The notes below the pieces were generated by a model. It saw nothing but the letters and a program-made list of their open reading frames with translations, ran no database searches and was not told the origin of the DNA. Positions 1 to 64,000 of a DNA stretch of 64,000 bases are shown here, one piece after another. Position 1 is the first letter of the stretch. Each line of letters begins with the position of its first letter. The translations under genes were made by a program, and so were the position numbers. Source of the DNA: Escherichia phage D6; the sequence record NC_050154.1. One strand, written 5' to 3'.

Positions 1-538
1 CGCGGTCTACATCTGTGAGTCTTTCTCGCACCAGTACGGGCATAGACATTTGCGAAATTTCGTCAGGATTCAGACCAAACTCTTTCGCATGGTCGATCAG
101 GTACTGGCGATACTCATCCGCCTGTCCTTGCTCATAGGCACGCCAGATACCCATACTCCTTCCGTTGCCGGATTCAACAACGTTGTCCGGACCAACTATC
201 GGCGCTCCGTGGCTGCTCATACCGGAATCCATTAATTGTGCCGGGCGTAAATCGGAGGCAATACGGTTAACCTGGAGTTTGCTGGATAGCCGGGTACGAT
301 CTCGTGGTTGGAGTTCTTCCGGGAAGGCCGGGTTAATCGTACCGTCAAGGTTGTTCGAAATGATCAGACTGCTGGCATCAACGACCTTAAAAGCCGTCTT
401 TACCTCTGCACCTTTGCTGGTGACTACGTAGCTACTTCGCCCCAGGCGTGTTTCTTTCCTCTCTAATGAAGAAACCAGAGCAATGACGCTGTTAATATCT
501 GCGGCCTCGGAAAGCGCAGAAGTAACTGATTTGTTCAA
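1..538 (-). CDS. hypothetical late-operon protein, truncated by window start (N-terminal ~179 codons present)
   Basis: Own translation: minus-strand frame open from about 538 to position 1 with no stop; GGAG 6 nt upstream of a TTG; absent from ORF track because no stop lies in the window. Confidence 0.4.
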   Translation of the reverse strand, partial: MNKSVTSALSEAADINSVIALVSSLERKETRLGRSSYVVTSKGAEVKTAFKVVDASSLIISNNLDGTINPAFPEELQPRDRTRLSSKLQVNRIASDLRPAQLMDSGMSSHGAPIVGPDNVVESGNGRSMGIWRAYEQGQADEYRQYLIDHAKEFGLNPDEISQMSMPVLVRERLTDVDR

Positions 539-577
539 AATACACTCCAACTATAGAGAAAGCTGTGAGTGTAAAAA

Positions 578-590
578 GAGTGTGATTTAT
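578..590 (-). promoter_or_regulatory. candidate late-promoter box (AAATCACA core, read on minus strand)
   Basis: Member of a motif family found upstream of several minus-strand late operons; here upstream of the truncated gene. Confidence 0.4.
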
Positions 591-632
591 GTGAGAACAG
601 AGAAGTGAAAGGGGCATTTCACCCCCTTTTGA

Positions 633-1007
633 TTACCCGGCATAACCGTTGGCTTTCACCCAGCTTATGGTCTGCTCTTTAGCCTGCTCCAACGTAAGGA
701 ATTCACCAACATAGTTTGAGATCCCACGCAGCGCATCAATAAATTCCATTTGTGTGGACTTTGTGAACACGCCGCCCAGGAAGTCAGTCACTATCTTAGG
801 AACTTCATCTGCAACAGGATCAGACTGTGGTTGTGGTTGCGGTTCCGACATCGGTTGAGCGGCAGTACCCAACCCCAGTTTAAGCATCAGATCAACAATC
901 TGCTTACCAATGGCGACGCGTTGTAATACTGGCGCGGTTTTCTGCGCCTGCATTAAATCTGATAGCTCTTTACCCAATTTCAGACGGTCTAAAACAGAGA
1001 TAGTCAT
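633..1007 (-). CDS. hypothetical protein (dar-operon-like small protein)
   Basis: 124-aa ORF; its start abuts the end of the upstream gene (coupled). Confidence 0.55.
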   Translation of the reverse strand: MTISVLDRLKLGKELSDLMQAQKTAPVLQRVAIGKQIVDLMLKLGLGTAAQPMSEPQPQPQSDPVADEVPKIVTDFLGGVFTKSTQMEFIDALRGISNYVGEFLTLEQAKEQTISWVKANGYAG

Positions 1008-2983
1008 TAAGCACCTCCCTGCTGAATTTCAGCCAGAATGTTGATCAGGTAGTCAACTGCTGCGCCAACCGTTGATTCGTTCTCGTCGTATCGACCAGCA
1101 CTGATAAGAGCGTTTGCAGCTTCCTGCACATGGTCAAGTTCGGCACTGATTACCGTCAGATCGCGAGATGTAAACTGCACCGGGACGGATTTAAGGTACT
1201 CCAACGCTTTATCTGCTTCCTGATCAGCTTCAGTTGCCGCTTCTTCAGCGTCTTCCGGCGTTGGCTGTTGCTCTGGTGCTGTTTGTGGGTGTGATTCTGG
1301 CTCAACTACAGGTGCTAATTCAGGATCTGGCGTTACTTCGTTTGAATGATTTTGAAGGGCGTTATATACGTCCATAATGAAAAGGTTCTCCCCATCACCA
1401 AGTGGATACGCCACGTTTGGAAACGCTTTGCGGAAAAGAATTTTCACTTGCGCCTTGAATGTTTTCAGGTCACTGCCAAACAGGTCTACATAGCCATCAA
1501 TATGTTTCGACATGCTGGACACAACCAATTGGCCTGCAAAATCTTTCAGCTCATCTTCATCAGGAAGATAGAGCAACTCGTACTGGCTGACTTCTTCATC
1601 TGTCAGTTTACGGTCATACGTAATGATACCGTGACGAGCATATTCGTAATACTGATCAGCCTGGTCAGGACGATCAAGCACGGCTTTATTTCCATCCGGC
1701 ACAGCACCAACACCAGCCGGGCGAGATAGAAGTGCATAGTGGTATTTACCTACATCCTGGCTCTCTGGTTGTGATACTGGGTTCGTCTCGGGGTCTGTCT
1801 GTGGTGGTTCGGGGTCTTCCTGCTGGCCTGGTAACACATCAACTTTATATTTATCTGCGTTATGCTCTCGGTAGGCTTTAAGTAATTTGGTTGCAGCATC
1901 TGCCAAACTGCCTCCTTTGACAGCACTGGCATTAATACTGAATTTACCTTCAGGTGCTACTATCGTAACGAAATTGTCACTGCCGGACGTGACATAATTA
2001 ACTTCAGCGCCATTATCCAGCACTGTTTTTCCGTCAATGGCAAGATTATGTTTTACATGTCGCAGCTGGTCGCTAAACGCTCGTTCTTTCGTTTTTTCAC
2101 CTTTAGCAGACAACAATTTATCGCGTGTTGCTTGTAATTCCTCGTTGATGGCTTTCTGGGCATCAAGTTTTTTTTGCATCTCCGTAAGAGCAGCACGCTT
2201 TTCAGTCAGCCCACGTTGCGCAACTTCCACCTGATCAATCATTATTGACCGTTCTTCTGCCAGTTTATCTGCTTCATTGAGATAACTCTCAATATCTGCC
2301 TTCATTTTGTCCTGGCGCTCTTTTGCTTTCTTAAATTTTTCGCTGTTACGCTCAATCAAATTAGATAGCGCCTGGCATACCTGGCTTAAAGAAACATCTC
2401 TCCCACCAATCGGGGCGACAACGTGAGTTACGTTACGCTTATTAAGTAAAAACTGAAATGCAACAAGCTCGTCGTTACTCTTTATTTTTGCCCCGTCAGC
2501 TGTTGGAGAGTGGAAAATTATGCTTGTACTCTGCCCGTCAGTAAGCGGTATCTGCGCGGTCAAAACAGGGATATTAGCTACCCGACGTACACGACCGATA
2601 ATCGCACCACCAATACAATTACGTCCATTTTCATCGGTCCCAGCTTCATCAGTCCCTGCCATAATATTCGTACCATTCAGGCCACGATTCAGCGCACGGA
2701 CGAAAGCTCGCATTGTTTGAGCTAACCGAATTCTGGTTGTAGTTATGGACTCAAACATAGCTTCGTCAGACACAACCAGAATTTCATTGCCCATATAGGC
2801 AAGCTCAATATCTTCTAAGGTCGCCGCCTCAAAAATCAGGTCATCTTCGCTTAATTCTTCTGAAGACCAGCGACTTGGCATATAGCCGGGGATCGTATCA
2901 GCAAAAGTAGACTGAATATTAATTCGTAAAGGATTGTTAATCATGCTCATCCTCCAGGCGCGCGATTTCTTCTTTAAGAGCAC
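1007..2983 (-). CDS. large coiled-coil virion protein, DarA-like (name tentative, from size and position next to lyd-like genes)
   Basis: 658-aa ORF, acidic Pro/Glu-rich N-terminus, central coiled coil; position matches the P1 lydA-lydB-darA arrangement. Confidence 0.55.
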   Translation of the reverse strand: MLLKKKSRAWRMSMINNPLRINIQSTFADTIPGYMPSRWSSEELSEDDLIFEAATLEDIELAYMGNEILVVSDEAMFESITTTRIRLAQTMRAFVRALNRGLNGTNIMAGTDEAGTDENGRNCIGGAIIGRVRRVANIPVLTAQIPLTDGQSTSIIFHSPTADGAKIKSNDELVAFQFLLNKRNVTHVVAPIGGRDVSLSQVCQALSNLIERNSEKFKKAKERQDKMKADIESYLNEADKLAEERSIMIDQVEVAQRGLTEKRAALTEMQKKLDAQKAINEELQATRDKLLSAKGEKTKERAFSDQLRHVKHNLAIDGKTVLDNGAEVNYVTSGSDNFVTIVAPEGKFSINASAVKGGSLADAATKLLKAYREHNADKYKVDVLPGQQEDPEPPQTDPETNPVSQPESQDVGKYHYALLSRPAGVGAVPDGNKAVLDRPDQADQYYEYARHGIITYDRKLTDEEVSQYELLYLPDEDELKDFAGQLVVSSMSKHIDGYVDLFGSDLKTFKAQVKILFRKAFPNVAYPLGDGENLFIMDVYNALQNHSNEVTPDPELAPVVEPESHPQTAPEQQPTPEDAEEAATEADQEADKALEYLKSVPVQFTSRDLTVISAELDHVQEAANALISAGRYDENESTVGAAVDYLINILAEIQQGGA

Positions 2984-3572
2984 GTGTCTTAGCTACTTCC
3001 TGAGACAAGGCAGCTTTAACATTACCCGTATCTTGCATTACTTTGTCTGACTTGCTCTGGAGTTTAGACAGTTTGTCGTTAGCATTAGCGATATCTTCAC
3101 GGAGTGCATCACGTGATTCTTTCGCTTCAGCTAATTTCTGAGCGTTAGATTTAACTCCCTGCCGCTTCTTATTTCCGTCATCAATATTTTTTGCTGCACG
3201 AGCAAGTTTTCGAGCTAATGACTTCTGGAAAGAAGTTGCTCCACGATTAAATAAAGCCGCAAGAGATTGCCCCAAAGCCGACATTGTTTTTACTGGCTTG
3301 AACGGTACTGTTTTACCATTCAGTTTGATCCCAGATATATCACCGGTATCGTTAACCTGAACTTCCATTGTCTGTTCATCAATACCAATAAGGGTAAACG
3401 TGCGCGTCATGATCCCATCTTTCTTCCTGCCATTACTTGCAGGGATCACCCTCGCTATCTTGTAACCACCTTTGCTGATTTCTTTGACGAGTTTTGACAG
3501 CCCCTTTTCGTTTAACTCATCATAATTAAGAAGAACATAATTATTTTTATTTGACATCCCAGTCTCCTTCAC
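2937..3572 (-). CDS. hypothetical coiled-coil protein
   Basis: 211-aa ORF in the same operon; coiled-coil C-terminus. Confidence 0.5.
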   Translation of the reverse strand: MKETGMSNKNNYVLLNYDELNEKGLSKLVKEISKGGYKIARVIPASNGRKKDGIMTRTFTLIGIDEQTMEVQVNDTGDISGIKLNGKTVPFKPVKTMSALGQSLAALFNRGATSFQKSLARKLARAAKNIDDGNKKRQGVKSNAQKLAEAKESRDALREDIANANDKLSKLQSKSDKVMQDTGNVKAALSQEVAKTRALKEEIARLEDEHD

Positions 3573-3993
3573 GCTTTTCGATCGTAAACTGGCGCTCTAT
3601 GCAGTCATTGATAGGGAAAATGCGATAAAGCGGATTCAGTCGGCAGTTACCGTTAGTCAATGTGACTTTCAGATCCCACTTCGTTGGCTCAAGATATTTC
3701 GTATCGATGAGCAAATACTCTTCTCTCTCACCGCGTTTTGAGGCGTCAACTGGTCGCGTTTTCCCTGAAATAACCACAGATGGATTTTTCAGGTCTTGCA
3801 ACCAATATTCGATTTGAGCATTGCTCACCCAGCTTCGCTTAACACGTAGCGAAACAGGAAATGCTATAGCGGATTCTTTCACTACAGCGTCACCAATACT
3901 CAAAATCTCAACACTCTTGCGACGAAAAATGAAACGGTCAATGATGGCAACAAATGCCATGATAAAAATGAAATAATTTCCAAAGTTACCCAT
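3547..3993 (-). CDS. putative antiholin/lysis regulator (LydB-like)
   Basis: 148 aa with one N-terminal hydrophobic segment; immediately downstream of the holin-like gene. Confidence 0.45.
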   Translation of the reverse strand: MGNFGNYFIFIMAFVAIIDRFIFRRKSVEILSIGDAVVKESAIAFPVSLRVKRSWVSNAQIEYWLQDLKNPSVVISGKTRPVDASKRGEREEYLLIDTKYLEPTKWDLKVTLTNGNCRLNPLYRIFPINDCIERQFTIEKREGDWDVK

Positions 3994-4319
3994 TATTTCT
4001 CTCCACCTTTTCCCCCATTCGCTATTACGCTTAAGAGATTCAAGACGTTACTAGCTCTGGACTTCAAGCCCTGTAAAATTTCACTACCGTTGTTACTGGC
4101 AATCAGAACAACGCAGAAAATGATACCTTCAGGCCATTCTTGGCTAACCGCCACCCCATACCCCGCAAGCCCGGCTGTTACCGCAGTAAACAATTCACTC
4201 GCAAGATTGAGCAGGGACGCAGAAATGCGCCCGTCTCTAACTCCGAGAAGGAATACGCCGGTTCCACTTAGTAGGGATGTTATGACTACTACAGCCAGAT
4301 TTTCATAATCTGCAAACAT
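3993..4319 (-). CDS. putative holin (LydA-like)
   Basis: 108 aa with several hydrophobic segments and a charged C-terminus; first gene of the late lysis/dar operon. Confidence 0.5.
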   Translation of the reverse strand: MFADYENLAVVVITSLLSGTGVFLLGVRDGRISASLLNLASELFTAVTAGLAGYGVAVSQEWPEGIIFCVVLIASNNGSEILQGLKSRASNVLNLLSVIANGGKGGEK

Positions 4320-4359
4320 ACCCCTCCAGAAATAACATCTAATGCGCCACTAACTTAGT

Positions 4360-4374
4360 CAGTTTGTTATTTCC
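4360..4374 (-). promoter_or_regulatory. candidate late-promoter box (GGAAATAACAAACTG on minus strand)
   Basis: One mismatch to the box seen at 10964 and 44949; upstream of the holin-like gene. Confidence 0.45.
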
Positions 4375-4424
4375 TTACAGGACATCTTCTAGAATCTCCC
4401 CCCTTAACATACAAGGGGGGACAT

Positions 4425-4985
4425 ATGCTTATTGGATACATTCGCGTATCAACTAATGACCAAAACACCGCTTTACAACGAAACGCCCTTGAAAGCGCAG
4501 GATGTGAGCTAATTTTTGAGGATAAGGCGAGCGGCAAAAAGGCTGAACGCCCAGGGTTAAAAAAGGTTCTGCGTATTCTTTCCAGAGGTGACACCCTGGT
4601 CGTATGGAAGTTAGATCGCCTTGGGCGCAGCATGCGTCACTTGGTTGTGCTGGTGGAAGAGCTGCGTGACAGAGGCATTAACTTCCGGAGTCTCACTGAC
4701 TCCATCGACACCAGTACACCAATGGGGCGCTTTTTCTTTCACGTAATGGGTGCGCTGGCAGAAATGGAACGTGAGCTTATCATTGAACGTACACGCGCTG
4801 GACTTGATGCAGCTCGCGCAGAAGGTCGTATAGGTGGGCGTCGGCCTAAATACCAAGAAGAAACATGGCAGCAAATGCGGCGATTGCTGGAGAAGGGCAT
4901 CCCTCGTAAGCAGGTTGCAATCATCTATGATGTGGCTGTTTCCACGCTTTATAAGAAGTTTCCGGCATCATCATTTCAATCCTAA
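4425..4985 (+). CDS. cin: serine DNA invertase, Cin/Gin/Hin/Pin family
   Basis: MLIGYIRVSTNDQNT...LVVWKLDRLGRS...GINFRSLTDSIDTS...IPRKQVAIIYDV; resolvase/invertase N-terminal catalytic motif and C-terminal HTH; AGGGGGG-type RBS. Confidence 0.95.
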   Translation: MLIGYIRVSTNDQNTALQRNALESAGCELIFEDKASGKKAERPGLKKVLRILSRGDTLVVWKLDRLGRSMRHLVVLVEELRDRGINFRSLTDSIDTSTPMGRFFFHVMGALAEMERELIIERTRAGLDAARAEGRIGGRRPKYQEETWQQMRRLLEKGIPRKQVAIIYDVAVSTLYKKFPASSFQS

Positions 4986-5003
4986 ACCTTGGTTTAAGAG
5001 AAC
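4978..5003. other. cix-type crossover site, left, overlapping the cin stop
   Basis: Imperfect 26-bp palindrome AATCCTAAACCTTGGTTTAAGAGAAC sharing ACCTTGGTTTAAGAGAA with the site at 9242. Confidence 0.7.
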
Positions 5004-5597
5004 TCGGTACCAGTGGTGAAAAGATCCCCCTGTTGAGTACGGCTAACACATGGAGTGCGCGCCAGACTTTCAATGGCGGGATCACCGGGGCGCTGATAGG
5101 GAACGCCGACACCGCGACGAAATTGAAAACAGCCATAAACATTAATGGCGTCAGGTTCGATGGTTCGGCTGACATTAATATCAATACTCTGGTATCGCGT
5201 GGTCGCGTAACGGCTCTGGGGGCGAATGCACAGGGGACATCCGGGATTCAGCTGTATGAGGCATACAACAATGGCTATCCTTCCCCCTATGGCAATGTGC
5301 TTCACCTTAAAGGTGCCACCGCTGCTGGCGAAGGTGAATTATTCATTGGCTGGAGTGTCTCGAGCGGTGACCATGCGCCCGTACATATCCGTTCGCGGCG
5401 TGATATTGATTCTGCCAACTGGTCTGAATGGGCACAGGTCTATACGTCAAAAGATTCAGTTCCCGGCGTTAATGCCAAAGGGAATCAGGATACCTCTGGT
5501 AATGCGGCTACAGCGACCAAATTGCAGACGGCGTGTACTATCAACGGTGTCTCGTTTGATGGTTCTAAAAACATTGAGCTAACGGCGGAAGATTTAA
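4997..5597. repeat. ~0.6 kb inverted repeat, left copy
   Basis: Encodes GTSGEKIPLLSTANTWSARQTFNGG...NIELTAEDLNL, near-identical to an internal segment of the 941-aa tail fiber on the opposite strand. Confidence 0.8.
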
Positions 5598-6553
5598 ATC
5601 TTGAGCAAACCGTAGAATTAGCCGCAGGAGCATTGCAGAAAAACCAGAACGGTGCAGATATTCCGAATAAAGATAAATTCATACAAAACACAGGGGCCTG
5701 TCGTGCATTTAGCGGTCAGACTGATATCGATGGTTCACAAGGTGAATGGTCGACAGTTGCATTTATCTCGTGGCTGGAGAATAACGGAGCTTTCCGACAT
5801 CCATACTGGATGTGTAAAGGGTCATGGTCCTATGCCAGAAACAGGGTTATTACGGATACCGGTTGTGGAAATATCTGCCTTGCCGGAGCCGTGATTGAGG
5901 TTATGGGAACCCGCGGCGCAATGACCATACGCGTTACCACGCCGAGCACGTCCAGCGGTGGCGGAATCACTAACGCTCAATTCACTTATATTAATCATGG
6001 TGATGCTTACGCTCCTGGCTGGCGACGAGACTACAACACGAAAAACCAGCAGCCTGCATTTGCTTTAGGGCAAACAGGACGCAGGGTCGCAAATGATAAA
6101 GCTGTTGGCTGGAACTGGAATAGCGGCGTTTATGATGCAGATATCAGTGGCGCATCGACATTAATCCTCCACTTTAATATGAATGCGGGGAGTTGCCCTG
6201 CTGTACAGTTCCGCGTGAATTACAGAAATGGCGGTATCTTTTATCGTTCAGCGCGTGATGGTTATGGCTTTGAAGCTAACTGGTCAGAGTTTTACACCAC
6301 AACACGCAAACCCTCTGCGGGAGATGTTGGTGCATATACGCAGGCAGAATGTAACTCAAGGTTTATTACAGGTATTCGCCTTGGCGGTCTGTCATCTGTT
6401 CAGACATGGAATGGTCCTGGCTGGTCTGACAGGTCAGGTTATGTCGTTACTGGTTCAGTTAACGGAAACCGTGATGAATTAATTGATACAACTCAGGCAA
6501 GGCCAATTCAGTATTGCATTAATGGAACGTGGTATAACGCGGGGAGTATTTAA
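5033..6553 (+). CDS. alternative tail-fiber variable C-terminal cassette (Sv'-type), silent in this orientation
   Basis: N-terminal ~190 aa equal the shared repeat, C-terminus diverges; no RBS or promoter of its own. Confidence 0.75.
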   Translation: MSTANTWSARQTFNGGITGALIGNADTATKLKTAININGVRFDGSADININTLVSRGRVTALGANAQGTSGIQLYEAYNNGYPSPYGNVLHLKGATAAGEGELFIGWSVSSGDHAPVHIRSRRDIDSANWSEWAQVYTSKDSVPGVNAKGNQDTSGNAATATKLQTACTINGVSFDGSKNIELTAEDLNLEQTVELAAGALQKNQNGADIPNKDKFIQNTGACRAFSGQTDIDGSQGEWSTVAFISWLENNGAFRHPYWMCKGSWSYARNRVITDTGCGNICLAGAVIEVMGTRGAMTIRVTTPSTSSGGGITNAQFTYINHGDAYAPGWRRDYNTKNQQPAFALGQTGRRVANDKAVGWNWNSGVYDADISGASTLILHFNMNAGSCPAVQFRVNYRNGGIFYRSARDGYGFEANWSEFYTTTRKPSAGDVGAYTQAECNSRFITGIRLGGLSSVQTWNGPGWSDRSGYVVTGSVNGNRDELIDTTQARPIQYCINGTWYNAGSI

Positions 6554-6555
6554 TT

Positions 6556-7089
6556 ATGATGCACTTAAAAAATATTACTGCTGGCAACCCTAAAACAAAA
6601 GAGCAATACCAGCTAACAAAGCAATTTAACATCAAATGGCTTTATTCAGATGATGGAAAAAACTGGTATGAGGAACAAAAGAATTTCCGGCCAGACACTT
6701 TGAAAATGGTCTATGACCATAACGGCGTTATTATTTGTATTGAAAAGGATGTTTCAGCAATTAATCCGGAAGGCGCAAGCGTCGTTGAATTACCTGATAT
6801 TACAGCAAATCGCCGGGCTGATATTTCGGGTAAATGGATGTTCAAAGATGGCGTAGTGATAAAGCGAACTTATACCGAGGAGGAACAGAGGCAGCAGGCA
6901 GAGAATGAAAAGCAAAGCCTGTTGCAACTTGTCAGGGATAAAACCCAGCTATGGGACTCACAGCTACGGCTGGGTATCATTTCCGACGAGAATAAACAAA
7001 AATTAACCGAGTGGATGCTCTATGCGCAGAAGGTCGAATCCACAGACACCTCCAGCCTGCCAGTAACGTTTCCAGAACAACCAGAATGA
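6556..7089 (+). CDS. tail fiber assembly chaperone, alternative copy (U-type)
   Basis: 177 aa, paralogous to the 176-aa ORF at 7118..7648 ([22 protein letters not shown]...ITANRRAD). Confidence 0.8.
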   Translation: MMHLKNITAGNPKTKEQYQLTKQFNIKWLYSDDGKNWYEEQKNFRPDTLKMVYDHNGVIICIEKDVSAINPEGASVVELPDITANRRADISGKWMFKDGVVIKRTYTEEEQRQQAENEKQSLLQLVRDKTQLWDSQLRLGIISDENKQKLTEWMLYAQKVESTDTSSLPVTFPEQPE

Positions 7090-7093
7090 AACA

Positions 7094-7110
7094 AGGCCCG
7101 CTATCGGGCC
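7094..7110. terminator. bidirectional hairpin between the two convergent chaperone genes
   Basis: GGCCCGCTATCGGGCC followed by a T-run. Confidence 0.6.
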
Positions 7111-7117
7111 TTAATTT

Positions 7118-7648
7118 TTATTCAGGCTTTTGTGGCCATTCAGGATTTGCCGTATCCACACGGCTGACCAGAACACTGTAGCGTTCCCATGACTCCAGTC
7201 GTGCGCGTTCCTCATCCGTCGCCATATTCAGTCTGACAGCGCGTTCCAGTGGCTGAATAACGTTTTCTGCTTCGGAAAGTAACGCGGCCTTTTGTGATTC
7301 GGCCTGTTGTTGTTGCTCGTCTGCCGTATAAATCCGTTTAACCACAGCTCCGTCCTTAAACATCCACTTCCCTGAATCATCGGCACGACGATTGGCTGTT
7401 ATATCTGGAATCTCAACGACGCTAAAGCCTTCGGGATTAAGCGTTGAGGCATCTTTGGTTATGGCAACAATAATATTATTTTCGTCGTATACAATCTTTA
7501 TGGTGTCGTCCTGAAAGTTATTTACTTCTTCATACCAGTTTTTACCGTCTTCGGACCATAACCAGATAACATCAAAATTCTTTGTTAGCTGATATTGTTC
7601 TTTCGTTTTAGGATTTCCAGACTTAATATTTTTTAAATGCTGCATCAT
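7118..7648 (-). CDS. tail fiber assembly chaperone (U'-type), expressed orientation
   Basis: 176 aa directly downstream of the tail fiber gene; paralog of 6556..7089. Confidence 0.8.
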
Positions 7649-10474
7649 TTACACCTGTGCGACGTTATACCATGTGCCATTGATGTATTTTTGTATTGGC
7701 CTGAAGATGGCTTCATCATCGCCATCTACTTCACCAATGATTCTTAATCCGGTAATTGCGTGTCCGGCTTTTTCATAACGACCACCACGCGCCATCAATT
7801 GAACAACACGTGTGCCAAGTCGGACATCTCTCACATAGCGTGAGTCAAAATTGCCATAATTGCCGGGAATAACTTGCGCACCACAAAGCCAGTTACCGTT
7901 ATTATCCATGTACGCCTGACCATCGGTGCCATTGGCTGTCCTTGAGTTATTAATCATGTAGATGCCAAATTGCTTGTTCCCCAGTCCACCTATCATGAAC
8001 TTTCGGTCGGCGTGATTCTGGCGAAGTAACGCCTGAGCGCTATCAGTGTTAACTATATTTTTCCCAAAGATAGCGTTGTTATCGCGCATCTGAATCCACA
8101 TACCATTACTGCTGTTAATAGCAAAACGGTCTGAAAGTGTCTCCCCTGAAACATTAAGACCACGTCCCATCGAAACAGCGCCAGTAGCGTTATTAATCCA
8201 TAATGGCCTTAATCCGTTATAAGTCCCCATGTTGTCACCGGAGTTTGTCAACATGAAGTATGTATTTGAACCATCATTACGAATAAAGAATCCGTAATTA
8301 CCATAAGCAATACGTAGGCCGTTTGCTGATTTTGATATGACTTCGCCATTTACAATGGCATTGACAAGAACATACAAAGCATCCCATTTAAGATTCATCA
8401 GGTCTTTTGTTGTGGTACTTTGTTTGCTTCTCCATTTGAAATATTCATTGCCGTTGTCGCCTGTCTCAAACCACATGTATGAATCAGTATCGCTGTCGGC
8501 ATCATTTTTAAAACCAATCTTCGCCCAGTCAGTATTCCGAATCCAGGCAAGGATTGAGTCGTTTTCAAAAGTAAGTCCACCGGACAAGGTATCGCCTGTC
8601 TTTTGAACCGCGTTATCAGCCTTGTTTACCGTTTCCTGTAGATTTAAATCTTCCGCCGTTAGCTCAATATTTTTAGAACCGTCAAACGAGACGCCGTTGA
8701 TAGTACATGCTATCTGCAATTTGGTCGCTGTAGCCGCATTACCAGAGGTGTCCTGATTCCCTTTGGCATTGACGCCGGGAACTGAATCTTTTGACGTATA
8801 GATCTGTGCCCACTCGGACCATGCCGCAGCAGTGCTATCTCTTTTGGATCGAATGAAAGCAGGTGCATGAGCGCCATTTGTGCCACTCCAGCCAATGAAT
8901 AACTCACCTTCGCCAGCAGCGGTGGCACCTTTAAGGTGAAGCACATTGCCATAGGGGGAAGGGTAGCCATTGTTGTATGCCTCATACATCTGCAATCCAG
9001 TAGCAGCACCTTGCGTTGTACCGGTAAGCGCAGTAACGCGTCCTCTAGACGTAATTGTTGGTATCGAAATGTTCGTAGAACCATCGAACCTGACGCCATT
9101 AATGTTTATGGCTGTTTTTAATTTCGTCGCGGTATCGGCGTTCCCTGTCAGCGCCCCGGTGATCCCGCCGTTGAAAGTCTGGCGTGCACTCCACGTGTTA
9201 GCCGTGCTCAACAGGGGGATCTTTTCACCGCTGGTACCGAGTTCTCTTAAACCAAGGTATTGGATAACGGCCAGTGTGCTTGTTTTAGCCAGAATATCGC
9301 GACCGACTGACGTTAAATCAGTCTGCGCTACCGTATCCTTACCGGTGAAATAAGGCAGTTTGTTTGCACCAGTCGCAAGGCCAGCGAGCGCGGTTAAAGT
9401 TGCATCCAGAGGCTGTTTGCCTGCCAGCGCATTTGTCATTGTTGTCGCAAAGTTCGGGTCATTACCAAGTGCTGCGGCAAGCTCATTCAGGGTATCAAGA
9501 GCTTCTGGTGATGAACCAACCAATGCGGATATGGCAGCTCTTACATAAGCGGTCGTAGCAATCTGCGTGTTATTCGTACCCTGTGCAGCGGTAGGCGCAG
9601 TAGGTATTCCCGTTAATGCAGGACTTGCTAAAGGAGCTTTAAGAGCCAGAGCATTGTTGATAGTTGTGCTGAAATTCGGGTCGTTATTGATCGCAGCCGC
9701 TATTTCTTTCAGCGTGTCCATCGTTCCCGGAGCACCATTGATAAGCGCATTTATAGCAGCATAGACAAAGGCCGCATTTGCGATCTGTGTGTTGTTTGTA
9801 CCGGGTTCAGGTGTCGGCGAAGTCGGCGTACCTGACAGATGCGGACTATCGAGCGGAGCTTTTGTATCAACCAAATCATGGAGAGTTTTGACAGCCAGAG
9901 GTGTAGCCGCTTTTCTTTCTTCTGTACTGCTTATTTCATTAGAGAATTCGACACCAACAGCACGGTTAACCCGGTATTTAAGCACAATCATTTCTTTAGT
10001 CACAGCCGTTGCGCCGTTAGGCACGATAACTCGACATAATTCAATTTGATTCTGCCCAATAGTATTGTCCGTACGCGCGTAAATTCTTGCAGCACTGACA
10101 GAAGATGCGCTATCTACCTGTGTCGTTTTTACACCATGTTCAAAATTGGCTTCCAGCACAATAATGTTGGTAGCCCCAGCCTTTACCGAGACAGTCACAT
10201 CTTCTATTTGCTGAACGGATATCTGAACATTATTTACATCTACTGAAGCAGCCCCTTTACCTTCTGAGTTTTCAGAAGTTATACGAACACTCAACCCTGT
10301 GCCGGGAACTGGTTCAAATCCACAGTAAAAGCCAGGCAAAACAATATTTTTAAGTTTTCTGTTAAGAGCCGAACTACTATAGAGTTCGAAATATTGAACA
10401 TCAGCAAGCAAAGGCTGTGAGACACCAGAGGATAGTGTCATTATGTTGTTCGTTTTATCAGCCCCCATAATCAA
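7649..10474 (-). CDS. tail fiber protein S (constant N-terminal part fused to the currently selected variable part)
   Basis: 941 aa; Gly/Ala/Thr-rich repeats; contains the inverted-repeat segment and the cix site mid-gene. Confidence 0.9.
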   Translation of the reverse strand: MIMGADKTNNIMTLSSGVSQPLLADVQYFELYSSSALNRKLKNIVLPGFYCGFEPVPGTGLSVRITSENSEGKGAASVDVNNVQISVQQIEDVTVSVKAGATNIIVLEANFEHGVKTTQVDSASSVSAARIYARTDNTIGQNQIELCRVIVPNGATAVTKEMIVLKYRVNRAVGVEFSNEISSTEERKAATPLAVKTLHDLVDTKAPLDSPHLSGTPTSPTPEPGTNNTQIANAAFVYAAINALINGAPGTMDTLKEIAAAINNDPNFSTTINNALALKAPLASPALTGIPTAPTAAQGTNNTQIATTAYVRAAISALVGSSPEALDTLNELAAALGNDPNFATTMTNALAGKQPLDATLTALAGLATGANKLPYFTGKDTVAQTDLTSVGRDILAKTSTLAVIQYLGLRELGTSGEKIPLLSTANTWSARQTFNGGITGALTGNADTATKLKTAININGVRFDGSTNISIPTITSRGRVTALTGTTQGAATGLQMYEAYNNGYPSPYGNVLHLKGATAAGEGELFIGWSGTNGAHAPAFIRSKRDSTAAAWSEWAQIYTSKDSVPGVNAKGNQDTSGNAATATKLQIACTINGVSFDGSKNIELTAEDLNLQETVNKADNAVQKTGDTLSGGLTFENDSILAWIRNTDWAKIGFKNDADSDTDSYMWFETGDNGNEYFKWRSKQSTTTKDLMNLKWDALYVLVNAIVNGEVISKSANGLRIAYGNYGFFIRNDGSNTYFMLTNSGDNMGTYNGLRPLWINNATGAVSMGRGLNVSGETLSDRFAINSSNGMWIQMRDNNAIFGKNIVNTDSAQALLRQNHADRKFMIGGLGNKQFGIYMINNSRTANGTDGQAYMDNNGNWLCGAQVIPGNYGNFDSRYVRDVRLGTRVVQLMARGGRYEKAGHAITGLRIIGEVDGDDEAIFRPIQKYINGTWYNVAQV
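8641..9250. repeat. ~0.6 kb inverted repeat, right copy
   Basis: Reverse complement of 4997..5597. Confidence 0.8.
9242..9267. other. cix-type crossover site, right, inside the tail fiber gene
   Basis: TTCTCTTAAACCAAGGTATTGGATAA; shares a half-site with the left site. Confidence 0.7.
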
Positions 10475-10917
10475 CCCTCAACTTGCTCGATTGTCATGAG
10501 AATACTGTAACGTTTACCTTTATAGAGGGTATCTTGCTGGGTGCAAAGCACACCAAAAGCCCGTTCCTCAGCATCAACAAGCACAAGCGTGTTAAAATCG
10601 TAAGGCGTGTTATCCGGCATTCTTTCTTGTGGGAAGGCTGCATTGATAGTGATAATCCCATCCACGCTGGACAATATCAGATCGGACACAGCAAACTGTT
10701 GAGCGTCACTCAATTTAAAATCGAGTGGAATGTCCGCTATATTCCAGCCTCCTGCACCATTAGCAGTTACCAGACTAGATTTGCACCAATACGCCTTAGA
10801 GATAACAAAACGCGCACCTTTGCCGATCGCCGACTCAGCGCGGCGTGAATAATAGTAGGAAAGCAATTGTGCCTTATACAGGCGGTTACCATCTCTTGCC
10901 TTTAAATTTTCAGCCAT
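10471..10917 (-). CDS. tail-fiber-associated protein (P1 R-like position)
   Basis: 148 aa immediately upstream of S with overlapping stop/start; AAGGAG RBS. Confidence 0.5.
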   Translation of the reverse strand: MAENLKARDGNRLYKAQLLSYYYSRRAESAIGKGARFVISKAYWCKSSLVTANGAGGWNIADIPLDFKLSDAQQFAVSDLILSSVDGIITINAAFPQERMPDNTPYDFNTLVLVDAEERAFGVLCTQQDTLYKGKRYSILMTIEQVEG

Positions 10918-10963
10918 ACGAACATAGCTCCTTCATAAGCAATGAACCAAAGGAGAGTATGCT

Positions 10964-10978
10964 CAGTTTGTGATTTCC
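10964..10978 (-). promoter_or_regulatory. candidate late-promoter box (GGAAATCACAAACTG on minus strand)
   Basis: About 45 bp upstream of the R-like start, followed by a CATACT -10-like hexamer. Confidence 0.5.
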
Positions 10979-11011
10979 GTTGTTCTTCCCCCAAATGCGG
11001 GGGAGGAATTA

Positions 11012-11857
11012 TTAAACAGGTTGAAGGTGGTAATCCAAAGGCCACGCATCGAGTGGGGTTACATCAAGATGTAATTGCTTTTCTGCCGTTCGGTTCGGTA
11101 TGGCGTTAAGAGAAATATTGTCTACCTGGCAGGAGGTATCACTACGGGATAGCATATCAGCCATACTCTCAGTAACATAAACACCTTCAATTACCGAAAC
11201 ATCCGTAGACAAGCAATTTAGTATTTCTGCCACTTCAGGGAATACAGCACTAAGCCGAAACGAGACGCCATCAAAAACAATATGCAATGGCAATAAAGGG
11301 GCTATTACTGTTTCGAAGTCAGATAACAATTTCTGTACAGCGGCTTCTTTATCCTGCTCTCCATATGAGCGATATAGCTTGTTCTGATCAACAACGACCA
11401 GCCCCCTTGATGTCAGGAAGAACTCACCGAATTGAGCCTGTGCCGTAGGTATTTCTATTTCGGTCGCAAAATATGAACCATAGGGGTGTTTTTCTATATT
11501 TACAGGTGCATACAGCGGTTCCCAACTAACAGGAATACAACCGAATTCACGCCAGAATGTCTGCTCAATTGGCAAGATAGTGCCTTTAAAGTGCACTTCA
11601 TCTAAACGTTGTGCCAGCAGCATTGGCCTACGAGCCTTATCTTTTTCAGTGATAACGAAAAAACGCCCGTATTCAGCAATGCGGGCATCCATGTCCTCAC
11701 TGTCCATAGTGAAGAAGGATTTTCTGTTACTTATTCTTGTTAATATTGGTTCTACTGCCTCATTCCAGACATCCTGTAAAGCGTCTATAAATGCACTCCA
11801 GAGATGTGAATCCTGTTTTACTTTAGTTAATCGTTCCTTAAGCCAATTATCTTTCAT
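11012..11857 (-). CDS. putative baseplate protein (P1 gene 16-like position)
   Basis: 281-aa ORF in the tail fiber/baseplate operon. Confidence 0.45.
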   Translation of the reverse strand: MKDNWLKERLTKVKQDSHLWSAFIDALQDVWNEAVEPILTRISNRKSFFTMDSEDMDARIAEYGRFFVITEKDKARRPMLLAQRLDEVHFKGTILPIEQTFWREFGCIPVSWEPLYAPVNIEKHPYGSYFATEIEIPTAQAQFGEFFLTSRGLVVVDQNKLYRSYGEQDKEAAVQKLLSDFETVIAPLLPLHIVFDGVSFRLSAVFPEVAEILNCLSTDVSVIEGVYVTESMADMLSRSDTSCQVDNISLNAIPNRTAEKQLHLDVTPLDAWPLDYHLQPV

Positions 11858-11867
11858 GCTAACCTCA

Positions 11868-13298
11868 TTACGGGTAAGAAATGCTGAACGTTGAAGATTT
11901 CACGTCAAGATAAATGAAGTCATTAAAGTAAACTGCATCTTTCATATTTTGTATTGTTATGTCATAAGAGAGAAACATATCCAGCGACTCTATTACTCGC
12001 CAAATATCTTTAACTTTTACCTGTGCATAACATTGCTGAGAATCATCATCACTCTGTAGTAATAAACTGAATGATGACGAATCACGACCAAAATTTTCTT
12101 CCAACGCTGCTTTAATAGCATTTTGAGCGTCGTCTATCAGAACATTTTTACGTGCAATACCTGTAAATTTTATAGTAAATGGTTGTTCATTTGTATCTAC
12201 ATACTCAAACCGCTTGTTCAACTCATTTGGAACATTCTCTAGAGCTTTCAGTATTTCTGATTTTAGCTGAGCCTGGCTTACACCTGGCTTATGTCCGCAA
12301 AAGAAAATCTTGTTGATGTTTCGAACGTCAAACCCAGTTATTTTCTCTTGCAACGCTTCGCCCCAAACGTTCAACCATGAAGTTCCATGAACAACATTCT
12401 GAATGAATTGGCGATAATCACCGCCCCATACCACTTGTTCATCGTATGCAACATAATACTGAGCACGATTTCGAGTTTCTTCTGTAGTTTCCATACCACT
12501 ACCACCGGTAATGATCGAATCAGTTTTAAACTCTAGTGACTCCACATATTGAGCGATATTTCCAGCCGGTTCTAACTTTTGTCCTTCAGCCAAAGTATAG
12601 TCGCCAAGGCTAGCCATAACATCGATTCGAACCTGACAGCCTGCTGGAGGCATCATACCCATAGAACCATCACCAAACTTGACTCCAAGTTGTTCTGTAG
12701 GTTTATATGCCAATGAATAGTGCTTACTCTTGTCTCTGGACATTCTAAATAATGGGTTATATGTCCATTTTTCTTCTACGCCATCTGTAATAACATAAAC
12801 ATCCAGGCTAGAGACTTCTTTTGTTAATTCTCTGGAAAGCAACAATGTCAGAAATAAAGTTTCCTTCTCAATATCAAATGTAACGCTAACAGCTTCATGC
12901 TGTTTAGTTTCTACGCCAGAAACAGTTCCTCCAGCAGGAATTACAACACTGTTAATAATTGCCAAAGGTGTTTGGTCATTGGCAAGCAATTCAGCCCCGG
13001 CTGGTAACGTAATATCCCGATCAGTTTTATTGGTTATAGACGTTGTTCCGTATGAAGCACTAACAAATCGCCCTACGTAGCTACGGTCTTCAGCAACCGC
13101 TAAAATACTTGAGCGGCGCGTAGCCGTTGAAATAAGTCCCTCAGTGAGGCCGCGGCTTGCAAATGTACGGGCAATATAAATAAGCTGTGATCCGAATATA
13201 GCGTGCATCTGCACAAACTGACTATTTACAAATCGTGACCACCATGTGTTTTCATTTAACTTGGCGTTAAATTTGTCCAGTAATTCTGTAATCGTCAC
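11868..13298 (-). CDS. putative baseplate protein (BplA-like position)
   Basis: 476-aa ORF, operon context. Confidence 0.45.
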   Translation of the reverse strand: MTITELLDKFNAKLNENTWWSRFVNSQFVQMHAIFGSQLIYIARTFASRGLTEGLISTATRRSSILAVAEDRSYVGRFVSASYGTTSITNKTDRDITLPAGAELLANDQTPLAIINSVVIPAGGTVSGVETKQHEAVSVTFDIEKETLFLTLLLSRELTKEVSSLDVYVITDGVEEKWTYNPLFRMSRDKSKHYSLAYKPTEQLGVKFGDGSMGMMPPAGCQVRIDVMASLGDYTLAEGQKLEPAGNIAQYVESLEFKTDSIITGGSGMETTEETRNRAQYYVAYDEQVVWGGDYRQFIQNVVHGTSWLNVWGEALQEKITGFDVRNINKIFFCGHKPGVSQAQLKSEILKALENVPNELNKRFEYVDTNEQPFTIKFTGIARKNVLIDDAQNAIKAALEENFGRDSSSFSLLLQSDDDSQQCYAQVKVKDIWRVIESLDMFLSYDITIQNMKDAVYFNDFIYLDVKSSTFSISYP

Positions 13299-13669
13299 GC
13301 GCCCACCCCACTTGATTTCTGCATAACAATATCCATGCTCCCACCTTTCGCATAAAAACTAATTAATAAAGAATCTTCAGAAATTGATGTGCAACGAATC
13401 CCCTGCACATCCAAACCTGGCAAGTCTTGTCGTAGTTTTTTCATCATTCTCCCTTCAATAGCCACTTCAACTATGTGCGAAGTTTCAGAGCCGAATGGTT
13501 CATGCTTAAATTCTTCCATTGGATTCCCCCAAGAGGGTAAACCATAAACACTCCCTTCAGGGGTTCGTAGCCACTCGTCAAGTCGGGCCATCCATGCTGC
13601 GGAACTTCCTTCTGCAATAATGACACCGCTCTCATTCGTTTGAAGTCTTGCGTCTATTTCATAAAGCAT
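13295..13669 (-). CDS. putative morphogenetic protein (PmgA-like position)
   Basis: 124 aa, coupled to neighbours. Confidence 0.45.
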   Translation of the reverse strand: MLYEIDARLQTNESGVIIAEGSSAAWMARLDEWLRTPEGSVYGLPSWGNPMEEFKHEPFGSETSHIVEVAIEGRMMKKLRQDLPGLDVQGIRCTSISEDSLLISFYAKGGSMDIVMQKSSGVGA

Positions 13670-13674
13670 CTTTA

Positions 13675-16600
13675 TTAATCCTCAAGCAGAGCATCCAGCG
13701 ACGGGTCATTAATAGTTGTGCTAGCACGTGGTCGCGGTTGCGGCTGCGATGTTTTGACAACCTTATCCGGATCGCCTTTTGTATTGTTCTTGTTCACATT
13801 CAGAAGATCGTTCAGGATAGAGCAGATGTTATCCAGCGCCTTCAACATAGCAGGATCGTTATTTATAGTGTCAGTAGTTAATGGTTGTCTTATTCCGCTT
13901 CGTGCGAGATCTGTTACAGTAGGAAGCTGTGGTGGCATAGCAAGAAAAGGTTCTTGCACGGCTGACGCAGAGCCAAATATGGCATTATTGGCTTCGTTTG
14001 ATATACCTCTAATGCTATCTGCGGTTTGTTGAATACCATTATTCAGCCAACTACCGGCGCTCCTGGTAAGCGGGCTAATAGCCCTAGCAATTGTTGAGTT
14101 CTGCCCAGTAGCCTGATAAACCAAATCATTAACAATGCCAGTGCCATCTACCCCACCAATAAGTCGTGAAACGTTATCGCCAATTGCAGGTAACACAGCA
14201 GAGCTAATACGTTTCAGACCTGTTAATGACGAGTCAAACAAAGAGCCAAGCACCCCCTTATCTTCACCATCAATTACCTTGTATCCATTGTCATAAACTG
14301 GAATCCCCCTTGAGTTTACAGGGATTTTTTCACTCTCACTTGCCGAAGAAACACCGGAAAGAAGATCCACTGAAGGCATATCGCGTTCAGCTTTTGGTCT
14401 TTTTTGTAAAGCGTCTCTTATATCAGTTACCTGGCTTGCTTTTTGAAATCCAAAAGATTTACCGGTTAAGCTGGATATCTTTTCAGTAAGAGCCTGATCC
14501 ATTCCTTTCGCTTTTTCGGAAAGCGAAGATATAGAACCAAACGAAGTCGCCGACGCAAAATCCTTAATCAGGCCAAGGCTTGTACCAGCAAGGCTGGTAG
14601 CCGCACCTCCAAATAAATTACCTACCCCGCTGTCATTTATAGCGATTAATCTCTCAAGCAGACTTGATGGAGAGCCAGTATTAACATCAACGTTCTCTGG
14701 ATTAATCGGTTGCGATTGATTGCCTGTTTTTTGTGGCTTTTTGACTGCCTGGGCATATTGTGCAACCTCAATTGGCTGTTGTGTTGCTGTCGGAACGGCA
14801 TTCAAAACTGGTTGAGCTGGAGATTTTCCATTAACATATTTTATCTTGCGACCAACACTATATTGCGAATCGCGGGCAATTAGCTGACCACCATTTTCTT
14901 TCTGAATTTTATTAATCCGCGCCAATGTTTCGTCAGAGAATTGTCCCTCCCATCGACCAGTATTTGTGTTAAATGCCCCAAGAGCATTCTTTATGAACTC
15001 ATTGTTAACCGCCGGGTTTCCACCTTCTTTCGTCGCTATTGCACGAACTAATTGCGTCATAACCTCTGGGTTGCTGACGTCTATTTTTTCATTAGGCGAG
15101 ACGCCAAGATATTTGCTGACGTTATCAATATATTGATTAGTATTGTTCTCCTTTGGGGGTGCCCATTTGGAAATAATACTGGATACCGTCTGTAGCTTCT
15201 GATACCCAGCAGCGGCGCTGGTGCCGTTGTAATAGCTTGACACCTGGTTTGCCAGCGCCCTGATCCCTTCTTCAGGCGTGTTAAATCGCGCAAAACGTTG
15301 TTCACCTTTTGCATTTGGTGCTTCCAGCGTCGCCCCTTCCTGATTAGCGAAAACAAGGTTGCCGAGATTATTATTCCGGTAATTGCGGTTTTTGGCGTTG
15401 CTGCCACCAATATTCAGATCCGCTGCAATGGTGTTGCTGGTAGGGGCATTAAATTCAGCCGGGGAAGTATACCCGTGCTCACCAACACCATCTTCACCAT
15501 CACGCCCGCCTTGTAGCTGCTCACCTAAAGAATGAATCGCATCGACAGTTTTTTTGGTGCCGTCTTCAACAGCTTTTTTTACTTGTTTTGTGTTTTCGTC
15601 AGTGGATAAAAATGTATCCTTAAGGCTACCAAAAACAGATTTTGTGATATCTACCGCGCCGTTAACACCACGAGCAATATCTCCGGTATCAAAATTCTGA
15701 AGTTTTTCACCTGCTCTTTCAAATCCTAGCGCAGAAATTCCTTTCCCTATCAAGTTTGTTGCGCCCGACACCAAGCCCCCCATATCGAGCACATTAGCTG
15801 TTGCGTAAGCCGTTTTTTGCTGTTCGGATACAGCATCATCGTCACTTAAACCAAAGGCTGCCTTTTGCGCCTCTGTATCTGTGTAACCATCTATGGCGTC
15901 ATATCCAGCCATTGCCAGCGAACCGATGATAGGGACCGCTCTTGCCGCAGTGGATGCTGCTGATTTAACTCCTATTTTTGCAGCACTTTTGAGGGCTACA
16001 GATTCAGTTTTTTTCTTTGCAATGGCTTCGCCGGTTTTAATGGTGGCATCTTCAGCCACAACACCAGCTGACTTCACGGCCTTAGCAGTATTTTTTGTTT
16101 CCTTTGCAATCCCCTTTGATGTATCGCTGATAGTGCTTACATCTTTGGGTTTGCTGATCTCATTTTTAACTACTTTTGCTGCTCCGACACCAGTGCCAGC
16201 TGCAGCGCTACCGGCAGCAACTTTTTCGCCAACGGAGAGTGCTTTTTTCCCAAGATTGCGGCCTTTCCTTTTCGATTTATTCCGTTTATTTTTTCCCGTT
16301 TGATCACCAATATTGATTTTATTTCTTCTGCTTGCTCGATTTTTCCAGAGATCACTTAAGCCGAACTTATTTCCAGAAGACACTGATTTCCGAAGCTTAA
16401 CTATCTCGTCAGAAACATTTTCCAGACCATCAATTATTTTGTTGTCATTGGTCTGAAGGATTTTGGTTTGCTCTTCTACTGCTTGTGCGGATTTTGTCTC
16501 AACAGCGTTATTGAACGCTTTTGCAGATGTTGCTTTTTGAGAATTCACCGCCGCCGGATAAGTAATTACTGGTGATATCGCTTTCGAGGTTGATGTTTCT

Positions 16601-17457
16601 TTTTTCCCCTTTTCTACCCATTCTTTAAGAGATTCTGCTTTACCTGTGATCTCTTTAGTTATGTCGTACATGCCTCGAGCCGCCATCCATAACGGCCCAC
16701 CAGCACCGACACCAGCTGCATTTGTTAAAGACTCTTCACTGGAAGACTGATTGCCATCTACCCCCATAATGGAACCTAGCTTTCTGAGAAAGCCAGCTTG
16801 TAATTTTGCGTCGGCTTTACGTGCGTTCTGCAATTCTTTTTTTCTGGCTATATCCTCATTGCTTTTTTGGGATACAAAACGTCCATTACTATCCCGCAGC
16901 GGGCCTTTTAGACTTTGGGGGGATTGTGGTTCAAGAGGGGCTGAATTAGCCGCTACCGGTATAAAACCGTCCGATTTTCGGATGGTCTGACGTGATTGCA
17001 CGGAGCGAACACTTTCTGGTGTGTTCGTTGCAACGATAGCGCGGTCCACGGTTTGGTTTATCGGTGCCCTTTCCTTTTTAGCAGGGAGACGTTTTTTATA
17101 TGGGTTAGTTTGGGCATCTCTAACGCTATCAGATGTACTTTGCTCGTAGTCTTTACGCCTGCGTGATAGTCTGTTGCTAACTCTGCCTTGCTTTTCGTCC
17201 TGTTGAGTTATGGTGCCTACCCCAGAAAGAATGGCGTCTTTTACCTCAGCAAGAGCTTTAAGTTCGTTTGTGCTCGCCTCCTGAATAGCGTCAATTATTG
17301 CGATACGGTCTTTATTCTCTTTCAAAATAACCTCTCTTTTACCAGCGCGATCAACGTTTCCCGGCTTGAGCTTTGTATTTTTCTTCCAGGGCTTTTGACA
17401 TATGGAGTGCTCGCCATTGCGGTAATTGTTCAACGTCGCTAACGGGCTGATATCCAT
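13675..17457 (-). CDS. large structural/injection protein, Sit-like (tape-measure-like)
   Basis: 1260 aa, low-complexity Ala/Gly/Ser/Lys-rich, with a globular domain near residues 630-760. Confidence 0.65.
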   Translation of the reverse strand: MDISPLATLNNYRNGEHSICQKPWKKNTKLKPGNVDRAGKREVILKENKDRIAIIDAIQEASTNELKALAEVKDAILSGVGTITQQDEKQGRVSNRLSRRRKDYEQSTSDSVRDAQTNPYKKRLPAKKERAPINQTVDRAIVATNTPESVRSVQSRQTIRKSDGFIPVAANSAPLEPQSPQSLKGPLRDSNGRFVSQKSNEDIARKKELQNARKADAKLQAGFLRKLGSIMGVDGNQSSSEESLTNAAGVGAGGPLWMAARGMYDITKEITGKAESLKEWVEKGKKETSTSKAISPVITYPAAVNSQKATSAKAFNNAVETKSAQAVEEQTKILQTNDNKIIDGLENVSDEIVKLRKSVSSGNKFGLSDLWKNRASRRNKINIGDQTGKNKRNKSKRKGRNLGKKALSVGEKVAAGSAAAGTGVGAAKVVKNEISKPKDVSTISDTSKGIAKETKNTAKAVKSAGVVAEDATIKTGEAIAKKKTESVALKSAAKIGVKSAASTAARAVPIIGSLAMAGYDAIDGYTDTEAQKAAFGLSDDDAVSEQQKTAYATANVLDMGGLVSGATNLIGKGISALGFERAGEKLQNFDTGDIARGVNGAVDITKSVFGSLKDTFLSTDENTKQVKKAVEDGTKKTVDAIHSLGEQLQGGRDGEDGVGEHGYTSPAEFNAPTSNTIAADLNIGGSNAKNRNYRNNNLGNLVFANQEGATLEAPNAKGEQRFARFNTPEEGIRALANQVSSYYNGTSAAAGYQKLQTVSSIISKWAPPKENNTNQYIDNVSKYLGVSPNEKIDVSNPEVMTQLVRAIATKEGGNPAVNNEFIKNALGAFNTNTGRWEGQFSDETLARINKIQKENGGQLIARDSQYSVGRKIKYVNGKSPAQPVLNAVPTATQQPIEVAQYAQAVKKPQKTGNQSQPINPENVDVNTGSPSSLLERLIAINDSGVGNLFGGAATSLAGTSLGLIKDFASATSFGSISSLSEKAKGMDQALTEKISSLTGKSFGFQKASQVTDIRDALQKRPKAERDMPSVDLLSGVSSASESEKIPVNSRGIPVYDNGYKVIDGEDKGVLGSLFDSSLTGLKRISSAVLPAIGDNVSRLIGGVDGTGIVNDLVYQATGQNSTIARAISPLTRSAGSWLNNGIQQTADSIRGISNEANNAIFGSASAVQEPFLAMPPQLPTVTDLARSGIRQPLTTDTINNDPAMLKALDNICSILNDLLNVNKNNTKGDPDKVVKTSQPQPRPRASTTINDPSLDALLED

Positions 17458-17471
17458 ATAGAGTCAGGTTG

Positions 17472-18293
17472 TTAATAATGGTTAGCCATCCATTCAGATC
17501 TAATTGATGGGATAAACTCTCTATTGAGAAAGGGGACGTACAGTGTGGTTGTCACATCTGCACCCTCCTTAGCGTTTTTGCAATGTTGCGGAGGCAGGAT
17601 CAGTCGGCTTGTGCCTCTCTCAATAGACATTTTCAGGCCGTGGCGTAGGTCTTTTTGCATAAGCTGTATGCGAGCCACAAGCGGAGTAAATTCGGTTTCA
17701 AGCGCCATGCTTTCAATGATGTCAAAGCGTCGGTTAGCGGCCTGCGTGAAGTCCTCCGGATCGTCTTCAAGCGCCGTGCATAAAGCGAGTTCAGCAATTC
17801 GCATCCGTGCCACGCCAGCACTGTATTCGGGGCTTTTCATATCAGGAAGTGACGCTCGCATTCGTTCAAGGAGTTCCGCGCCTTTCCCGGTTAATGGTTT
17901 AAGTATCCAGTCAGTTGGTATTCCATTTACTGGTACGTTGGTTTTCACGTAAGGAGGTACAGTGAGTATTTCTACTGTTTGGGCCAGGTCGCTCAGGTTA
18001 ATATCTGCATGATGCGTATTACCGCAGTGACTGCACTCATAGGAGTAGGTCATTACTGCATCGGGGCGCGAATTAACAAATATCCACCAAAGAGCAGTTC
18101 TGCGATCCTGAACTGTCCAGTTAGCACTGTCGTTAATTTCACCATCCTGCATAGAGTTAAGGTACTCTGTAGTAGTTGCCTCATCTTCTGCCGGGTTCAG
18201 GTCAGAATATTTCAGCGCATCCTTCACGGTAGGGGCGTGGAACTGAATTTCTGTCTCAGGACGGGAAGGCAATGGGAATTTTGGAATGTTCAA
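17472..18293 (-). CDS. putative morphogenetic protein (PmgB-like position)
   Basis: 273 aa, first gene of the operon. Confidence 0.45.
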   Translation of the reverse strand: MNIPKFPLPSRPETEIQFHAPTVKDALKYSDLNPAEDEATTTEYLNSMQDGEINDSANWTVQDRRTALWWIFVNSRPDAVMTYSYECSHCGNTHHADINLSDLAQTVEILTVPPYVKTNVPVNGIPTDWILKPLTGKGAELLERMRASLPDMKSPEYSAGVARMRIAELALCTALEDDPEDFTQAANRRFDIIESMALETEFTPLVARIQLMQKDLRHGLKMSIERGTSRLILPPQHCKNAKEGADVTTTLYVPFLNREFIPSIRSEWMANHY

Positions 18294-18339
18294 TTATTCC
18301 TCCGAAAAGCAGGTATCTGTTCATTTTCCAGAGGATAGG

Positions 18340-18355
18340 GAGTGTGTGATTTGCG
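18340..18355 (-). promoter_or_regulatory. candidate late-promoter box (CGCAAATCACACACTC on minus strand)
   Basis: Upstream of the pmgB-like start; same AAATCACA core. Confidence 0.45.
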
Positions 18356-18398
18356 ATGGGGATTGAATGAAGATCTTTGCCGGTCGAGAAGCGATTAT

Positions 18399-18660
18399 TG
18401 AGGGTGATTTTTACACCTTAAGTGACGCTACTCACATATCCACAGAGTATTTTTATAAACCTTTTTCCATTTTTAATCCTTTTTAGATCCTTTTTAGGCG
18501 TCGCTGGAGCCAGTAGTGGCGCGGGCTGTAGAGGAGGCTGGTGTAAGATTTGCCCTCAATTAAATACGATCGGTGTAAGATTTGCCCTCAAAAGGTGTAA
18601 GATTTGCCCTCAAAAGGTGTAGTAATTGCCCTCAAAGTGATGTAAAAATTGCCCTCACCA
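18399..18660. other. origin-like region: inverted iteron, DnaA-box-like TATCCACAG (~18437), AT-rich stretch, five direct iterons
   Basis: Read directly; classic iteron-plasmid origin layout upstream of the rep gene. Confidence 0.65.
18540..18657 (+). repeat. iteron array, 5 direct copies of GGTGTAAGATTTGCCCTCA (last two degenerate), mostly 22-23 bp spacing
   Basis: Copies begin near 18540, 18572, 18594, 18616, 18639. Confidence 0.85.
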
Positions 18661-18681
18661 TTTGAAGGATCACACAGGGTT

Positions 18682-19437
18682 ATGAACAGAGCGGAATTAA
18701 CAGCAAAAGCCGTCAGCCTGATTGAGTCAGCGACACCTATTAGTCGTAGTTTGGCACAAGCCAATGAGATCACGGAGGCTGCTTATCACCTGACTCGCGA
18801 CCAAAAGCGACTGTTGTTTATTGTGGTGGGAAGACTTCGCTATGCTTCTAAGGATGGCGTTCTTGGTTCAGGTGCCTGTGAGTTGACGGTCAACGAATAT
18901 GCAGAGATGTATAATTTGCCCTCTGCTGAAGCCAGCAAGGATATTCGTAAGGCCATTTCAGGTCTTAGCGAGAAGAAAGTTACGATATATAACCCTGATG
19001 AATCGACCGAATCAGAAGACAGTTATGAGTCTTATCCTTGGATGATTAAGGATGCCTATTCACCACGGCGCGGGACTTACATTATTCATCTTAATCCATA
19101 TCTCATGCCGTTTTTTACTCTGCTTGATAAGAGATTCACAAGGCTGAATTTTACCGAAGTATCTCGCCTTACAAATCCTTATTCTATGCGGCTTTATGAG
19201 TCCTTATGCCAGTACAGGAAGGATGATGGAAGCGGCTTTGCCATACTTGGCGTCGAATGGATGCGGGAGCGTTATGGGTTACCAAAAAGCTATCAGCGGT
19301 ATGCCGAATTTAAGAGAAGTTTTTTAACGAAGGCTGTAGCAGAGATTGAAAAAAATACAAAAATGAAAATAGTCTTCTCAGAGGTGACGGAAGGCGGCAA
19401 AGTTACCAGGATAAAATTTACCTATCAGCAGTCTTAA
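18682..19437 (+). CDS. iteron-binding replication initiator, Rep_3-like
   Basis: ANEITEAAYHLTRDQKRLLFIVVGRL N-terminal signature; flanked by iterons; start moved to the ATG at 18682 because the track start lies inside an iteron. Confidence 0.8.
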   Translation: MNRAELTAKAVSLIESATPISRSLAQANEITEAAYHLTRDQKRLLFIVVGRLRYASKDGVLGSGACELTVNEYAEMYNLPSAEASKDIRKAISGLSEKKVTIYNPDESTESEDSYESYPWMIKDAYSPRRGTYIIHLNPYLMPFFTLLDKRFTRLNFTEVSRLTNPYSMRLYESLCQYRKDDGSGFAILGVEWMRERYGLPKSYQRYAEFKRSFLTKAVAEIEKNTKMKIVFSEVTEGGKVTRIKFTYQQS

Positions 19438-19770
19438 GGGCAATTTTTACACCCTTCTCAAGGTGTAGAATTTGCCCTTAACGATCGGCAATTGAGGGCA
19501 ATTTTTACATCTTAATTGCATGTATCTTGTTATTAGCAAGTTGTGTTTTTATATAACGTATTGATATATAAGGGTTATGTAAAAATCACCCTCAACCAAT
19601 ATCGTGCGTATCGTGCATTCTTATTGCGCTTTTTTATTATCATTCACTGTGTTAACTGATTGATATTATTGAAATGTGTAAAGAATGCCTTCATTACAGA
19701 TGAATTGATGATGTAAAAAATGCCCTCAAAATTGCGCTACCTTCCCTACCCGCTATCGTTGAGGGCGTGG
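19437..19770. repeat. downstream iteron-like copies in both orientations within AT-rich DNA (inc-type control region)
   Basis: AGGGCAATTTTTACACC, GGTGTAGAATTTGCCCTTA, TGAGGGCAATTTTTACATC, GATGTAAAAAATGCCCTCA. Confidence 0.6.
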
Positions 19771-19818
19771 GTGCTGACGGGAAATGAGCAACCCTCCAGC
19801 ACACATAATTAAAGCGCT

Positions 19819-20526
19819 TCAGAATTTAATCACTCCACTCACAGCTCCCTTTAACGCACTTGTAGCCATGCCTGCGGCACCGTTGACCAAAGCAGAAACA
19901 CCTGAGCCTGCGGATGTGTATTTCTGGAAAGTGATTGGGTATGACAAGAACTCTGACACCTGATCACGTGAGCGAGTGATTTCCCCAAGTTGTGTAGGAA
20001 ATACGCGCATTTCTTCTTCCAGTTCTTTTCCGCCGTCCTGAGTTACCCGGTAGACACGGATTTTCATCAGATATTCCGGAGGAAGGTTTATTGTTCCATC
20101 AGGATTTGTTACACGAGAACGACGCTCTTTGAACCAGTCCATGATCTTGCCATCTTCGGTATCCCTCACGGTCATAGTGACCGGTCCGGCGCTAACATAG
20201 GTTGGCTTGCTGAATTCTACGCTGCCGATCACCTTGCTTTCTGTCTCGATGTTCCCACTGCTGTAGGTGATATCCTTCACGAACATATCGAAGCCGTTCA
20301 GACCATCCACTTCAACGGTCCACTGCCACCCCTGGGCGTAACGGATACGCATAGCGGCAGCAACAATATTTTTCCCGTAGGCAATATCGCTACTGTAATT
20401 CCCGCTTACCCCGCCGCCTGATATGGCTTTATCAAGAATGTCGCTAATGAGGTTGCTGGTGAATGATTTCGTGTTAAATGACAATGCGGTGGTCAACGTT
20501 CTACCAACGCTGCTGAAAATACTCAC
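19819..20526 (-). CDS. hypothetical virion structural protein
   Basis: 235-aa ORF, last gene of the minus-strand structural operon. Confidence 0.5.
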   Translation of the reverse strand: MSIFSSVGRTLTTALSFNTKSFTSNLISDILDKAISGGGVSGNYSSDIAYGKNIVAAAMRIRYAQGWQWTVEVDGLNGFDMFVKDITYSSGNIETESKVIGSVEFSKPTYVSAGPVTMTVRDTEDGKIMDWFKERRSRVTNPDGTINLPPEYLMKIRVYRVTQDGGKELEEEMRVFPTQLGEITRSRDQVSEFLSYPITFQKYTSAGSGVSALVNGAAGMATSALKGAVSGVIKF

Positions 20527-20541
20527 TCTGCGCCTCCAGCG

Positions 20542-21093
20542 TTAAAAAATGGTAGCCCCCGGAATAATGGCCCGGTTTGAGGACATTTTTTCCTCAATCT
20601 CCTGCACGCGGGCATATAGCGTGGCTTCATCGGGCAGATCGGAGTAGTCAAATTTCCCGTCGATGGATGCTCTACGCTGCCGGGCGACATTTCTTACGTT
20701 GATAAGCGCCTCCAGATATTCCTCCAGCATTCCAATGATTGCAGGAGGCACTTGCCATTCATCCAGCTTTCTGTCGCGTAGATTAACCAGATACAGCATT
20801 CGAAAAGGCCAGCGTTCTGAACCTGTTAGCTCTAATTCAATAAAGCCGGATAATTCATCCGAATAGACCAACAGGCCGTTGTTGTCGGTAACATGAACCA
20901 GAGAGAGATAATCTTCTGGCAACGGGATTGCAGTACCACCAGCTCTTTCAAGTTTTAACGTTTTCACTACCCCTGCCCTGTCCTGATACGTGGTCAGAGC
21001 TTTGATCAGGAATGCTTTCAACGTTTCTTCTTCACGCACAAGCAGCGGATTAAATCGCTCTTTAACGCTTTCTAATAATTCAATTGGTGTCAT
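20542..21093 (-). CDS. hypothetical virion structural protein
   Basis: 183-aa ORF, operon context. Confidence 0.5.
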   Translation of the reverse strand: MTPIELLESVKERFNPLLVREEETLKAFLIKALTTYQDRAGVVKTLKLERAGGTAIPLPEDYLSLVHVTDNNGLLVYSDELSGFIELELTGSERWPFRMLYLVNLRDRKLDEWQVPPAIIGMLEEYLEALINVRNVARQRRASIDGKFDYSDLPDEATLYARVQEIEEKMSSNRAIIPGATIF

Positions 21094-21147
21094 TGTTGCC
21101 TACAACTCAATAACAAGGATGTTCCCGCCACAAGGGCGGGATAGGGA

Positions 21148-21639
21148 TTATTCCGCCCAGTTGTAAACAATGCGCAGGGAAGGTTTAACGACCGCCGTTA
21201 CGTCTTCGGATGAGAAGTCCACGGCGTCGGAATACACTTTGCAATGAGAATATGTGCGGATCAGACCTTTATGGTTACCGCTATTCGATTCAGCCGCCGC
21301 CTGTAAGGTAATTTCCAGATATTCTTTTCCGTATACCATCTGTTTTACAGCGGCGAGAACTGCGCCTTCGATAGTTTCCGCGCATGTGACCTGAAATTCA
21401 CCAGAGTTGCGTAATGGTCCGTGCTGGTTGAATTTCATGCCACCAGGGGCGTAATCCTCCACATCTTCACGTGTCATTTCTGGTAACTGAGCTGTACGAA
21501 CTAGTACAGACAGATGTTCGTAACCCTTAATGGTCATCCAATATTCAGAACCAATAAGTTTTTCGCCTGCAGCCAGGTTTTTATTAAACCGGGATTTTAG
21601 AAAGGCCATATCGGCTTTTGTATTTGCAAAACCGGACAT
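21148..21639 (-). CDS. hypothetical tail protein
   Basis: 163-aa ORF, operon context. Confidence 0.45.
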   Translation of the reverse strand: MSGFANTKADMAFLKSRFNKNLAAGEKLIGSEYWMTIKGYEHLSVLVRTAQLPEMTREDVEDYAPGGMKFNQHGPLRNSGEFQVTCAETIEGAVLAAVKQMVYGKEYLEITLQAAAESNSGNHKGLIRTYSHCKVYSDAVDFSSEDVTAVVKPSLRIVYNWAE

Positions 21640-21647
21640 AAATACTC

Positions 21648-22238
21648 CTACACAAAAACAGATGAGATATTGCTACGGTTGATCGATGTGTTACCGCTGC
21701 ATTGCAGGGTTACCGTGTTATGAGTGAAATAGCCTTCCGGTGTGCGCGGGGCGTCCAGTTGGTAACTCACGCTTTTGATAACAACGTCGGTAAGGGCTAT
21801 GTTCCTACCTATGTTTAACGTTACTGTCTCCGGGCGACGACCGAATGGCGCTACATTGTTCAGTTCCGGCGATTCCATCTTCAGCAATGCTGTAATGGCT
21901 GCGTTCACTTCAAGTTGCGCATTCACTGTCGCCATGAAATCAATTACCAGATTAAATTCAGGCGGTTGCTGACCTTCCCAAACAAGCATTGAGTTGAAGA
22001 GGGTTTTTGTTGTTACGCCGGTTGCGGTCTGAAGCGTATCTGCAAGAGAGCCAGCCGCAGCGCTAATACCGCCAAGCAAACCTCCTACTGACTGGTTTTC
22101 AAATGGTGATTGCCACATTGATGACAGTTCTGCGGTAGATCCTTCACCGATATAACCGACGACCATATCCTCTGAAGAGAGGATATAAACCTTCATTAAC
22201 GGACTTATTCCGTCAGGCATTATCGCGCCGCAAATCAA
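21648..22238 (-). CDS. putative tail tube protein
   Basis: 196 aa, two genes downstream of the sheath-like gene; size matches myovirus tube proteins. Confidence 0.4.
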   Translation of the reverse strand: MICGAIMPDGISPLMKVYILSSEDMVVGYIGEGSTAELSSMWQSPFENQSVGGLLGGISAAAGSLADTLQTATGVTTKTLFNSMLVWEGQQPPEFNLVIDFMATVNAQLEVNAAITALLKMESPELNNVAPFGRRPETVTLNIGRNIALTDVVIKSVSYQLDAPRTPEGYFTHNTVTLQCSGNTSINRSNISSVFV

Positions 22239-22287
22239 ACGCTATTTCTCCCAGGTAGAGGCCACCTTTGCAGGCGGCCTGTGTCAC

Positions 22288-23028
22288 TTACAAACCGCGT
22301 TTTTTGCGAATGCGCATTGATTTTTTGCGGTTGATATTCGCTACGGATGTATGTGCTTTGCGGCGTGCTTTTTTCAGCGCCTGTTTTTGCAATGACGTCA
22401 TGCGGCGAGGACGCGGGCGTTTACGGATGATGGTAACCTTGCCATCACGAACCACTTTTTTACGTACCGCTTCCAGCATTGCGCTATCACCACCAGCAAC
22501 GGTGTAAATGGCAATAGCTGTTTCCATCATGTCGGTGTCGCTTTCGGAAAGAGCGTCATAAACACGTTCGGCAGCTGAGTCATCTTCATCGTCGATCATT
22601 TCGGTTACATCGTCCTGATCAGCGCCAAGCGCAACAGCTGCATCAGCAAGAGCTGCGAGAGCATCGTTATAAGCATCGATTTGCTCATCGGTGAAATCGG
22701 TGTCTTCATCGATATCAGCCAGGCCAGCCATAGTGATTGCTAATGCATCAAATGAGTCAGCCTCCGGATCACCATCTTCAACCCAACCAGCAAGCATGGA
22801 AGCTGCCAGGCTGCGCATATCACCTTGTGCACGGGATTCAACCGCTTCCATCATCGCGGTTTCAATGTCGTCTTTGGGCTTTGGTTGAGTGTCCTTTCCT
22901 TTCTGTCCTGCGCTTTCCAGCATGGCGTTATCATTATTGTCCTGCGTGGATTTATCACCGCTTTCAAAGCAGCCAGAACCGAAAATCGCACGCATAAAAG
23001 GATCAGCAGTATAATTTTTCATATTCAA
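22288..23028 (-). CDS. acidic protein with basic C-terminal tail (scaffold/internal-protein-like)
   Basis: 246 aa, Asp/Glu-rich core and KKARRKAH...RKKRGL tail. Confidence 0.45.
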   Translation of the reverse strand: MNMKNYTADPFMRAIFGSGCFESGDKSTQDNNDNAMLESAGQKGKDTQPKPKDDIETAMMEAVESRAQGDMRSLAASMLAGWVEDGDPEADSFDALAITMAGLADIDEDTDFTDEQIDAYNDALAALADAAVALGADQDDVTEMIDDEDDSAAERVYDALSESDTDMMETAIAIYTVAGGDSAMLEAVRKKVVRDGKVTIIRKRPRPRRMTSLQKQALKKARRKAHTSVANINRKKSMRIRKKRGL

Positions 23029-23065
23029 ACCTCTCTCCCCCGCATCATTTAGCGGGGGTTATAAA

Positions 23066-24724
23066 TCAGCGCATCAGAATTGGCTTACCGACGATTCGGC
23101 GAGCTGTACCGGTCGGACAAACAGACCAGGACACTTCCCACAGATCGATGTCCTTTTGGACAACCTGAACAACATATGGATCTTCACCCTGGGACTTGTC
23201 ACGTGGAGTAACCAGCGCACCGGCTGCAACGTAACGGTCAAGCAATTCAGTCATTGCTTTCATTAGCGTTTCTTTGGTAATGCCATCCGGTTCGTGCTTA
23301 ATCGCCTGAGCTACTTCATAGAAATCTCTGGCGATGGCGTTCATCAAGGAAGACACATGCTGGAATCGCAGATAGTTGTTTTTGCTGTAAGTTGTTAAAG
23401 AGTCGTCAATGTAAACGGACCCGTCAGCAGCAACTGAAACTGGATTAATGCGCGCAAGAACGAACGCTTCACGATCAACTGCACCGATATTTGGAATTCG
23501 GGCAATGTTCTGTCGATCAATAATCGCGCGTGATATACCTGCCGGTGCGTAATGCCAACCACCAACATCCGGTACCAGCGCCACTCCTTTTGCTTTCGCT
23601 ACGAATGCGTCGCAGCTAATGCCATAGACGACATTCATTCCAGTGAAAGTATCTCGGCAGGAGAGCGGGAAGTAGTAACGGCTTGGTTGATGTGAGCCGC
23701 CAAAACTATGGCTTTTCGCTTCTGAAATAGCGTTTTCAGGTGTCTGGTTGCCCTTCAGGTCATAGAACATGTCTACGCGAACATCTTCAGCCAGCTTTTT
23801 GATTGCGGCTAAGGCGGATGCGTCATAACAACCCAGTGACAGCAATGCGGTGTAATTAACCTCTGAAGCTTCGAGAACCTTTAATGCTTCCAGATAGTCT
23901 TCAGTGTCAATTTCGGACAGATCTCCATCAGTACCACCTTCAAAAGCTACATCCTCAAAAATGAGTTGAGCAGCGGATGCTTCTGCATTATCTGCCAGTA
24001 CGGCACCAATGCGAGTGGACTGGCTTTCAAGCAGTGTCGGAATCCATGCTGGTTGGCCCATGTCGTTAGTGCCTTCTGGATTGAAAGACACTTGGTGGCT
24101 TTCCAGCACCTCAATGGACCCATCGGTTTGTTTTTCTTTCAGCGTCAGCGTAAAGAGTTCGCTTTCTTCATCATCGCGAGTTAGTGATAACGTGCGATTT
24201 TGAGATGCATCACCATCTTTGATGAAGAATAATGCCTTCTCTTCACCTTTAATCTGGGGCGTCTCTTTGGGTGTGAAGGACACTGATTGAGTCGTTGCAG
24301 TTGAAGCAACACCAACGCTTAATGTGTCACCTGGATTTACTGTGGTTTCAGTAGGTTCAACGGAAAGTTCTTTGCTCGCCTTTGCCGCTTTTGCTTTGCC
24401 CACAACGGAAACAGAAATACCCGGCACCTTCATGTCTTTAGCGCAAACTCGAACGACATATCCAGATCCGCCTTTTACTGCACGCTCCACGTGGCGATAT
24501 GGTTCAAATGCCGCGCCCTGGCGAGGGTGAATCGGTGAACCTAATACGCTTTGATAAGTCGTATCGTCAACTTTCAGTACCTTACCCGGTGCGCCACGAC
24601 GCGATATTACAAGCCCAGCAAAGACGGATGCGCCACCGCTGGTATTGGTGAGGGTAGCGTCAGCATTTACTGACATTACAGCAACGCCAGCTGCCTGCCC
24701 TACCGAAAAACTAATCTTATTCAT
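23066..24724 (-). CDS. putative contractile tail sheath protein
   Basis: 552 aa next to the largest structural gene; assignment by size and order. Confidence 0.45.
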   Translation of the reverse strand: MNKISFSVGQAAGVAVMSVNADATLTNTSGGASVFAGLVISRRGAPGKVLKVDDTTYQSVLGSPIHPRQGAAFEPYRHVERAVKGGSGYVVRVCAKDMKVPGISVSVVGKAKAAKASKELSVEPTETTVNPGDTLSVGVASTATTQSVSFTPKETPQIKGEEKALFFIKDGDASQNRTLSLTRDDEESELFTLTLKEKQTDGSIEVLESHQVSFNPEGTNDMGQPAWIPTLLESQSTRIGAVLADNAEASAAQLIFEDVAFEGGTDGDLSEIDTEDYLEALKVLEASEVNYTALLSLGCYDASALAAIKKLAEDVRVDMFYDLKGNQTPENAISEAKSHSFGGSHQPSRYYFPLSCRDTFTGMNVVYGISCDAFVAKAKGVALVPDVGGWHYAPAGISRAIIDRQNIARIPNIGAVDREAFVLARINPVSVAADGSVYIDDSLTTYSKNNYLRFQHVSSLMNAIARDFYEVAQAIKHEPDGITKETLMKAMTELLDRYVAAGALVTPRDKSQGEDPYVVQVVQKDIDLWEVSWSVCPTGTARRIVGKPILMR

Positions 24725-24791
24725 GCTGGTTCTTATCCTCTAAAGCGAGAGAACGAGGCAAGGCTACCCACGGTTAATGGGCAGCCTCTGA

Positions 24792-25070
24792 TCAGGATTC
24801 GCTTACCGTGAAGTTGTCGCCTACGGTTACTTCTTTCGTAGTTGGTTCAACACTGACGGCGCTTACGCTTTTAGGTGCCTCCCTAACAGTGACTGTGCAC
24901 TGTGCGGTTTTATTGCCGTCATTTGTTTTGATTGTCAGCACTGCCTGCCCGGCCTTAAGAGCGGTACATGTAGTGCCATCAACCTGGACAATTTCAGGGT
25001 GATCTGACTCAACAGTGAAAGATTTGTCTGTTGCGTCAGATGGCGTGATAGTTACTTGAATGTTTGCCAT
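24792..25070 (-). CDS. Ig-like domain protein (decoration/accessory)
   Basis: 92 aa, Thr/Val-rich beta-strand pattern. Confidence 0.45.
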   Translation of the reverse strand: MANIQVTITPSDATDKSFTVESDHPEIVQVDGTTCTALKAGQAVLTIKTNDGNKTAQCTVTVREAPKSVSAVSVEPTTKEVTVGDNFTVSES

Positions 25071-25217
25071 TCTTTTCTCCTGAACGCCCCTTATTCAGGG
25101 GCGTGTTTTTGCCTTACTTCTGCTTTGTTTTTTTCTGTGCCTTTGAAGTGTTCGCGGCGATAGTTTCACCTTCATCTACGTCAAGTGACGTTGGTGATAC
25201 CGACACGTTCGCCACCA

Positions 25218-26915
25218 TCACTTTTTTTCGTTAACCTTGCCTGTCAGCATGTCGATAGCACCTTCTTTGGCACGAGTCAGACGCAGGCGGGTGAAGTAGT
25301 TTTCACCGTTGCGAGGATGTACTTCGTTGATGGCACTGCCCCAGAGAGTGGTACGGTTAACGAGAGACGGATTGGTTTCGTGCACGTAAGGGATTGCTGG
25401 GACTGCATCACCAGCAATCAGACCGGCTTTACCGATGCCTTCGCCACGCCCATAGAAGAAGATGTCATCCAGCCCGAAGTCATATCCCTGTGCCTGGAAT
25501 TGCTCACAGACAGGTTGCGGCACTTCGTAAATACGAATCGTGCCAAACAGGGTGCCGATGTACTGTACATACGGCGACTGAACGTAACCTGGTGCGATCT
25601 GGAAGTGCTGTGGAGGCAGAGAGCGCAGGAAGTTCGCGGCGTCACCACCAGCAAAGCCGCCACGAATACCCGTTGTCAGGGTACGATTTGCCATTTCTTG
25701 AGACAGAGCGTTTACTACGTGACGCAGGAGGCCGACCCAGGACTCATAGTTTTGAGCTTCCGGCAGAGCCACATCAAATTCACGACCATAAACGGTATGG
25801 AATACCAGGGTGCGCAGACGCATGATGTCGGTTTCATGGGAGATCCAGTTACGCATCGCGGAGAACTGAAGTGCCGCTAATTCAAGGCCGTGCTCACGGC
25901 TTAAATCGGATGCGGACATTACCGTGTGTTCGGAAGCAATTACGTACTGGGACGGACGAACTTCGTACTTACGCATAGCCTGGTTGATCACCGGAATCAG
26001 GCTTGGATTGCGCTCGATGTTAATTTCGACCTGAACAGCAATTTCAGTACCTTCTGGCGGAGCCTGGGTAAATGTAATGTCAATGACACCAGTGTCATAG
26101 GCAACTTTGGCAGTCGCTGAGAAAGCATTACCTTTGCTGTCTTTAGCATTGAAATAAAGGTTGCCATCGCCGTCGTCAACTTTGGACGGTTTGCGGTTGA
26201 TCAGCAGTTTGTTATAACCAGCGCGAAGCGGGCAGGATTGTCCCTCAAAATTTTGGATGTCGAACTGGAAGGTTTTGGTGCTGCCATCCCCTTTAGTGGA
26301 AAGGGTATACAGGCGCTTCATTTGAGAATAAACACCAGCTGACTGCATATTCAGTTCGTCACCTTGTTTGAAGGTGCCGAATTTTGTGCCTGCTACGTTG
26401 ACCAGTTCATAAATATTTGACTCGTCACGATCACAAGGAACAAAAGTACAGGCATCACTGGTAGCAGCGCCCAGAGAGGCAGGCAGAATTAGAGCAGCAT
26501 ATTGAGCAACTTTCATTACGCCGTCAGAGCTACGCATTGATTGCGCGACAGACTCAAACATTGCCTTACCCGTGCCTTCATGGGTATCACTGGCACATTC
26601 AGTCATCAAGCGTTCAAGAGCCATGTGTGCGTTCGCCAGGATGTCACTTGCCGGGTAATGACCATGTTGACGTTTATACTCATGCAGAGACATAGCCCAC
26701 CCACCAGTGATCTGACGAGCGACCTCTGGATTTACGCCTTCAAACATAGGCACTTTCTGGATTGCTTTATCCAGGTTTTCCATCATTACTGCCTGGTCAG
26801 CAATCATGTTTCCTGCTGCATCGGTGGTCGGATCGACGGTCATAGCCATGACGCTTGCCGCCCGATTCATAATCTCGCGCTCGCGATCACGAGCTGGCTG
26901 AATGTTTTTATTCAC
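25218..26915 (-). CDS. putative major capsid protein
   Basis: 565 aa, first gene after a late-promoter box; assignment by size and order. Confidence 0.45.
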   Translation of the reverse strand: MNKNIQPARDREREIMNRAASVMAMTVDPTTDAAGNMIADQAVMMENLDKAIQKVPMFEGVNPEVARQITGGWAMSLHEYKRQHGHYPASDILANAHMALERLMTECASDTHEGTGKAMFESVAQSMRSSDGVMKVAQYAALILPASLGAATSDACTFVPCDRDESNIYELVNVAGTKFGTFKQGDELNMQSAGVYSQMKRLYTLSTKGDGSTKTFQFDIQNFEGQSCPLRAGYNKLLINRKPSKVDDGDGNLYFNAKDSKGNAFSATAKVAYDTGVIDITFTQAPPEGTEIAVQVEINIERNPSLIPVINQAMRKYEVRPSQYVIASEHTVMSASDLSREHGLELAALQFSAMRNWISHETDIMRLRTLVFHTVYGREFDVALPEAQNYESWVGLLRHVVNALSQEMANRTLTTGIRGGFAGGDAANFLRSLPPQHFQIAPGYVQSPYVQYIGTLFGTIRIYEVPQPVCEQFQAQGYDFGLDDIFFYGRGEGIGKAGLIAGDAVPAIPYVHETNPSLVNRTTLWGSAINEVHPRNGENYFTRLRLTRAKEGAIDMLTGKVNEKK

Positions 26916-26971
26916 GGTTAAGCCCTAAATTCGGGCGCGGCGTGAAGGTTCTTTTGACGGGCTAACAATAC

Positions 26972-26987
26972 CTACTTTGTGATTTAG
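26972..26987 (-). promoter_or_regulatory. candidate late-promoter box (CTAAATCACAAAGTAG on minus strand)
   Basis: Upstream of the capsid-like gene, followed by TATTGT. Confidence 0.45.
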
Positions 26988-27044
26988 TCAATAGGTTTAG
27001 TAAAATAAAATCTATTAACACTCATGTTGTTATGTGATTTAATT

Positions 27045-27067
27045 TTGGTTTTCTAACACAAATCATT
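27045..27067 (+). promoter_or_regulatory. candidate C1-type operator (TTTCTAACACAAA)
   Basis: Member of a recurring TGTGTTAGAAA family; directly upstream of the ATG at 27074. Confidence 0.5.
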
Positions 27068-27073
27068 AGAGTT

Positions 27074-27466
27074 ATGGCGTATCGAATCTTTGTTTCGTAT
27101 AAAAATGGCGCTAAGAGCCACTCTCTGAACACAACAAGTCGCTTTCTTGTTGAGGCGCAGTTGGCATCAATTCTTGCCGAAAGTGAGATACTCTCGCTCG
27201 CTGAACGGATCGTTATCCAGTTTTCTGGTAGAGATATACTCAATGCCCCCGCCCTCACTCCGGCCTCCGAAGTTATGGAATCAATTAAATGGCCTGTATG
27301 CGGATGTCCTGCCAGGGTTGAAGAGCCGGTAACAGCAACGCTCTACATGCCGAAAGCAGTAAGAGATTGGCTTGCTATGGTTGGTAATGGGAAAGTCAGT
27401 GCTGGACTTCGCAAGTTAATTGAAATGGCAGATATTCCTGAGTTAAAAAATGCATGGCGACAATGA
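27074..27466 (+). CDS. hypothetical protein, operator-controlled
   Basis: 130-aa ORF right after the operator-like motif. Confidence 0.55.
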   Translation: MAYRIFVSYKNGAKSHSLNTTSRFLVEAQLASILAESEILSLAERIVIQFSGRDILNAPALTPASEVMESIKWPVCGCPARVEEPVTATLYMPKAVRDWLAMVGNGKVSAGLRKLIEMADIPELKNAWRQ

Positions 27467-27482
27467 GTAAACAAGGGACAAA

Positions 27483-27941
27483 ATGAGTCACGTTAACCCA
27501 TCAAAAACACAATATCGCTTAATGCTGGCGATCGCGTCAGCTATACCAACCAGCCTGAATCCCCCGGCAGGCTATCCCGCTGTTGTTGATGATTGTTTTC
27601 AGTATTACGGAGAAGACATCCTGAGCCAGTCAAAAGCGCTCAAGCAGTTATGTAAGGCAGGTATTCTTCACTGTATCGGAGATCCGGACGATTTTGTTGT
27701 TATGCTGGCGGATCGTGACTCTTTTCTACTGTCCTGGAAAGCTGGTGCGCGCGAAGCACGTTTGGGGAATGGTATTGGTTACATAGACTATAGCGATTGT
27801 CCGCTGGCATTTGCTGGTGGATATATGCATTGGCATGAGCGAAATAGGGGCCGTCAGCGTCAGTATCGTTTGAGTGACTTTAACGTCTGTCACGGTTTCG
27901 AAGAAGCTGACAGCCAGGACATCTGGCTTCAGGAGCCTTGA
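27483..27941 (+). CDS. hypothetical protein
   Basis: 152-aa ORF, second gene of a plus-strand cassette inside the late region. Confidence 0.55.
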   Translation: MSHVNPSKTQYRLMLAIASAIPTSLNPPAGYPAVVDDCFQYYGEDILSQSKALKQLCKAGILHCIGDPDDFVVMLADRDSFLLSWKAGAREARLGNGIGYIDYSDCPLAFAGGYMHWHERNRGRQRQYRLSDFNVCHGFEEADSQDIWLQEP

Positions 27942-28240
27942 TCCCCCTTCCCTTCCCAAATCTCCCTGTTTCTTTGGTTATTCAGTGCGTTTCGTTGGTT
28001 GCATTCGTCGATCGTGCTGAATAACTGTTCAGCGTATGTCGGATACTTGTTTAACAGCACTGGCGTGTCTTCTGGCACTAAACAAGGGGAGTAATCAATC
28101 AGATTTGCCTGCGGCTTGCTGGTGGCTTCTACGGTAATTTTCACTGGCACGCTGGTTGATGGCTTTTGCCCGTTCCCGCTGCATCCTGATAACGTCATCA
28201 GGCACACGCACATCGTTAATCCCAGCACGGCGTAACGCAT
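27929..28240 (-). CDS. o-spanin (outer-membrane lipoprotein), overlapping the i-spanin 3' end
   Basis: Signal peptide with lipobox LMTLSGC, Pro-rich body; start chosen at MRYAVLG. Confidence 0.65.
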   Translation of the reverse strand: MRYAVLGLTMCVCLMTLSGCSGNGQKPSTSVPVKITVEATSKPQANLIDYSPCLVPEDTPVLLNKYPTYAEQLFSTIDECNQRNALNNQRNREIWEGKGDQGS

Positions 28241-28568
28241 TTTCAAGGCGAGTGATTTCATTCTGGCTTTCCTCTCGTTGTTTGATTAGGTTGGCATTCA
28301 GTTCTGCTGTTTTGCGCTGGTACTCCTTTTCCAGTGCTTTAATTCTTTCGTTTTCGGTCAGCATGGCTGAGCGAGCGTTCTCACTTAACTGTAATGCGGT
28401 AGAAAGCGTGTTGTTCGTGCTTTCCAGTTGTGATTTTGAGTCTTCAAGCGATCGGACATACCTGATGTGTTCGATAACTGCCGTCGTTGTTCGGTAAATT
28501 CCAGAAATGGCTAAAAGCGCAATTACAATCAAAATTATCTTTTTCAAAACCATCCTCTTCAGGTTCAT
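28095..28568 (-). CDS. i-spanin (inner-membrane, Rz-like)
   Basis: 157 aa, N-terminal TM anchor then long coiled coil; overlaps the o-spanin gene. Confidence 0.7.
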   Translation of the reverse strand: MNLKRMVLKKIILIVIALLAISGIYRTTTAVIEHIRYVRSLEDSKSQLESTNNTLSTALQLSENARSAMLTENERIKALEKEYQRKTAELNANLIKQREESQNEITRLENALRRAGINDVRVPDDVIRMQRERAKAINQRASENYRRSHQQAAGKSD

Positions 28569-28623
28569 TTTCGGTGTTAAACATGTACCAAATTACATCC
28601 TTTTGTGTGCCTAAGTGGTGTTG

Positions 28624-29430
28624 CTATGGTTCCTTTTTGGTGTTCTTTTGGAGCGCATCGATAACGCCTTGTGGCATGATTAAACTGATTGCCGGACTCA
28701 TTACTGCATCATCCAGTAGAGAACCAGTTAACGTGATGGCGACAGCGTTCTCTAAACCTTTGGTTGCCTGAGTGGTTGACGTTTTAATGCGACCTGTAAG
28801 GGCTACGACACTCTCACTTGCTGAGTTAATTTCGGAGAGTAAAGCTTCGGCGGCTGTCACTGCTTCCCGTAAAGCATCAATTTCATCCTGAGTAATGACT
28901 GGAGCCTGAGCGCCCCCAGCACCACCCTGTCCACCATTGCTATCACCACCACCAGCACTTCCGGCAGCTTCAATTTTTGCGTTAATGGCGTTCATGGCGG
29001 TTTTCAGAGCATCAAGTTTTAGCGCCGTCAATGCGTCCGTTAGAGATTGCGGAATGGAAACATTCCCCATTCCCTCAACAAGGGCGAAAGCAGGTATGGG
29101 GGTCAGCTCGTTACCTTTTGCGTAGCATTCCCAGCCAATCTTCATCTGTAACAGCTCTGATGGCTTGGTGTATGGGGAAAGAGAATCAGCCAGTAATGAA
29201 GACGCTTTGCTGGCCTCATTGAGCTGTTCAGAAAAGCCAAGCAATTGAGTAGTCCAGGCCGAAACAGAATCAGGATAGGTTTTATCGGCGTGAACTATTC
29301 CCTGTATGGCGCTGGCGAGCGATGAGGCTTTTACAGAAGCTGCTCGGCTTATGGTTATAGATTCTGGTGTAGAGATACCGGCATCTGACAGAATTTTGAA
29401 GGCTTTAACTTCACCTATTGAATCAAGCAT
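28624..29430 (-). CDS. hypothetical structural protein
   Basis: Start moved to MLDSIG; its ATG overlaps the TAA of the upstream gene. Confidence 0.5.
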   Translation of the reverse strand: MLDSIGEVKAFKILSDAGISTPESITISRAASVKASSLASAIQGIVHADKTYPDSVSAWTTQLLGFSEQLNEASKASSLLADSLSPYTKPSELLQMKIGWECYAKGNELTPIPAFALVEGMGNVSIPQSLTDALTALKLDALKTAMNAINAKIEAAGSAGGGDSNGGQGGAGGAQAPVITQDEIDALREAVTAAEALLSEINSASESVVALTGRIKTSTTQATKGLENAVAITLTGSLLDDAVMSPAISLIMPQGVIDALQKNTKKEP

Positions 29431-29714
29431 TATGCAACCTGAAAAATATCCTCGCCGTTGGCGATAACAGAACCACAAGAAAGCAGATCGCCTACACAGA
29501 CAACTCCCTTTCCACCTATCGAAAACCATGCTCGCGTCGATACAGCTGCCCCTGGATGTGCACTGTTACCGTCAGTGTGACTGGGAAACATGGCACCATC
29601 TACAACAACTGGCTTACCGTTAACGGTGAACCAGGGAACGGTTTCAGCTACCAGTCGCGGCGGAAATCCTCCGTGACCAGAACAAAGGGTGTCGCTGGTG
29701 GCTATTGCGCTCAT
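29430..29714 (-). CDS. PAAR-like spike-tip protein
   Basis: 94 aa with Gly/Cys pattern (CSGHGG, VNGKPVVVDGA, VCVGDLLSCGSVI). Confidence 0.55.
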   Translation of the reverse strand: MSAIATSDTLCSGHGGFPPRLVAETVPWFTVNGKPVVVDGAMFPSHTDGNSAHPGAAVSTRAWFSIGGKGVVCVGDLLSCGSVIANGEDIFQVA

Positions 29715-29789
29715 TCTTCACCTCCTGGTTATCCTTCTATTGTCATCACTTTGTTATTTCGTCATTCAAACGGAGAGTTAAATTTCGGA

Positions 29790-29965
29790 ATATTTTTGTA
29801 TTCTCAATTCGCTCTCAAATTTATCTCACTATCAGACCATCATTCGGTGGGTGATTAAGATATTCTCAAAATAAACTCAACAAGCGCCCTTTTTTATCTC
29901 GTTTGGTGTGGATTTTTGGGGGCTTCTCTTTTAAAATTACATTTTGATTCTCAAATGTGTCTCAG
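29790..29965 (+). repeat. parC-like centromere candidate, 5-7 copies of (A/T)TTCTCAAA
   Basis: GTATTCTCAATT, GCTCTCAAATTT, ATATTCTCAAAAT, GATTCTCAAATG, GTCTCAGAAG in the 190 bp before parM. Confidence 0.4.
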
Positions 29966-29980
29966 AAGTGGAGCAAGAAG

Positions 29981-30937
29981 ATGCGCATTTTTATCGATGA
30001 TGGTTCAACCAATATCAAAATGCTGTGGGAGCACGACGGGGAAACTCGCACTCACATCAGCCCTAACAGCTTTAAGCGCGGATGGTCAGCAACATTTGGT
30101 GCGGGCAAGCCGTTTAACTATGTCATTGACGACGAAAAGTATTCATACGACTTGATATCGCCAGATGTTCTGCCGACGAATAATGTGGAATGGCAATACA
30201 GCCCGCTTAACGTCCTGGCTGTTCACCATGCCCTGCTGACAAGCGGTATTGAGCCGCAGGAAGTAGAAATTGTGGTCACGCTGCCTCTGGCAGAGTTTTA
30301 CGACGACGACGCGCAATACAATCTCGATAACATCGAGCGCAAGAAAGCCAGTCTTATGCGCCCCGTCACGCTGAATAAAGGCAATGTATTCACTATTAAG
30401 AAAGTTACGGTACGCCCGGAGTCTATCCCGGCGGGAATTAGCCTGTGCGACAATCTGAACCCTGCCCACTCTGTTCTTATCGTCGATTTGGGTGGAACTA
30501 CCCTTGATGTTTCAATGGTCGCTGGACAAATGACGGCAGTTTCCCGTGTTTTTGGCGATTCGAATCTTGGTGTATCACTGGTCACCAGGGAAGTAAGGCA
30601 AGCACTTGCAAGGGCCAATACCGAAACGTCAAATTACAATGTTGATCAGCTCATTATTAACCGCCACGATGAAGATTATCTGAACGACAATATCAATGAC
30701 CCATCAGCGATTGGTGATGTGAAAAAGGCCATTGCCGCAAGCATTGACCGTCTGCGTACCCGCGTTCTTGATGTGATTGGCGACTTTAAAGGATATACGC
30801 ATGTCATGGTGATCGGTGGTGGCGCACCGCTGGTGGCAGATGCAATTCGCGAGCAAGTTAATATTCGTGATGACCGTTTCTTCGTGGCGGATGACCCGCA
30901 ACTTGCTCTTGTTCATGGCCTGAAAGCAATCGGTTAA
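29981..30937 (+). CDS. parM: actin-like partition ATPase ParM/StbA
   Basis: MRIFIDDGSTNIK...ISPNSFK...AVHHALLTSG...LIVDLGGTTLDVS; start moved to the RBS-supported ATG. Confidence 0.9.
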   Translation: MRIFIDDGSTNIKMLWEHDGETRTHISPNSFKRGWSATFGAGKPFNYVIDDEKYSYDLISPDVLPTNNVEWQYSPLNVLAVHHALLTSGIEPQEVEIVVTLPLAEFYDDDAQYNLDNIERKKASLMRPVTLNKGNVFTIKKVTVRPESIPAGISLCDNLNPAHSVLIVDLGGTTLDVSMVAGQMTAVSRVFGDSNLGVSLVTREVRQALARANTETSNYNVDQLIINRHDEDYLNDNINDPSAIGDVKKAIAASIDRLRTRVLDVIGDFKGYTHVMVIGGGAPLVADAIREQVNIRDDRFFVADDPQLALVHGLKAIG

Positions 30938-30943
30938 CGAGGT

Positions 30944-31288
30944 ATGTCCATGTCTCAGGAACGTAAGAAAGTGATGATTTATCTTCGCCCAGAGGCTTAT
31001 GCCAATGAAAAGGCGGCGAGCGAGAAGATAAAAAAACATAGCGATATGGCAAGAACTGCATTGTTGGCAGGGCTTGCGCTGGGAGAAGTCGATAGCAGGC
31101 TTCCAGGATTACTGGCTTCCCTGCTGACCGAAGACAATAACCCGGAGCTGATCCGAAAAATGCTGGCATCCTTCTTGGAACTACCAGCTGCGGTTGAGGA
31201 GCGCCCTGCCTCCATTGAGCCAGTGAAGGAGCAATTTGTTGCCAAAAGCGCGTCGGCGCGCAATCTGGCTGACTCTCTACCTGATTGA
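30944..31288 (+). CDS. parR: ParR/StbB-like centromere-binding protein
   Basis: 114 aa immediately after parM; N-terminal RHH-like region, acidic C-terminus. Confidence 0.6.
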   Translation: MSMSQERKKVMIYLRPEAYANEKAASEKIKKHSDMARTALLAGLALGEVDSRLPGLLASLLTEDNNPELIRKMLASFLELPAAVEERPASIEPVKEQFVAKSASARNLADSLPD

Positions 31289-31307
31289 CAGAAGATGTGC
31301 TGGTTTA

Positions 31308-31333
31308 AGGCTGCAAATTGCAGCCTTTTTTAT
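31308..31333 (+). terminator. intrinsic terminator after parR
   Basis: AAGGCTGCAAATTGCAGCCTT followed by TTTTT. Confidence 0.7.
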
Positions 31334-31344
31334 GCCTTAATGGT

Positions 31345-31420
31345 GTCTAATTAGTGTTAATCTGGCACCAGTTAGGTGCTGTTATGGTGCAATTTTGTAT
31401 CTGGTTCCAATTTGGGGCTG
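31345..31420. repeat. GGTGC(A/T) and GGTTCCAATT boxes upstream of the parA-like gene
   Basis: CTGGCACCAGTTAGGTGCTGTTATGGTGCAATT...CTGGTTCCAATTTGG; same motifs recur after the RHH gene. Confidence 0.45.
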
Positions 31421-31575
31421 CTTTCGTGTTAAATAGGATGCAATATAAGGTGTATTTGGTCTGATTGATGTTATACTTTGCCAAACATTCATGACTCCAT
31501 TATAGAGCCTGTCCCGCATCAAAAAGGCTCTTATCTGGAACCGTTTTGATACCAAAATCACACCGAGGAACGGAT

Positions 31576-32217
31576 ATGATTATATTGGTAGTCAGCCAAA
31601 AAGGTGGCTGTGGAAAATCAACCACAAGCGTAAACATCTGTGCGGAGCTTGCCCGCGAAAATAAGGATGTAGTGTTACTAGATGCAGACAAGCAAGGAAC
31701 AGCTGCCCGCTGGGCAGCTGACCGTAACACGGCAGAGGTTTCTCCTGTAATTCATTGTGTCCAGAAGTTTGGTAATATTCGAGAAACACTTCTCGATCTG
31801 GATAAGCGTTATGAATTTGTAGTTGTTGATACAGCCGGGCGCGATAGCAAAGAGATGCGTACAGGCATAACCGCTGCAGATATTGTGTTGGTCCCATTCA
31901 GACCATCTCAACCAGATTTAGACACGCTGGCACACTTTGTTGAAGTGTTTGAAGAGGCTTTGGACCTGATGCCTAATCCTAGCATCAAGGCGTTCGCAGT
32001 CTTAACAATGGCCCCATCCAATCCGGTTGTGAATGAAACCAATGAGGCCAAAGAGTACCTGGCTGAATATCCGCAACTGAAGTTGCTGAAAACCATCATT
32101 CGTGATCGTAAGGTTTACCGCGATTGCATGGCTGAAGGGAAGGGCGTTGTTGAGATGGACAACGGGAAAGCTAAAGGTGAAATCCAGATGTTGGTTAAGG
32201 AGTTATTAAGTGATTAA
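31576..32217 (+). CDS. small Walker-type partition ATPase (ParA/ParF-like, type Ib)
   Basis: deviant Walker A VVSQKGGCGKST; about 213 aa; GAGGAA RBS. Confidence 0.85.
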   Translation: MIILVVSQKGGCGKSTTSVNICAELARENKDVVLLDADKQGTAARWAADRNTAEVSPVIHCVQKFGNIRETLLDLDKRYEFVVVDTAGRDSKEMRTGITAADIVLVPFRPSQPDLDTLAHFVEVFEEALDLMPNPSIKAFAVLTMAPSNPVVNETNEAKEYLAEYPQLKLLKTIIRDRKVYRDCMAEGKGVVEMDNGKAKGEIQMLVKELLSD

Positions 32218-32497
32218 GCCTCGTAAATCGGTAAAAGCCCCCGAAGTAAAAGACCCTGATCTTGAACGCCGAATTGAGGATTTTGCCAGTAAGGCTGATT
32301 TGGTGCCGGGTGAGCAACCAGAAGACAACAAAGTGCTCGATAAGGACGCTCCACGTGATTTTAAATCTATTCGTGTTGGTTTCAATGAATACGAGTACCA
32401 AGTACTTGATGCGTTAAGTAAAAAGCATAATCGCAGCAAATTGAATATGATCCGCCATGCTATCCTCATGTTAGCGGAGTCTGAGGAAGCAAAATAA
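32210..32497 (+). CDS. ParG-like RHH centromere-binding protein
   Basis: 95 aa overlapping the ParA stop; C-terminal RHH-like FKSIRVGFNEYEYQVLDALSKKHNRSKLNMIRHAILMLAE. Confidence 0.55.
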   Translation: MIKPRKSVKAPEVKDPDLERRIEDFASKADLVPGEQPEDNKVLDKDAPRDFKSIRVGFNEYEYQVLDALSKKHNRSKLNMIRHAILMLAESEEAK

Positions 32498-32539
32498 AGT
32501 CTTTCAGGTTGGTTTTAGAACTTAAAAAGTCTTGAACCA

Positions 32540-32620
32540 AAGGTGCACCAATACACCACTAATTTGGTGCACCTTTACATCCTTTTTGGTTCCAATTGTG
32601 TACCATTTGTCATTAATTTA
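32540..32620. repeat. 13-bp perfect inverted repeat AAAGGTGCACCAA plus a GGTTCCAATT box
   Basis: Palindrome with 13-bp spacer; matches the boxes upstream of the parA-like gene. Confidence 0.5.
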
Positions 32621-32765
32621 CTTATGCGCAAAAGTGGGCTTCATGAAAAAGCTCATTATTGAAATAACGATAGAAAGCAATTTCTAATCAACTAGTGGTT
32701 GTCAGCCTATTCGGCTTATAAGATCATACGCTGTTATACGTTGTTTACGCTTTGAGGAATCCACA

Positions 32766-34427
32766 ATGAGTGAGGCAGAAGCCCGCCCGACTAACTTTAT
32801 TCGTCAGATCATCGATGAAGATCTGGCCAGTGGTAAGCACACCACAGTACATACCCGTTTCCCGCCGGAACCGAATGGCTATCTGCATATTGGTCATGCG
32901 AAATCTATCTGCCTGAACTTCGGGATCGCCCAGGACTATAAAGGCCAGTGCAACCTGCGTTTCGACGACACTAACCCGGTAAAAGAAGATATCGAGTACG
33001 TCGAGTCGATTAAAAACGACGTTGAATGGTTAGGTTTTCACTGGTCTGGCAACATCCGTTACTCCTCCGATTATTTTGACAAACTCCATGCCTATGCTGT
33101 TGAACTGATCAACAAAGGCCTGGCGTATGTTGACGAACTGACGCCGGAACAGATCCGCGAATACCGCGGCACCCTGACGCAGCCGGGTAAAAATAGCCCG
33201 TACCGCGATCGCAGCGTTGAAGAGAACCTGGCGCTGTTCGAAAAAATGCGTGCCGGTGGTTTTGAAGAAGGTAAAGCCTGCCTGCGTGCGAAAATCGATA
33301 TGGCTTCGCCGTTTATCGTGATGCGCGACCCGGTGCTGTACCGCATTAAGTTTGCTGAACACCACCAGACTGGCAACAAGTGGTGCATCTACCCGATGTA
33401 CGACTTCACCCACTGCATCAGCGATGCGCTGGAAGGTATTACGCACTCTCTGTGTACGCTTGAGTTCCAGGACAACCGTCGTCTGTATGACTGGGTACTG
33501 GACAACATCACCATTCCTGTTCACCCGCGCCAGTACGAATTCTCGCGCCTGAATCTGGAATACACTGTGATGTCCAAGCGTAAGCTGAACCTGCTGGTGA
33601 CCGACAAGCACGTTGAAGGCTGGGATGACCCGCGTATGCCGACCATTTCCGGTCTGCGTCGTCGTGGTTACACTGCTGCTTCTATTCGTGAGTTCTGCAA
33701 ACGCATCGGCGTGACCAAGCAGGACAACACCATTGAGATGGCGTCGTTGGAATCCTGCATCCGTGAAGATCTCAACGAAAATGCGCCGCGCGCAATGGCG
33801 GTTATCGATCCGGTGAAACTGGTTATCGAAAACTATCAGGGCGAAGGCGAAATGGTCACCATGCCGAACCATCCGAACAAACCGGAAATGGGGAGCCGTC
33901 AGGTGCCGTTTAGCGGTGAGATTTGGATTGATCGCGCCGATTTCCGCGAAGAAGCTAACAAGCAGTACAAACGTCTGGTGCTGGGTAAAGAAGTGCGTCT
34001 GCGTAATGCTTATGTGATTAAGGCAGAACGCGTCGAGAAAGATGCCGAAGGTAATATCACCACCATCTTCTGTACTTATGACGCCGATACCTTAAGCAAA
34101 GATCCGGCAGATGGTCGTAAAGTCAAAGGTGTTATTCACTGGGTGAGCGCGGCACATGCGCAGCCGGTTGAAATCCGTTTGTATGACCGTCTGTTCAGCG
34201 TGCCGAACCCAGGTGCTGCGGATGATTTCCTGTCGGTGATTAACCCGGAATCGCTGGTGATCAAACAGGGCTTTGCTGAACCGTCGCTGAAAGATGCGGT
34301 TGCGGGTAAAGCATTCCAGTTTGAGCGTGAAGGTTACTTCTGCCTCGACAGCCGCCATTCTACGGCGGAAAAACCGGTATTTAACCGCACCGTTGGGCTG
34401 CGTGATACCTGGGCGAAGTTAGGTTAA
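32766..34427 (+). CDS. glnS: glutaminyl-tRNA synthetase, host-like
   Basis: 553 aa with class I HIGH motif and VMSKR (KMSKS) motif; full-length match to E. coli GlnRS as I recall it; the upstream leader ends in TTTACGCTTTGAGGAATCCACA as in the E. coli glnS leader. Confidence 0.97.
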
Positions 34428-34451
34428 TAGGTATTTCGCCACATAAAAAAG

Positions 34452-34477
34452 TAAACGCCGCTACTGCGGCGTTTTTT
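34452..34477 (+). terminator. glnS intrinsic terminator, overlapping the last codons of the convergent methyltransferase gene
   Basis: AACGCCGCTACTGCGGCGTT followed by TTTTTAC. Confidence 0.8.
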
Positions 34478-35477
34478 ACTTCATTATTGCAATTATATCG
34501 TTAGCAACTACACGTGTTGACGCCTTGCAGGACACCGACCGTCTGGCTGCCATATGATGTACTTTAAACCCGTTTCCTTCATATAGTTCACGGATGTTTG
34601 GCGCACCACTATTTGTTATCACTACCTTAGCGCCGCGCTGGTGGGCTTCCACCAATAGAGATACCAGCCGTTTCTGTTCGTCGAAACGGAAGCTATTTCC
34701 TGAATAACTGGTAAACCCTTCTGTATCCGGCAGCGGTTCATACGGCGGATCGCAAAAAATCACATCGCCTTCACCAGCCGCCTCGATGACGCCAGCAAAG
34801 TCACCTGATACAAAGGACGTGTTTTTGAGTACGTCATCAGCCAAAAATGCCTCCATCTCTGCATGTGGGAAGTAGGGCGCTTTGTATTTGCCATACCCCA
34901 CGTTGAACTCGCCATTTTGGTTGTACCGCGTTACGCCATTAAAACAGTGCCGATTAAGGTACAAAAAGGCGGCAGCATGATGTAGCTGGTCATACTTTCC
35001 TCTGTTAAATGCCTCACGCACTTCGAGGTAAGCGTCAGCGTTGTTGTAATTTTGGAAAAAACTATATGACAGCGTGACGAGCGAATGTCCTTCTCGCTGC
35101 AATGTCTGATAGAAGTTAATCAGGTCACCGTTAATATCATTAAGCAGGTTGTGGCGAAATCCTGCATTCGTAAATACGGAACCGCCACCAACGAATGGTT
35201 CTATTAACCGCTTACCGTGTGGTAGATGCTCAAGCACTGTAGGCAATTCTGAGAATTTACCACCTACCCATTTGAATATCGGACGCTCATATTCATCCGG
35301 AGTCCGAATGGTGCGCATATAGCTAATTTCAGCCATCGTATCCTGTTTTTCTATGGCTATGCTTGCTATAGATTTACTCATAGAGCACCCCCTTATTCGC
35401 TTCGAAAACTGCCTTTGCGAATCCATGTGGAGTAGCACTTCGAAAATTAGCCCTGTCAGGCCCTGGTGGCGCGGCAT
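34476..35477 (-). CDS. Dam-family N6-adenine DNA methyltransferase domain protein (C-terminal half of a dmt-like locus)
   Basis: FKWVGGK AdoMet motif and DPPY catalytic motif. Confidence 0.85.
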   Translation of the reverse strand: MPRHQGLTGLIFEVLLHMDSQRQFSKRIRGCSMSKSIASIAIEKQDTMAEISYMRTIRTPDEYERPIFKWVGGKFSELPTVLEHLPHGKRLIEPFVGGGSVFTNAGFRHNLLNDINGDLINFYQTLQREGHSLVTLSYSFFQNYNNADAYLEVREAFNRGKYDQLHHAAAFLYLNRHCFNGVTRYNQNGEFNVGYGKYKAPYFPHAEMEAFLADDVLKNTSFVSGDFAGVIEAAGEGDVIFCDPPYEPLPDTEGFTSYSGNSFRFDEQKRLVSLLVEAHQRGAKVVITNSGAPNIRELYEGNGFKVHHMAARRSVSCKASTRVVANDIIAIMK

Positions 35478-36054
35478 GGATTCTGTTATCTGGCTTGCCT
35501 AATGATTCGTCCATTAGGGCATCAGGCATGACAAAGCCCTGGCCGCTCCAGAGGCATGTTTTTTTGGTGTAGTTATCTTCCTGACAATATGCAGTGAAGA
35601 AGTAAGGGTGAAAGATGTGATCTGGCTTACGCCAGAATGTCGATATTTTGCTGACCGGATTTTCAATCATGTACGGACAACCGATCATCTTTGCAATGTC
35701 ATAACACTGCCAGACAACCTGCATTGCTTTGAACTGGAAAACCGGATCTTTATTAGCCTTGTCCGAAAACCAGCGCGCGCCGGAAACAGCCAGGTCAGTA
35801 CACGGTGGGAACCCGGCCAGAAACACGATGCGCTGCAAATTCTTACGGAGAAAAGCGTATACTTCATCGCTATCGATGATCGCACTAATACGCGTCAGAA
35901 CGGCACCTGATTGCATCCGCTCGTCACTGGTCGATAAGTGCTGTGGATCGACGATAGCGGCATCGACACCGTATTCCAGCCAGGGGGCAACCATTGCCCC
36001 CGTAAAATCACAAAGACTCACAACAAGCGGTCGGTTATTATCGTTCTGCTTCAC
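35374..36054 (-). CDS. C5-cytosine methyltransferase-like domain ORF (N-terminal half of the dmt-like locus); overlaps the Dam ORF in another frame
   Basis: GFPPC (PC motif) and IENP (ENV-like) motifs; start moved to a GTG with GGAGG RBS because the track start would overlap hrdC by ~90 nt. Confidence 0.5.
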
Positions 36055-36943
36055 CGCCAATGGCCTCCACCAGCGCGTTAAACAGTGCAGATAATTCGCC
36101 CGTAAAGAGCACGAAATCAGCATCAAATCGTTGTGCTACATCCTCCCGGTCGATATCGTCGTTCTGGTCATAGAGATCATCACAGAATGTCAGGGCTTTG
36201 ATACTCATATCATCGTTGACTCTGAACGACGCGCGGTCCATCCAGTTAATTGCAACGGTCGTAGCTACTTTCCCCGCCTCAATGTGAGACATAATCTCGT
36301 CGGACTGTAGATCAACTTTGTTGCAGCGAACGGCACCACCATTATCGAGCAGACCCTTTAATGTGGCGTCTTCACCTGCTGTAAATCCGGCAGGGAAGCC
36401 GTTTTTAAACCACTCGGTCATTGTAATTTCCAGCGGTTCGCGTGGTGTGAATGGAATGACAGGCAGGCTGCCGAGCGATTTTCGCAATAAAGCCAGCTGG
36501 TCCTCTGCCTTTTTGGCGCTGCTTGCCTCAACGAATACCAGATGGTTTCTGCGGTCGATCAGGATTTTGGCGAGTGATTTTCTCGTGAAAGCACGAGGAA
36601 GAAGAGAGTGAAGCACTTCATCCTTCAGCGAATCTTTTTCGGTCTTCTTCAGCTTTCTGTCTTGCTCTTCTTCAAGTGTCAGGATTTTTTTCTGTAACTC
36701 TTCTTTGAGCACTTGAGAAGGTAGGATTTTTTCCTCTCGTTTATGCTGTATCAGAAGAAAACCCTGGTATTCATGGGTGAGGTTGTCACCAAGAACGGAG
36801 GTCCAACCAGCTTTAGCCATATCCTGAGAACCGCATGGGGTAAACACAAACTTGCTAAGGGCTGCATTTACTTCTGCAGTATCCCAGCTAACTTCGCGTG
36901 AAAGACGATAGATGAAGATATTTTTGAAAGCGACTGATCTCAT
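36038..36943 (-). CDS. hrdC: RdgC-family recombination-associated protein (P1 hrdC-like)
   Basis: Near-colinear with E. coli RdgC: [91 protein letters not shown]. Confidence 0.9.
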
Positions 36944-36950
36944 GTCTCAC

Positions 36951-36992
36951 CATTTGTGTTAGAAAATACATATTAATTATCTAACACAAATG
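36951..36992. promoter_or_regulatory. palindromic pair of candidate C1-type operators just upstream of hrdC
   Basis: CATTTGTGTTAGAAAATACATATTAATTATCTAACACAAATG. Confidence 0.55.
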
Positions 36993-37002
36993 GGTGCATT
37001 TT

Positions 37003-37656
37003 CTATCCTTTCTTGAAATCGAAGTTGCCAGCAGTGGCCTGAAAGGTTCCTCCTGCCTTGAAAGCTATGTCTCCGTTAGCGGTGACAGCTATATTTTCCC
37101 CATTAACATTGATGTTGTTGGCTGATTTGACGTTAACACTCCCTCCTGCATTCACGATTACATCAGCCGGACCAATGATATATATCTGCCCGGACTCATT
37201 CATGCCAATCCTTGCGCCTGCTGCCGTATTGGCAATTTCATAGCCGCCACCAGCAGTTCGTACTTCAAGAATATTGTTGCGGTGAATAACGAAGTCTTTC
37301 GTTGCTGAGATTTGGGGGCGGGGAGGTGCTCCATCTACTTCCGGCGGCGTCCAGCCGTTGCCTTTGCCAGATGCTTCTGGTGCAACGTTTGGAATTCCTC
37401 CCGGTGCATCCTGAGCGGCACCAACTATCATTGGGCGTCTGGTGTCTATTCGACCGTTAACATCTAAATAAGGAAACTCTACCCAGACCAGGTCACCTTT
37501 GACTGTGGGTACAAAAGCGTTTCCGATGGGTAACAGGTATTCCGCCCAGGGTAGATCGTCATCAGGAACGCCATTCCAGTCAGGTAAAACACGGACTTGA
37601 GCACGCATAAGCCCTGCCGGGTGCACAGTTCCAACAATTTGCGCTCTACGCTTCAT
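37003..37656 (-). CDS. hypothetical protein with beta-helix-like repeats
   Basis: 217 aa; C-terminal VNAGGSVNVKSANNINVNGENIAVTANGDIAFKAGG repeats. Confidence 0.5.
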   Translation of the reverse strand: MKRRAQIVGTVHPAGLMRAQVRVLPDWNGVPDDDLPWAEYLLPIGNAFVPTVKGDLVWVEFPYLDVNGRIDTRRPMIVGAAQDAPGGIPNVAPEASGKGNGWTPPEVDGAPPRPQISATKDFVIHRNNILEVRTAGGGYEIANTAAGARIGMNESGQIYIIGPADVIVNAGGSVNVKSANNINVNGENIAVTANGDIAFKAGGTFQATAGNFDFKKG

Positions 37657-38633
37657 TTGTTCGGCACTCCCAATATCATTCGTGTTGTGTAGCCTACGCG
37701 GTCTTCAAAGTGCGCAACATTTTTTACTATCAGCTTACGGGGCATTGATTCATCAATGCGGTTTTCCTGGTCATAGCGGTATACGATAATCTCTATCACC
37801 ATCCCCGGTTTTATATCAGGATTGCCTGCGACTTCTATATCCATTTTGGGGACGAGAGACAGCTGCATATTGCGAAGAGTTTCCATATCAGAGTCGGATA
37901 TATAACGCACTGGGAGTGAGCTATCGCCATATTCGACGTAGCCATCGGTCATGGAATACCCAACAAAACGATATTGATTCTTTGCTGTTGTCGCATGTTC
38001 CTGTTGGAGTAGGCGCATTTTGGACAAAGTGTATTCTGCTTTAGGGTTATTCCCCTCGTAGGTAAATGATGGCGTTTGCTTCATCAGATCAGCCAGGGTG
38101 TAAAAGTTAAATTCCCCCCGGCATACCCAACATAATGCACCTTTGTCTCGCGCTATCTCCGAAAGCATTTTTGACGGTTTGTCACCGGCATTCAGATGAT
38201 ATGTAACTGCGCGTTTTAGCACGCTGCTGGTAATTTTAAGCTTGCCGGAATATGCCTTGAATATAGCGTCTGGTGTTTTGTTGGTATGTAAATTTGTGCG
38301 CGGGGAGGGGATCTTAAACCTGCGCACGTCTTCACTGACAGCAATAACGGTAACAACATCACCAGCCAGCATTGCAGACGTAACAAAGAAATCTGTTTTA
38401 AAAGTGCCTGCATTACCGTTTGGATCGCCCATTTCAGCCACCAGCGATGCACCGTATTTGGCTTTCCAGTCATCAATTACGGTGCCGGTAGCGTCATGAA
38501 TTTCCAGTTTTAGCAAAGGGGCTTTGAGGCTGGTTTTTTCTACATATACTGCGGTAAAAATCCAGTCTCGTGGCACTTTGTTATCGTTAATGAGCACTGA
38601 CTGTAGAAAATATTGTTGTAACTCCTGGGCCAC
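37653..38633 (-). CDS. hypothetical protein
   Basis: 326-aa ORF coupled to neighbours. Confidence 0.5.
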   Translation of the reverse strand: MAQELQQYFLQSVLINDNKVPRDWIFTAVYVEKTSLKAPLLKLEIHDATGTVIDDWKAKYGASLVAEMGDPNGNAGTFKTDFFVTSAMLAGDVVTVIAVSEDVRRFKIPSPRTNLHTNKTPDAIFKAYSGKLKITSSVLKRAVTYHLNAGDKPSKMLSEIARDKGALCWVCRGEFNFYTLADLMKQTPSFTYEGNNPKAEYTLSKMRLLQQEHATTAKNQYRFVGYSMTDGYVEYGDSSLPVRYISDSDMETLRNMQLSLVPKMDIEVAGNPDIKPGMVIEIIVYRYDQENRIDESMPRKLIVKNVAHFEDRVGYTTRMILGVPNK

Positions 38634-38636
38634 TTA

Positions 38637-39404
38637 TCACCCCATAGATATCGAGGTTTCGGTAATAATACGTTTTGCGTCCAACTCCCATGCTGTGATC
38701 ACGTCTGCAATCACACTTATCGGCGCTTGTGTGGCATAAATACGCTCTTCTCCAATTGGTGCTGAAACATCCGTAAAGCCGACTTCTTTGGCATCCTGTA
38801 TCGAGCAAATCAGCGGGACCGGGACACGAACAAGGTGAGTGGTTGCTTCAAATTGTGTACCTGTCATCAGGCGAAGCCGTGCGCCCAGCGAATTACACAT
38901 CAGACTCATGGTCGCTTTATCAGTTGCCATTAACGTAACGTCATACGTCAGAATAGCCTGGGTGTATTCCAGTTCTGCTAAAGGCATTCCGGTATCCGGT
39001 TCGCAAAAACTGGCTACTTTTTTGCGGTCAATCTGCTGATCATCGTTGATATAATTGATATCCATAGTGCGTGAGATATTGACCAGGGGGAGAGCATCCC
39101 GGTTAATGTTCTGGTTTTCAGGTTTTCTCCCTTGCCCGGCATTTGCGCGACGAACTGCTTTAAGAAACTCGATCGCATTGTCGAAACGGGCCACATAAAC
39201 ACGCTCTGCTGGTGGACGATTCAGGAATGACGCAAAGCGTTTTTCTTCCGGCGCGGGGGCCACCAGTAAGATATCAGAAAAAATGTTGCTGATTAGCGTC
39301 GCAAACGCGTTATCCACGTTTTCAAAGCCCGTGGTCTGGAATTTTCCTGTGCGTGAGGTTTGCCATTCACCTGTTCGCGCCAGGAGGGTTTTATTTGAAG
39401 TCAT
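38637..39404 (-). CDS. hypothetical protein
   Basis: 255-aa ORF. Confidence 0.5.
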   Translation of the reverse strand: MTSNKTLLARTGEWQTSRTGKFQTTGFENVDNAFATLISNIFSDILLVAPAPEEKRFASFLNRPPAERVYVARFDNAIEFLKAVRRANAGQGRKPENQNINRDALPLVNISRTMDINYINDDQQIDRKKVASFCEPDTGMPLAELEYTQAILTYDVTLMATDKATMSLMCNSLGARLRLMTGTQFEATTHLVRVPVPLICSIQDAKEVGFTDVSAPIGEERIYATQAPISVIADVITAWELDAKRIITETSISMG

Positions 39405-40204
39405 TCGATCACTCCGTTTTGAGTCGTATCAAAATTCCTGGCAGGTATGCAGTAGTAAAGCGAACCAACATGCTGTGTGCCGTAGCTAAAAATACGGTGC
39501 ACGTACCACCAGCGGCGCGCTACGCCGTTTACCATCTCTTCATTCCATTCAAGAATTGAGCCGACGGGGACGTTATTTGCTGCAATACGCAGAATCAGAA
39601 CATCATCGGTTAAGCCATCCTGCTCACCGTCTGCGTCAATCGCATGGAAAGAGTCACGCCCGTCAGGGTTATCCAGCACATAAACGATTTCAGGTTCCTG
39701 GTAAGTCAGTTCGCGTTGGTTGTTATCCAGTTCAGTGAATGACTCTTCTCCTGTTTCGTCGCTGACTACCCCATATGTGCCAACATCTGGTCGATATAAG
39801 AGAGCCTGAAACGCGTCTGGGCTGGATTCAATAATCAGCATCCAGTCTGCGCGGATTTGGTCGTTAAAGGCTTTATGCCCGTTATAGCGTGCTTTTAGCT
39901 GTGGAGTTGATTCTCTGCCAGCCAGGGAAGGTGGAAGTATGGCTATATCTGATTCGCCAGCATCCGGAGTAAGGCCACCGTTGCTATCAGCAAAATTATC
40001 ATGGCTATCAGCTTTGGCGGCGGGTTGCTCTTCCAGAATGCTGAATGAATCCGAACCGGTATTGCCATGTTCCGGCGCGCCTCCTGCATTCACTTCAATC
40101 GGCGCTGGCGTTTCTCTCTGCGTGCTGTCATGTTCTGACTCCTTACTTGCCAGGTTTGCATCGTCAGCAAACCATTCGTCAAAACGGCCCATAAGCATCC
40201 TCAA
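39401..40204 (-). CDS. hypothetical acidic protein
   Basis: 267-aa ORF; an AAATCACAA-type box lies ~40 bp upstream (40242..40257). Confidence 0.5.
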   Translation of the reverse strand: MRMLMGRFDEWFADDANLASKESEHDSTQRETPAPIEVNAGGAPEHGNTGSDSFSILEEQPAAKADSHDNFADSNGGLTPDAGESDIAILPPSLAGRESTPQLKARYNGHKAFNDQIRADWMLIIESSPDAFQALLYRPDVGTYGVVSDETGEESFTELDNNQRELTYQEPEIVYVLDNPDGRDSFHAIDADGEQDGLTDDVLILRIAANNVPVGSILEWNEEMVNGVARRWWYVHRIFSYGTQHVGSLYYCIPARNFDTTQNGVIE

Positions 40205-40354
40205 AGGTCGATCTGTCAGGTATCGAAAGGAAGATTTTCGGGAGATTGTGATTTTGGATGAAGGAGGGGGAATTCATAAAATGCACTTGCGCACAGTGCA
40301 ACGGTGCGCTATAGTTATGGCATTCGGTAATCATCACGGAGGATCAAATGACTA

Positions 40355-40657
40355 ATGACCAAAAAAATTAACATAAAGGATTTCAGGGATGCGTGGCTTG
40401 ATGATTTTTTTGAATTTTCAACACCACATAGAAAGATACCTCCTGATATTCATATGACATTGTCACGGAAGTTGGACATTATCAATGCCGCAACTACCTG
40501 TAAGGATTTAAGATCACCACCAGGTAATCGGTATGAGGAACTGTCAGGGAAGCTAAATGGCTATTCATCAGTAAGGGTGAATAAGCAATATAGGTTAATT
40601 TTTAAGTGGGTTAACGGAAAGGCCGAGGACTTGTATCTCGACCCTCACAAATACTAA
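40355..40657 (+). CDS. higB: HigB-type toxin (RelE/ParE superfamily, plasmid killer)
   Basis: 100 aa, C-terminal YRLIFKWVNGKAEDLYLDPHKY; toxin-first order with an HTH partner. Confidence 0.75.
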   Translation: MTKKINIKDFRDAWLDDFFEFSTPHRKIPPDIHMTLSRKLDIINAATTCKDLRSPPGNRYEELSGKLNGYSSVRVNKQYRLIFKWVNGKAEDLYLDPHKY

Positions 40658-40727
40658 AACAGATACCCGGTTACGGACCGGGTTCTGACCAGAGTCCACT
40701 TAATACGCACGCTAGTAAGGGCAAAAA

Positions 40728-41066
40728 ATGAAACAGGCAACCAGAAAACCGACGACCGTAGGTGATATCCTGCTGTACGAATACCTGGAGCCGTTAGAGC
40801 TGAAGATCAACGAGTTAGCAGAAATACTTCATGTTCATCGTAACACCGTAAGTGCTCTTGTTAATAATAATCGTAAGCTAACGATGGATATGGCATATCG
40901 CCTGGCAAAAGCATTCGATACTTCTGTAGATTTTTGGATTAATCTTCAGACCGCAGTAGATCTGTGGGAAGTCGAAAATGATATGCGCGTTCAGGAAGAG
41001 TTAAGTCGTATCAATACTGCTGAAAAATTTATTTCTCAGCGTAACCTGAATAAAAAAGCAGCCTGA
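40728..41066 (+). CDS. higA: HigA antitoxin (XRE HTH)
   Basis: GDILLYEYLEPLELKINELAEILHVHRNTVSALVNNNRKLTMDMAYRLAKAFDTSVDFWINLQ. Confidence 0.8.
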   Translation: MKQATRKPTTVGDILLYEYLEPLELKINELAEILHVHRNTVSALVNNNRKLTMDMAYRLAKAFDTSVDFWINLQTAVDLWEVENDMRVQEELSRINTAEKFISQRNLNKKAA

Positions 41067-41085
41067 TATAGTAAAACACATACAA

Positions 41086-41110
41086 AAAGCCCACTTAGCA
41101 AGTGGGCTTT
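41086..41110 (+). terminator. intrinsic terminator after higA
   Basis: AAAGCCCACTTAGCAAGTGGGCTTT. Confidence 0.7.
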
Positions 41111-41122
41111 CCTTTGTAATTA

Positions 41123-41482
41123 ATGAACATTAAACCTATCCGTACAGAACAAGATTATGAGGCCGCACTGCGTGCGGTCGAACCGATGTTCGATAACGAA
41201 CCGGAAATGAATACTCCGGAAGGTGATTTCTTTGAGGTTATGAGTCTTCTCATTGAGGAGTACGAGAAGAAACATTACCCAATTGAGCCACCATCACCTA
41301 TTGAGGCCATTAAATTCCGTATGGAACAGCAAGGGCTGACCGTGAAGGATCTGGAACCGGCGATTGGTAAGTCAAATCGTGTTTACGAAGTGCTAAATGG
41401 GACACGAAATTTGACGTTACCTATGATTCGCCGTTTACATTCCCAGTTTGGCATTCCTCTTGAAAGCTTGGTTGGTATTTGA
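41123..41482 (+). CDS. second HigA-like antitoxin-type HTH protein, no adjacent toxin
   Basis: 119 aa; C-terminal HTH IGKSNRVYEVLNGTRNLTLPMIRRLHSQFGIPLESL resembling E. coli HigA-type antitoxins. Confidence 0.65.
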   Translation: MNIKPIRTEQDYEAALRAVEPMFDNEPEMNTPEGDFFEVMSLLIEEYEKKHYPIEPPSPIEAIKFRMEQQGLTVKDLEPAIGKSNRVYEVLNGTRNLTLPMIRRLHSQFGIPLESLVGI

Positions 41483-41544
41483 GTTTGGCGGTCTGGATGA
41501 CCGCTATTTTCATAAAATAGATATTAGAAATCACGGTAGTTTAT

Positions 41545-42273
41545 ATGAATACAGATTCATCAACAGAAAAATTGACTGAAAATGATCTAATCAAAGTATC
41601 TTTTGGAGATGCCATAAAAGACAAGCTTTTTAATAAAGTGTTTGCATATATATTAATTTCTTTTCTAATTATTAATTGGAAAGATATACTAATATTGATG
41701 AAGTCAAAGGATGATATCCTATATACTTTATCTGTAACATTTGTTGGAGGTAAGATTCCTCTAGTTTATGAAGGCGTTTTGTCTCCTTGGCTTTATCATT
41801 TTTGCTTGCCATTTATTTTTGGAATTATTGCATCAATTGCAGCTCCGATTGTCACTCTTTGCGTATCAAAGCTAACAAGTAAAATATATACAGAGATAAG
41901 GTATTTGGATGCCGACATGGATCAAAATAAAAGAAAGGCGTTGCAAATAAAAGAGACTGAAATAATAAAAAGTATTAATGATACACAATTCAACAAAAGA
42001 ATTATGGATGAAAATAAAAATGAACTTGAGAGATTGCTTAGGCAGCAAAAAGAGATTATGGCGGCAATAAAGTTATTATATGATGATGTTGGAGTTATCA
42101 TTGAGCTTTTTAAAAGTAGAGGGGTTGGTATTGACTCCCCAGAAAAGTTATATGATTTTGTAATGGCAATAAAGAAGACTTCGCTTTATAATGGCGATCA
42201 TGATTTTAATAAATTGGTTGCTGATATTTCAAATTTATTTGATAAAACGGAAATTGATTTTTCAAAAAGATGA
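41545..42273 (+). CDS. AT-rich hypothetical membrane protein (2 TM segments plus coiled-coil C-terminus)
   Basis: 242 aa, visibly lower GC than flanks; 62 bp after the orphan HigA-like gene. Confidence 0.65.
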   Translation: MNTDSSTEKLTENDLIKVSFGDAIKDKLFNKVFAYILISFLIINWKDILILMKSKDDILYTLSVTFVGGKIPLVYEGVLSPWLYHFCLPFIFGIIASIAAPIVTLCVSKLTSKIYTEIRYLDADMDQNKRKALQIKETEIIKSINDTQFNKRIMDENKNELERLLRQQKEIMAAIKLLYDDVGVIIELFKSRGVGIDSPEKLYDFVMAIKKTSLYNGDHDFNKLVADISNLFDKTEIDFSKR

Positions 42274-42274
42274 A

Positions 42275-42297
42275 AGCCTAGCCTAGGCAGCTAGGCT
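42275..42297. terminator. hairpin between convergent genes
   Basis: AGCCTAGC...GCTAGGCT palindrome. Confidence 0.5.
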
Positions 42298-42306
42298 ATG
42301 TGTAGT

Positions 42307-43500
42307 TTATGCTTTTTTTACATACTCCATGAACATTTTTTCAGCTTGTGCTGGTGGTGTTCCAGCCATGACAAGCGCATCAATGAACGCCTGCTTCTTC
42401 AGTGCGAACTGATCGGCAAGGCGTTGCTGAAGCTCCTTGTTTTTCTGTTTCTCACGTTGCAAGGCCGCTTCTTTTGCTGCCGCCCGTTTTTTCTGTGCAT
42501 CTGACAACTTTCTGGCCTTGGTCAATTGGTCACGTAGTTTGTCGATCTTGCCGTTGTCCTTTGCCAGTTTTGTACTTAAAGCTGCCTGGCGCTTCTGATA
42601 GAGCCTCCATTCGCGTTTGGCGGCTTCAACGTTCGTTTTACTGCTACGATTGCGATTAAACTCCTTCTCGTCTTCTTTTGAGAAGTGTTTGGTTGTACGG
42701 CGGCGATCGTCACCAAATGCAATTTGCGTTGCAGCCTTTTGTAGCGCACGAGCAATACTCATTTGCCAACTGGCGGACTGTAACCGCGTCATTGAGTGGA
42801 TCACGTGTTTACAGGCGACGCCTTGCAGCTTCGGGTTGCGAACTTTTGGATAGGCGTATTCTTTTGGCGGTGCCAGGGCAAAGTTACCCGCAGTGGCGAT
42901 GTAACGATACCAGTATTGATGACGACCACAGTCACAATCGAAAGACACTCGCCCGGCGCACAGTGATTTAGTGATTTTGAGAGCTGATTTATCGTCTTCT
43001 GCGATGTCATCAACCATCTGATCCCATTCTTCAAAGCGTATCCGGACGATATGGTGCTGGTGGACGGATATATCCGATGCTTCTACGCGGATATTAATCA
43101 CATTGTGGCGAAGAGATACGGGTGTAGCTCTTTTGATACCAGATCCGTCATCCACGGCGTTATTTGCACGCTTAATATCGATTGCCTGGCTGGATGCCAC
43201 CAGCTGGGCGTATGTGATGCCAGCCGTCTTGCTGTCATATTTTTCGCGCGTTTTACTCCGTAGCTTTTCGAAACCTTTCAGGTCGTCTCGCGTGAAGAAC
43301 GTGCCGCCTTTTTTCTTCCCTAACTTGAGAATATCTTCGGCGGATTTGTTCCTCAGTCTACTTGGCGTCAGCGTCCGGTGAGCTTGTCGGCGCTTACGGG
43401 TTTGTTCTTTCCTGATAAGCTCGAATAAACGCGTGAAGTCCTTAGAGGACAGGCCGTCAGTGATATAGCGCCCGTCCTGGTTTTTCAGGAAATCAGGCAT
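42307..43500 (-). CDS. hypothetical protein with SWIM-type zinc finger and Lys/Arg-rich coiled coil
   Basis: 397 aa; CDCGRHQ...GVACKHV (CxC...CxH). Confidence 0.55.
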   Translation of the reverse strand: MPDFLKNQDGRYITDGLSSKDFTRLFELIRKEQTRKRRQAHRTLTPSRLRNKSAEDILKLGKKKGGTFFTRDDLKGFEKLRSKTREKYDSKTAGITYAQLVASSQAIDIKRANNAVDDGSGIKRATPVSLRHNVINIRVEASDISVHQHHIVRIRFEEWDQMVDDIAEDDKSALKITKSLCAGRVSFDCDCGRHQYWYRYIATAGNFALAPPKEYAYPKVRNPKLQGVACKHVIHSMTRLQSASWQMSIARALQKAATQIAFGDDRRRTTKHFSKEDEKEFNRNRSSKTNVEAAKREWRLYQKRQAALSTKLAKDNGKIDKLRDQLTKARKLSDAQKKRAAAKEAALQREKQKNKELQQRLADQFALKKQAFIDALVMAGTPPAQAEKMFMEYVKKA

Positions 43501-43822
43501 TTTCTATCTCCGGTTCCGCGCTCGCGTAATCACGGATCTTGTTCCTCAGCCATGCCACATCAGGAAGAGTTAACGTGGTCCCGGCGGGCATTTCTTCCAT
43601 TTCTGACTCATGGCCCACCAGCACCCGGAATACCCAGCGCAAATCTGCATTGCCATACGCCCTGTAGGCTGCAAGGTCTGAACGATATACTTCATCAATC
43701 TTTATCGTGTACTGGAAATTATCAGAGTGATACTCCGATACCCGCTTAATCATTTCCTGGTGAAACAGCGCACGAAAAATATCGTCTTCAATGTACCTAT
43801 CGTCGAGTCTGCTATAGCCCAT
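43493..43822 (-). CDS. hypothetical protein
   Basis: 109-aa ORF coupled to the downstream gene. Confidence 0.5.
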   Translation of the reverse strand: MGYSRLDDRYIEDDIFRALFHQEMIKRVSEYHSDNFQYTIKIDEVYRSDLAAYRAYGNADLRWVFRVLVGHESEMEEMPAGTTLTLPDVAWLRNKIRDYASAEPEIENA

Positions 43823-44015
43823 AACAAAGCCTCTCAGTCATAACCTGGGGGAAACTGTATGCAGGGTGTGAAATGCGAGAAACAGACAGGCCACCAGTTC
43901 AGGGGGATGTGGTTCATAAATCCCCTCACTGGTGACAAGTGACTTTCATTAATCTTTATGCGTGGGCCAGCTTCATTTGCTGGCATTAGATTAAAAATTA
44001 AACGGAGTGAATGAC

Positions 44016-44150
44016 ATGGATGTTATCTTCGAATTATTAATGCTAATTGATCTGTTTATGAACGCTTCATTGACCACGCAAATACTGGCGTCAATATTTT
44101 TGTTACTCTTCTACCTGGTATTGAGGGAGTTAACAAAGCTACTAATGTGA
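44016..44150 (+). CDS. small hydrophobic peptide (44 aa)
   Basis: Own translation MDVIFELLMLIDLFMNASLTTQILASIFLLLFYLVLRELTKLLM with GGAG RBS; not in ORF track. Confidence 0.35.
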   Translation: MDVIFELLMLIDLFMNASLTTQILASIFLLLFYLVLRELTKLLM

Positions 44151-44804
44151 TCAAAGTATCACGGTATCTTCATCAACTTCTTTCCCAGCCAGTGACTTTG
44201 GCTGGGAGGTGCCTGCTTTAACTTTTTCATGCCCAATAATGGAAAGGAACGAAGCGAGTATGCCTGTTTTTTGCTCTTTCTCGACTGTACCGATCATCTG
44301 CTCTACGTAATCCGCACTGGCAACGTTGTGGTATACGGTCGCGTAGCAACACAGGATCATCAGAATATGCTCCGGCCTGATATCCTGCCAGTTCACCCTG
44401 TAGACTTCTTCTCCGTTACCGTTGTATTCGGTATCAACGATAGAGTCGGGGATTTCGAAAGCACCTTTGTTATTTTGCGGCAGGGATAATAGTTTCTGGA
44501 GTTTTAACTCTCTGTATCTTTCCATCCCGACGATGATTGCTGCTCTACCATCGGCATGACGGGTCTTGAGAGTCACCTGGCTTGCTCCGGTGCCAGCGGA
44601 GATCGTTGGCGTAATTTCGTCTACTAGAACCTTGAATTTGCTTTTCCGCAGGGCTGCTATAGCTGGAGGAATTTTTTGCTTTTGCTCCAATGCTGACGCA
44701 GGAAGGGGTTTTACTTCGTTAATAATGAGAGCACCGTCTTTCAGTATTGCAGTGAGCATTTGAGGCTTGCTGGTGGTCAGGCTGAATATTGCGATCTTTT
44801 CCAT
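44151..44804 (-). CDS. hypothetical protein
   Basis: Start moved to MEKIAIF with GGAGGAAGG RBS. Confidence 0.55.
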   Translation of the reverse strand: MEKIAIFSLTTSKPQMLTAILKDGALIINEVKPLPASALEQKQKIPPAIAALRKSKFKVLVDEITPTISAGTGASQVTLKTRHADGRAAIIVGMERYRELKLQKLLSLPQNNKGAFEIPDSIVDTEYNGNGEEVYRVNWQDIRPEHILMILCCYATVYHNVASADYVEQMIGTVEKEQKTGILASFLSIIGHEKVKAGTSQPKSLAGKEVDEDTVIL

Positions 44805-44822
44805 TGTCCTTCCTCCACGGAT

Positions 44823-44856
44823 GACGGATACAAAAAAAGGCCGCACATGGCGGCCT
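44823..44856 (-). terminator. intrinsic-terminator-like hairpin in the 5' leader of the 44804 gene
   Basis: Minus strand: AGGCCGCCATGTGCGGCCT followed by TTTTTTT, between the late box and the RBS. Confidence 0.5.
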
Positions 44857-44948
44857 GCTTTGGCGTTATGACTCCCTACCGCGCTTCGGCTGAAAGTTAA
44901 TCGTCAAAAGAACCTTCAACGGGAGCCGTTAGCGCGATGGATTATGTG

Positions 44949-44963
44949 CAGTTTGTGATTTCC
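44949..44963 (-). promoter_or_regulatory. candidate late-promoter box (GGAAATCACAAACTG on minus strand)
   Basis: Identical 15-mer to the one at 10964; followed by CATAAT. Confidence 0.5.
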
Positions 44964-45149
44964 AAAATAGTGTCAACCACTTTTTGTGGATTTTATTTTT
45001 TGACAGAAATTTGGCCTAAATCATGTTGATTTGGCTGATTATTTTTATAACATAAAAGTCATTTTGATTGCATGAAGGACGGTGCAGTGAAGTTAATGGT
45101 TTTAGGGACCGCGCTCGCGGCTAAGATGGTAAGGTATGGAGTTAATGAA

Positions 45150-45983
45150 ATGTTTTTTATAAAAAATGGAAAAAGATTTTCCTCAACAATACTAGCTACT
45201 GTTGTTGCTCTTTTTGTTCCCACACTCACCTTTGCTTATGATTTTAGCAAAATTGACTGCAATTCCCCTAAAACTAGGCAGATGTTAATCGATGATTATA
45301 ATGAACTGCTGAAGGACGAGCAGGAAGCAATCTCTGTAATTGATGCTTATAATCAGATCAATGAGATAAGAGAAAACAATAAGCTCCAATGCCTGGGAAC
45401 GTATGAATTCTCAGATGGAAGTGCGCTTAGGGTTAGATATAAGTTATATTTAAATAGCCTCGGCACACCCATATATGAATTTGCTCCAGTTGAGGAATTA
45501 ACGCAAGATGATGTAAGCGCATCTATTCATAATTCCCCTGCAACTCCTGCAAGCATGGCTGGACATGATAAAAAAAATAATGGTGAAACGTATGCCTGTA
45601 AGGTGGCTGTAACTTACAAGGGGGAGCGTTCTAACTATATGGGGGATTCCGGAACATGGGATCGTGTGATTACTGACTATGGCACTTATTTTTCATGGGA
45701 TTTGCCACGCGGAAACCGAGGCAACAGCACAGGTCAGGATGCTTTTAGTGGCATGGACGAATCAAAGCCTGTATTAGAAAATCAGCTAGTGAGAAAGGAA
45801 ACTGAAAAAGATGGTAGCGTGGTTGATGAATTTAGGACTGATGTAAGTTATGGGGAAAAACAACCAGTTCATAAGTTTGTATATGCTCGTAGAATAAAAC
45901 CTACAGGCATGAGAGAGTATTATGTTACGGATTTAACAGACAAGCGGGCGTTTATGTTTCTGAATTGTCAGAGAGATTCGTGA
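45150..45983 (+). CDS. hypothetical secreted/periplasmic protein
   Basis: Signal peptide MFFIKNGKRFSSTILATVVALFVPTLTFA; moderately AT-rich; start moved to the RBS-supported ATG. Confidence 0.6.
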   Translation: MFFIKNGKRFSSTILATVVALFVPTLTFAYDFSKIDCNSPKTRQMLIDDYNELLKDEQEAISVIDAYNQINEIRENNKLQCLGTYEFSDGSALRVRYKLYLNSLGTPIYEFAPVEELTQDDVSASIHNSPATPASMAGHDKKNNGETYACKVAVTYKGERSNYMGDSGTWDRVITDYGTYFSWDLPRGNRGNSTGQDAFSGMDESKPVLENQLVRKETEKDGSVVDEFRTDVSYGEKQPVHKFVYARRIKPTGMREYYVTDLTDKRAFMFLNCQRDS

Positions 45984-46022
45984 TTGACATAGCAGGCTTA
46001 CTATTAAGCCTGCTTTTTGGCT

Positions 46023-46382
46023 TTACTCGGTAATAGTTTTGCAGTTGTTTTGATTTAATGACAATCCTAGCTTGCTAGCAGCCAACTCATTTTCTGTGTG
46101 AGAACCAGCAAAAATGAAGCCTTGTTTTATCTTATTTACGGTGAAATATTTATTATACATGAACGCCCAGATAAATGAGGCAATCCACGGGCCAATTCCG
46201 GCTGTGAGGAATGCCAGTATCAGCATCACTACAAATACCCCAATAAAAGTTATAAAGTCTTTCCTGAACAAAGCTGGAAAAGCACCAAACAAGAATGTAG
46301 TCCAGGAAAAACCATAAAAACCGGTGATTGATTCGCCAGTTTGAGGGTTTTCAAGTTTAATTTTAGTAGCCACGATTATCAT
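46023..46382 (-). CDS. small inner-membrane protein (2 TM)
   Basis: 119 aa, GFSWTTFLFGAFPALF...FIGVFVVMLILAFLTAGIGPWIASFIWAF. Confidence 0.55.
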   Translation of the reverse strand: MIIVATKIKLENPQTGESITGFYGFSWTTFLFGAFPALFRKDFITFIGVFVVMLILAFLTAGIGPWIASFIWAFMYNKYFTVNKIKQGFIFAGSHTENELAASKLGLSLNQNNCKTITE

Positions 46383-46518
46383 CCTTTTACATAAAAAACA
46401 TATAGTTATAGTGCTGTGTGAGATTCTAATGTTACTAATTTACACTTTGTAATGCAATTAAATAACTTTAGGCAGTGGAAGTAACTATTCGTGGCAGACT
46501 ATCGTTAAGATCTTTCAA

Positions 46519-46803
46519 TTATGGTTGCTGTAAGTGGAGGGGAACAGCCTGTTCTATCATCTCGCGTATCAAGCCAACTTCAAGTAGTTCCTCGTATTCC
46601 CAGTATCTGTTTGTCACCAGATCCAGGCTGGCTATGACCTTGTGCCGGTCATTCGGCATAGCCAATTTTTCTGCTATAACCATCAGTGAAAACTCTTCAT
46701 CCAGTAGAATTTGATAGCAGTTTTTTGATAGTTCCACTTCCCTTATGAGACTGAAACGTCGCTGGATTGTGGCAGCAGAGTAAGTGAAATCTATTTTCTT
46801 CAT
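46519..46803 (-). CDS. hypothetical protein
   Basis: 94-aa ORF. Confidence 0.45.
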   Translation of the reverse strand: MKKIDFTYSAATIQRRFSLIREVELSKNCYQILLDEEFSLMVIAEKLAMPNDRHKVIASLDLVTNRYWEYEELLEVGLIREMIEQAVPLHLQQP

Positions 46804-46835
46804 CGTGCGGAGAATCCGGTTATTTAGTAGTTAAA

Positions 46836-46854
46836 GCCCCGGACAGGCCGGGGC
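46836..46854. terminator. hairpin after the ant-like gene
   Basis: GCCCCGGACAGGCCGGGGC. Confidence 0.6.
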
Positions 46855-46862
46855 AACAGTAA

Positions 46863-47804
46863 TTAACTAACAATCCAGTCCGTAGCAACAACATCCTCTG
46901 GAGCTAAATCAATCGCATGGATTTTCCCATCCCGGATAGTGCGCCAGTGCTTTCGTGATCCACCTTCGGGCCACACCCATACACCTTCAGGCCAGGATGC
47001 TCGACGGCATACGATTGCATAGCCTGTTTTAATCCTCTCTCTGGCGGTATGCAACGACAGGTTTGCCTTTGGACTTTCAGGCACAGGATGGTGGATTGCC
47101 TGAAACATCCCCATCTTTGGATGATACCAGCGTTTATTGCGTGGTTCTGCCTCCGACATCACCTGCTTAAAGGCTTTCCGGAAGGGGGCCAGGGCCACAA
47201 TGGAGCGTTGCGCAAGCAAACCATCGGGAGTTAAAAACTCATGCGTATCGGTGGGAATCCGGTAAGCGTTAACCAGGTTTCGGCATTTGGCTTCAGTCAG
47301 GCCACATTTCGCCGCCAGCTGGCGGTAGCCAATGTAGCCTTCCGGAATATTGCCTTTCTTTATTTGCTCGAGTGTTTCAGCGACCATCGATACTTGTGCT
47401 GATACCTCGGCTACCTGGGCATTTACGGCGTTGATCCGGCGTTCATGCTCAAGATGCATTTGCGCCATTTCAGCCAGAATTTCGGCTTTTGATTTTAACT
47501 GTACCCGGGCATTCTCCAGTTCGCGCCAGCGGTCCACCAGCCGGGCGGTGAATTCGGGAGAGAGCTGCGCGACGACAACAATGCTGTCTCGTTTGCCTTG
47601 CTCGCCTTCGAAGACATAGACCGGATCTTTGACAACCTTCCCTAAGTTATTGATTCTTTCGACGAACTCATTTTGAGTTTCTCGGATGACACCGCTAGCC
47701 ATCATATTGCGAATGGTACGTAAAACATTGCCGTGACGACTACCAACTAACTCTGCAATATCTAGGCTACTCATTGTCGCTTTTTGAGAGATGGACAGAT
47801 TCAT
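46863..47804 (-). CDS. antirepressor-like protein (Rha/Ant-type N-terminus)
   Basis: 313 aa; N-terminal SSLDIAELVGSRHGNVLRTIRNM; sits downstream of an icd-like ORF and a c4-like RNA. Confidence 0.55.
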   Translation of the reverse strand: MNLSISQKATMSSLDIAELVGSRHGNVLRTIRNMMASGVIRETQNEFVERINNLGKVVKDPVYVFEGEQGKRDSIVVVAQLSPEFTARLVDRWRELENARVQLKSKAEILAEMAQMHLEHERRINAVNAQVAEVSAQVSMVAETLEQIKKGNIPEGYIGYRQLAAKCGLTEAKCRNLVNAYRIPTDTHEFLTPDGLLAQRSIVALAPFRKAFKQVMSEAEPRNKRWYHPKMGMFQAIHHPVPESPKANLSLHTARERIKTGYAIVCRRASWPEGVWVWPEGGSRKHWRTIRDGKIHAIDLAPEDVVATDWIVS

Positions 47805-48019
47805 CAGCGCACCTCCACGCAGTTCATCGGCAGATTCCAGTAATTGAGGATCTCCATCGCATCAAGAGTGAAGCGAGCAGCAAAAATGCAGGGTTCTTCG
47901 GGAAGGTATGAGCGCGCCTCTGATTCGGTAGCAGCCATGACGCAGATATACAGGTGCTTTTGGCAGGAATAGAAACGCCAGATAAATTCAGAATGAGTTG
48001 GGGTAGGGATAGTAGCCAT
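47804..48019 (-). CDS. Icd-like small protein
   Basis: 71 aa, stop overlaps the ant-like start; AAAAGGAGG RBS. Confidence 0.45.
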   Translation of the reverse strand: MATIPTPTHSEFIWRFYSCQKHLYICVMAATESEARSYLPEEPCIFAARFTLDAMEILNYWNLPMNCVEVR

Positions 48020-48079
48020 ATTGGCAGCCTCCTTTTGCTAATTTAAGGAGCTACCGCGTGAGGTCTCAATCTCAATGGC

Positions 48080-48155
48080 GGTAGCACTGGCTGGGTTGAG
48101 ACTACCGGCGCAAAAGGGAACCGGCCTGCCTTTCGGCAGCCCAGCCAGCACTACC
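48080..48155 (-). ncRNA. candidate c4-type antisense regulatory RNA (~76 nt)
   Basis: 16-bp closing stem with two G-U pairs enclosing a GAAA-looped hairpin; a loop GUCUCAA is complementary to two UUGAGAC sites, one just before the icd-like RBS. Confidence 0.4.
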
Positions 48156-48206
48156 ATTGATCTTGGAGCTATACGCTACGTATGGCTGTGCGATGGCATG
48201 ACACAA

Positions 48207-48228
48207 AAAAAGACGCTTTCGGCGTCTG
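48207..48228 (-). terminator. intrinsic terminator upstream of the c4-like RNA
   Basis: Minus strand GACGCCGAAAGCGTC followed by TTTTTTT. Confidence 0.6.
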
Positions 48229-48817
48229 TGTCGCCTTTTGCATTATCCGGGGTCTCAATCCCGGCACCCGTTTTTCTAAGGTGCCGTAGAAATATACCCC
48301 ACGATAATGCCAGGGCGCAACAGTCAGTATTTTATGCTTTGGCGGATTTCTTCCGGGCTTGCTTGCAGGCGTAGGCCATTGCTTTAGCTTTCACTTCATC
48401 CAGCTTCCCGGTGATCACTTCTTTTCCGAGAGTGACAAACCAGTCATAGCAACCGCCAGTGATGTTCTGGATTTGAAAGTTGAGGTAGCGAACTGTCATT
48501 TTGACCCCCCCAGCGCGAGTAAAGAATGCAGATTATCGCGTGAGTGGCGGACAACGAGTGATGGGAAAAGACAGTAGCTGTTCATAGTGTAGTGACTCCT
48601 TGCTTTCGGAGCCGCCATCGACTGTTCCACGGTCTGGTGGCGGCGCAATAAAGGCTGGAACACCGTGAGTCAACGGGGGCTTTTCAGCCACCTATATTGC
48701 ACCGCCATAGGTATAGCGGCGGCAATAATACGAAAAACTAAACAGTTTGTCTCAAAAAGTTGACCGGTGTGCCAATCGGTAGTGAATGTACATCGGAGAA
48801 ATTTACAATTCAACTTA

Positions 48818-48839
48818 AAATGTTAGAAAACTAATTTAT
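48818..48839. promoter_or_regulatory. candidate C1-type operator upstream of the immI-like unit
   Basis: AATGTTAGAAAACTAATTTAT, 17/19 identical to the motif at 62787; overlaps the ref-like stop. Confidence 0.5.
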
Positions 48840-49409
48840 CAATTCAATCGCCATCTGATACAACGTCATTTCATCGGCATTGTGCCGCATGAAATCTGCT
48901 TTTCCGCCTATTTTTCCGTCAGCATGAACAGGGACCAGCCAGGGATATTGTTCTCGGACCTCGGCTGGCGCTGCGTACTGGTGGTGCCATTTACACAAAG
49001 GGAGGACATATTTATGCGCGTTCTCTGCCGTTCTCCCGAAGATATGGTGCAGGGATACCACTGGGCTATGTTGCCCGTGAATATGGCAGGCAATGCAGGG
49101 GAGAGCACCGATAGCGGTCTGTATCCGGCGTTCATCGGCTGTGAGTGATCTGCCTTTCAGGCCGCGTGACGTGCGTGTTTTTTTGGACGGAGCGGATACA
49201 GCTTTATCTTTTCTCCGCTGTTCATATTGCTTTGCTTTTTCAATTTTCTTTTGCCGATATTCAGGCGATGCGGCTTTTTCTCTCGCTCGCTGCTGCTGGC
49301 GTTGAGCTTGTTGAAGGCACTTTGCCCTTTGTTCCTCTCGCCAGGCTGGGTCAGCCAATTTTTGCATGGCTTTTTGTCTCTGTTTCTCCCAATAGCTCTG
49401 TTTCTGCAT
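48831..49409 (-). CDS. HNH-type endonuclease with Lys/Arg/Gln-rich N-terminal extension (P1 Ref-like)
   Basis: 192 aa; CIACHIHGQHSPVVSLHHIFGRT...LPLCKWHH; operator-like motif ~60 bp upstream. Confidence 0.55.
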   Translation of the reverse strand: MQKQSYWEKQRQKAMQKLADPAWREEQRAKCLQQAQRQQQRAREKAASPEYRQKKIEKAKQYEQRRKDKAVSAPSKKTRTSRGLKGRSLTADERRIQTAIGALPCIACHIHGQHSPVVSLHHIFGRTAENAHKYVLPLCKWHHQYAAPAEVREQYPWLVPVHADGKIGGKADFMRHNADEMTLYQMAIELIN

Positions 49410-49472
49410 GATGGCTGCCTCTTACTTTTCAGCGATTTTTCTATGATTGATCAAAATGATTAGATATTCAAA

Positions 49473-49493
49473 ATTGATTTTCTAACACAAAAC
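49473..49493. promoter_or_regulatory. candidate C1-type operator in a divergent promoter region
   Basis: ATTGATTTTCTAACACAAAAC. Confidence 0.55.
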
Positions 49494-49681
49494 ATTAATA
49501 TCATTCCTGATAACTGTTTGGAGGACATGATGCTTATAGCTTTAAGTGCGATCCACCAGCCATCTGTGAATGAGATTGGCCTGTTCTATGTGTTGTTTTT
49601 CGGGGCGTTGGCGCTACTTGAGCTTGGTATTGAGCTTTTCGCAGTGCTTATGTTTTGCGTCACGATTTTGGGGAAATTTTG

Positions 49682-50293
49682 ATGGTGAAACGTGTTTTGA
49701 AAATTTACATCGCGGGGCCGATGACTGGTTATCCAGATTACAACCGTGCTGCGTTTAATGCGAAAGCGAGCGAGCTGATGGCTGAAGGGCATATCGTTCT
49801 GAATCCAGCTGTGTTACCTGGTGGCCTTTGTCAGAGTGAATACATGGATATTTGCCTGGCAATGGTGCGTTCTGCTGATGCGATCTACTTGCTCAATCGA
49901 TGGGAGGAATCGATTGGTGCTCGTGCAGAGCACGCGCTGGCTGAAAAGCTGGGGCTGACTGTAATTTATGAGTCACCAACCAACATTGAATGCCAGGTTG
50001 CTCCGCATATTTACCGGGAACTGGTCAATGCACTGTGTGATATCGCTGCTGTATATCACGGCACAGAACAGCTTCGTGAGCGTTTAGCCCATACCATTTC
50101 CTATTACCTGTCTTTATCTCATGAGCACAAGCTCCGCCAGAAGGTAATGATCAAATTTATCATGAGGTTATCGAAATCCCTGGCAAACGCCGATCCAAAG
50201 AATCCATTACCGAAAGAGGCAATGAATTACCTGAAGTCCTGCAACGTTGTTTCTGAAGATGGCGTGCTTTTGGTTAGAAGGAGTTCTGCGTGA
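49682..50293 (+). CDS. DUF4406-like protein with C-terminal extension
   Basis: KIYIAGPMTGYPDYNRAAF N-terminus; C-terminal HIYRELVNALCD...GTEQLRERL module also present in the 56427 ORF. Confidence 0.6.
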   Translation: MVKRVLKIYIAGPMTGYPDYNRAAFNAKASELMAEGHIVLNPAVLPGGLCQSEYMDICLAMVRSADAIYLLNRWEESIGARAEHALAEKLGLTVIYESPTNIECQVAPHIYRELVNALCDIAAVYHGTEQLRERLAHTISYYLSLSHEHKLRQKVMIKFIMRLSKSLANADPKNPLPKEAMNYLKSCNVVSEDGVLLVRRSSA

Positions 50294-50607
50294 GCTGGCG
50301 GGGATGGGGAAGGGCAGAAATCATGATACTCCGCCAGTGCGCCGGGACTATGACAGTCGAGAGTATTGGGAGGCTGATCGGGCGTACCGGTAGTGCTGTC
50401 AGAACCAAAGCGCGGCAACTGCGGATCTGCATGATTCTGAAAGGAGACTTTCACCCGTCAGCCAAATACCGGCAGGGCGATATAGAACTGGCACGGCAAC
50501 TTCATCGGTGTGGTGTTCCCCGCCGTGAGATCGCGGAAAAACTCGAAATGCCCCTAGGCATGATTAATCAGTACGTTTATTTCGAAAGGAGAGTGTATGA
50601 AGTCTGA
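50290..50607 (+). CDS. putative HTH DNA-binding protein
   Basis: 105-aa ORF coupled to the upstream gene. Confidence 0.5.
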   Translation: MSWRGWGRAEIMILRQCAGTMTVESIGRLIGRTGSAVRTKARQLRICMILKGDFHPSAKYRQGDIELARQLHRCGVPRREIAEKLEMPLGMINQYVYFERRVYEV

Positions 50608-50953
50608 AGGTTTAACGCCCGCACAACTGGCAGAGCGTAACGCTGAGTATGTAACGGAAATTTCCCGACTTGAGAAAGCGTGTGCTGCGCTGGCGGCGGA
50701 GAATGCTGGGCTGAAACATGCAATGGCTGTAACTCTTGAGCATGTGTCGGTCACGGATGCAGGTCAGGCCGGAGTTGCTGCAATGATTATCAACGATGCC
50801 CTGCACCACAGCGAAACTCCAGCCACCGATGATTTTCTGGCTGAAGTACGTGCGCAGGGCGTGGAGATGTTTGCTGAGTGCGCATACACACTTGAACATC
50901 ATGATCACGCAGTAGCTTTTGCCGCTGAGCTTCGTACAGGAAATAAACAGTGA
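50597..50953 (+). CDS. hypothetical protein (paralogous module family)
   Basis: 118 aa; LAEVRAQGVEMFAE module similar to [13 protein letters not shown] in the next ORF. Confidence 0.5.
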   Translation: MKSEGLTPAQLAERNAEYVTEISRLEKACAALAAENAGLKHAMAVTLEHVSVTDAGQAGVAAMIINDALHHSETPATDDFLAEVRAQGVEMFAECAYTLEHHDHAVAFAAELRTGNKQ

Positions 50954-51618
50954 ATGAGATTTACTACCTGACGTTACGTGAACGTTATTCACCAAAACCA
51001 GCGCCTAAATGCTCTGTTTGTGGCGAGGAAATGTCAATGCAGCGCATATCTGGATCACATGTTGTTTATGCCTGTTCTGGCATGGAGGATGACGGATGCT
51101 TCAAAACTGGACGAACTTATGCTGACGAGCATTACAAAAAATCGCGCATAACAGTAGTTGATGATAGCGATCCTGATGTGATTGAACTGCTGGACGAGAA
51201 CGTGGAGATGGCTCTAACGCTTGAGAATCTGCGTGTTGAGCTGGAAGCCGCTAAAAAGTGTATTGCAGAGCTGGAAAGCAATTGCGGGGCGCTGGTGGCG
51301 GAATGCCAAAACAAAAAAGCAGCACTTGAGGAAATTCTTAGCCATCTCCCAATTAATCATCCAGATATAGACATCGCATGTGTAGCGAACATAGCTCATA
51401 ACAAATTAGGCGAGGCGAAAAGCACTACATCTGAAGCTTACCTTGTTGAAATACAGGCTCAGGGATTGGAGGCATTCGCTTTGACGATGCGCGATACCGG
51501 AGATGATCCATTTTTTGATTCCGTTGCTTCTGCTTGCGCGGATGCGGCTGACAGGTTCGCAGCCCTGCTTCGTAAAGGACAATCCTGCCTGCGCCCGAAC
51601 TTTGAAGGGAAAAGATGA
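50950..51618 (+). CDS. hypothetical protein with N-terminal Cys cluster and coiled coil
   Basis: 222-aa ORF, overlapping stop/start. Confidence 0.5.
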
Positions 51619-51938
51619 TGACCACATCGCATTCTGCAATTACCCAAGAAAAAGCCTTCAACATACTCGAACGACTAGAGACGCTCGCTACGGAGGAGGA
51701 TATATCCCCGGAGAAACTGGTTGAGTTCAGCCGTGTGATATTGCGTCGCAAGAACGATATGGAGCGGCTGACATCTGGCGCTCCATCCTTATCAGTCAGT
51801 CCAGCGCTTTATTGCAGCTTCTGCAACAAATCCCAGCACACCGTTAAAAAGTTAATTGCTGGGGACGCCGTTTTCATCTGCGACGAGTGTGTGGATGCGT
51901 GCAACAACGTTATCCGGGAAGAGGGCTTAAGAAAATGA
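51615..51938 (+). CDS. small protein with ClpX-type N-terminal zinc-binding domain at its C-terminus
   Basis: [39 protein letters not shown], near-colinear with the E. coli ClpX zinc finger as recalled. Confidence 0.75.
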
Positions 51939-52029
51939 ATGACGAATTTGACCGCTTTGAATTTTAACGGGGCGCACCGTCGCCCCGCATGGGAGGGGGA
52001 TACGATGAAAAAAGATGAGGCAGAATCCA

Positions 52030-52305
52030 ATGAATATCGACACGACAATAACGATCGATACGCTCCTAAATTCCGGTCTGGCACTTCTCGGTTGGTTTTA
52101 CATCATGTTCAGTGCGGGGAAGTGGGCGGCCTCTGTTTTTCTAAAGCAGTGGGGAAAGCGCCGCAAACAGGAAAAACGCCAGAAAGCGTTGGAGGCGTTC
52201 TATGACGCATTTGAACTTAGCCGCATTGAACCAGGCACAACAGCCAGGATAGCGACAAAAGGCGACCTGATGATAGTGATGTTCAGACAGGAGAAAACCA
52301 AATGA
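52030..52305 (+). CDS. small membrane protein
   Basis: Hydrophobic LALLGWFYIMFSAGKWAASVF then basic tail; coupled to the next gene. Confidence 0.45.
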   Translation: MNIDTTITIDTLLNSGLALLGWFYIMFSAGKWAASVFLKQWGKRRKQEKRQKALEAFYDAFELSRIEPGTTARIATKGDLMIVMFRQEKTK

Positions 52306-52526
52306 CAGAACAGACGATGACAAATCGCGAACTTGTTGATGCCGCGATTGAACTTGCTGGCGATTTTTATTCCATGATGGGGTACACGCATCGCCCAGGC
52401 TTCAAATATTGGGAGTCTCCGCACCCGCAAGAGCAACGGGTATTTCAAATGGCCTGTCGCGCTTTTGAAGTTATTCGCGGTTCTGATGTGATGGACGCGG
52501 TTGCTGATTTGGAGGATGAAGAGTGA
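52302..52526 (+). CDS. hypothetical protein
   Basis: 74-aa ORF. Confidence 0.5.
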   Translation: MTEQTMTNRELVDAAIELAGDFYSMMGYTHRPGFKYWESPHPQEQRVFQMACRAFEVIRGSDVMDAVADLEDEE

Positions 52527-52834
52527 ACACAATTAAAGAAATGCCGGTAGAACGTGATGAATATGGCTGCTGGACACATCCGGAGTATGAAAAGTTTTGC
52601 GCAGGTCGTGAATATATATCCACTGAGGAATTTGACGCCTGGATGAAGGAAAATAATCTTCAGTGGACTATTCGCAGTATGGATGAAGATGATTTTGATC
52701 TGGACGCAGCTGGTCCCGATATTGCCGTCTGGGAACCGGAGCGACCAGAGGGTGAAGGCTGGTTTGTTGGCTCTATTCATGACACTGAAGATGGTCCAGT
52801 TTGTATCTGGCTGCGGGAGAAGGTTGCCGCATGA
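52523..52834 (+). CDS. hypothetical protein
   Basis: 103-aa ORF. Confidence 0.5.
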
Positions 52835-53523
52835 TCCAGACTATGCATGAAGTGAATTTATATAGCCGTATTGATGGTTCTGGCTACAGAAACATATGGG
52901 TTGTTGGTGATCTGCATGGTTGCTACACCAGACTGATGTCCGAACTCCATCGTGTGGATTTTGACCCGGCGCAGGATTTACTGATATCTGTTGGCGACCT
53001 TATCGATCGCGGTACTGAAAATGTCGAATGTCTGGAACTATTGCAGATGCCCTGGTTCAGGGCAGTAATGGGGAACCATGAGCGGTTGATGCTTGATGCG
53101 TTAAGTCCTGATGGCAACGTGAATAACTGGCTAATGAATGGCGGACAATGGTTCTTCATGCTGGACACTGATCAGGAAATATTAGCCTGGGCGCTGGTGG
53201 AGCTGGTAAAGCGTCTGCCATATATCATTGAGTTGAACACCGGGCATGAAACTATCGTTATAGCCCATGCCGACTATCCAGGTGGAGAGTACCAGTTCGG
53301 TAAGGATGTGTCGCTTTTTGATGTTGTCTGGTCGCGCAGTCGCGTCGGTGATTCGATAGATGGCATTGGTGGAGAAATCACAGGCGCAGATCGCTTTATC
53401 TTTGGGCACACACCGGTACGAAGACCAAAAGCATACTGGAATCAGCACTACATAGACACGGGCGCGGTTTTTTGCGGAAATCTGACGCTAATGCAGGTGA
53501 AGGGAGGGCAGCTTAAAGTCTGA
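52831..53523 (+). CDS. Ser/Thr protein phosphatase, lambda-phosphatase/PrpA family
   Basis: GDLHGC, GDLIDRG, GNHE metallophosphatase motifs; colinear with E. coli PrpA as recalled. Confidence 0.9.
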
Positions 53524-53550
53524 TCAAATCATTTACGCACTCAAAATTAC

Positions 53551-53580
53551 GTTAGAACATTGATTTTAGTTTTCTAACAT
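53551..53580. promoter_or_regulatory. inverted pair of candidate C1-type operator half-sites
   Basis: GTTAGAACATTGATTTTAGTTTTCTAACAT, ~40 bp upstream of the 53622 ATG. Confidence 0.5.
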
Positions 53581-53621
53581 ATTATTTTACCGCTCGGAAC
53601 AAAACAGAGTCGGTATACATT

Positions 53622-54617
53622 ATGAGTGCAATAATCACACCTCATTTCGTAAACGGAGCTGGTGTGGCTGTCTTTCCGGTAGACAAGCCCACCAGTAACT
53701 ACATTGGCGCAGGTCGCCGTTTCATTATCTCCCCACTTCCGCGTGAACAGGCTGAAAACACGCCAGATGGCGTAGTGGATCTGAATTATTCGCTGGTTGC
53801 CAACCAGTCTCTGAAACCGTTTTTTCAAAGCGAGCGCGTATTTAACGCGTTAGGCGGTGAAGATTCGCTTGTTCATTGGGTAAGTTCCAATATCCACGAT
53901 TGCCAGGCGCACGATAAGCGCGATTGTAGCCACCAGCTAACCACTCATTTCTATAACGGCTCTGCCGTTCGCCTGTGCTGGAAGCATGATGCGGAATACA
54001 TGATGAAGGGGTACAGCAAGCTGGACGACCAGTTATCCCTGAATCGCGCCAACTGGGTTATGAACTGGGCTGCGAGCGAGTTAAAACTACCGCCAGAACG
54101 CGATCTGAGCATGGTTGAACTCACTTTTTGGGCCATTCGCCGGAATCTGAAAGATGAGCTGCCAGATGAAGCCGGTCGCATTGCATTTTGTCAGCCAAAA
54201 ACTGAAATCCCTACCGGTACGCTGAAAGAATCAGATATCACTTGGGAGCACAGTACCCGCGAGCTGGTGGACATAACCGCAGAGCAGATCGTCAACCTGT
54301 CTGTAGATGAGGATTCCGGCCTGCTTTATATGCGCCGACCAAAAGTGGTCCTCGGTAAAAGCCCAGCTTATCTCCGGTTTGTGGTTTCTCGTCCGTGCAT
54401 CGGATGCGGTGGCAAAGTTAACCACCCGTTCATGTACCGCGTCCGCTCGTTAAACGAACACGACCGCTGGGCTGTTCCTCTTTGCGATGACTGCGCCAGA
54501 AGCGCAGAAAACGATGTCCGGGCATGGGAAAAAGCACATGGCATACGACTTTATGTAGCCGCTAACCAGCTTTTCGACTTCGCCATCGAGCGCGGAGTGA
54601 TCACGTTTAATAACTGA
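53622..54617 (+). CDS. hypothetical protein with C-terminal zinc-ribbon-like Cys motifs
   Basis: 331 aa; PCIGCGG...PLCDDC. Confidence 0.5.
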   Translation: MSAIITPHFVNGAGVAVFPVDKPTSNYIGAGRRFIISPLPREQAENTPDGVVDLNYSLVANQSLKPFFQSERVFNALGGEDSLVHWVSSNIHDCQAHDKRDCSHQLTTHFYNGSAVRLCWKHDAEYMMKGYSKLDDQLSLNRANWVMNWAASELKLPPERDLSMVELTFWAIRRNLKDELPDEAGRIAFCQPKTEIPTGTLKESDITWEHSTRELVDITAEQIVNLSVDEDSGLLYMRRPKVVLGKSPAYLRFVVSRPCIGCGGKVNHPFMYRVRSLNEHDRWAVPLCDDCARSAENDVRAWEKAHGIRLYVAANQLFDFAIERGVITFNN

Positions 54618-54630
54618 TGGGAACAACGCA

Positions 54631-54930
54631 ATGAGTCAAGGTAACGGTGACGGAGCTGCAAAGTGCAGAATCTCCACTTGTTTGATTAATGGCAGAAAAA
54701 TAGAACCGTGCGCGGCGCTGGCACAATCTCTGGAGCAGGATGCTGAATACACGACGCGAAAAGGCCTGCTGAAATACAAAGTCTATAACCATGAATTAAT
54801 TCATTCACAGGACCTGATCATGCTGCGGTCTGGTGAATTTTCTAAATCGCCTATTCGAGTTTCATTTTGCCCATTCTGTGGTGAAAGTCTGAAAACGTGG
54901 GAAGCGGAGGCAACCAGTGAGCAAGATTGA
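54631..54930 (+). CDS. hypothetical zinc-ribbon protein
   Basis: 99 aa; C-x4-C ... CPFCG. Confidence 0.45.
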   Translation: MSQGNGDGAAKCRISTCLINGRKIEPCAALAQSLEQDAEYTTRKGLLKYKVYNHELIHSQDLIMLRSGEFSKSPIRVSFCPFCGESLKTWEAEATSEQD

Positions 54931-55564
54931 TTATCAAAAGCTTCGTGAAATCGCTGAAAAAACAAAAATTGCTGGTGAAGCACCTGTAATGCCTTTCGAT
55001 CAGCGAATTAATGCGCTTAACGATTTTATGAAGCACTTTTCGCCAGATATCGCGCTGGCATTGTTGGATGAACGGGAAAGAAACCTGCAATACATCAAAA
55101 GCCGCGATCAGGAGAACGAGGATATTGCGCTAACGGTAGGGAAGCTGCGTGTTGAGCTGGAAGCAGCAGAGAACAACCTTATTGATAGTGAATGCCATGT
55201 TGCTGAACTGGAAGAAGCGCTACGCGATAAGCAGGCGTTACTTGAAGCATCAGAAAAGCGCATAGCAGAACTGGAAGCACGGGAAATAAAACCAGCCAAA
55301 GGTGAAGTTCTTGTCGTTGTTTCTGGTTTTACTGGTTGCGGAAAAAGCGCCATCGCCGGGGAAATAGAAATCGCGATGAAGGCTATTGGTGTACCGGTTA
55401 AGTGGACTAATGGCGATGCAGAAAAGCGCATGACTGGCGCTGACTGGCTGACAGCGATTGAGATGTACAAACCAACAGTGCGCATCGTGGAAGTTAATGT
55501 GCCACGCGTCGCTGGCATTTGCATCAAAGGAGACGCAGGAGAGCAAAACGATGAAAAACCGTAA
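54917..55564 (+). CDS. hypothetical coiled-coil protein (paralogous module family)
   Basis: [14 protein letters not shown] resembles [14 protein letters not shown] in the 50950 ORF. Confidence 0.5.
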   Translation: MSKIDYQKLREIAEKTKIAGEAPVMPFDQRINALNDFMKHFSPDIALALLDERERNLQYIKSRDQENEDIALTVGKLRVELEAAENNLIDSECHVAELEEALRDKQALLEASEKRIAELEAREIKPAKGEVLVVVSGFTGCGKSAIAGEIEIAMKAIGVPVKWTNGDAEKRMTGADWLTAIEMYKPTVRIVEVNVPRVAGICIKGDAGEQNDEKP

Positions 55565-55742
55565 AGCTAAGATGCTTATCTCCCGTGTATACAGACTTTG
55601 CTATCCCAGCCAGTGGTTGAGAGTTAGCAATCGTCGTGTGGTGTTGTTTTCATTTTCTGGAATTGCCAGAGAGGGAGTCCGAGATAAGGGCAGCGCGGCG
55701 CAAAACCGCTGGAAAAACCACCTGCGCACTAAAGGAGACTGA
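55551..55742 (+). CDS. hypothetical small basic protein
   Basis: RBS-supported ATG inside a longer track ORF. Confidence 0.4.
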   Translation: MKNRKAKMLISRVYRLCYPSQWLRVSNRRVVLFSFSGIAREGVRDKGSAAQNRWKNHLRTKGD

Positions 55743-55743
55743 T

Positions 55744-55959
55744 ATGGCTATTGCCGCAAGTTACACCATGCATCTCTACTGTGATTGTCGCCAGTGTACA
55801 AATGGTAAATATCAAACGCCAGACTTCGGTGAGTATATCGGTACGTCATGGGCTGGCTGTGCAAAAGAGGCGCGTAAGGATGGCTGGCGAATAAGCGCCG
55901 ACAAAACGCGTGCTTTTGCGCCAGGTCATAAAATTTTGAGGATCAACAAAGGAGAGTGA
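55744..55959 (+). CDS. hypothetical Cys-rich small protein
   Basis: AAGGAG RBS before MAIAASYTMHLYCDCRQC. Confidence 0.45.
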   Translation: MAIAASYTMHLYCDCRQCTNGKYQTPDFGEYIGTSWAGCAKEARKDGWRISADKTRAFAPGHKILRINKGE

Positions 55960-55960
55960 T

Positions 55961-56416
55961 GTGCCGACATTATTCAGAAAAGAATATCCGCGAAGAAGCA
56001 GGGCTATAGAACTCTTGTTTCTCATTCTGTTTATCGTGCTGCTGATACCGATATCCTCAATATTAGTGACTGTTCTAGTGGGGAAAGCATTTGAACCGTT
56101 AGTTGACCTGTATATCGATATAGTGTGTAAACCATTCGGGGCACTACACAATAAAATTAACCCATACAAGGAAACTGATATGGCAACTTTGACAAAAGAA
56201 GAGAGTTTTACCAAAAAACAAATCGCCGAGGCAAAAATCCTCGACAATAACGGAACCTACTTTATCAACGGCTCCATCCTTCCTGTTTATATCAATGAAA
56301 ATGGCGACACTTACCTTATTGAAGAGTACGAAAAAGGCAAGCCGAGCGAACACCTCATTAAAGACTTATTCGCCGACGGCGTTCTTGTTGCTGTTAATCC
56401 GATTGGCTACAACTGA
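55961..56416 (+). CDS. AT-rich hypothetical protein with N-terminal TM segment (possibly two short genes)
   Basis: GTG start after GGAG; an internal Met at MATLTKEE could begin a second product. Confidence 0.45.
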   Translation: MPTLFRKEYPRRSRAIELLFLILFIVLLIPISSILVTVLVGKAFEPLVDLYIDIVCKPFGALHNKINPYKETDMATLTKEESFTKKQIAEAKILDNNGTYFINGSILPVYINENGDTYLIEEYEKGKPSEHLIKDLFADGVLVAVNPIGYN

Positions 56417-56426
56417 GGCATAAATT

Positions 56427-57509
56427 ATGACCGTTTTAACCGACAAAGAACTGATTAAAGAAATCAAAGAGCGCATAGGCAGTCTGGACGTTCGAGACAA
56501 TATTGAGCGCCGTGCTTATGAAATTGCGCTGGCATCGCTGGAAGCAGAGCCTGTTGGTGAGTTTTATGAATACAAACCGGGTGACTGGTATCAGCGTTCG
56601 GTCGGGGATAAAGCACCAAAGTGGGTGCCGTTATATGCTACTCCGCCAGTTCGGGAATTGCAGGCTGATGTCGCGCAAGCAATTGAAAATCTCAAGCAGA
56701 AGTTAGTGGAATGCAATCGCTATAACTACTGCGCAGATGCCGTTAAAGGTGTTGAGGATGCCAGCCGCGTCTTGGCACTCCAAAATCAAAATATGTCAGC
56801 GCCGATAACGCCGGAGGCCATTGAAAACGCAATTGAATACATCCGCAGTATCGCTTTTCACATCGATGAAGACGATTACCACGGCAAACATATTGCGTAT
56901 TTCATGCGACAAGCATTGGCCTGGCTGGAAGGGCATTCATGCAGCAACGACAGACTGGGTAAAGCCGATAATCAACCAGTACGCGGCAACCAGGCTGCCG
57001 AATCCAATCGCGGTAATGAGTGGACCGGCAATCCTGATATTGATAACGCCATCATCATGCTCGATCGCATAGATACGCTGGAAAATTGCGATGATGACCG
57101 TATTGAGGCTGTTAAGGCCGTTTTGCGTAGACTGGCTGGCAACTATCCGGATATTCCGGATAGTTCGGTGCCAGCGCCAGGAAAGGGCGTCACCGGTGAA
57201 CGTATCCGAATTAAGCCGCATGTTTATCGCGAACTGGTTAACCGTCTCCACGATACAGCGATCAAGAGTGCGGGCACCCAGCAATTACGAGAAAGAATTA
57301 GCCGTGTTTTGGGCGACGTTATTACACCAGATCATCATAAACAAGCCGAGAAAAGTGGCTTGGAAAGGTGTCACCTTGAGGCGGCATTAAACATTAAGCC
57401 GGGGCATACGCTTGGCATTATTGATGCACTATTGGTTCATAAGATGGCCAGGGCTTTATTGCCGCTGGTGGCTGAAAAGCATGAGGCGGACCATGCCAAC
57501 GAAAGCTGA
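56427..57509 (+). CDS. hypothetical protein, mosaic with the 49682 ORF
   Basis: 360 aa; shares the HVYRELVNRLHD...GTQQLRERI module. Confidence 0.55.
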   Translation: MTVLTDKELIKEIKERIGSLDVRDNIERRAYEIALASLEAEPVGEFYEYKPGDWYQRSVGDKAPKWVPLYATPPVRELQADVAQAIENLKQKLVECNRYNYCADAVKGVEDASRVLALQNQNMSAPITPEAIENAIEYIRSIAFHIDEDDYHGKHIAYFMRQALAWLEGHSCSNDRLGKADNQPVRGNQAAESNRGNEWTGNPDIDNAIIMLDRIDTLENCDDDRIEAVKAVLRRLAGNYPDIPDSSVPAPGKGVTGERIRIKPHVYRELVNRLHDTAIKSAGTQQLRERISRVLGDVITPDHHKQAEKSGLERCHLEAALNIKPGHTLGIIDALLVHKMARALLPLVAEKHEADHANES

Positions 57510-57645
57510 ATTACAGGTGCGCGTAGATGAGCTTGAAAAAGAGAACGCGAGCCTCAAAAAAATGCTGTCGCGGGATTATCAGGCAAATTATTGCCAGAAG
57601 AACTGCCACCAGCAGATATACCTGATCGAGTGTCCTGGTGGATGA
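57493..57645 (+). CDS. hypothetical small protein
   Basis: Start chosen at MPTKAELQVRVDELEKENASLKK. Confidence 0.4.
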   Translation: MPTKAELQVRVDELEKENASLKKMLSRDYQANYCQKNCHQQIYLIECPGG

Positions 57646-57751
57646 AGTATTTCCGTGCACCGTGGGAGGCGTTTTGGTGCTACGACCATCGCAGATGGTG
57701 TGATGAACTTGATAGCAGTTTTCCCTACTTTGCGGAAGGGAACACCTGCCC

Positions 57752-58102
57752 TCAATGCAGGGGATAGCATTTGACGAAATCGATCACCCTATCCTGAACT
57801 TCAGAAAGAAGGTCTTTTTCACGCGCCAGGACGTCAGGATATTGACGTTCTGGCCTTACTAGATGCCGGAGCTTCCCATTAAGCAGAATGGCCTCAGAAA
57901 ACACTTTTACGCTGTGCTTTATCCCCTCTGTTTCACTTTTCAGCGTCAAAATAAAGCGCAATTGCTTATTAGCCTGATTCAGATTCAATACACGAATTTG
58001 CAGTTCGTCTATGCTGTTTCGCAATGGGATTGATGCCACCACACTGGTGCAGTCTCTGATTGTCTGAATTGAACGGCTAACATTGAGAACGTTATTGTGC
58101 AT
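57752..58102 (-). CDS. hypothetical protein
   Basis: 116-aa ORF, divergent from the hot/humD promoter region. Confidence 0.45.
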   Translation of the reverse strand: MHNNVLNVSRSIQTIRDCTSVVASIPLRNSIDELQIRVLNLNQANKQLRFILTLKSETEGIKHSVKVFSEAILLNGKLRHLVRPERQYPDVLAREKDLLSEVQDRVIDFVKCYPLH

Positions 58103-58134
58103 GTGCCTGATCCACTAACTCCTGGAGGTTTCTT

Positions 58135-58281
58135 GTGTCAGATCGAAATATAGCAGCTAAAAGCCAGGAAGAGCGAGACAAGGTGAACGTAGACCTTGCC
58201 GCCAGCGGCGTTGCTTACAAACCCCGCTTTCACAAACTATGCCTTTTCAATGTATACTGTATGAATAAACAGTATCATTGA
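58135..58281 (+). pseudogene. hot: truncated hot (homolog of Pol III theta, HolE) remnant
   Basis: GTG after GGAGG; ERDKVNVDLAASGVAYKPRF aligns with HolE DKVNVDLAAAGVAFKERY, then homology stops and the frame ends inside the LexA box. Confidence 0.5.
58255..58274. promoter_or_regulatory. LexA box (SOS operator) upstream of humD
   Basis: TACTGTATGAATAAACAGTA, perfect CTGT-N8-ACAG. Confidence 0.8.
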
Positions 58282-58292
58282 GGTAAAACGCT

Positions 58293-58682
58293 ATGGGCTT
58301 CCCTTCTCCTGCGGCGGATTATGTTGAAAGCCGAATTTCTCTTGATCAGCAACTAATTAGACATCCATCAGCAACCTACTTCATGCGGGCAGCTGATAGC
58401 CATCACCGTGAGGGAATATTGCAGGGTGCTTTGCTGGTGGTTGATTCCTCACTTACTCCGGTTGATGGCTCACTGCTTATATGCGCTATGGAGGGGGAAT
58501 ATCGCGTAAAAAGATACCGGAAGTATCCGCGCCAGCACCTGGAGGATTTAAGCACCGGGAAGAAAGAGGCGTTACCAGTAGATGACGATGGTTACACGGG
58601 TAGTAATGCTGTTTTTGGTGTGATCACCCACATTATCAATGACGCCAGGGGCGGTGAATTTGATGATAGTCCTGCTATATGA
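58293..58682 (+). CDS. humD: UmuD'-like S24 peptidase-fold protein
   Basis: 129 aa; SATYFMRAADSHHREGI...GALLVVDSS; lacks the UmuD N-terminal arm. Confidence 0.85.
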   Translation: MGFPSPAADYVESRISLDQQLIRHPSATYFMRAADSHHREGILQGALLVVDSSLTPVDGSLLICAMEGEYRVKRYRKYPRQHLEDLSTGKKEALPVDDDGYTGSNAVFGVITHIINDARGGEFDDSPAI

Positions 58683-58816
58683 TTTGTTTTCAGAGAAACC
58701 ATAGAGAGGCATGACTGGATCTATATCGCCCTGGCCATTTAAATGATTCCTCCCATTAGACGCGGTTACTCACTTGAAGATAAGATGAGGTTATAATTCT
58801 CTTTTTAGGTACGCGA

Positions 58817-59239
58817 ATGAGTTCGTCTGCTTTTGTCACTGTTGTCACTGGAGTAAGCGTTTTTGTCCTAGGTCGACTCATCATCAAGGGGGTTGAGTCT
58901 TACATTTCATTCAAGGAACAGTTGGGGGAAATATCGCATCTGTTATTGTCTAACCAAGCAAAGCTATCGAATCCCCGCTCTGACTTAAAACAAGAAATCA
59001 TCCATGATTTGAAAGATGCGGCAGCACAGTTACGGGTGAAGTACGAACTATTACCTTTCTATATCAAAATGTTACACATCGGTTTTCGCCTTGTTCCATC
59101 AGAAACTGAAATTCGTAAAGCGGCGCAAGAATTGAATCTGATAGCCTCGATACATGACGGTAAAACCGGAGAGCTGCCATATGAGCACATAGCCAAGATT
59201 GGATTACTGCTCAGAATTCCAACCACTTATTCTGCTTAA
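58817..59239 (+). CDS. AT-rich hypothetical membrane-anchored protein between humD and phd
   Basis: 140 aa, N-terminal TM FVTVVTGVSVFVLGRLII; lower GC than flanks. Confidence 0.55.
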   Translation: MSSSAFVTVVTGVSVFVLGRLIIKGVESYISFKEQLGEISHLLLSNQAKLSNPRSDLKQEIIHDLKDAAAQLRVKYELLPFYIKMLHIGFRLVPSETEIRKAAQELNLIASIHDGKTGELPYEHIAKIGLLLRIPTTYSA

Positions 59240-59347
59240 TCCCAGCAATTGCAAGACTGCATCTCGAGGATTTAAGGCACCAAGAAGTGGTATTCAGCAT
59301 CATTAAAACCTATAATTGCGTACACATAACGAGCACACGAGGTGTTT

Positions 59348-59569
59348 ATGCAATCCATTAACTTCCGTACCGCGCGCGGCAACCTTTCTGAAGTGCTCAA
59401 CAATGTTGAAGCCGGGGAAGAGGTTGAAATCACCCGCAGAGGCCGTGAGCCAGCAGTAATTGTTAGCAAGGCTACTTTTGAAGCCTACAAAAAAGCGGCG
59501 CTGGATGCCGAATTTGCATCCCTGTTTGACACCCTGGACTCCACCAACAAGGAACTGGTTAACCGATAA
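59348..59569 (+). CDS. phd: Phd antitoxin
   Basis: [73 protein letters not shown], matches P1 Phd as recalled. Confidence 0.97.
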
Positions 59570-59949
59570 TGAGGCATATATCACCGGAAGAACTTATTGC
59601 GCTTCATGATGCGAATATAAGCCGCTACGGTGGCCTGCCGGGAATGTCAGATCCGGGTAGGGCAGAGGCCATTATCGGGAGAGTTCAGGCCAGAGTTGCC
59701 TACGAAGAGATCAGCGACCTTTTCGAAGTCTCCGCCACCTACCTGGTGGCTACAGCGAGAGGGCATATATTCAATGATGCCAATAAGCGTACCGCGCTAA
59801 ACAGTGCGCTGCTATTTCTACGCCGTAACGGGGTTCAGGTATTTGATTCACCTGAACTGGCAGACCTTACTGTAGGCGCTGCGACTGGCGAGATATCTGT
59901 ATCTTCTGTCGCCGACACGTTACGTAGATTGTATGGTTCTGCGGAGTAG
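59569..59949 (+). CDS. doc: Doc toxin (Fic-fold kinase)
   Basis: [11 protein letters not shown] Fic-type motif; full-length match to P1 Doc as recalled. Confidence 0.97.
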
Positions 59950-59953
59950 ATTA

Positions 59954-60151
59954 ATGGCACGTAAATACAACAAGTTGTCCCGTGAAGCGTTAAAGATGCT
60001 TCTTGATGGCGTGAGTCGCCGCGAGGTAAAGCAATACCTGGTTGGTAAGCAAATTGGTGCCAGGACCGCTATTGCTGTGTTATGCCGTCAGGAAATGGTT
60101 GTGCTTAAACAGAGAATGCTTGGTAGCAGACAAAGTGCTTCCAGTATTTGA
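59954..60151 (+). CDS. hypothetical small protein downstream of doc
   Basis: Start chosen at MARKYNKL. Confidence 0.4.
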   Translation: MARKYNKLSREALKMLLDGVSRREVKQYLVGKQIGARTAIAVLCRQEMVVLKQRMLGSRQSASSI

Positions 60152-60156
60152 AAAGA

Positions 60157-60179
60157 AGCCCGCCATACCAAGCGGGCTT
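60157..60179. terminator. bidirectional terminator
   Basis: AAGCCCGCCATACCAAGCGGGCTT flanked by A- and T-runs. Confidence 0.7.
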
Positions 60180-60183
60180 TTTG

Positions 60184-60960
60184 TTATTCCACCTCTTCTG
60201 CCGCTGTATCATTGGACTGTTCTTCTTTGGCCCGTTCTGCAATCGCCGCACGGCATTTCGCCCTGGCTGTAGCGATTGCTTCTGCTCGCACATCGTCTGG
60301 AATCGTTGACGTGATATACATATCCAGTTCTTCGGCACGGAATACTGTTTGGTCCAGATATTCGCGTAGCATCCAGGTAAATTCGAAATCACACGCGATA
60401 ATCTCTGCGCTACCTTCTGCACCATTTGGGAAATGAATAAATGCCTGTTTAGCCAAACCGATAACACGACATGCGGTTGCCAAAACAGCGACAACCAGGT
60501 TTACATTTTCACACGCTACGGGCTGATTAACGCCGGAGATTACTCCATTTAACTGTCGGTTATATGGAAGGTAGTTTGAGATGCGTTCTACGCGCCATGT
60601 GCCAGTCAGGCTGCCATTCTTAAAGATAATTGGTGTAACGGATAGCCCAAGCTCGCGTATAAGTCGTTGCGCTATAGCAGGATCATTAAACATGTCTAAT
60701 GCTACACATTCGAAAGACTGTGCAAGGGTAAACAGTTCTTCCAGAGAGTAGTCTTTGCCCCTGGCGGTGATGTAACGATGAACGCCGCTTTCTGCATCGC
60801 TCCATATAGCTACGCCATGCTCTTCATTCAGTTCTTCATTAAAGCCGAGATATGTCATGATAGTGCGTTCAATCGTGTCAAACGGCAGTGACATGTCGGC
60901 GTTAACAGCCACCAGCAGGCCATTACGCAAGCGGTATTGAATTGCTTTAGTATTTTCCAC
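60184..60960 (-). CDS. hypothetical protein
   Basis: 258-aa ORF. Confidence 0.55.
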   Translation of the reverse strand: MENTKAIQYRLRNGLLVAVNADMSLPFDTIERTIMTYLGFNEELNEEHGVAIWSDAESGVHRYITARGKDYSLEELFTLAQSFECVALDMFNDPAIAQRLIRELGLSVTPIIFKNGSLTGTWRVERISNYLPYNRQLNGVISGVNQPVACENVNLVVAVLATACRVIGLAKQAFIHFPNGAEGSAEIIACDFEFTWMLREYLDQTVFRAEELDMYITSTIPDDVRAEAIATARAKCRAAIAERAKEEQSNDTAAEEVE

Positions 60961-60966
60961 GTTAAA

Positions 60967-61407
60967 TCACTCCACCACAAACCAGTCACATGCCAGTAAG
61001 TCGCCTACAGAAGGAACCCACGGAACAACTACACCTTGTGCATTTTTTAAGGCGAAATAAGCACCATACGGAACGAGGTCGCCGGGGAAATATCCCTTAA
61101 TGGCTTCCATTCGTGCCGGGTACTGTCCTTCAGGAACCAGCCAGCAGAATTGGTTTTCGCCGTTCCACCCGCGTCGAGCAACTTTCTTGCCATCCTTCAG
61201 CCACATCAGCGCGTCAGAAAAGTCGGCTGCTTCAAGGTCGATTTCTTCTTGCTGGGTGGTGATGCCACCAGCAGAAATAGTTACGCTCCCGGTAAGATTA
61301 ATCATCACGCCGTTGTCATCCGTAATGATGACCGTGGTTCCATTTTTTTTGTGAGCTTTGTATTTTGGAAGGAACTTAAAAAGCTCTTTCGTTGCCATGT
61401 TATTCAT
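60967..61407 (-). CDS. DUF2829-like protein (Tad2-type fold candidate) with N-terminal extension
   Basis: FSDALMWLKDGKKVARRGWNGENQFCWL in the C-terminal ~85 aa. Confidence 0.55.
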   Translation of the reverse strand: MNNMATKELFKFLPKYKAHKKNGTTVIITDDNGVMINLTGSVTISAGGITTQQEEIDLEAADFSDALMWLKDGKKVARRGWNGENQFCWLVPEGQYPARMEAIKGYFPGDLVPYGAYFALKNAQGVVVPWVPSVGDLLACDWFVVE

Positions 61408-61421
61408 AGTCTTTTCTCTGC

Positions 61422-61916
61422 TTATAACTTTTCGTACTGAAGCGGTGAACGCTTAATTTCAAAGTGGCCTTCCGATGTGCTACCAAAGCCACCATCACCA
61501 CGTTCCGTTTCGTTGAGTTCCTCAACCTCGACTAGTGAGACTTGTTCAACACGCTCAAAAATTCCTTGCATGACAGCCATTCCAGGCTTGAGACAAACGC
61601 CTTCCCCGCCGGGATCAGTAATCAGTTTTGCCATGATTTCGCCGCGATAATCGGAGTCGATAATTCCTACGCAGTTAGCCAGGCGAGTATGTTTTTTGCA
61701 GCCCAATCCGGATCGCGGATAGAGTTTCAGACACCAGCCGGGCGGGATCTCCATAGCCAATCCGGTGTACACCCACCAGCTTGAGGAAATTGCACCATTG
61801 CTATCGACACATGGTTTTATTTCAACAGCCTCAAAATCCATCGCCGCCGATCCGGAGGTGGCATAAGCTGGAAGTTTTGCTGCCGGATGTAGGCGTTTCA
61901 CTTTTACGTAAATCAT
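61422..61916 (-). CDS. dut: dUTP diphosphatase
   Basis: GIIDSDYRGE and RGDGGFGSTS dUTPase motifs. Confidence 0.92.
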   Translation of the reverse strand: MIYVKVKRLHPAAKLPAYATSGSAAMDFEAVEIKPCVDSNGAISSSWWVYTGLAMEIPPGWCLKLYPRSGLGCKKHTRLANCVGIIDSDYRGEIMAKLITDPGGEGVCLKPGMAVMQGIFERVEQVSLVEVEELNETERGDGGFGSTSEGHFEIKRSPLQYEKL

Positions 61917-62389
61917 TGTTTTTTAGCTCTCTGCGTGAAGGTGTAAACCCGACGTTTGATATGTGGAACGGTTGGAACAGGAAGACAGGAACTTTCAATA
62001 ACTCCTTGCTCCTCCAGCGATCGCACCGCCCGCAAGAACTGCGACGTGTCGCCGCCAAACTGGCGGGCATAGGTGCTGCCGTTATGAAGTATTTGAGCTA
62101 TTACCCGAGCTTTTGTCTGGCTGTCACGATATGCGAATAGCCGCACGGCCTCTTCTGGCGCAATCGATAACTGATAGCCTTTACCGGCACGGTGTCGAAT
62201 GAATCCATGCGCCAGTAGGTTTTTGAGTTCGTTACGAGTGCGAACAGATCCGTAATCCAGGAAGTGTGGATTGATAACGACTGGCTTAAACCATTCCGTA
62301 GGTGCTTTAGCTAATAGAGCTAACAGCTTCCCGGACAATCCTGGATAGGAAGACGGGTAACAATTCAGAGATGGGTAATAAGTTTTCAC
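61913..62389 (-). CDS. hypothetical protein
   Basis: 158-aa ORF coupled to dut. Confidence 0.5.
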   Translation of the reverse strand: MKTYYPSLNCYPSSYPGLSGKLLALLAKAPTEWFKPVVINPHFLDYGSVRTRNELKNLLAHGFIRHRAGKGYQLSIAPEEAVRLFAYRDSQTKARVIAQILHNGSTYARQFGGDTSQFLRAVRSLEEQGVIESSCLPVPTVPHIKRRVYTFTQRAKKQ

Positions 62390-62742
62390 CGACGCCCCCT
62401 TGCCGGATATCGACCTGCATTAGTATCCGGTGCAATAAAGCCGGTAGTGGGGCGAGTGAAAGCGAGATTAATCTTCTCGACCATAGTGCGATAATTTTCC
62501 TGATAGTGGGCCAGGAGTTTTTCGGCGGCAATGATGGTTACTTTCCGGACGTAGCTTTCTGCTTCCTCCAGATTTCGCCAGTTTTTTTCGAGGGTAAACA
62601 CAGGGACGGCCTCAAGCCCGGTCATGATGCCGAATACAACGACAGCATGACTGTTCTTAACACCAGCGGCGAAGGTTACGGTGTAACCATCCACCGTGAA
62701 GCGTCTTGATTCCGTGATTTGACTCTGCAAAGCACCCTCCAA
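62386..62742 (-). CDS. hypothetical protein
   Basis: 118-aa ORF, first gene after the operator-like motif. Confidence 0.5.
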   Translation of the reverse strand: MEGALQSQITESRRFTVDGYTVTFAAGVKNSHAVVVFGIMTGLEAVPVFTLEKNWRNLEEAESYVRKVTIIAAEKLLAHYQENYRTMVEKINLAFTRPTTGFIAPDTNAGRYPARGRR

Positions 62743-62786
62743 AATAGGCGAGGGTACTTTACAGCAAAGATATCAATCTAAAAAGA

Positions 62787-62807
62787 TGTGTTAGAAATTT
62801 AATTTAT
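62787..62807. promoter_or_regulatory. candidate C1-type operator, overlapping the recombinase stop
   Basis: TGTGTTAGAAATTTAATTTAT. Confidence 0.5.
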
Positions 62808-63832
62808 GAATCCATCAAGCGGCTATTAGCCCCCACAGACACACCGCCACGGCGCAGATACCGCATAAGTGTTTCCGGTTTCTTCCAGGTTCCTTCCTGC
62901 ATAATCTCCACCATAGACACCTGCTTTTCAGCCATATCGATAGCGGCCCCGACACGAGCACTATGCCCGGTCCACGTCCGGTATCTCCCTTTGTTTGGCG
63001 TGGCATCCCTTTTATTCAGCAACACCCAGGCGTCGCTGAATATTTTCTCCATTGCAGGTGCAGTAAGGGGCGTTGTCGTAATCCTGGCCTTATTGCTACG
63101 GTGTATCGGCGGGAACAGCACCGCGTCAGGATGTTCACGAAGCCCGGAAACATCCAGCCAGTCATTCAGCACAGCAGTAGTGCGACGGGAAAGCACCTTA
63201 TCAAGCCCGGCGGCGGTCGTTATTGTCTTCGTGTGTGAAATATGTAGCGTGACAGTGTCACCTGTTTGGTCCAGATCTCCTACACGAATACGCGAGATTT
63301 CCGACATACGCATCAGCGTATTGTATGCAACAAAGAGAAAAGCCCGGTTGCGCAGGTCCACCAGCCGTTCTGACCTGGACAACAGGACGTCGAGCAGTTT
63401 CAGGTCGTCCCATCGCAGCGGTATAGCCTGGCCTGTTCGTTCGCCTTTTTCCGTTGCCGCTTCGCGCCGGATACGCCGCATAGCCAGAGAAACACTTTTA
63501 TCATCCGAAAGTGGCGGAAGGCCACAATGAGAAAGCAGCATGTTAAGCATGGCGTAGTGCTTATCAATGGTGGTCGAAGCCAGATCGGCATCATGCAACT
63601 GAAGAAAATACTCGCGGGCCATTTCTGGTGAGATCGGAAACCAGGCAAGCTGGCGAGCGTGACACCAGCGCGCCCAGGAATGAAACACCAACCGGAGGTC
63701 GCGCAGAGTATTCGGCGCATAAGCACCCTGATCATTCATGAACCGCATAAAGTTTTCTGCGGCTTCCTGGTACTCTTTGCCAATGTTGCGCAGAAAACCA
63801 CCGGAACTGCCAGAGATAATTAATTCACTCAT
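62804..63832 (-). CDS. Cre-family tyrosine recombinase (Dre-like)
   Basis: 342 aa colinear with P1 Cre at reduced identity: HSWARWCHARQLAWFP, SVSLAMRRIRRE, GHSARVGAAIDMA; rox-like half-site follows. Confidence 0.9.
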   Translation of the reverse strand: MSELIISGSSGGFLRNIGKEYQEAAENFMRFMNDQGAYAPNTLRDLRLVFHSWARWCHARQLAWFPISPEMAREYFLQLHDADLASTTIDKHYAMLNMLLSHCGLPPLSDDKSVSLAMRRIRREAATEKGERTGQAIPLRWDDLKLLDVLLSRSERLVDLRNRAFLFVAYNTLMRMSEISRIRVGDLDQTGDTVTLHISHTKTITTAAGLDKVLSRRTTAVLNDWLDVSGLREHPDAVLFPPIHRSNKARITTTPLTAPAMEKIFSDAWVLLNKRDATPNKGRYRTWTGHSARVGAAIDMAEKQVSMVEIMQEGTWKKPETLMRYLRRGGVSVGANSRLMDS

Positions 63833-63984
63833 GAAACCATTTCACCTCTATATACAGATGACGCTACGCGAAAAATATAAAAATGACAGGGTAGCTATAA
63901 GTTAATTTTCAAAATACAAGCCTTTGATTGGAGGTACGTATTTTCAGTGATGTCAATACTGTTCATCTACACATGATTATAGCC

Positions 63985-64000
63985 TAACTTTAAATAATGC
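63985..64000. other. partial rox-type recombination site (first 16 bp, cut by window end)
   Basis: TAACTTTAAATAATGC equals the first 16 bp of rox (TAACTTTAAATAATGCCAATTATTTAAAGTTA) as I recall it. Confidence 0.6.

What the first reader, a model, noticed from the sequence alone, without database searches (positions are those of the whole stretch)
41123..42273. Orphan HigA-like antitoxin gene followed by an AT-rich two-TM coiled-coil protein: candidate novel TA or abortive-infection pair
A complete higB-higA pair with its own terminator ends at ~41110. Straight after it comes a second, different HigA-type HTH protein (119 aa) with no toxin upstream, then 62 bp later a 242-aa ORF of clearly lower GC with two TM helices and a long coiled-coil tail. 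I recognise no toxin or defense domain in that protein. Antitoxin-first order with a membrane effector is typical of membrane-depolarising TA or Abi modules, and the compositional break suggests separate acquisition.
Basis: partly seen in the sequence, partly recalled or inferred. Interest (0 to 1): 0.7.

Follow-up and report, generated by a model that had tools for sequence, protein, structure and literature searches.

The report
Orphaned HigA beside independent membrane-protein moron
The two genes are real but are not a toxin-antitoxin pair: the HTH gene is an antitoxin that lost its own toxin gene through a module swap, and the membrane-protein gene is a separately inserted, uncharacterised accessory gene of P1-like phage-plasmids that may act in phage exclusion or defence.

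Summary
After a complete higB-higA pair and a hairpin come a 119-aa HTH gene (41123-41482) and, 62 nt later, a low-GC 242-aa two-TM/long-helix ORF (41545-42273, here called X). The pair interpretation is not supported.

The window is a P1-related phage-plasmid. The island lies on the opposite strand inside the late tail operon, between homologues of P1 genes 25 and 7.

The 119-aa protein is an E. coli K-12-type HigA. In 19 sister plasmids the same gene follows a PF09907 HigB by 4 nt, with two operator palindromes. In the window that toxin and promoter were replaced by an unrelated Rts1-type higBA.

X is a discrete 807-bp cassette behind a terminator-like hairpin. It is absent from 16 sister plasmids that keep higA119. 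It is intact where higA119 carries a nonsense codon, a frameshift or an HTH deletion (51 genomes, the largest class scored).

Distant X homologues have no HigA nearby. They lie in P2-like prophage tail regions, next to PD-T7-4-like and ATPase/methylase genes, or behind TacAT modules.

X belongs to a rare family with no recognisable domain or fold. Most likely it is a stand-alone prophage moron acting at the inner membrane in phage exclusion or abortive infection. This is untested.

The parts
39401..40204 (-). Left flank: tail gene, by position the homologue of P1 gene 7 (phrog_1906)
   Evidence: Homology with every sister plasmid compared runs through this gene.
40255..41115 (+). Swapped-in module: Rts1-type higBA with its promoter region and hairpin. 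It replaces the K-12-type higB and its operators found in L027-type plasmids.
   Evidence: blastn breakpoints against L027: homology ends at 40254 and resumes at 41116.
40355..40657 (+). higB, RelE-fold toxin of the PF05015 (Rts1/Vibrio) type
   Evidence: PF05015 E 4.4e-35; phrog_3066 E 4e-37.
40728..41066 (+). higA, cognate antitoxin of the PF05015-type toxin
   Evidence: TIGR02607 E 7.9e-30; PF01381 E 7e-11.
41086..41110 (.). Terminator-like hairpin after higA, scored on both strands
   Evidence: -17.9 kcal/mol, z -4.8.
41123..41482 (+). higA119: orphaned E. coli K-12-type (YgjM-like) HigA antitoxin, with an N-terminal toxin-binding domain and a C-terminal HTH
   Evidence: PDB 5IFG_B/5YCL_A HigA, E 8e-8, over aa 6-112. 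PADLOC PD-Lambda-2_B positions 1-119, E 4e-43. Preceded by a PF09907 HigB in L027-L029, L031 and L033. pN/pS 0.00-0.18.
41486..41506 (+). Terminator-like hairpin followed by a TTTT run, between higA119 and X. It also marks the left edge of the X cassette.
   Evidence: -16.6 kcal/mol, z -5.3. Homology with no-X plasmids ends at 41504.
41505..42311 (+). X cassette: an 807-bp low-GC insertion, represented by 20 bp in plasmids that lack it
   Evidence: blastn against L005; GC 0.29-0.32.
41545..42273 (+). X: a 242-aa predicted inner-membrane protein. It has an N-terminal amphipathic helix, TM1 (invariant N44-W45), a short loop helix, TM2 running into a ~85-residue helix, and a small variable C-terminal helical domain. 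Family phrog_8191, function unknown.
42275..42298 (.). Hairpin after X, facing the 3' end of the convergent tail gene
   Evidence: weak by folding energy (-14.9 kcal/mol, z -2.0).
42307..43500 (-). Right flank: tail gene, homologue of P1 gene 25 (57% aa identity)

Best explanation
The region is a mosaic accessory island. It is inserted on the opposite strand inside the late tail operon of a P1-related phage-plasmid, between the homologues of P1 genes 25 and 7. It holds three independent units.

1. A complete Rts1/PF05015-type higBA addiction module.

2. higA119, a K-12-type HigA antitoxin. Its own toxin gene (a PF09907 HigB) and its operator-bearing promoter were replaced by unit 1, in a recombination event that ended 7 nt before the higA119 start codon. 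It is therefore an orphaned antitoxin. Where intact, it is kept under purifying selection. Inferred role: neutralising the matching HigB of rival P1-like plasmids (anti-addiction), or of HigB-based defence systems. Several lineages are losing it.

3. X, a self-contained moron cassette of low GC, bounded by hairpins and present or absent as an indel. It encodes a predicted inner-membrane protein with both termini in the cytoplasm, two TM helices, a long cytoplasmic helical stalk and a small variable C-terminal domain.

Inferred mechanism for X: it is expressed from the plasmid prophage and acts alone at the inner membrane in conflict with other phages or mobile elements. It either blocks DNA entry (superinfection exclusion) or acts as a sensor-effector that compromises the membrane on infection (abortive infection). 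In this reading the conserved membrane part is the working part, and the fast-changing loop and C-terminal domain set specificity.

Shown here: the gene identities, the module swap, the indel boundaries, the independent assortment, and the neighbourhoods of relatives. Inferred only: the expression of X, its topology, and any exclusion or defence activity.
For: Element and slot:
- C4 antisense RNA is present.
- The gp25 homologue is 57% identical to P1 gp25. In P1, gene 7 starts 3 nt after gene 25.

higA119:
- It is homologous to solved E. coli HigA across both domains.
- The same gene (97-98% aa identity) follows a PF09907 HigB by 4 nt in L027-L029, L031 and L033. Those loci have two TCCCR-N3-TGGGA palindromes around a promoter.
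- The breakpoints are at 40254 and 41116.
- The operator is absent from the window: 7 one-mismatch sites against 5.7 expected.
- The family is widespread, and where annotated it usually sits beside a HigB-family toxin.
- pN/pS is 0.00-0.18.

X as an independent unit:
- It is an 807-bp indel with a GC drop and hairpins on both sides.
- Sixteen E. coli genomes have the no-X junction. Fifty-one have an intact X next to an HTH-deleted higA119 stub. Nonsense and frameshift alleles also occur with X intact.
- X alleles are 37-59% identical inside flanks that are 93-99% identical.
- Conservation profile: the membrane part is conserved (0.5-0.6 identity), while the loop and C-terminus are variable (0.13-0.29).

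Conflict-type neighbourhoods of relatives:
- A lone opposite-strand gene between tail genes V and S of P2-like prophages.
- 12 nt downstream of a PD-T7-4-like gene on a resolvase-flanked element.
- Beside a HEC-04/AriA/PtuA-like ATPase plus a type II methyltransferase.
- Behind TacA-GNAT TA modules, with a canonical terminator between in L045.
- Next to a phage integrase.

Precedent: HK97 gp15 is a tail-operon moron that encodes an inner-membrane exclusion protein (PMC3594210). P22 SieA is another inner-membrane exclusion protein (PMC10883804).
Against: - There is no functional data of any kind for X or its family.
- No convincing sigma-70 promoter was found in the 38 nt between the hairpin and the X start codon. 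Expression may depend on read-through.
- No homology or fold match to any known exclusion, Abi or pore protein was found.
- Neighbourhood association is circumstantial, because accessory slots also hold non-defence cargo.
- X lies directly downstream of a TA operon in three different TA settings. That could reflect functional coupling rather than shared cargo space.
- The low pN/pS of higA119 could be inherited from toxin-linked copies through recombination, rather than reflecting selection on the orphan.
Confidence: 0.6

Rival explanations
1. One reading: higA119 and X form an antitoxin-first two-gene TA or Abi module. The HTH protein neutralises or represses a toxic membrane effector.
For: The genes are adjacent and co-directional with a 62-nt gap. 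A HigA-type protein has no toxin in the window. X is membrane-embedded and of unknown function.
Against: - higA119 has a different cognate partner in sister plasmids, a PF09907 HigB 4 nt upstream.
- X is intact with higA119 inactivated in three independent ways. The HTH-deleted form is the largest class scored, at 51 genomes.
- higA119 occurs without X.
- Distant X homologues lack any HigA.
- A hairpin lies between the genes.
- No operator is present.
Confidence: 0.04
2. X is the third component of a tripartite TA-based system. It works together with the upstream TA module: originally the K-12-type HigBA, elsewhere TacAT. It could act as a membrane sensor or anchor that controls toxin release during phage infection. 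This would parallel three-gene TA-derived defence systems such as PD-lambda-2 or CmdTAC.
For: - HigB-HigA-X occurs in two deeply diverged versions. HigB is 25%, HigA 29% and X 33% identical, while the flanking tail proteins are 68-82% identical.
- The 139-aa version moved as a three-gene block onto Klebsiella IncFIB plasmids without any tail genes.
- X also follows TacA-GNAT pairs.
- Three-gene TA-derived defence systems exist (PMC9519451).
Against: - A terminator-like hairpin lies between the TA operon and X in every case inspected.
- X survives replacement of the HigB toxin by an unrelated TA (the window) and inactivation of HigA.
- X occurs with no TA module next to it in P2-like prophages, in a chromosome, and beside PD-T7-4-like and methylase genes.
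- On the Klebsiella plasmids X is truncated by IS elements while higBA stays intact.
Confidence: 0.13
3. HigA119 has been retained as a transcription factor that controls X or another gene of the phage-plasmid, rather than as an antitoxin.
For: Where intact, the ORF is under purifying selection. It keeps a complete HTH. One single-mismatch operator-like site lies at 41441-41453, about 90 nt upstream of X.
Against: - Exact operators occur only in the higB promoters of L027-type loci.
- Window matches are at chance level (7 against 5.7 expected). The one near X lies inside the higA119 coding sequence and upstream of the hairpin.
- X is kept where the HTH domain is deleted.
Confidence: 0.06
4. 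X is a moron unrelated to phage conflict. It could be a membrane protein that modifies host envelope physiology, plasmid maintenance or lysis timing.
For: There is no similarity to any defence family. Morons have many roles (PMC3594210). One homologue is a lone chromosomal gene in Enterobacter sp. among housekeeping-type genes.
Against: - Rapid allelic turnover is concentrated in the loop and C-terminal domain.
- X recurs in slots shared with TA, restriction-modification-like and defence-like genes on several element types.
Confidence: 0.17

Closest known systems
E. coli K-12 HigB-HigA (YgjN-YgjM; PDB 5IFG, 5YCL; toxin family PF09907)
   Same: higA119 aligns with solved HigA over both the N-terminal domain and the HTH (E 8e-8). 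In sister plasmids it sits 4 nt after a PF09907 HigB and behind paired palindromic operators.
   Different: It is 119 aa rather than 138 aa, lacking about the first 18 residues. In the window it has no toxin gene and no operator, and it starts 12 nt after a hairpin with no obvious promoter or Shine-Dalgarno sequence.
PD-lambda-2 (Vassallo et al. 2022, PMC9519451): HigB-like A, HigA-like-peptidase fusion B, P4-antitoxin-like C
   Same: higA119 matches positions 1-119 of the PD-Lambda-2_B model at E 4e-43. It also belongs ancestrally to a three-gene HigB/HigA/third-gene layout.
   Different: There is no peptidase domain (119 aa against a 402-position model). The window has no K-12-type HigB. The third gene is a membrane protein, not a P4-antitoxin-like protein. 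No PADLOC hit was found for X.
Orphan antitoxins as anti-addiction or counter-defence elements (PMC2654758; bioRxiv 10.1101/2024.07.11.602962)
   Same: It is an antitoxin gene kept without its toxin on a mobile element. That element competes with close relatives carrying the matching toxin (19 E. coli plasmids).
   Different: No neutralisation has been shown here. Several lineages have lost the gene's function.
HK97 gp15 and P22 SieA (prophage-encoded inner-membrane superinfection-exclusion proteins; PMC3594210, PMC10883804)
   Same: X is an insertion of deviant GC content in the tail-gene region, absent from relatives, and encodes a predicted inner-membrane protein. Divergent alleles occupy one slot, as with the three SieA sequence types that are under 30% identical to each other.
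   Different: No annotated exclusion family was detected in the Pfam, PHROGs or PADLOC scans; gp15 and SieA themselves were not compared directly. X is larger (242 aa) and has a long cytoplasmic helix plus a C-terminal domain. It lies on the opposite strand to the tail operon. Its function is untested.
Tetrameric cation-channel pore domains (NaK, MthK, Kv)
   Same: Both have a helix, short re-entrant helix, loop, helix layout. These domains fill the top of the Foldseek PDB list.
   Different: All hits have E above 1, probability at most 0.18 and TM-score at most 0.33. The 'VGG' after the short helix is not conserved in the wider family. This is a lead only.

Membership tests
Type II TA, HigBA of the Rts1/PF05015 type (genes 40355-41066) | RelE-fold HigB-like toxin domain | tested here: met
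   PF05015 E 4.4e-35, covering the full model.
Type II TA, HigBA of the Rts1/PF05015 type (genes 40355-41066) | HigA antidote with an HTH, encoded directly downstream of the toxin | tested here: met
   TIGR02607 scores 102.5 bits against a cutoff of 47.7. The gap is 70 nt on the same strand.
Type II TA, HigBA of the Rts1/PF05015 type (genes 40355-41066) | Toxicity that is neutralised by the antitoxin | not testable with these tools
   Needs expression assays.
K-12-type HigA antitoxin (YgjM family), for the 119-aa protein | Homology to HigA across the toxin-binding N-domain and the HTH | tested here: met
   5IFG_B and 5YCL_A, E 8e-8, query aa 6-112. 29% identity to the 139-aa HigA of L009.
K-12-type HigA antitoxin (YgjM family), for the 119-aa protein | Cognate PF09907 HigB encoded immediately upstream | tested here: not met
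   None in the window. Present in sister loci L027-L029, L031 and L033, with PF09907 at E 2e-34 in L027. So it is a family member that has been orphaned.
K-12-type HigA antitoxin (YgjM family), for the 119-aa protein | Autoregulatory palindromic operators in its promoter | tested here: not met
   TCCCR-N3-TGGGA occurs twice in L027-type promoters only. The window has no exact site.
   Each occurs intact without the other. Distant X homologues have no HigA.
   A hairpin plus T-run lies between the genes. No clear promoter for either gene was found. RNA data are needed.
   Indirectly unlikely, since X persists without a functional HigA119.
PD-lambda-2 defence system | B component: a HigA-like Xre domain fused to a C-terminal peptidase | tested here: not met
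   Only model positions 1-119 of 402 are matched. The protein ends at aa 119.
PD-lambda-2 defence system | A component (HigB-like) and C component (P4-antitoxin-like) adjacent | tested here: not met
   No PADLOC PD-Lambda-2 A or C hits for the neighbouring genes. No K-12-type HigB in the window.
Moron (as defined in PMC3594210) | Extra DNA relative to related genomes, with different GC content | tested here: met
   An 807-bp indel against L005 and L006. GC about 0.30 against about 0.48. The slot is empty in P1.
Moron (as defined in PMC3594210) | Own promoter and terminator, and expression from the repressed prophage | tested here: inconclusive
   A downstream hairpin is present but weak (z -2.0). 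No sigma-70 match of at least 9 of 12 lies upstream of X. Expression is not testable here.
Known exclusion, Abi or membrane-effector families (Pfam, PHROGs-annotated, PADLOC, including SLATT and 2TM effectors) | Sequence or fold similarity | tested here: not met

The most novel reading that the evidence does not exclude
X founds a new single-gene, membrane-acting anti-phage or exclusion family carried by phage-plasmids and prophages. Its conserved two-TM module (invariant Asn-Trp in TM1, prolines in TM2) would oligomerise into a pore or an injection block, and its variable cytoplasmic domain would set specificity. In parallel, the orphaned HigA119 would be an active decoy antitoxin. It would protect its phage-plasmid from the K-12-type HigB toxins of rival P1-like plasmids, or from PD-lambda-2-like host defences.
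Probability: 0.2. Interest if true: 0.6.

Novelty: new member of a known kind. Interest (0 to 1): 0.35.

Why it matters
If X excludes phages or aborts infection, it would add a small, previously unannotated family to the prophage-encoded defence repertoire: 56 clusters at 50% identity among 1.84 billion proteins. It would also mark the gene 25/7 junction of P1-related phage-plasmids as a cargo hotspot comparable to those of P2 and P4.

The locus is also a clean natural example of how orphan antitoxins arise. Here one TA module replaced only the toxin half of another. It allows a direct test of the anti-addiction idea between competing, near-identical plasmids.

For annotation, it is a warning that an HTH gene followed by an unknown membrane gene should not be read as a TA pair without comparative checks.

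Tried and rejected
- **Domain scans.** The 242-aa protein and 44 family members were scanned against Pfam, NCBIfam and PADLOC. The window protein has no hit. The members give coiled-coil-type hits only, apart from one isolated weak hit to a PADLOC 2TM effector model. PHROGs gives phrog_8191, function unknown.
- **Channel-pore lead.** Rejected as evidence: E above 1, and the putative filter motif is not conserved.
- **Phage collection.** No megablast or tblastn match to the island or to X.
- **The search for related loci with the 44-sequence alignment.** Failed because no stretch was conserved enough. It was repeated with 12 sequences.
- **Second word-indexed homologue search.** Added little.
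- **HigA119 operator near X.** Only chance-level one-mismatch sites.
- **RNA partner in the island.** Nothing above noise.
- **Literature search by protein accession.** No paper found.
- **Short contigs.** Three context look-ups returned contigs too short to be informative.
Full report
**1. What is at the coordinates**

- higB, 40355-40657: PF05015, E 4e-35.
- higA, 40728-41066: TIGR02607, E 8e-30.
- A strong hairpin at 41086-41110: -17.9 kcal/mol, z -4.8.
- A 119-aa HTH ORF, 41123-41482.
- A 62-nt spacer.
- A 242-aa ORF, 41545-42273, here called X.

GC falls from about 0.48 to 0.29-0.32 across X. X has two hydrophobic segments, at about aa 32-50 and 90-108. A 44-sequence AlphaFold model (pLDDT 85.8) shows N-terminal helices, a helix/short-helix/helix membrane unit, one continuous helix from aa 81 to 191, and a small C-terminal helical domain.

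**2. The element and the slot**

The island matches E. coli plasmids of about 90 kb only: 95 of 5,426 complete genomes, and none on a chromosome. The window carries a C4 antisense RNA of the P1 immI type.

The flanking minus-strand genes are tail genes. The right one is 57% identical to P1 gp25. In P1 itself, gene 7 starts 3 nt after gene 25 within the operon 26-25-7-24-6-5. The 2.1-kb island is therefore an opposite-strand insertion inside a late tail operon, in a P1-related lineage distinct from P1 itself. The phage collection has no DNA-level match.

**3. The 119-aa protein is an orphaned K-12-type HigA**

It aligns with the solved E. coli HigA (5IFG, 5YCL) over both the N-terminal domain and the HTH (E 8e-8). 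It matches positions 1-119 of the PADLOC model for PD-lambda-2B at E 4e-43. According to PMC9519451, that protein is a HigA-like Xre domain fused to a peptidase.

Its only similarity to the upstream HigA is a weak local HTH alignment. Its family is widespread on plasmids of many genera, and where annotated it usually sits next to a HigB-family toxin.

The decisive evidence comes from sister plasmids.
- At the same slot in L027-L029, L031 and L033, the same gene (97-98% aa identity) is preceded by a 100-aa HigB. In L027 that HigB matches PF09907 at E 2e-34 and ends 4 nt before the higA119 start.
- Upstream of that HigB are two TCCCR-N3-TGGGA palindromes around a -35/-10 pair.
- Nineteen complete E. 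coli genomes carry that cognate pair.

Alignment of the window with L027 loses homology at 40254 and regains it at 41116, which is 7 nt before the higA119 ATG. So the Rts1-type higBA with its hairpin replaced the cognate toxin and promoter. The window has no K-12-type HigB. It has no exact operator, and one-mismatch sites are at chance level, 7 found against 5.7 expected. Exact operators occur only in the five cognate-pair loci.

Where intact, higA119 shows pN/pS of 0.00-0.18, including between orphan copies. That suggests function. Recombination with toxin-linked copies could produce the same signal, so this point is not settled.

**4. X is an independent cassette**

Against plasmids that lack X (L005, L006), homology runs to 41504, the end of the hairpin, and resumes at 42312, inside the stop codon (42307-42309) of the convergent tail gene. 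That makes 807 bp in the window against 20 bp in those plasmids.

Other plasmids carry X alleles that are only 37-59% identical, within flanks that are 93-99% identical. The membrane part is conserved and the periplasmic loop and C-terminal half are variable.

X stays intact where higA119 is disrupted in three independent ways:
- a stop at codon 69 (L002, L026);
- a frameshift (L030);
- deletion of the whole HTH domain, leaving a 66-aa stub (L010 and nine viral contigs).

Junction-specific probes in complete E. coli genomes give this census.

| Arrangement | Genomes |
|---|---|
| higA119 stub + X | 51 |
| Intact higA119, no X | 16 |
| The window's exact arrangement | 4 |

The two genes therefore assort independently, and the largest class scored has X without an HTH. 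This rules out HigA119 as a required antitoxin or repressor for X.

**5. The X family and where it lives**

An exhaustive profile search found only 56 cluster representatives at E ≤ 1e-3 among 1.84 billion proteins. N44 and P89 are invariant across the family, and W45 and P101 nearly so. No member matches a named Pfam or PADLOC family beyond coiled-coil noise, apart from one isolated weak hit to a PADLOC 2TM effector model. Fold searches are not significant. The recurrent cation-channel pore hits (E above 1) reflect topology only.

Contexts of relatives:

| Context | Loci |
|---|---|
| PF09907 HigB, 139-aa HigA, then X, at the same P1-type slot in Enterobacter | L009, L032, L047 |
| The same three genes moved without tail genes onto Klebsiella IncFIB plasmids, where IS elements then truncated X | L007, L011 |
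| TacA-GNAT toxin, then X, with a canonical terminator between in L045 and two X alleles in the slot | L045, L048, L049 |
| A lone opposite-strand gene between tail genes V and S of P2-like prophages | L039-L042 |
| 12 nt after a PD-T7-4-like gene on a resolvase-flanked element | L043 |
| Beside a HEC-04/AriA/PtuA-like ATPase and a type II methyltransferase | L035 |
| In a methylase/H-NS island | L036-L038 |
| In a phage next to a Dcm/Dam methylase | L046 |
| Next to an integrase | L052, L053 |
| Alone in an Enterobacter chromosome | L012 |

The common denominator is accessory cargo space of phages and plasmids, shared with TA, restriction-modification-like and defence-like genes. It is not a HigA partner.

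**6. Mechanism**

Shown: gene identities, the module swap, the indel boundaries, independent assortment, and the neighbourhoods.

Inferred for X:
- The lysine and arginine distribution around the TM segments suggests both termini are cytoplasmic, with a short periplasmic loop.
- The conserved membrane module, with a polar Asn in TM1, would be the working part. The variable loop and C-terminal domain would set specificity.
- The most likely role is a single-protein exclusion or abortive-infection function expressed from the plasmid prophage. This is by analogy with HK97 gp15, a tail-operon moron encoding an inner-membrane exclusion protein (PMC3594210), and with P22 SieA (PMC10883804).
- I cannot choose between blocking DNA entry and infection-triggered membrane damage.
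- X persists without any linked antitoxin, so it is probably not constitutively toxic.

Inferred for HigA119: it is an anti-addiction or counter-defence decoy against the matching HigB (concepts in PMC2654758 and bioRxiv 10.1101/2024.07.11.602962), and it is decaying in several lineages.

**7. Rivals**

- A tripartite TA-plus-X system keeps some weight (0.13). The three genes have diverged in parallel between two versions, moved together to Klebsiella plasmids, and X recurs behind TacAT. Against it are the terminators, the TA-free contexts, and the survival of X after toxin replacement and HigA loss.
- HigA119 as a regulator of X is unlikely (0.06).
- A non-conflict moron role remains possible (0.17).

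**8. Verdict**

The TA parts belong to known families. The orphaning event is a tidy but ordinary example of TA module shuffling. X is an uncharacterised member of a known kind of element, the prophage moron in a cargo hotspot, and its candidate conflict function is untested. Interest is moderate to low (0.35). It would rise to about 0.6 if X proves to be a new single-gene membrane defence or exclusion family and the orphan proves to be an active decoy.

Noticed in passing
window 48074-48161 (-) and 48206-48284 (-): C4 antisense RNA (RF01695, 76 bits) and isrK (RF01394, 59 bits) lie side by side. This is the signature of a P1/P7-type immI immunity region and confirms the kind of element.
   Followed up: no
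window 40205-42306, relative to P1 AF234172 76847-78068 (L054): The whole island sits on the opposite strand inside the homologue of the P1 late tail operon 26-25-7-24-6-5. In P1, gene 7 starts 3 nt after gene 25. The island carries hairpins that score as terminators on both strands (41084-41112, 42275-42298). It is unclear how late transcription reaches the genes downstream of the island.
   Followed up: partly
window 43823-44150, between the 109-aa baseplate gene and mat; compare L002 7601-8172, L004 7670-8241, L005 6992-8314: This is a second variable slot. Sister plasmids carry a further RelE/ParE-HigA pair or a TnpB insertion here. The window has only about 330 bp.
   Followed up: no
window 45072-45983 (+): A low-GC (about 0.35-0.39) 303-aa ORF of unknown function (phrog_13054, E 2e-192) with a hydrophobic N-terminal segment. 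Sister plasmids carry different genes at this position, so this is probably another cargo slot.
   Followed up: no
L007 3171-4381 and L011 3171-4165 (Klebsiella IncFIB plasmids): The HigB(PF09907)-HigA(139 aa)-X block occurs on large Klebsiella plasmids without any phage tail genes. It is flanked by IS66, and X is truncated by IS903B or ISKpn26. About 55 PLSDB records show this.
   Followed up: partly
L045 3462-5120; L048 and L049 2781-4714: A TacA-GNAT toxin pair is followed by X homologues from two different 50%-identity clusters. In L048/L049 the contigs are 66-95 kb and also encode an SLT-domain protein (L048) and a ParA/MipZ-like protein. This may be another phage-plasmid type with its own X slot.
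   Followed up: partly
L010 3773-3973 and nine viral contigs (L014-L021, L034): The 66-aa N-terminal stub of HigA119 stays an open frame in the largest arrangement class scored, and it corresponds to its own PHROG family (phrog_10398, 66 positions, E 4e-40). The N-terminal domain is the toxin-binding part in K-12 HigA, according to the literature as I recall it. The stub might therefore still neutralise a HigB without binding DNA.
   Followed up: no
window 41545-42273 (model m13ab4f13030c): The top 40 or so Foldseek PDB hits are nearly all pore domains of tetrameric cation channels (NaK, MthK, Kv, K2P). All have E above 1 and probability at most 0.18. The match is a shared topology, not a significant similarity.
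   Followed up: partly

Follow-up and report, generated by a model that had tools for sequence, protein, structure and literature searches.

The region at 45150-46382 of the DNA analysed here (a 64,000-nucleotide stretch of the Escherichia phage D6 record NC_050154.1, hereafter the window) lies in a variable accessory-gene ('moron') site between a mat-like gene and an immI-like operon. It contains the gene of a predicted exported protein of 277 amino acids, in which a homologue of SimB of phage P1 is joined through a disordered linker to a second domain that fits no described family, and the convergent gene of a predicted small inner-membrane protein. The best explanation, which we put forward tentatively, would be a moron slot of a D6-like element whose exported protein resides in the periplasm and prevents related incoming phages from delivering their genomes. 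Superinfection exclusion is a plausible role, by association only: it is proposed because the N-terminal domain belongs to a sim-operon family, because the gene is placed beside an immunity operon in a slot where secreted-protein genes are rapidly exchanged, and because SimB-like and Ltp-like proteins interchange beside relatives of the membrane protein.

Genomic context and composition

The 12 kb surrounding the region are 94-99.8% identical to non-mobilizable plasmids of ~90 kb from E. coli, Salmonella and Shigella, and 51 plasmids cover at least 80% of positions 40000-52000. The region itself is 100% identical to that of pYU39_89 (NZ_CP011430.1), from Salmonella Typhimurium ST213, with flanks at 98.6-99%; a megablast search with the region against the phage collection gave no match. 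Because of these plasmid matches, and since pYU39_89 has been described as a D6-like plasmid prophage (PMC6799933), the window is assigned by its sequence to the D6-like plasmid prophages of the pYU39_89 type.

On the left, the slot is bordered by a Mat-like gene (44151-44804, minus strand; phrog_1837), annotated in relatives as a 'maturation control protein'. On the right flank, and all of them on the minus strand, are a 94-aa gene located 3' of ant (46519-46803; phrog_7349), which is a separate module present or absent independently, a Rha-family antirepressor gene, ant (46863-47804; Pfam Phage_pRha and annotation of relatives), icd (47804-48019; annotation of relatives) and a C4 antisense RNA (48074-48161; Rfam, 76 bits). 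The annotations of related plasmids include mat, icd, a Rha-type ant and ref. The combination of C4 RNA, icd and Rha-type ant therefore identifies 46863-48161 as an immI-like operon, in agreement with the immI-like neighbour proposed in the initial annotation. Elsewhere in the window no sit (tape-measure) gene was recognised, and a 1260-aa ORF (13675-17457) had no Pfam match, and so no SLT.

The region had been singled out as visibly AT-rich, and this is reflected in the G+C profile, with 38.9% G+C at 45150-46382 versus 46.5% in the whole window (z = -2.45; sliding windows of the same length, sd 0.031); sliding windows as AT-rich as this one amount to 2.5% (2.5th percentile). The entire patch at 44901-46518 has a G+C content of 0.381, its intergenic stretches reaching 0.30-0.35, and is only moderately AT-rich; it is one of three such patches in the window, together with those at 40500-42500 (to 0.29, more extreme) and ~11000-13300. 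The 277-aa gene has a GC3 of 0.327 (z = -2.0), the third lowest among 48 ORFs of at least 150 aa; the membrane-protein gene has a G+C content of 0.378 but an ordinary GC3, 0.40.

The plus-strand ORF spans 45072-45983 and encodes 303 aa, or 277 aa if the ATG at 45150 is used, while the minus-strand ORF, of 119 aa, runs from 46382 to 46023. The 277-aa gene and the membrane-protein gene are convergent and 39 nt apart. Between them, a hairpin at 45991-46014 with a T-run on the plus-strand side only has the appearance of an intrinsic terminator of the 277-aa gene. A consensus scan that included 44901-45149 and 46383-46518 called no sigma-70 consensus promoter for either gene; weak candidates picked by hand are TTGATT-16-TAACAT at 45026-45053 and TTGCAT-17-TAACAT 5' of the membrane-protein gene. 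The latter gene lies 3' of the immI-like operon, in the same orientation, and is separated from the 94-aa gene by a 136-nt AT-rich spacer (46383-46518, minus strand; 30% G+C), which may provide a promoter of its own.

The exported protein

The ATG at 45150 is the likely start of the exported-protein gene (45150-45983, plus strand), because a ribosome binding site, GGAG (45138-45141), is found 8 nt ahead of it, the 276-position profile phrog_13054 spans residues 1-277 of the protein end to end, the RefSeq call in pYU39_89 (WP_223153460.1) corresponds to the same ATG, and several homologues start at the same residue. The 26 extra codons of the 303-aa ORF are the remnant of a deleted neighbour. 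In pF801-4 (L015), in the divergent metagenomic element L008 and in related plasmids, a secreted protein of 202-204 aa is encoded directly upstream, its GTG being equivalent to position 45087 of the window. The window retains this GTG, its ribosome binding site AAGGA (45075-45079) and signal-peptide codons to ~45123, and comparison of junction sequences places the deletion junction, GCGGCTA/AGAT, at ~45123-45129; homology to the alternative ORF1 stops within its signal-peptide codons (alignment A2). The upstream gene has been lost in the window from about codon 13 to its 3' end, leaving its signal-peptide start in frame with the 277-aa gene. The relic, the junction and the GGAG are contained in a plus-strand upstream region (44901-45149) that is common to all cassette variants of the slot.

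A Sec-type signal peptide is predicted at residues 1-29 (45150-45236, plus strand), judged from sequence features and hydropathy, as had been anticipated for a 277-aa plus-strand product. It reads MFFIKNGKRFSSTILATVVALFVPTLTFA, followed by YDF, with a basic n-region, a hydrophobic core of 15 residues and T-F-A at positions -3 to -1, and cleavage is predicted between TFA and YD. A comparable N-terminus is present in 37 of 37 aligned family members, and the signal-peptide region is disordered in AlphaFold models (pLDDT <60).

The rest of the protein consists of two autonomous modules joined by a disordered linker. The N-terminal one, a SimB-like domain (residues 30-116; 45237-45497, plus strand), is assigned by sequence as a homologue of P1 SimB: residues 31-116 show 52% identity to it over 86 residues (BLASTP, E = 8e-27), which covers essentially the whole mature SimB, and residues 29-116 match phrog_14329 with E = 1.4e-22. 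When 50,697 phage records were searched by tblastn, the only matches were in P1-type phages, on simB. The motif of the SimB family, D[FY]S..DCN ... L.C.G.Y.FSDG ... NSLG, and its two cysteines (Cys37 and Cys81) are kept in the exported protein (alignment A4). Members of this module are mostly stand-alone secreted proteins of ~105-120 aa. Neither SimA nor SimC has similarity to the exported protein.

The C-terminal domain (residues 146-277; 45585-45983 including the stop codon, plus strand) has no relative with a name and fits no described family in the searches done, which gave no family for either the exported or the membrane protein in Pfam (to E = 10), NCBIfam or PADLOC. No defence model of PADLOC-DB 2.0 was matched by the four proteins of the region, and a profile search against PDB sequences yielded chance-level matches only. 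The motif of the domain is T..C.V ... (H/R)GNRG(D/N)STG ... HK.VYA.R ... E(F/Y)YVTD.T ... NC, with invariant Cys150 and Cys273 and the (H/R)GNRG(D/N)STG stretch in a loop. The family of the exported protein is rare, with only 11 clusters among 5.8 billion proteins. In a profile search of 1.84 billion cluster representatives only 31 proteins were recovered, comprising stand-alone SimB-like proteins, stand-alone C-terminal domains, and C-terminal domains behind other N-terminal domains. The C-terminal module is alone in P0133, P0148 and P0150, and is elsewhere preceded by N-terminal regions of at least three different types (P0009-P0011 with P0132; P0135; P0142), P0009-P0011 sharing with the exported protein only this domain.

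Structure prediction with AlphaFold, from a 37-sequence alignment, gave a mean pLDDT of 82; values exceeded 85-90 for the greater part of each domain, and residues 117-141 were disordered. The linker (residues 117-145; 45498-45584, plus strand) is rich in Ser, Pro, Thr and Ala, has pLDDT values of 45-48, varies in length through indels (alignments A1 and A4) and evolves fast. In the models, the N-terminal domain has one helix packed on a four-stranded antiparallel sheet, and the C-terminal domain is all-beta and barrel-like; the putative fold likenesses are to cystatins for the former and to small barrels for the latter, for which the closed beta-barrels of Cap15, nitrobindin and lipocalin types would be candidate comparisons. 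One conserved cysteine pair per module (C37/C81 and C150/C273) would fit the oxidising environment of the periplasm.

Both genes are under purifying selection, according to dN/dS values calculated by the Nei-Gojobori method against four to six relatives. These are 0.17-0.22 for the whole exported-protein gene, with 0.11-0.24 for the SimB-like domain, 0.05-0.15 for the C-terminal domain and 0.3-0.4 for the linker (1.66 against L008, the most distant relative), and 0.05-0.28 for the membrane-protein gene. The relative FWSEC0003 has the exported-protein gene disrupted, split into two ORFs.

The small membrane protein

The minus-strand gene (46023-46382; phrog_4915) was initially annotated as a convergent 119-aa protein with two transmembrane segments. 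Its orientation and membrane-type character stand, but a length of 116 aa from GTG 46373 is likelier: the homologues start at MA(T/K) in 24 of 24 aligned sequences, equivalent to V4-A5 in the window, and AAGGA precedes this GTG by 8 nt, so that it is probably the real start. Hydropathy analysis revealed two hydrophobic stretches, strong at residues 41-72 and weaker at 23-39, and two or more transmembrane segments are plausible. The phrog_4915 family is large and strikingly conserved, with 46-87% identity, and extends from Enterobacterales to Alpha- and Betaproteobacteria; such conservation greatly exceeds what is usual for exclusion proteins. Some sources name its homologues DUF2628, and a Vibrio phage record labels its match as a PF10947 family protein, but this likeness comes from homologue names only, since the Pfam model PF10947 (DUF2628) did not match the membrane protein even at E = 10.

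Homologues are found in a variety of contexts. Some are alone in chromosomes, in the metF-ppc interval (two lineages) or beside usp in Cedecea; one occupies this slot in a D6-like plasmid of Raoultella, where the exported protein is absent; others are alone among early genes of virulent jumbo coliphages, or in Lactobacillus phages, being located in 3-SAC12 directly after the antirepressor gene. In two elements (L025 and L026) the order is RepL, a membrane protein 79% identical to that of the window and, after 10 nt, a stand-alone SimB-like gene, while in small Rop-type plasmids the gene 157 nt beyond the membrane-protein homologue encodes a secreted protein in which the Ltp repeat is present twice (PF07553, E = 5.5e-32). 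This recurrence of SimB-like or Ltp-like neighbours in three element types, the membrane protein being alone in other contexts, is the most suggestive new observation of this work. The membrane protein rather resembles a conserved protein of cells that mobile elements have captured.

A variable slot between mat and the immI-like operon

Using the region as query, 119 plasmids were matched, and 56 of the 119 contain it whole. Around 60 related plasmids match up to 45123-45129 only and have other content beyond this point, which in many of them is a two-gene cassette for secreted proteins of 202 and 130 aa; this cassette is present in 66 records, and its proteins have no similarity to SimA, SimB or SimC. 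The C-terminal domain of the exported protein was found in 59 of 72,556 plasmids, all D6-like and from E. coli or Salmonella records, with sizes of ~75-96 kb save one of 216 kb.

Junction mapping placed the left junctions at 44976 or 45129 and the right ones at 46459, 46521, 46533, 46831 or 48356. From this map it follows that gain and loss are independent for the exported-protein gene, the membrane-protein gene, the 94-aa gene and ant, and even for the immI-like operon as a whole. An 'island' behaving as a single unit, as the initial annotation implied, does not hold, since the 277-aa and membrane-protein genes assort independently among related plasmids. The possibility that they form an obligatory pair was likewise discarded, as each is found without the other in the same slot. 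The slot is a variable accessory-gene site remodelled through recombination and deletion instead of point mutation, module exchange being the source of its diversity. The sim region has been listed as one of eight hypervariable regions of P1-like elements (PMC9603915), and the neighbourhood of simB differs between related D6-like prophages (PMC6799933).

Discussion

Besides the sequence identity described above, P1 SimB (P1_gp042, 111 aa) and the exported protein share a Sec-type signal peptide, two conserved cysteines and a location adjoining the c4-icd-ant immunity operon, in a region variable among relatives. However, SimB is without the linker and the ~130-aa barrel domain, and its family consists of stand-alone proteins of ~105-120 aa, compared to 277 aa here. 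The simA and simC genes of the P1 sim operon (simA-simB-simC, beside immI) are absent from the window, and the arrangement is different, given that P1 sim genes diverge from the 5' end of c4-icd-ant whereas the window gene is beyond the 3' end and convergent with the operon. The three sim ORFs of P1 all have signal-peptide-like N-termini (3/3). SimC (264 aa), reportedly a processed periplasmic protein, has in common with the 277-aa protein that it is exported, of similar size and encoded beside immI, but there is no detectable sequence similarity between them; it is by sequence alone that SimC is set apart, and the reading of the 277-aa protein as a SimC homologue was ruled out by this absence of similarity. 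In the P1 record SimB is called a 'putative superimmunity accessory function', and SimC is annotated as superimmunity protein.

Two other systems are of interest for comparison. Ltp of Streptococcus phage TP-J34 (PF07553) is encoded by a prophage, secreted and located in the envelope, and it blocks the entry of DNA; a superinfection-exclusion family of lipoproteins has Ltp as its prototype (PMC3952083). In other elements an Ltp-repeat protein occupies the place of the SimB-like protein beside the membrane-protein homologue; Ltp is however a lipoprotein of Gram-positive hosts, and Pfam detects PF07553 repeats in neither protein of the window. In phage T4, Imm is a small inner-membrane protein, and a logic shared with Spackle and Imm can be proposed, i.e. 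a periplasmic protein plus a small inner-membrane protein acting against incoming DNA. This comparison is one of function only, as no homology was found between the T4 proteins and those of the window, whose best PHROG matches are families of unknown function.

According to the exclusion model, the signal peptide of the exported protein would be cleaved after export and the soluble form would stay in the periplasm, where it would hinder related incoming phages in delivering their genomes, at a step that follows adsorption, as has been reported for the sim region of P1. One of its domains could recognise a component of the incoming injection apparatus, e.g. the tape measure or its muralytic activity, for which Ltp and T4 Spackle, an exclusion protein of the periplasm that acts as inhibitor of the tail lysozyme, gp5 (PMC7677548), are precedents. 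The membrane protein would be a separate module, either blocking passage across the inner membrane or cooperating with the secreted protein. P1 Sim is cited as possibly keeping superinfecting phage DNA from the cytoplasm (PMC8546580). The initial suggestion of a superinfection-exclusion or envelope-modifying factor gains real, if indirect, support from the SimB homology, the immI-like neighbour and the Ltp-like and SimB-like neighbours of membrane-protein homologues, but it meets neither a SimC counterpart nor a match to any defence family. Counted against an exclusion role are the only putative function of SimB itself, these two absences and that of a called promoter, the presence of the membrane protein alone at conserved chromosomal sites and in virulent jumbo phages, the finding of each of the two genes without the other, and the disrupted exported-protein gene of one relative. 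The fact that sim genes are dispensable for P1 growth speaks neither for nor against such a role.

The alternative to be considered most seriously, although we regard it as rather unlikely, is lysogenic conversion, with the exported protein, the membrane protein or both altering the carrier, Salmonella or E. coli, in its envelope physiology, stress tolerance, adhesion or virulence and having no anti-phage role. The existence of the membrane protein as a conserved chromosomal gene in several Enterobacterales and other Proteobacteria, and of a stand-alone SimB-like orphan in a bacterial chromosome, would be in line with it, and accessory genes of pYU39_89 have been discussed as possible host-fitness functions (PMC6799933). 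Yet the exported protein is confined to the phage-plasmid lineage, judging from the exclusively D6-like plasmids that have its C-terminal domain and the 31 clusters in 1.84 billion, its sole named relative belongs to the sim operon, and the swapping of cassettes beside an immunity region is typical of genes for phage-phage conflict. The putative cystatin-like and small-barrel folds, on the other hand, are typical of inhibitors, and they could suggest a periplasmic immunity or inhibitor protein against an attack other than by phages (a colicin, a type VI secretion effector or a lysozyme), which seems to us clearly improbable.

A function in the element's own lytic cycle, such as the timing of lysis, envelope remodelling at release or help during injection, with the membrane protein expressed with the ant operon upon induction, is hardly more convincing. 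It would explain the position of the membrane-protein gene 3' of icd, ant and the 94-aa gene in the same orientation, the homologue that directly follows the antirepressor gene in Lactobacillus phage 3-SAC12 and those among the early genes of virulent jumbo phages, but many D6-like relatives that lack one or both genes keep their structural genes, P1 sim genes are non-essential, and the 136-nt AT-rich spacer parts the membrane-protein gene from the operon. That the genes are decaying, non-functional cargo is very improbable: the split gene of FWSEC0003 and the relic of a deleted neighbour in the window copy could be taken as signs of decay, but dN/dS is well below 1 for both genes in several pairs, nearly all of the ~59 carrier plasmids have an intact ORF, and both domains are modelled confidently. 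The exclusion reading is retained as the best explanation, with the reservations expressed above.

A bolder version of the exclusion reading, which we consider a long shot, would be a modular two-part block to DNA entry operating at the periplasm and inner membrane, in which the membrane protein has a swappable secreted partner (SimB-like, SimB-plus-barrel or Ltp-like) in phage-plasmids, small plasmids and proteobacterial chromosomal islets, in a manner similar to T4 Imm and Spackle. The barrel, with its GNRG(D/N)STG loop, would inhibit a muralytic or tape-measure component of D6- and P1-type tails.

The presence in pYU39_89 of a simB homologue, without simA and simC, was published in 2019 (PMC6799933), and the identification of a SimB relative is therefore already known in print. 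In the literature searched we did not find described the fusion of a SimB-like domain to an unclassified second domain that also stands alone, the delimitation of the two domain families and how rare they are, the deletion relic behind the 303-aa ORF, the junction map of the slot, or the finding of SimB-like and Ltp-like secreted proteins as neighbours of the membrane protein. Sim is not mentioned in a superinfection-exclusion review, and the citing papers, in the passages that deal with P1 sim exclusion, go back to work of 1982 and 1989 only. To our knowledge, the mechanism of exclusion by the P1 sim region is still not understood.

Phage-plasmids of the D6 and P1 types are common carriers of accessory genes in E. 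coli and Salmonella. Should no exclusion phenotype exist, the genes described here would constitute an ordinary accessory-gene cassette. The results indicate that the SimB part is an autonomous, predicted periplasmic domain that can join an unclassified domain which exists alone, and that SimB-like and exported-protein genes sit in a recombination hot spot where secreted-protein cassettes are swapped. Together with the neighbours of the membrane protein, these modular domains and the hot spot lead to concrete hypotheses for exclusion among phage-plasmids, and if the two-part entry block were true, it would offer the first mechanistic handle on the P1 sim region.

Probable recent exchange and alternative contents of the accessory-gene slot

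The stretch comprising the island (window 44850-46520) was identical to the Salmonella Typhimurium plasmid pYU39_89 (NZ_CP011430.1) across all 1671 nt, while 74 mismatches were found in the 5.3 kb around the island (98.6% identity). This difference in sequence conservation suggests that the island was recently exchanged or converted between backbones that have otherwise diverged. In other relatives, the slot between mat and the immI-like operon is filled differently. An alternative cassette in pTB423 (4739-5760) and in the divergent metagenomic element L008 (4382-4990) encodes two other proteins with signal peptides, of 202 aa, with a possible lipobox (AMLGC), and 130 aa, neither of which showed resemblance to SimA, SimB or SimC of phage P1. 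The entire immI-like operon is missing from pTB423. In the E. coli O45:H2 FWSEC0003 plasmid (1801-2642), the gene for the exported protein appears to be disrupted, since the annotation splits it into a 100-aa and a 142-aa ORF; the adjoining membrane gene is intact.

The intergenic region common to mat and the cassette contains an inverted repeat, AGTGTCAACCACT (window 44962-44986), which was unchanged in the alignment with four relatives and may serve as an operator or belong to a late promoter. On the other side of the slot, a match to the Hfq-binding small RNA isrK (Rfam, 59 bits; 48206-48284, minus strand) lies directly upstream of the C4 antisense RNA (48074-48161) of the immI-like operon.

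Membrane-protein homologues in other elements

In small Rop-type plasmids (L027-L030; e.g. L027, 4001-4885), the gene after a membrane-protein homologue (69% identity) encodes a secreted protein in which the Ltp repeat (PF07553) occurs twice, a Gram-negative Ltp-type protein carried by a ColE1-like plasmid. Another arrangement, in which RepL and the membrane protein are accompanied by a SimB-like protein of the stand-alone type, was found in L026 (4268-5732) and L025 (601-1894), beside selD, topB and gdhA-type genes; this islet looks like what is left, in a chromosome, of a lytic-replicon region similar to that of P1. Lactobacillus phage 3-SAC12 (2749-3833) has a distant homologue of the membrane protein immediately after an antirepressor gene, an order that agrees with that in the window (ant, then membrane gene).

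Other AT-rich patches

Two further AT-rich patches are present in the window. One of them includes a 476-aa ORF (11868-13298, minus strand; G+C 0.396); neither this ORF nor a 1260-aa ORF (13675-17457, minus strand) had a Pfam match. The other (40355-42273) is more extreme than the island, with G+C down to 29%, and harbors a toxin-antitoxin pair of the HigB/HigA type. It also encodes an HTH protein of 119 aa (41123-41482) and contains a 242-aa ORF (41545-42273; G+C 0.294) without a match in Pfam. Its content differs among relatives, and this patch looks like another accessory-gene slot.

Follow-up and report, generated by a model that had tools for sequence, protein, structure and literature searches.

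Does the minus strand of the phage D6 genome between positions 46863 and 48840 encode an immunity switch of the kind that phage P1 carries at immI? The region belongs to a 64,000-nucleotide stretch of Escherichia phage D6 (NC_050154.1; hereafter the window). An earlier note had listed in it an operator-like motif, an intrinsic terminator, a structured RNA, an icd-like gene and an ant-like gene, all on the minus strand. All of these elements are present, with small corrections, and the locus is very probably (about 85%) a P1-type immI antisense-RNA antirepressor switch on a D6/P1-like phage-plasmid. The immI-type c4/icd/antirepressor assignment is borne out by a full-length member of the Rfam C4 family, a homologue of P1 Icd, and a loop-target pairing that covaries across 17 loci. 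The immunity switch is real but already familiar, with a C4-type RNA blocking translation of a cell-division inhibitor and an antirepressor. Its value as a discovery is small because it is a textbook P1-type switch that Rfam and NCBI models already recognise, and two c4/icd regions on D6-like plasmids have been reported earlier. What is new is a sub-cut-off second C4-like RNA (48712..48633) with targets of its own and a dispersed operator-like 17-mer. Features described below lie on the minus strand unless stated otherwise.

The C4 antisense RNA (48161..48074) matches Rfam RF01695 over model positions 1-87 of 87, scoring 76.0 bits against a cut-off of 45. Its fold has a 76-nt core (48155..48080), in agreement with the size of about 76 nt proposed beforehand, and the core is closed by the expected 16-bp stem (48155..48140 with 48095..48080), which encloses two inner hairpins. 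The minimum-energy fold is that of the Rfam model (-49.1 kcal/mol, z = -6.3). A folding and covariance check across the 17 homologous loci shows that the stem and the loop-target pairing both covary. Nine pairs of the closing stem are changed on both sides, with 99.6% of cells paired, and four of the five pairs in hairpin 1 covary. Two recognition elements emerge from this structure: b' (CCUUUUGC, 48117..48110) forms the loop of hairpin 2, and a' (GUCUCAA, 48102..48096) follows it. GUCUCAA had been described as a loop complementary to UUGAGAC; the complementarity stands, but the element occupies the multiloop junction that links hairpin 2 to the closing stem, and not a hairpin loop. In related plasmids, PGAP places a 39-aa 'ash family protein' across the C4 gene. 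This is treated here as a mis-call of the RNA gene, and the corresponding ORF of the window had no match in NCBIfam.

Each element has two partner sites. The a' element pairs with UUGAGAC in the leader (a1, 48258..48252, displayed in a hairpin loop) and just 3' of C4 (a2, 48069..48063), while b' pairs with GCAAAAGG in the leader (b1, 48241..48234, single-stranded) and on the icd Shine-Dalgarno (SD) sequence (b2, 48038..48031, overlapping AAGGAGG at 48034..48028), the downstream sites making up an icd mRNA target region at 48028..48069. Pairing in the window is complete, 7/7 for the a element and 8/8 for the b element, to both site pairs. The earlier note had found the a element and both UUGAGAC sites but overlooked the b element, the one that covers the ribosome-binding site; its placement of the second UUGAGAC immediately before that site was inexact, as 28 nt separate it from the SD. 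By itself, the UUGAGAC 7-mer shows no enrichment across the window (8 copies against 7.8 expected). The two-part pattern TTGAGAC-N(5-35)-GCAAAAGG occurs three times in 64 kb against 0.01 expected, namely at a1b1 in the leader, at a2b2 after C4 and, on the plus strand, in the a'/b' region of C4 itself.

Comparison among relatives amounts to a natural experiment, in which the three sites shift together at every code change (8 a codes and 6 b codes over 17 loci). The a1/a'/a2 set is paired 7/7 in all 17 loci across eight different a sequences; among six b types, b1/b' is paired 8/8 in 15 of the 17 loci and b'/b2 in 14. Both a1-a' and b1-b' covary, as do a'-a2 and b'-b2. Formal pairing counts over the 17 loci give 97.6% and 98.2% of cells paired, with 30 and 31 pairs changed on both sides, against 32-50% paired in slid controls; the covariation score of the loop-target pairing was reached by none of 500 shuffles. 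Between RCS47 and the window, for example, b', b1 and b2 have changed together (UUUUGC to UUUGAC; GCAAAA to GUCAAA). The a and b elements are freely mixed among closely related plasmids, and all four combinations of two a types with two b types occur among relatives that are 92-96% identical. The expectation of a specificity distinct from that of P1 holds, since the window uses UUGAGAC/GCAAAAGG and P1 uses UUGACAG/GUUAGUGA, but the code is not unique: phage JL22 carries identical a and b elements.

Upstream of C4 lies an isrK-type leader RNA (48284..48206), which matches Rfam isrK RF01394 over positions 1-77 of 77 with 59.1 bits against a cut-off of 50. It comprises a hairpin, a second hairpin displaying a1, the single-stranded b1 and an intrinsic terminator (stem 48227..48211 plus U run), which the terminator scan places at the 3' end of the isrK match. 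The terminator and the preceding hairpin displaying a target site had both been noticed from the letters; together they are the known isrK-type leader, the functional counterpart of the P1 a1/b1 leader. The Rfam c4-a1b1 model (RF03163) scored 21.7 bits against the window's leader (48297..48244), under its cut-off of 46.7. In the Salmonella prophage Gifsy-1, the isrK and c4-a1b1 matches overlap, both above cut-off, so the two models describe the same kind of leader. A putative proximal promoter, TTGCGC-18-TATATT (48291..48320), would start transcription at about 48284. With its weak -35 element (TTGCGC), it is absent from the output of the consensus promoter scan. Its counterparts by position are TTGACT-17/18-TATATT in Stx phages and the promoter ahead of isrK in RCS47 and JL22, and IsrK of Gifsy-1 is a primary transcript with a promoter at the corresponding position (PMC4825925).

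The icd-like gene (71 aa, 48019..47804) directly follows C4, with its ATG at 48019. The earlier identification is secure: the product is 63% identical to P1 Icd (E = 1.5e-26) and scores 50.3 bits against NCBIfam NF033153 (phage_ICD_like; cut-off 25), and PGAP names it 'Icd-like' in near-identical plasmids. Its stop codon overlaps the start of the next gene (TGATG, 47806..47802), an arrangement that allows translational coupling from icd to the putative antirepressor gene (313 aa, 47804..46863). The product of the latter carries a Pfam Phage_pRha domain at residues 11-98, belongs to the Roi family by tblastn, with Roi/Rha DNA-binding proteins as its closest named relatives, and is 62% identical to the Rha gene product of a second c4 module. 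Its antirepressor role is suggested by gene position and by a match to phrog_63, 'anti-repressor Ant' (6e-61). There is no BLAST similarity to P1 Ant1 (BLASTP E = 1.2); a search of solved structures gave no significant match. The gene for a C1-type repressor lies outside the 64-kb window.

The region further upstream opens with the operator-like 17-mer AAATTAGTTTTCTAACA (48837..48821), which overlaps the ref stop codon. An operator-like motif had been noticed here beforehand, and it proves to belong to a dispersed family with the consensus AAATTAnTTTTCTAACA. The 9-nt core, TTTCTAACA, occurs six times in the window against 0.76 expected, a count reached by none of 100 shuffles, and seven times in L003 against 0.25 expected. 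A first degenerate motif, TTNCTNANATTTTNAG, gave exact matches only in front of the two modules; it was the shorter core that brought out the dispersed family. Further copies precede the c1-like gene and the second c4 module of NZ_CP027309.1, and the motif is kept in the diverged relatives L027 and L028. The 17-mer is a probable binding site for the D6-type C1 repressor. The P1 C1 operator consensus, ATTGCTCTAATAAATTT, has no match in the window with up to three mismatches. Seven nucleotides downstream of the operator-like motif is a putative distal promoter, TTGAAT-17-TACATT (48785..48813), which agrees with 8 of 12 consensus positions, under the scan threshold; the form TTGAnn-17-TAnATT persists in L027 and L028 and also ahead of the second c4 module. 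Another promoter-like site, GAGACA-17-TATTAT (48725..48753), was returned by the scan and precedes the second C4-like RNA; GAGACA-17-TAnnAT is the form conserved in L027 and L028. It contains a third UUGAGAC (48755..48749), which was considered as an extra C4 target and rejected. That copy is without a nearby b partner, coincides with the conserved promoter-like site, and is invariant in pRHB38-C13_3 and L028, whose a' is GUUCCAA, so it does not covary with a'.

The second C4-like RNA (48712..48633), hereafter C4#2, scores 40.2 bits with the Rfam C4 model (E = 1.3e-5), below the cut-off of 45. It folds at -36.2 kcal/mol (z = -3.6), with UGACUC as its b'-like loop and GUUCCAG as its a'-like junction, and changes in its closing stem in L027 and L028 keep the pairing. 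Its candidate targets, UGGAAC (48629..48624) and GAGUCA (48598..48593, overlapping the SD AAGGAG at 48601..48596), are laid out as a2 and b2 are, and the pattern TGGAAC-N(10-40)-GAGTCA has its single occurrence in the window directly 3' of C4#2. Relatives of this region were found in 119 plasmids, 117 of them non-mobilizable, and in none of the phage records; the covariation evidence for C4#2 therefore comes from three variants. A 29-aa leader ORF follows (48585..48496), probably an icd remnant, at whose position L027, a Shigella dysenteriae plasmid, has an intact 61-aa Icd-like gene. The stop codon of the 29-aa ORF overlaps the start of the next (ATGA), a 55-aa ORF at 48499..48332 (phrog_7786). 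That ORF had been described as 56 aa at about 48498..48331; it is present, with the corrected length. It has only a sub-threshold DUF3319 match in Pfam, its PHROG category is unknown function, and none of the 16 clusters that a large protein search brought up has a named function. Its AF2 model (pLDDT 79) had no PDB fold match at E <= 0.001. Most of its homologues come from contigs of some 90 kb, which match D6-like plasmids in length.

These elements suggest a mechanism modelled on that of P1 (summarised in PMC8198154). Transcription would begin from the promoter that immediately precedes the leader (+1 at about 48284), with the upstream promoters, the most distal of which adjoins the dispersed operator-like 17-mer, probably used too. 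Most transcripts would end at the leader terminator as a short isrK-type RNA carrying a1 and b1, and read-through transcripts would contain C4, which would be released as a stable RNA some 76-80 nt long (RNase P cuts its 5' end in P1). Exposing b' in the hairpin-2 loop and a' in the junction as single-stranded elements, C4 would bind a2 and b2 on the same or sister transcripts. Because b2 pairing covers the icd SD, icd would not be translated, and because the antirepressor start overlaps the icd stop, the antirepressor would be silenced too, through lost translational coupling and Rho-dependent polarity as in P1. In the fold predicted for the complete precursor, a local hairpin already sequesters the icd SD, so C4 pairing may not be the sole block to translation. 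In a lysogen, the C4 pool would hold the antirepressor off and silence incoming genomes with the same a/b code, which would be the basis of immunity specificity. Outrunning or titrating C4 would allow Icd and the Rha-family antirepressor to be made, and the primary C1-type repressor would be inactivated. The terminated leader RNA, with a1 and b1, most likely titrates C4, as IsrK does experimentally in Gifsy-1.

The closest established parallel is immI of P1/P7, which has the order Oc4/P51, a1 b1, c4, a2 b2, icd, ant1/2 and an RNA of the same family (Rfam C4); the window's layout matches the annotated P1 locus (Oc4, P2c4 and P1c4, a1/b1, c4, a2/b2, icd overlapping ant1). Shared features extend to two-element recognition with the a site immediately after the RNA and the b site on the icd ribosome-binding site, homologous Icd proteins, a downstream gene overlapping the icd stop, and a dispersed asymmetric 17-bp operator-like motif adjoining a distal promoter, which in the window is putative. 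The window differs from P1 in its code, in a leader of the isrK type with a stronger terminator that fails the c4-a1b1 model, in a downstream gene of the Rha/Roi family in place of an Ant1/2 homologue, in lacking the P1 C1 operator consensus, and in having a second C4-like unit upstream.

The isrK-orf45(STnc1160)-anrP locus of Gifsy-1 likewise consists of an isrK leader, a C4-family RNA and an antirepressor gene with b2 on its SD, in that order. In that prophage, transcripts reading through from the isrK promoter are processed into STnc1160, an RNA some 80 nt long, and IsrK, which binds Hfq, activates translation of the antirepressor AnrP in trans (PMC4825925). The C4 region was taken by those authors as a translated 'orf45' (PMC4825925). 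Rfam isrK, c4-a1b1 and C4 all match that locus, with 'orf45' matching the C4 model, and the Salmonella IsrK locus thus falls into the P1 c4 class. It differs from the window in having no icd, the antirepressor gene coming directly after the RNA, in encoding an AnrP unrelated to the 313-aa protein, and in residing on an integrated lambdoid prophage where D6 is a plasmid prophage. The P1-like phages JL22 and RCS47 carry an RNA cassette 94-96% identical to that of the window between pacB and c1, RCS47 with another b code, but their cargo is a P1-Ant1-like protein. Stx-converting phages share the architecture at about 70% identity ('isrK' and 'C4 antisense RNA' are annotated in LC710660), but the cargo they encode, a 215-aa Rha protein, opens with the same MATIP codons, and they have no separate icd. 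Altogether the cassette is present in 458 PLSDB plasmid records and 128 phage records.

The same elements can be read in other ways. In the satellite phage P4, a small RNA processed out of an untranslated leader pairs with complementary sites that flank it, and the output is premature transcription termination, with no icd or antirepressor involved. The likeness to P4 (CI RNA, seqA, seqC) is one of arrangement. It is unlikely that C4 acts in this way, by terminating transcription instead of blocking ribosome binding. Its target sites do flank it on both sides, as seqA and seqC flank CI, an intrinsic terminator stands between a1/b1 and C4, and the IsrK authors raised the possibility for STnc1160 (PMC4825925). 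However, b2 lies over the icd SD in every full-length locus, which points to a P1-like translational block, the scan found no terminator-like structure between a2 and b2, and constitutive STnc1160 in Gifsy-1 left the IsrK effect unreduced (PMC4825925). A stronger contender, given somewhat less than an even chance, is that the module is mainly an IsrK-type activator switch, in which a stress-accumulated leader opens the mRNA through a'/b' and switches on the antirepressor. The leader would then be the regulator and C4 the lock, the leader pairing in trans with a'/b' of C4 or of the long transcript. The leader scores above the Rfam isrK cut-off, and its pairs, a1-a' and b1-b', covary no less than those of a2/b2. 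In Gifsy-1, translation of anrP rose 114-171-fold when IsrK was supplied in trans, and pairing with the stretch assigned to C4 by Rfam was backed by compensatory mutants (PMC4825925). Yet this reading complements the C4 repression model, leaves the conserved a2/b2 over the SD without a role if only leader-C4 pairing matters, and must accommodate an icd between C4 and the antirepressor gene, unlike in Gifsy-1.

Two further readings question the purpose of the locus. C4 and icd might instead serve addiction or abortive infection, as a pair akin to a type I toxin-antitoxin system, with Icd as a cell-division toxin, C4 as its unstable RNA antidote and the Rha/Roi protein as an unrelated DNA-binding regulator. 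P1 Icd does inhibit host cell division (PMC8198154), and the downstream protein is Roi/Rha-like and not P1 Ant-like. This nonetheless appears quite improbable: Stx phages and Gifsy-1 have the same cassette directly before an antirepressor gene, with no icd, so the design can do without icd; the C4-class RNAs of P1 and Gifsy-1 are processed and stable; and the one-base overlap of icd and the antirepressor gene (TGATG) links the two. Decay is the least probable account, with very little chance of being right. It would explain a truncated Rha gene in pE2863-2, p99_1145-4 and pAPEC201603, the loss of the leader terminator and b2 in pSa1423-90k, and the upstream module (C4#2) lacking most of its icd, but in the window both ORFs, the SD, the terminator and six pairing sites (7/7 and 8/8) are all intact, and 86 complete E. 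coli genomes retain the 2.9-kb locus to at least 80% of its length.

The P1-type antirepressor switch remains the preferred reading, and its recovery illustrates that a complete antisense-RNA circuit can be read out of raw sequence with care. More tentatively, three C4-class RNAs, each with a two-part code orthogonal to the others, might form a layered network on D6-type phage-plasmids. The unannotated C4#2 unit may gate the 55-aa protein, the main C4 unit has the isrK-type leader, and a third unit elsewhere on the plasmid, with a code identical to that of P1, would confer P1 cross-immunity. If so, terminated leader RNAs would be sponges that set the induction threshold, and recombination among near-identical cassettes would reshuffle a and b elements into new immunity types. 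The concerted site changes and the free mixing of elements are what selection for new immunity types would be expected to leave among co-circulating phage-plasmids, many of them carriers of resistance or virulence genes.

At Rfam's curated cut-offs, exactly two RNAs are found in the 64 kb of the window, and both lie inside the interval that the earlier note had flagged as an immI-type antisense-RNA module. A C4 antisense RNA (RF01695) at 48161..48074 (-) scores 76 bits against a cut-off of 45, and an isrK leader (RF01394) at 48284..48206 (-) scores 59 bits against a cut-off of 50. The predicted C4 fold places two hairpins inside a 16-bp closing stem (-49.1 kcal/mol, z = -6.3), which, together with the Rfam match, bears out the 76-nt structured RNA and 16-bp stem described from sequence inspection. 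In related plasmids, PGAP calls a CDS for a 39-aa 'ash family protein' across the C4 gene (48044..48163 (-) in the window; 7244-7363 in L001, one such relative), probably an RNA gene wrongly called as protein-coding.

The C4 RNA carries two recognition elements. The first, a' (GUCUCAA, 48102..48096 (-)), is located in the unpaired junction on the 3' side of hairpin 2 and is complementary to UUGAGAC at a1 (48258..48252 (-)), in the loop of leader hairpin 2, and at a2 (48069..48063 (-)), 4 nt past the end of the Rfam C4 match. Both UUGAGAC sites had been recognized in the earlier note; the second element, b, which falls on the icd RBS, had been missed. Its antisense copy b' (CCUUUUGC, 48117..48110 (-)) sits within the 12-nt loop of hairpin 2, and the complement, GCAAAAGG, occurs as b1 (48241..48234 (-)), 10 nt past the leader UUGAGAC, and as b2 (48038..48031 (-)), overlapping the icd SD AAGGAGG. 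The 7-mer UUGAGAC alone is not enriched in the window (8 found vs 7.8 expected), whereas the two-part pattern TTGAGAC-N(5-35)-GCAAAAGG occurs three times against 0.01 expected: as the a1b1 pair, as the a2b2 pair, and as C4 itself on the other strand. P1 has the same arrangement, with a1 and b1 in the leader, a2 4 nt past c4, and b2 on the icd RBS; in the P1 nomenclature, the window has UUGAGAC as its a site and GCAAAAGG as its b site. Within 48020..48075 (-), the structure predicted in the absence of C4 has the icd SD in a local hairpin (GGUAGCUCCUU / AAGGAGGCUGCC) and a2 in the loop of a small hairpin.

Covariation was assessed across 17 loci with the same leader-C4-target layout, drawn from D6-like and P1-like plasmids, JL22, RCS47, 673R5, Stx phages, phiP27, a Vibrio plasmid, and Gifsy-1. 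The a1-a' and a2-a' pairings are complete (7/7) in 17/17 loci, with a' represented by 8 different sequences. Across 6 b types, b1-b' is paired 8/8 in 15 of the 17 loci and b2-b' in 14; the exceptions are the decayed copy in pSa1423-90k, the Vibrio plasmid b2 (6/8), and an alignment shift in Gifsy-1. When a'-a2 and b'-b2 are treated as pseudoknot pairs, paired cells make up 97.6% and 30 pairs have changes on both sides, a covariation score reached by none of 500 shuffles; a control with slid partners gives only 32-50% pairing. For a1-a' and b1-b', 98.2% of cells are paired and 31 pairs change on both sides. The RCS47 cassette is 94% identical to the window, yet b', b1, and b2 have all changed together. 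A lack of covariation in the stem and loop-target pairing, which the earlier note had named as grounds for refuting its proposal, is clearly not what these loci display.

The 71-aa ORF previously read as icd-like (48019..47804 (-)) proves to be a homologue of P1 Icd, with 63% identity and a pass in NCBIfam phage_ICD_like. Within its stop (TGATG) begins a 313-aa ORF (47804..46863 (-)) for a putative antirepressor, which has an N-terminal Phage_pRha domain and matches phrog_63 'anti-repressor Ant' over its full length (6e-61). Because the named phage relatives of this protein are Roi/Rha DNA-binding proteins and BLAST finds no similarity between it and P1 Ant1, its antirepressor role is presumed from where the gene lies and from the family label. 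The antirepressor gene is followed by a 94-aa ORF (46519..46803 (-), phrog_7349), which PGAP calls a 'transcriptional regulator' in some relatives and which may be part of the same operon. In A1, an alignment of related leader-C4-target loci, the gene after b2 is icd in plasmids and encodes a 215-aa Rha protein in Stx phages. The SD and first codons (GGAGGCUGCCAUUAUGGCUACUAUCCC, = MATIP) are kept across these loci despite the different downstream gene, which suggests a cassette recombination boundary inside the first codons of the gene after b2. Just 3' of the Rha gene, Rfam sRNA-Xcc1 matches (79.6 bits) are present in two Stx-type phages (L010, 2516-2599; L011, 2515-2598).

The P1 code consists of a = UUGACAG and b = GUUAGUGA. 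Both elements differ from those of the window, in agreement with the earlier claim of a specificity distinct from P1, and because of this difference the module should show no response to P1 or P7 c4. The window code is not unique: phage JL22 shares both elements with it. Every combination of a (GAGAC or GGAAC) with b (GCAAAAGG or GUCAAAGG), four in all, is represented among cassettes with 92-96% identity to the window: the window and JL22 carry one, RCS47 another, pFORC64.1 a third, and pRHB38-C13_3 and pHeN100_02 the fourth. Plasmid pRHB38-C13_3 is D6-like and has the same locus as the window with both a and b different.

By analogy, the closest experimental evidence on the behaviour of the window leader and RNA comes from Gifsy-1, the IsrK type locus. 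Rfam places isrK there at 34316..34240 with an overlapping c4-a1b1 match, and a C4 match at 34214..34131 (69 bits) covers most of orf45 (STnc1160) of the IsrK study. Because orf45 matches the C4 model and IsrK overlaps the c4-a1b1 match, the IsrK locus (34131..34329) is a c4-type module that lacks icd. Read-through occurs at the IsrK terminator, and the resulting transcript is processed to an ~80-nt RNA, STnc1160 (PMC4825925). IsrK in trans pairs with the STnc1160 region, and translation of the AnrP antirepressor is up 114-171-fold (PMC4825925). The authors likened the system to the P4 CI RNA (PMC4825925).

The mechanism adopted for the D6 module is that of P1. Processed C4 would pair through a' and b' with a2 and b2 and block the icd RBS, so that the overlapping antirepressor gene would be silenced. 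The a/b code would be the determinant of immunity specificity, and the terminated isrK-type leader would be a decoy for C4. On this model, an RNA of ~80 nt ending at about 48204 would be expected from the leader and a C4 species of ~76-80 nt from 48155..48080, with a possible third species from 48712..48633. The analysis itself demonstrates gene overlap, Icd homology, two-part complementarity and its covariation, and the identity and structure of the RNA. Processing, polarity, promoter use, operator binding, the antirepressor target, and the decoy role of the leader would follow the precedents of P1 and Gifsy-1.

A second C4-like RNA, C4#2 (48712..48633 (-)), is matched by Rfam C4 at a relaxed threshold (40.2 bits, below the cut-off of 45; E = 1.3e-5). 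On folding, it takes the predicted structure (z = -3.6), in which UGACUC is a short b'-like loop and GUUCCAG an a'-like junction. Its candidate targets, UGGAAC then GAGUCA, lie directly 3' (48593..48629 (-)) and form a two-part pattern with a single occurrence in the window; GAGUCA overlaps an SD. That SD serves a 29-aa ORF (48585..48496 (-)), the stop of which shares an ATGA overlap with the start codon of the 55-aa ORF (48499..48332 (-)) already pointed out, as 56 aa, in the earlier note. In a Shigella dysenteriae plasmid, an intact 61-aa Icd-like gene lies between the C4#2 RNA and the 55-aa ORF, in the place of the 29-aa ORF, which is therefore probably an icd remnant. The closing stem of C4#2 keeps its pairing despite differences among three variants only. 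A separate promoter-like site, GAGACA-17-TATTAT, belongs to this unit and accounts for a third UUGAGAC that does not covary with a'. The 55-aa protein has been found almost exclusively on ~90-kb contigs, and its fold has no recognisable relative.

The window belongs to a D6/P1-like plasmid prophage of ~90 kb, and the module is encoded on the minus strand, with a Ref-family nuclease gene (49409..48831) upstream of it. Over 2.9 kb around the module, identity is 99.9% to Salmonella plasmid CP111090.1 and 98% to E. coli plasmid NZ_CP027309.1. Most of the latter is collinear with the window in reverse orientation, and its gene content includes pacA/pacB, tail sheath, phd/doc, RepB, ParM, and tRNA genes.

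Directly upstream of the leader is a promoter-like TTGCGC-18-TATATT (48320..48291 (-)), and Stx phages have TTGACT-17/18-TATATT at this position. The operator-like 17-mer AAATTAGTTTTCTAACA (48837..48821 (-)) lies 7 nt from a promoter-like TTGAAT-17-TACATT. The P1 C1 operator consensus has no occurrence in the window. For the core TTTCTAACA, the window has 6 copies (0.76 expected) and the 33-kb rest of NZ_CP027309.1 (L003) has 7 (0.25 expected). Copies of the 17-mer AAATTAnTTTTCTAACA are located at 27050, 36957, 48821, 49479, 53571, and 62789 in the window and at 867, 10770, 11812, 13061, 13217, 22460, and 23871 in L003. These copies have common flanks, lie upstream of a c1-like gene, both c4 modules (that of the window and a second in NZ_CP027309.1), and an operon divergent from ref, and are kept in relatives with diverged surrounding sequence. 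The dispersed 17-mer probably serves as the operator of a D6-type C1 repressor and differs from the P1 consensus.

The module is real and the interpretation first given to it is correct; it is also an element of an ordinary and widespread type that had been described before. Matches to the RNA cassette are present in 128 phage records and 458 PLSDB plasmids, and GenBank LC710660 annotates an 'isrK Hfq binding RNA' beside a 'C4 antisense RNA'. What is added here is the missed b element, the reshuffling of codes at the population level, and a C4-like unit below the Rfam cut-off. The presence of two c4/icd regions on D6-like plasmids had been reported before. The second module of NZ_CP027309.1, outside the window (L003 973-2157), comprises c4-a1b1, C4, icd, and a Rha paralogue with 62% identity to the 313-aa protein. 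This second module matches phage P1 exactly in its RNA and its a/b sites, and cross-talk at the level of immI is thus predicted between P1 and D6-like plasmids.
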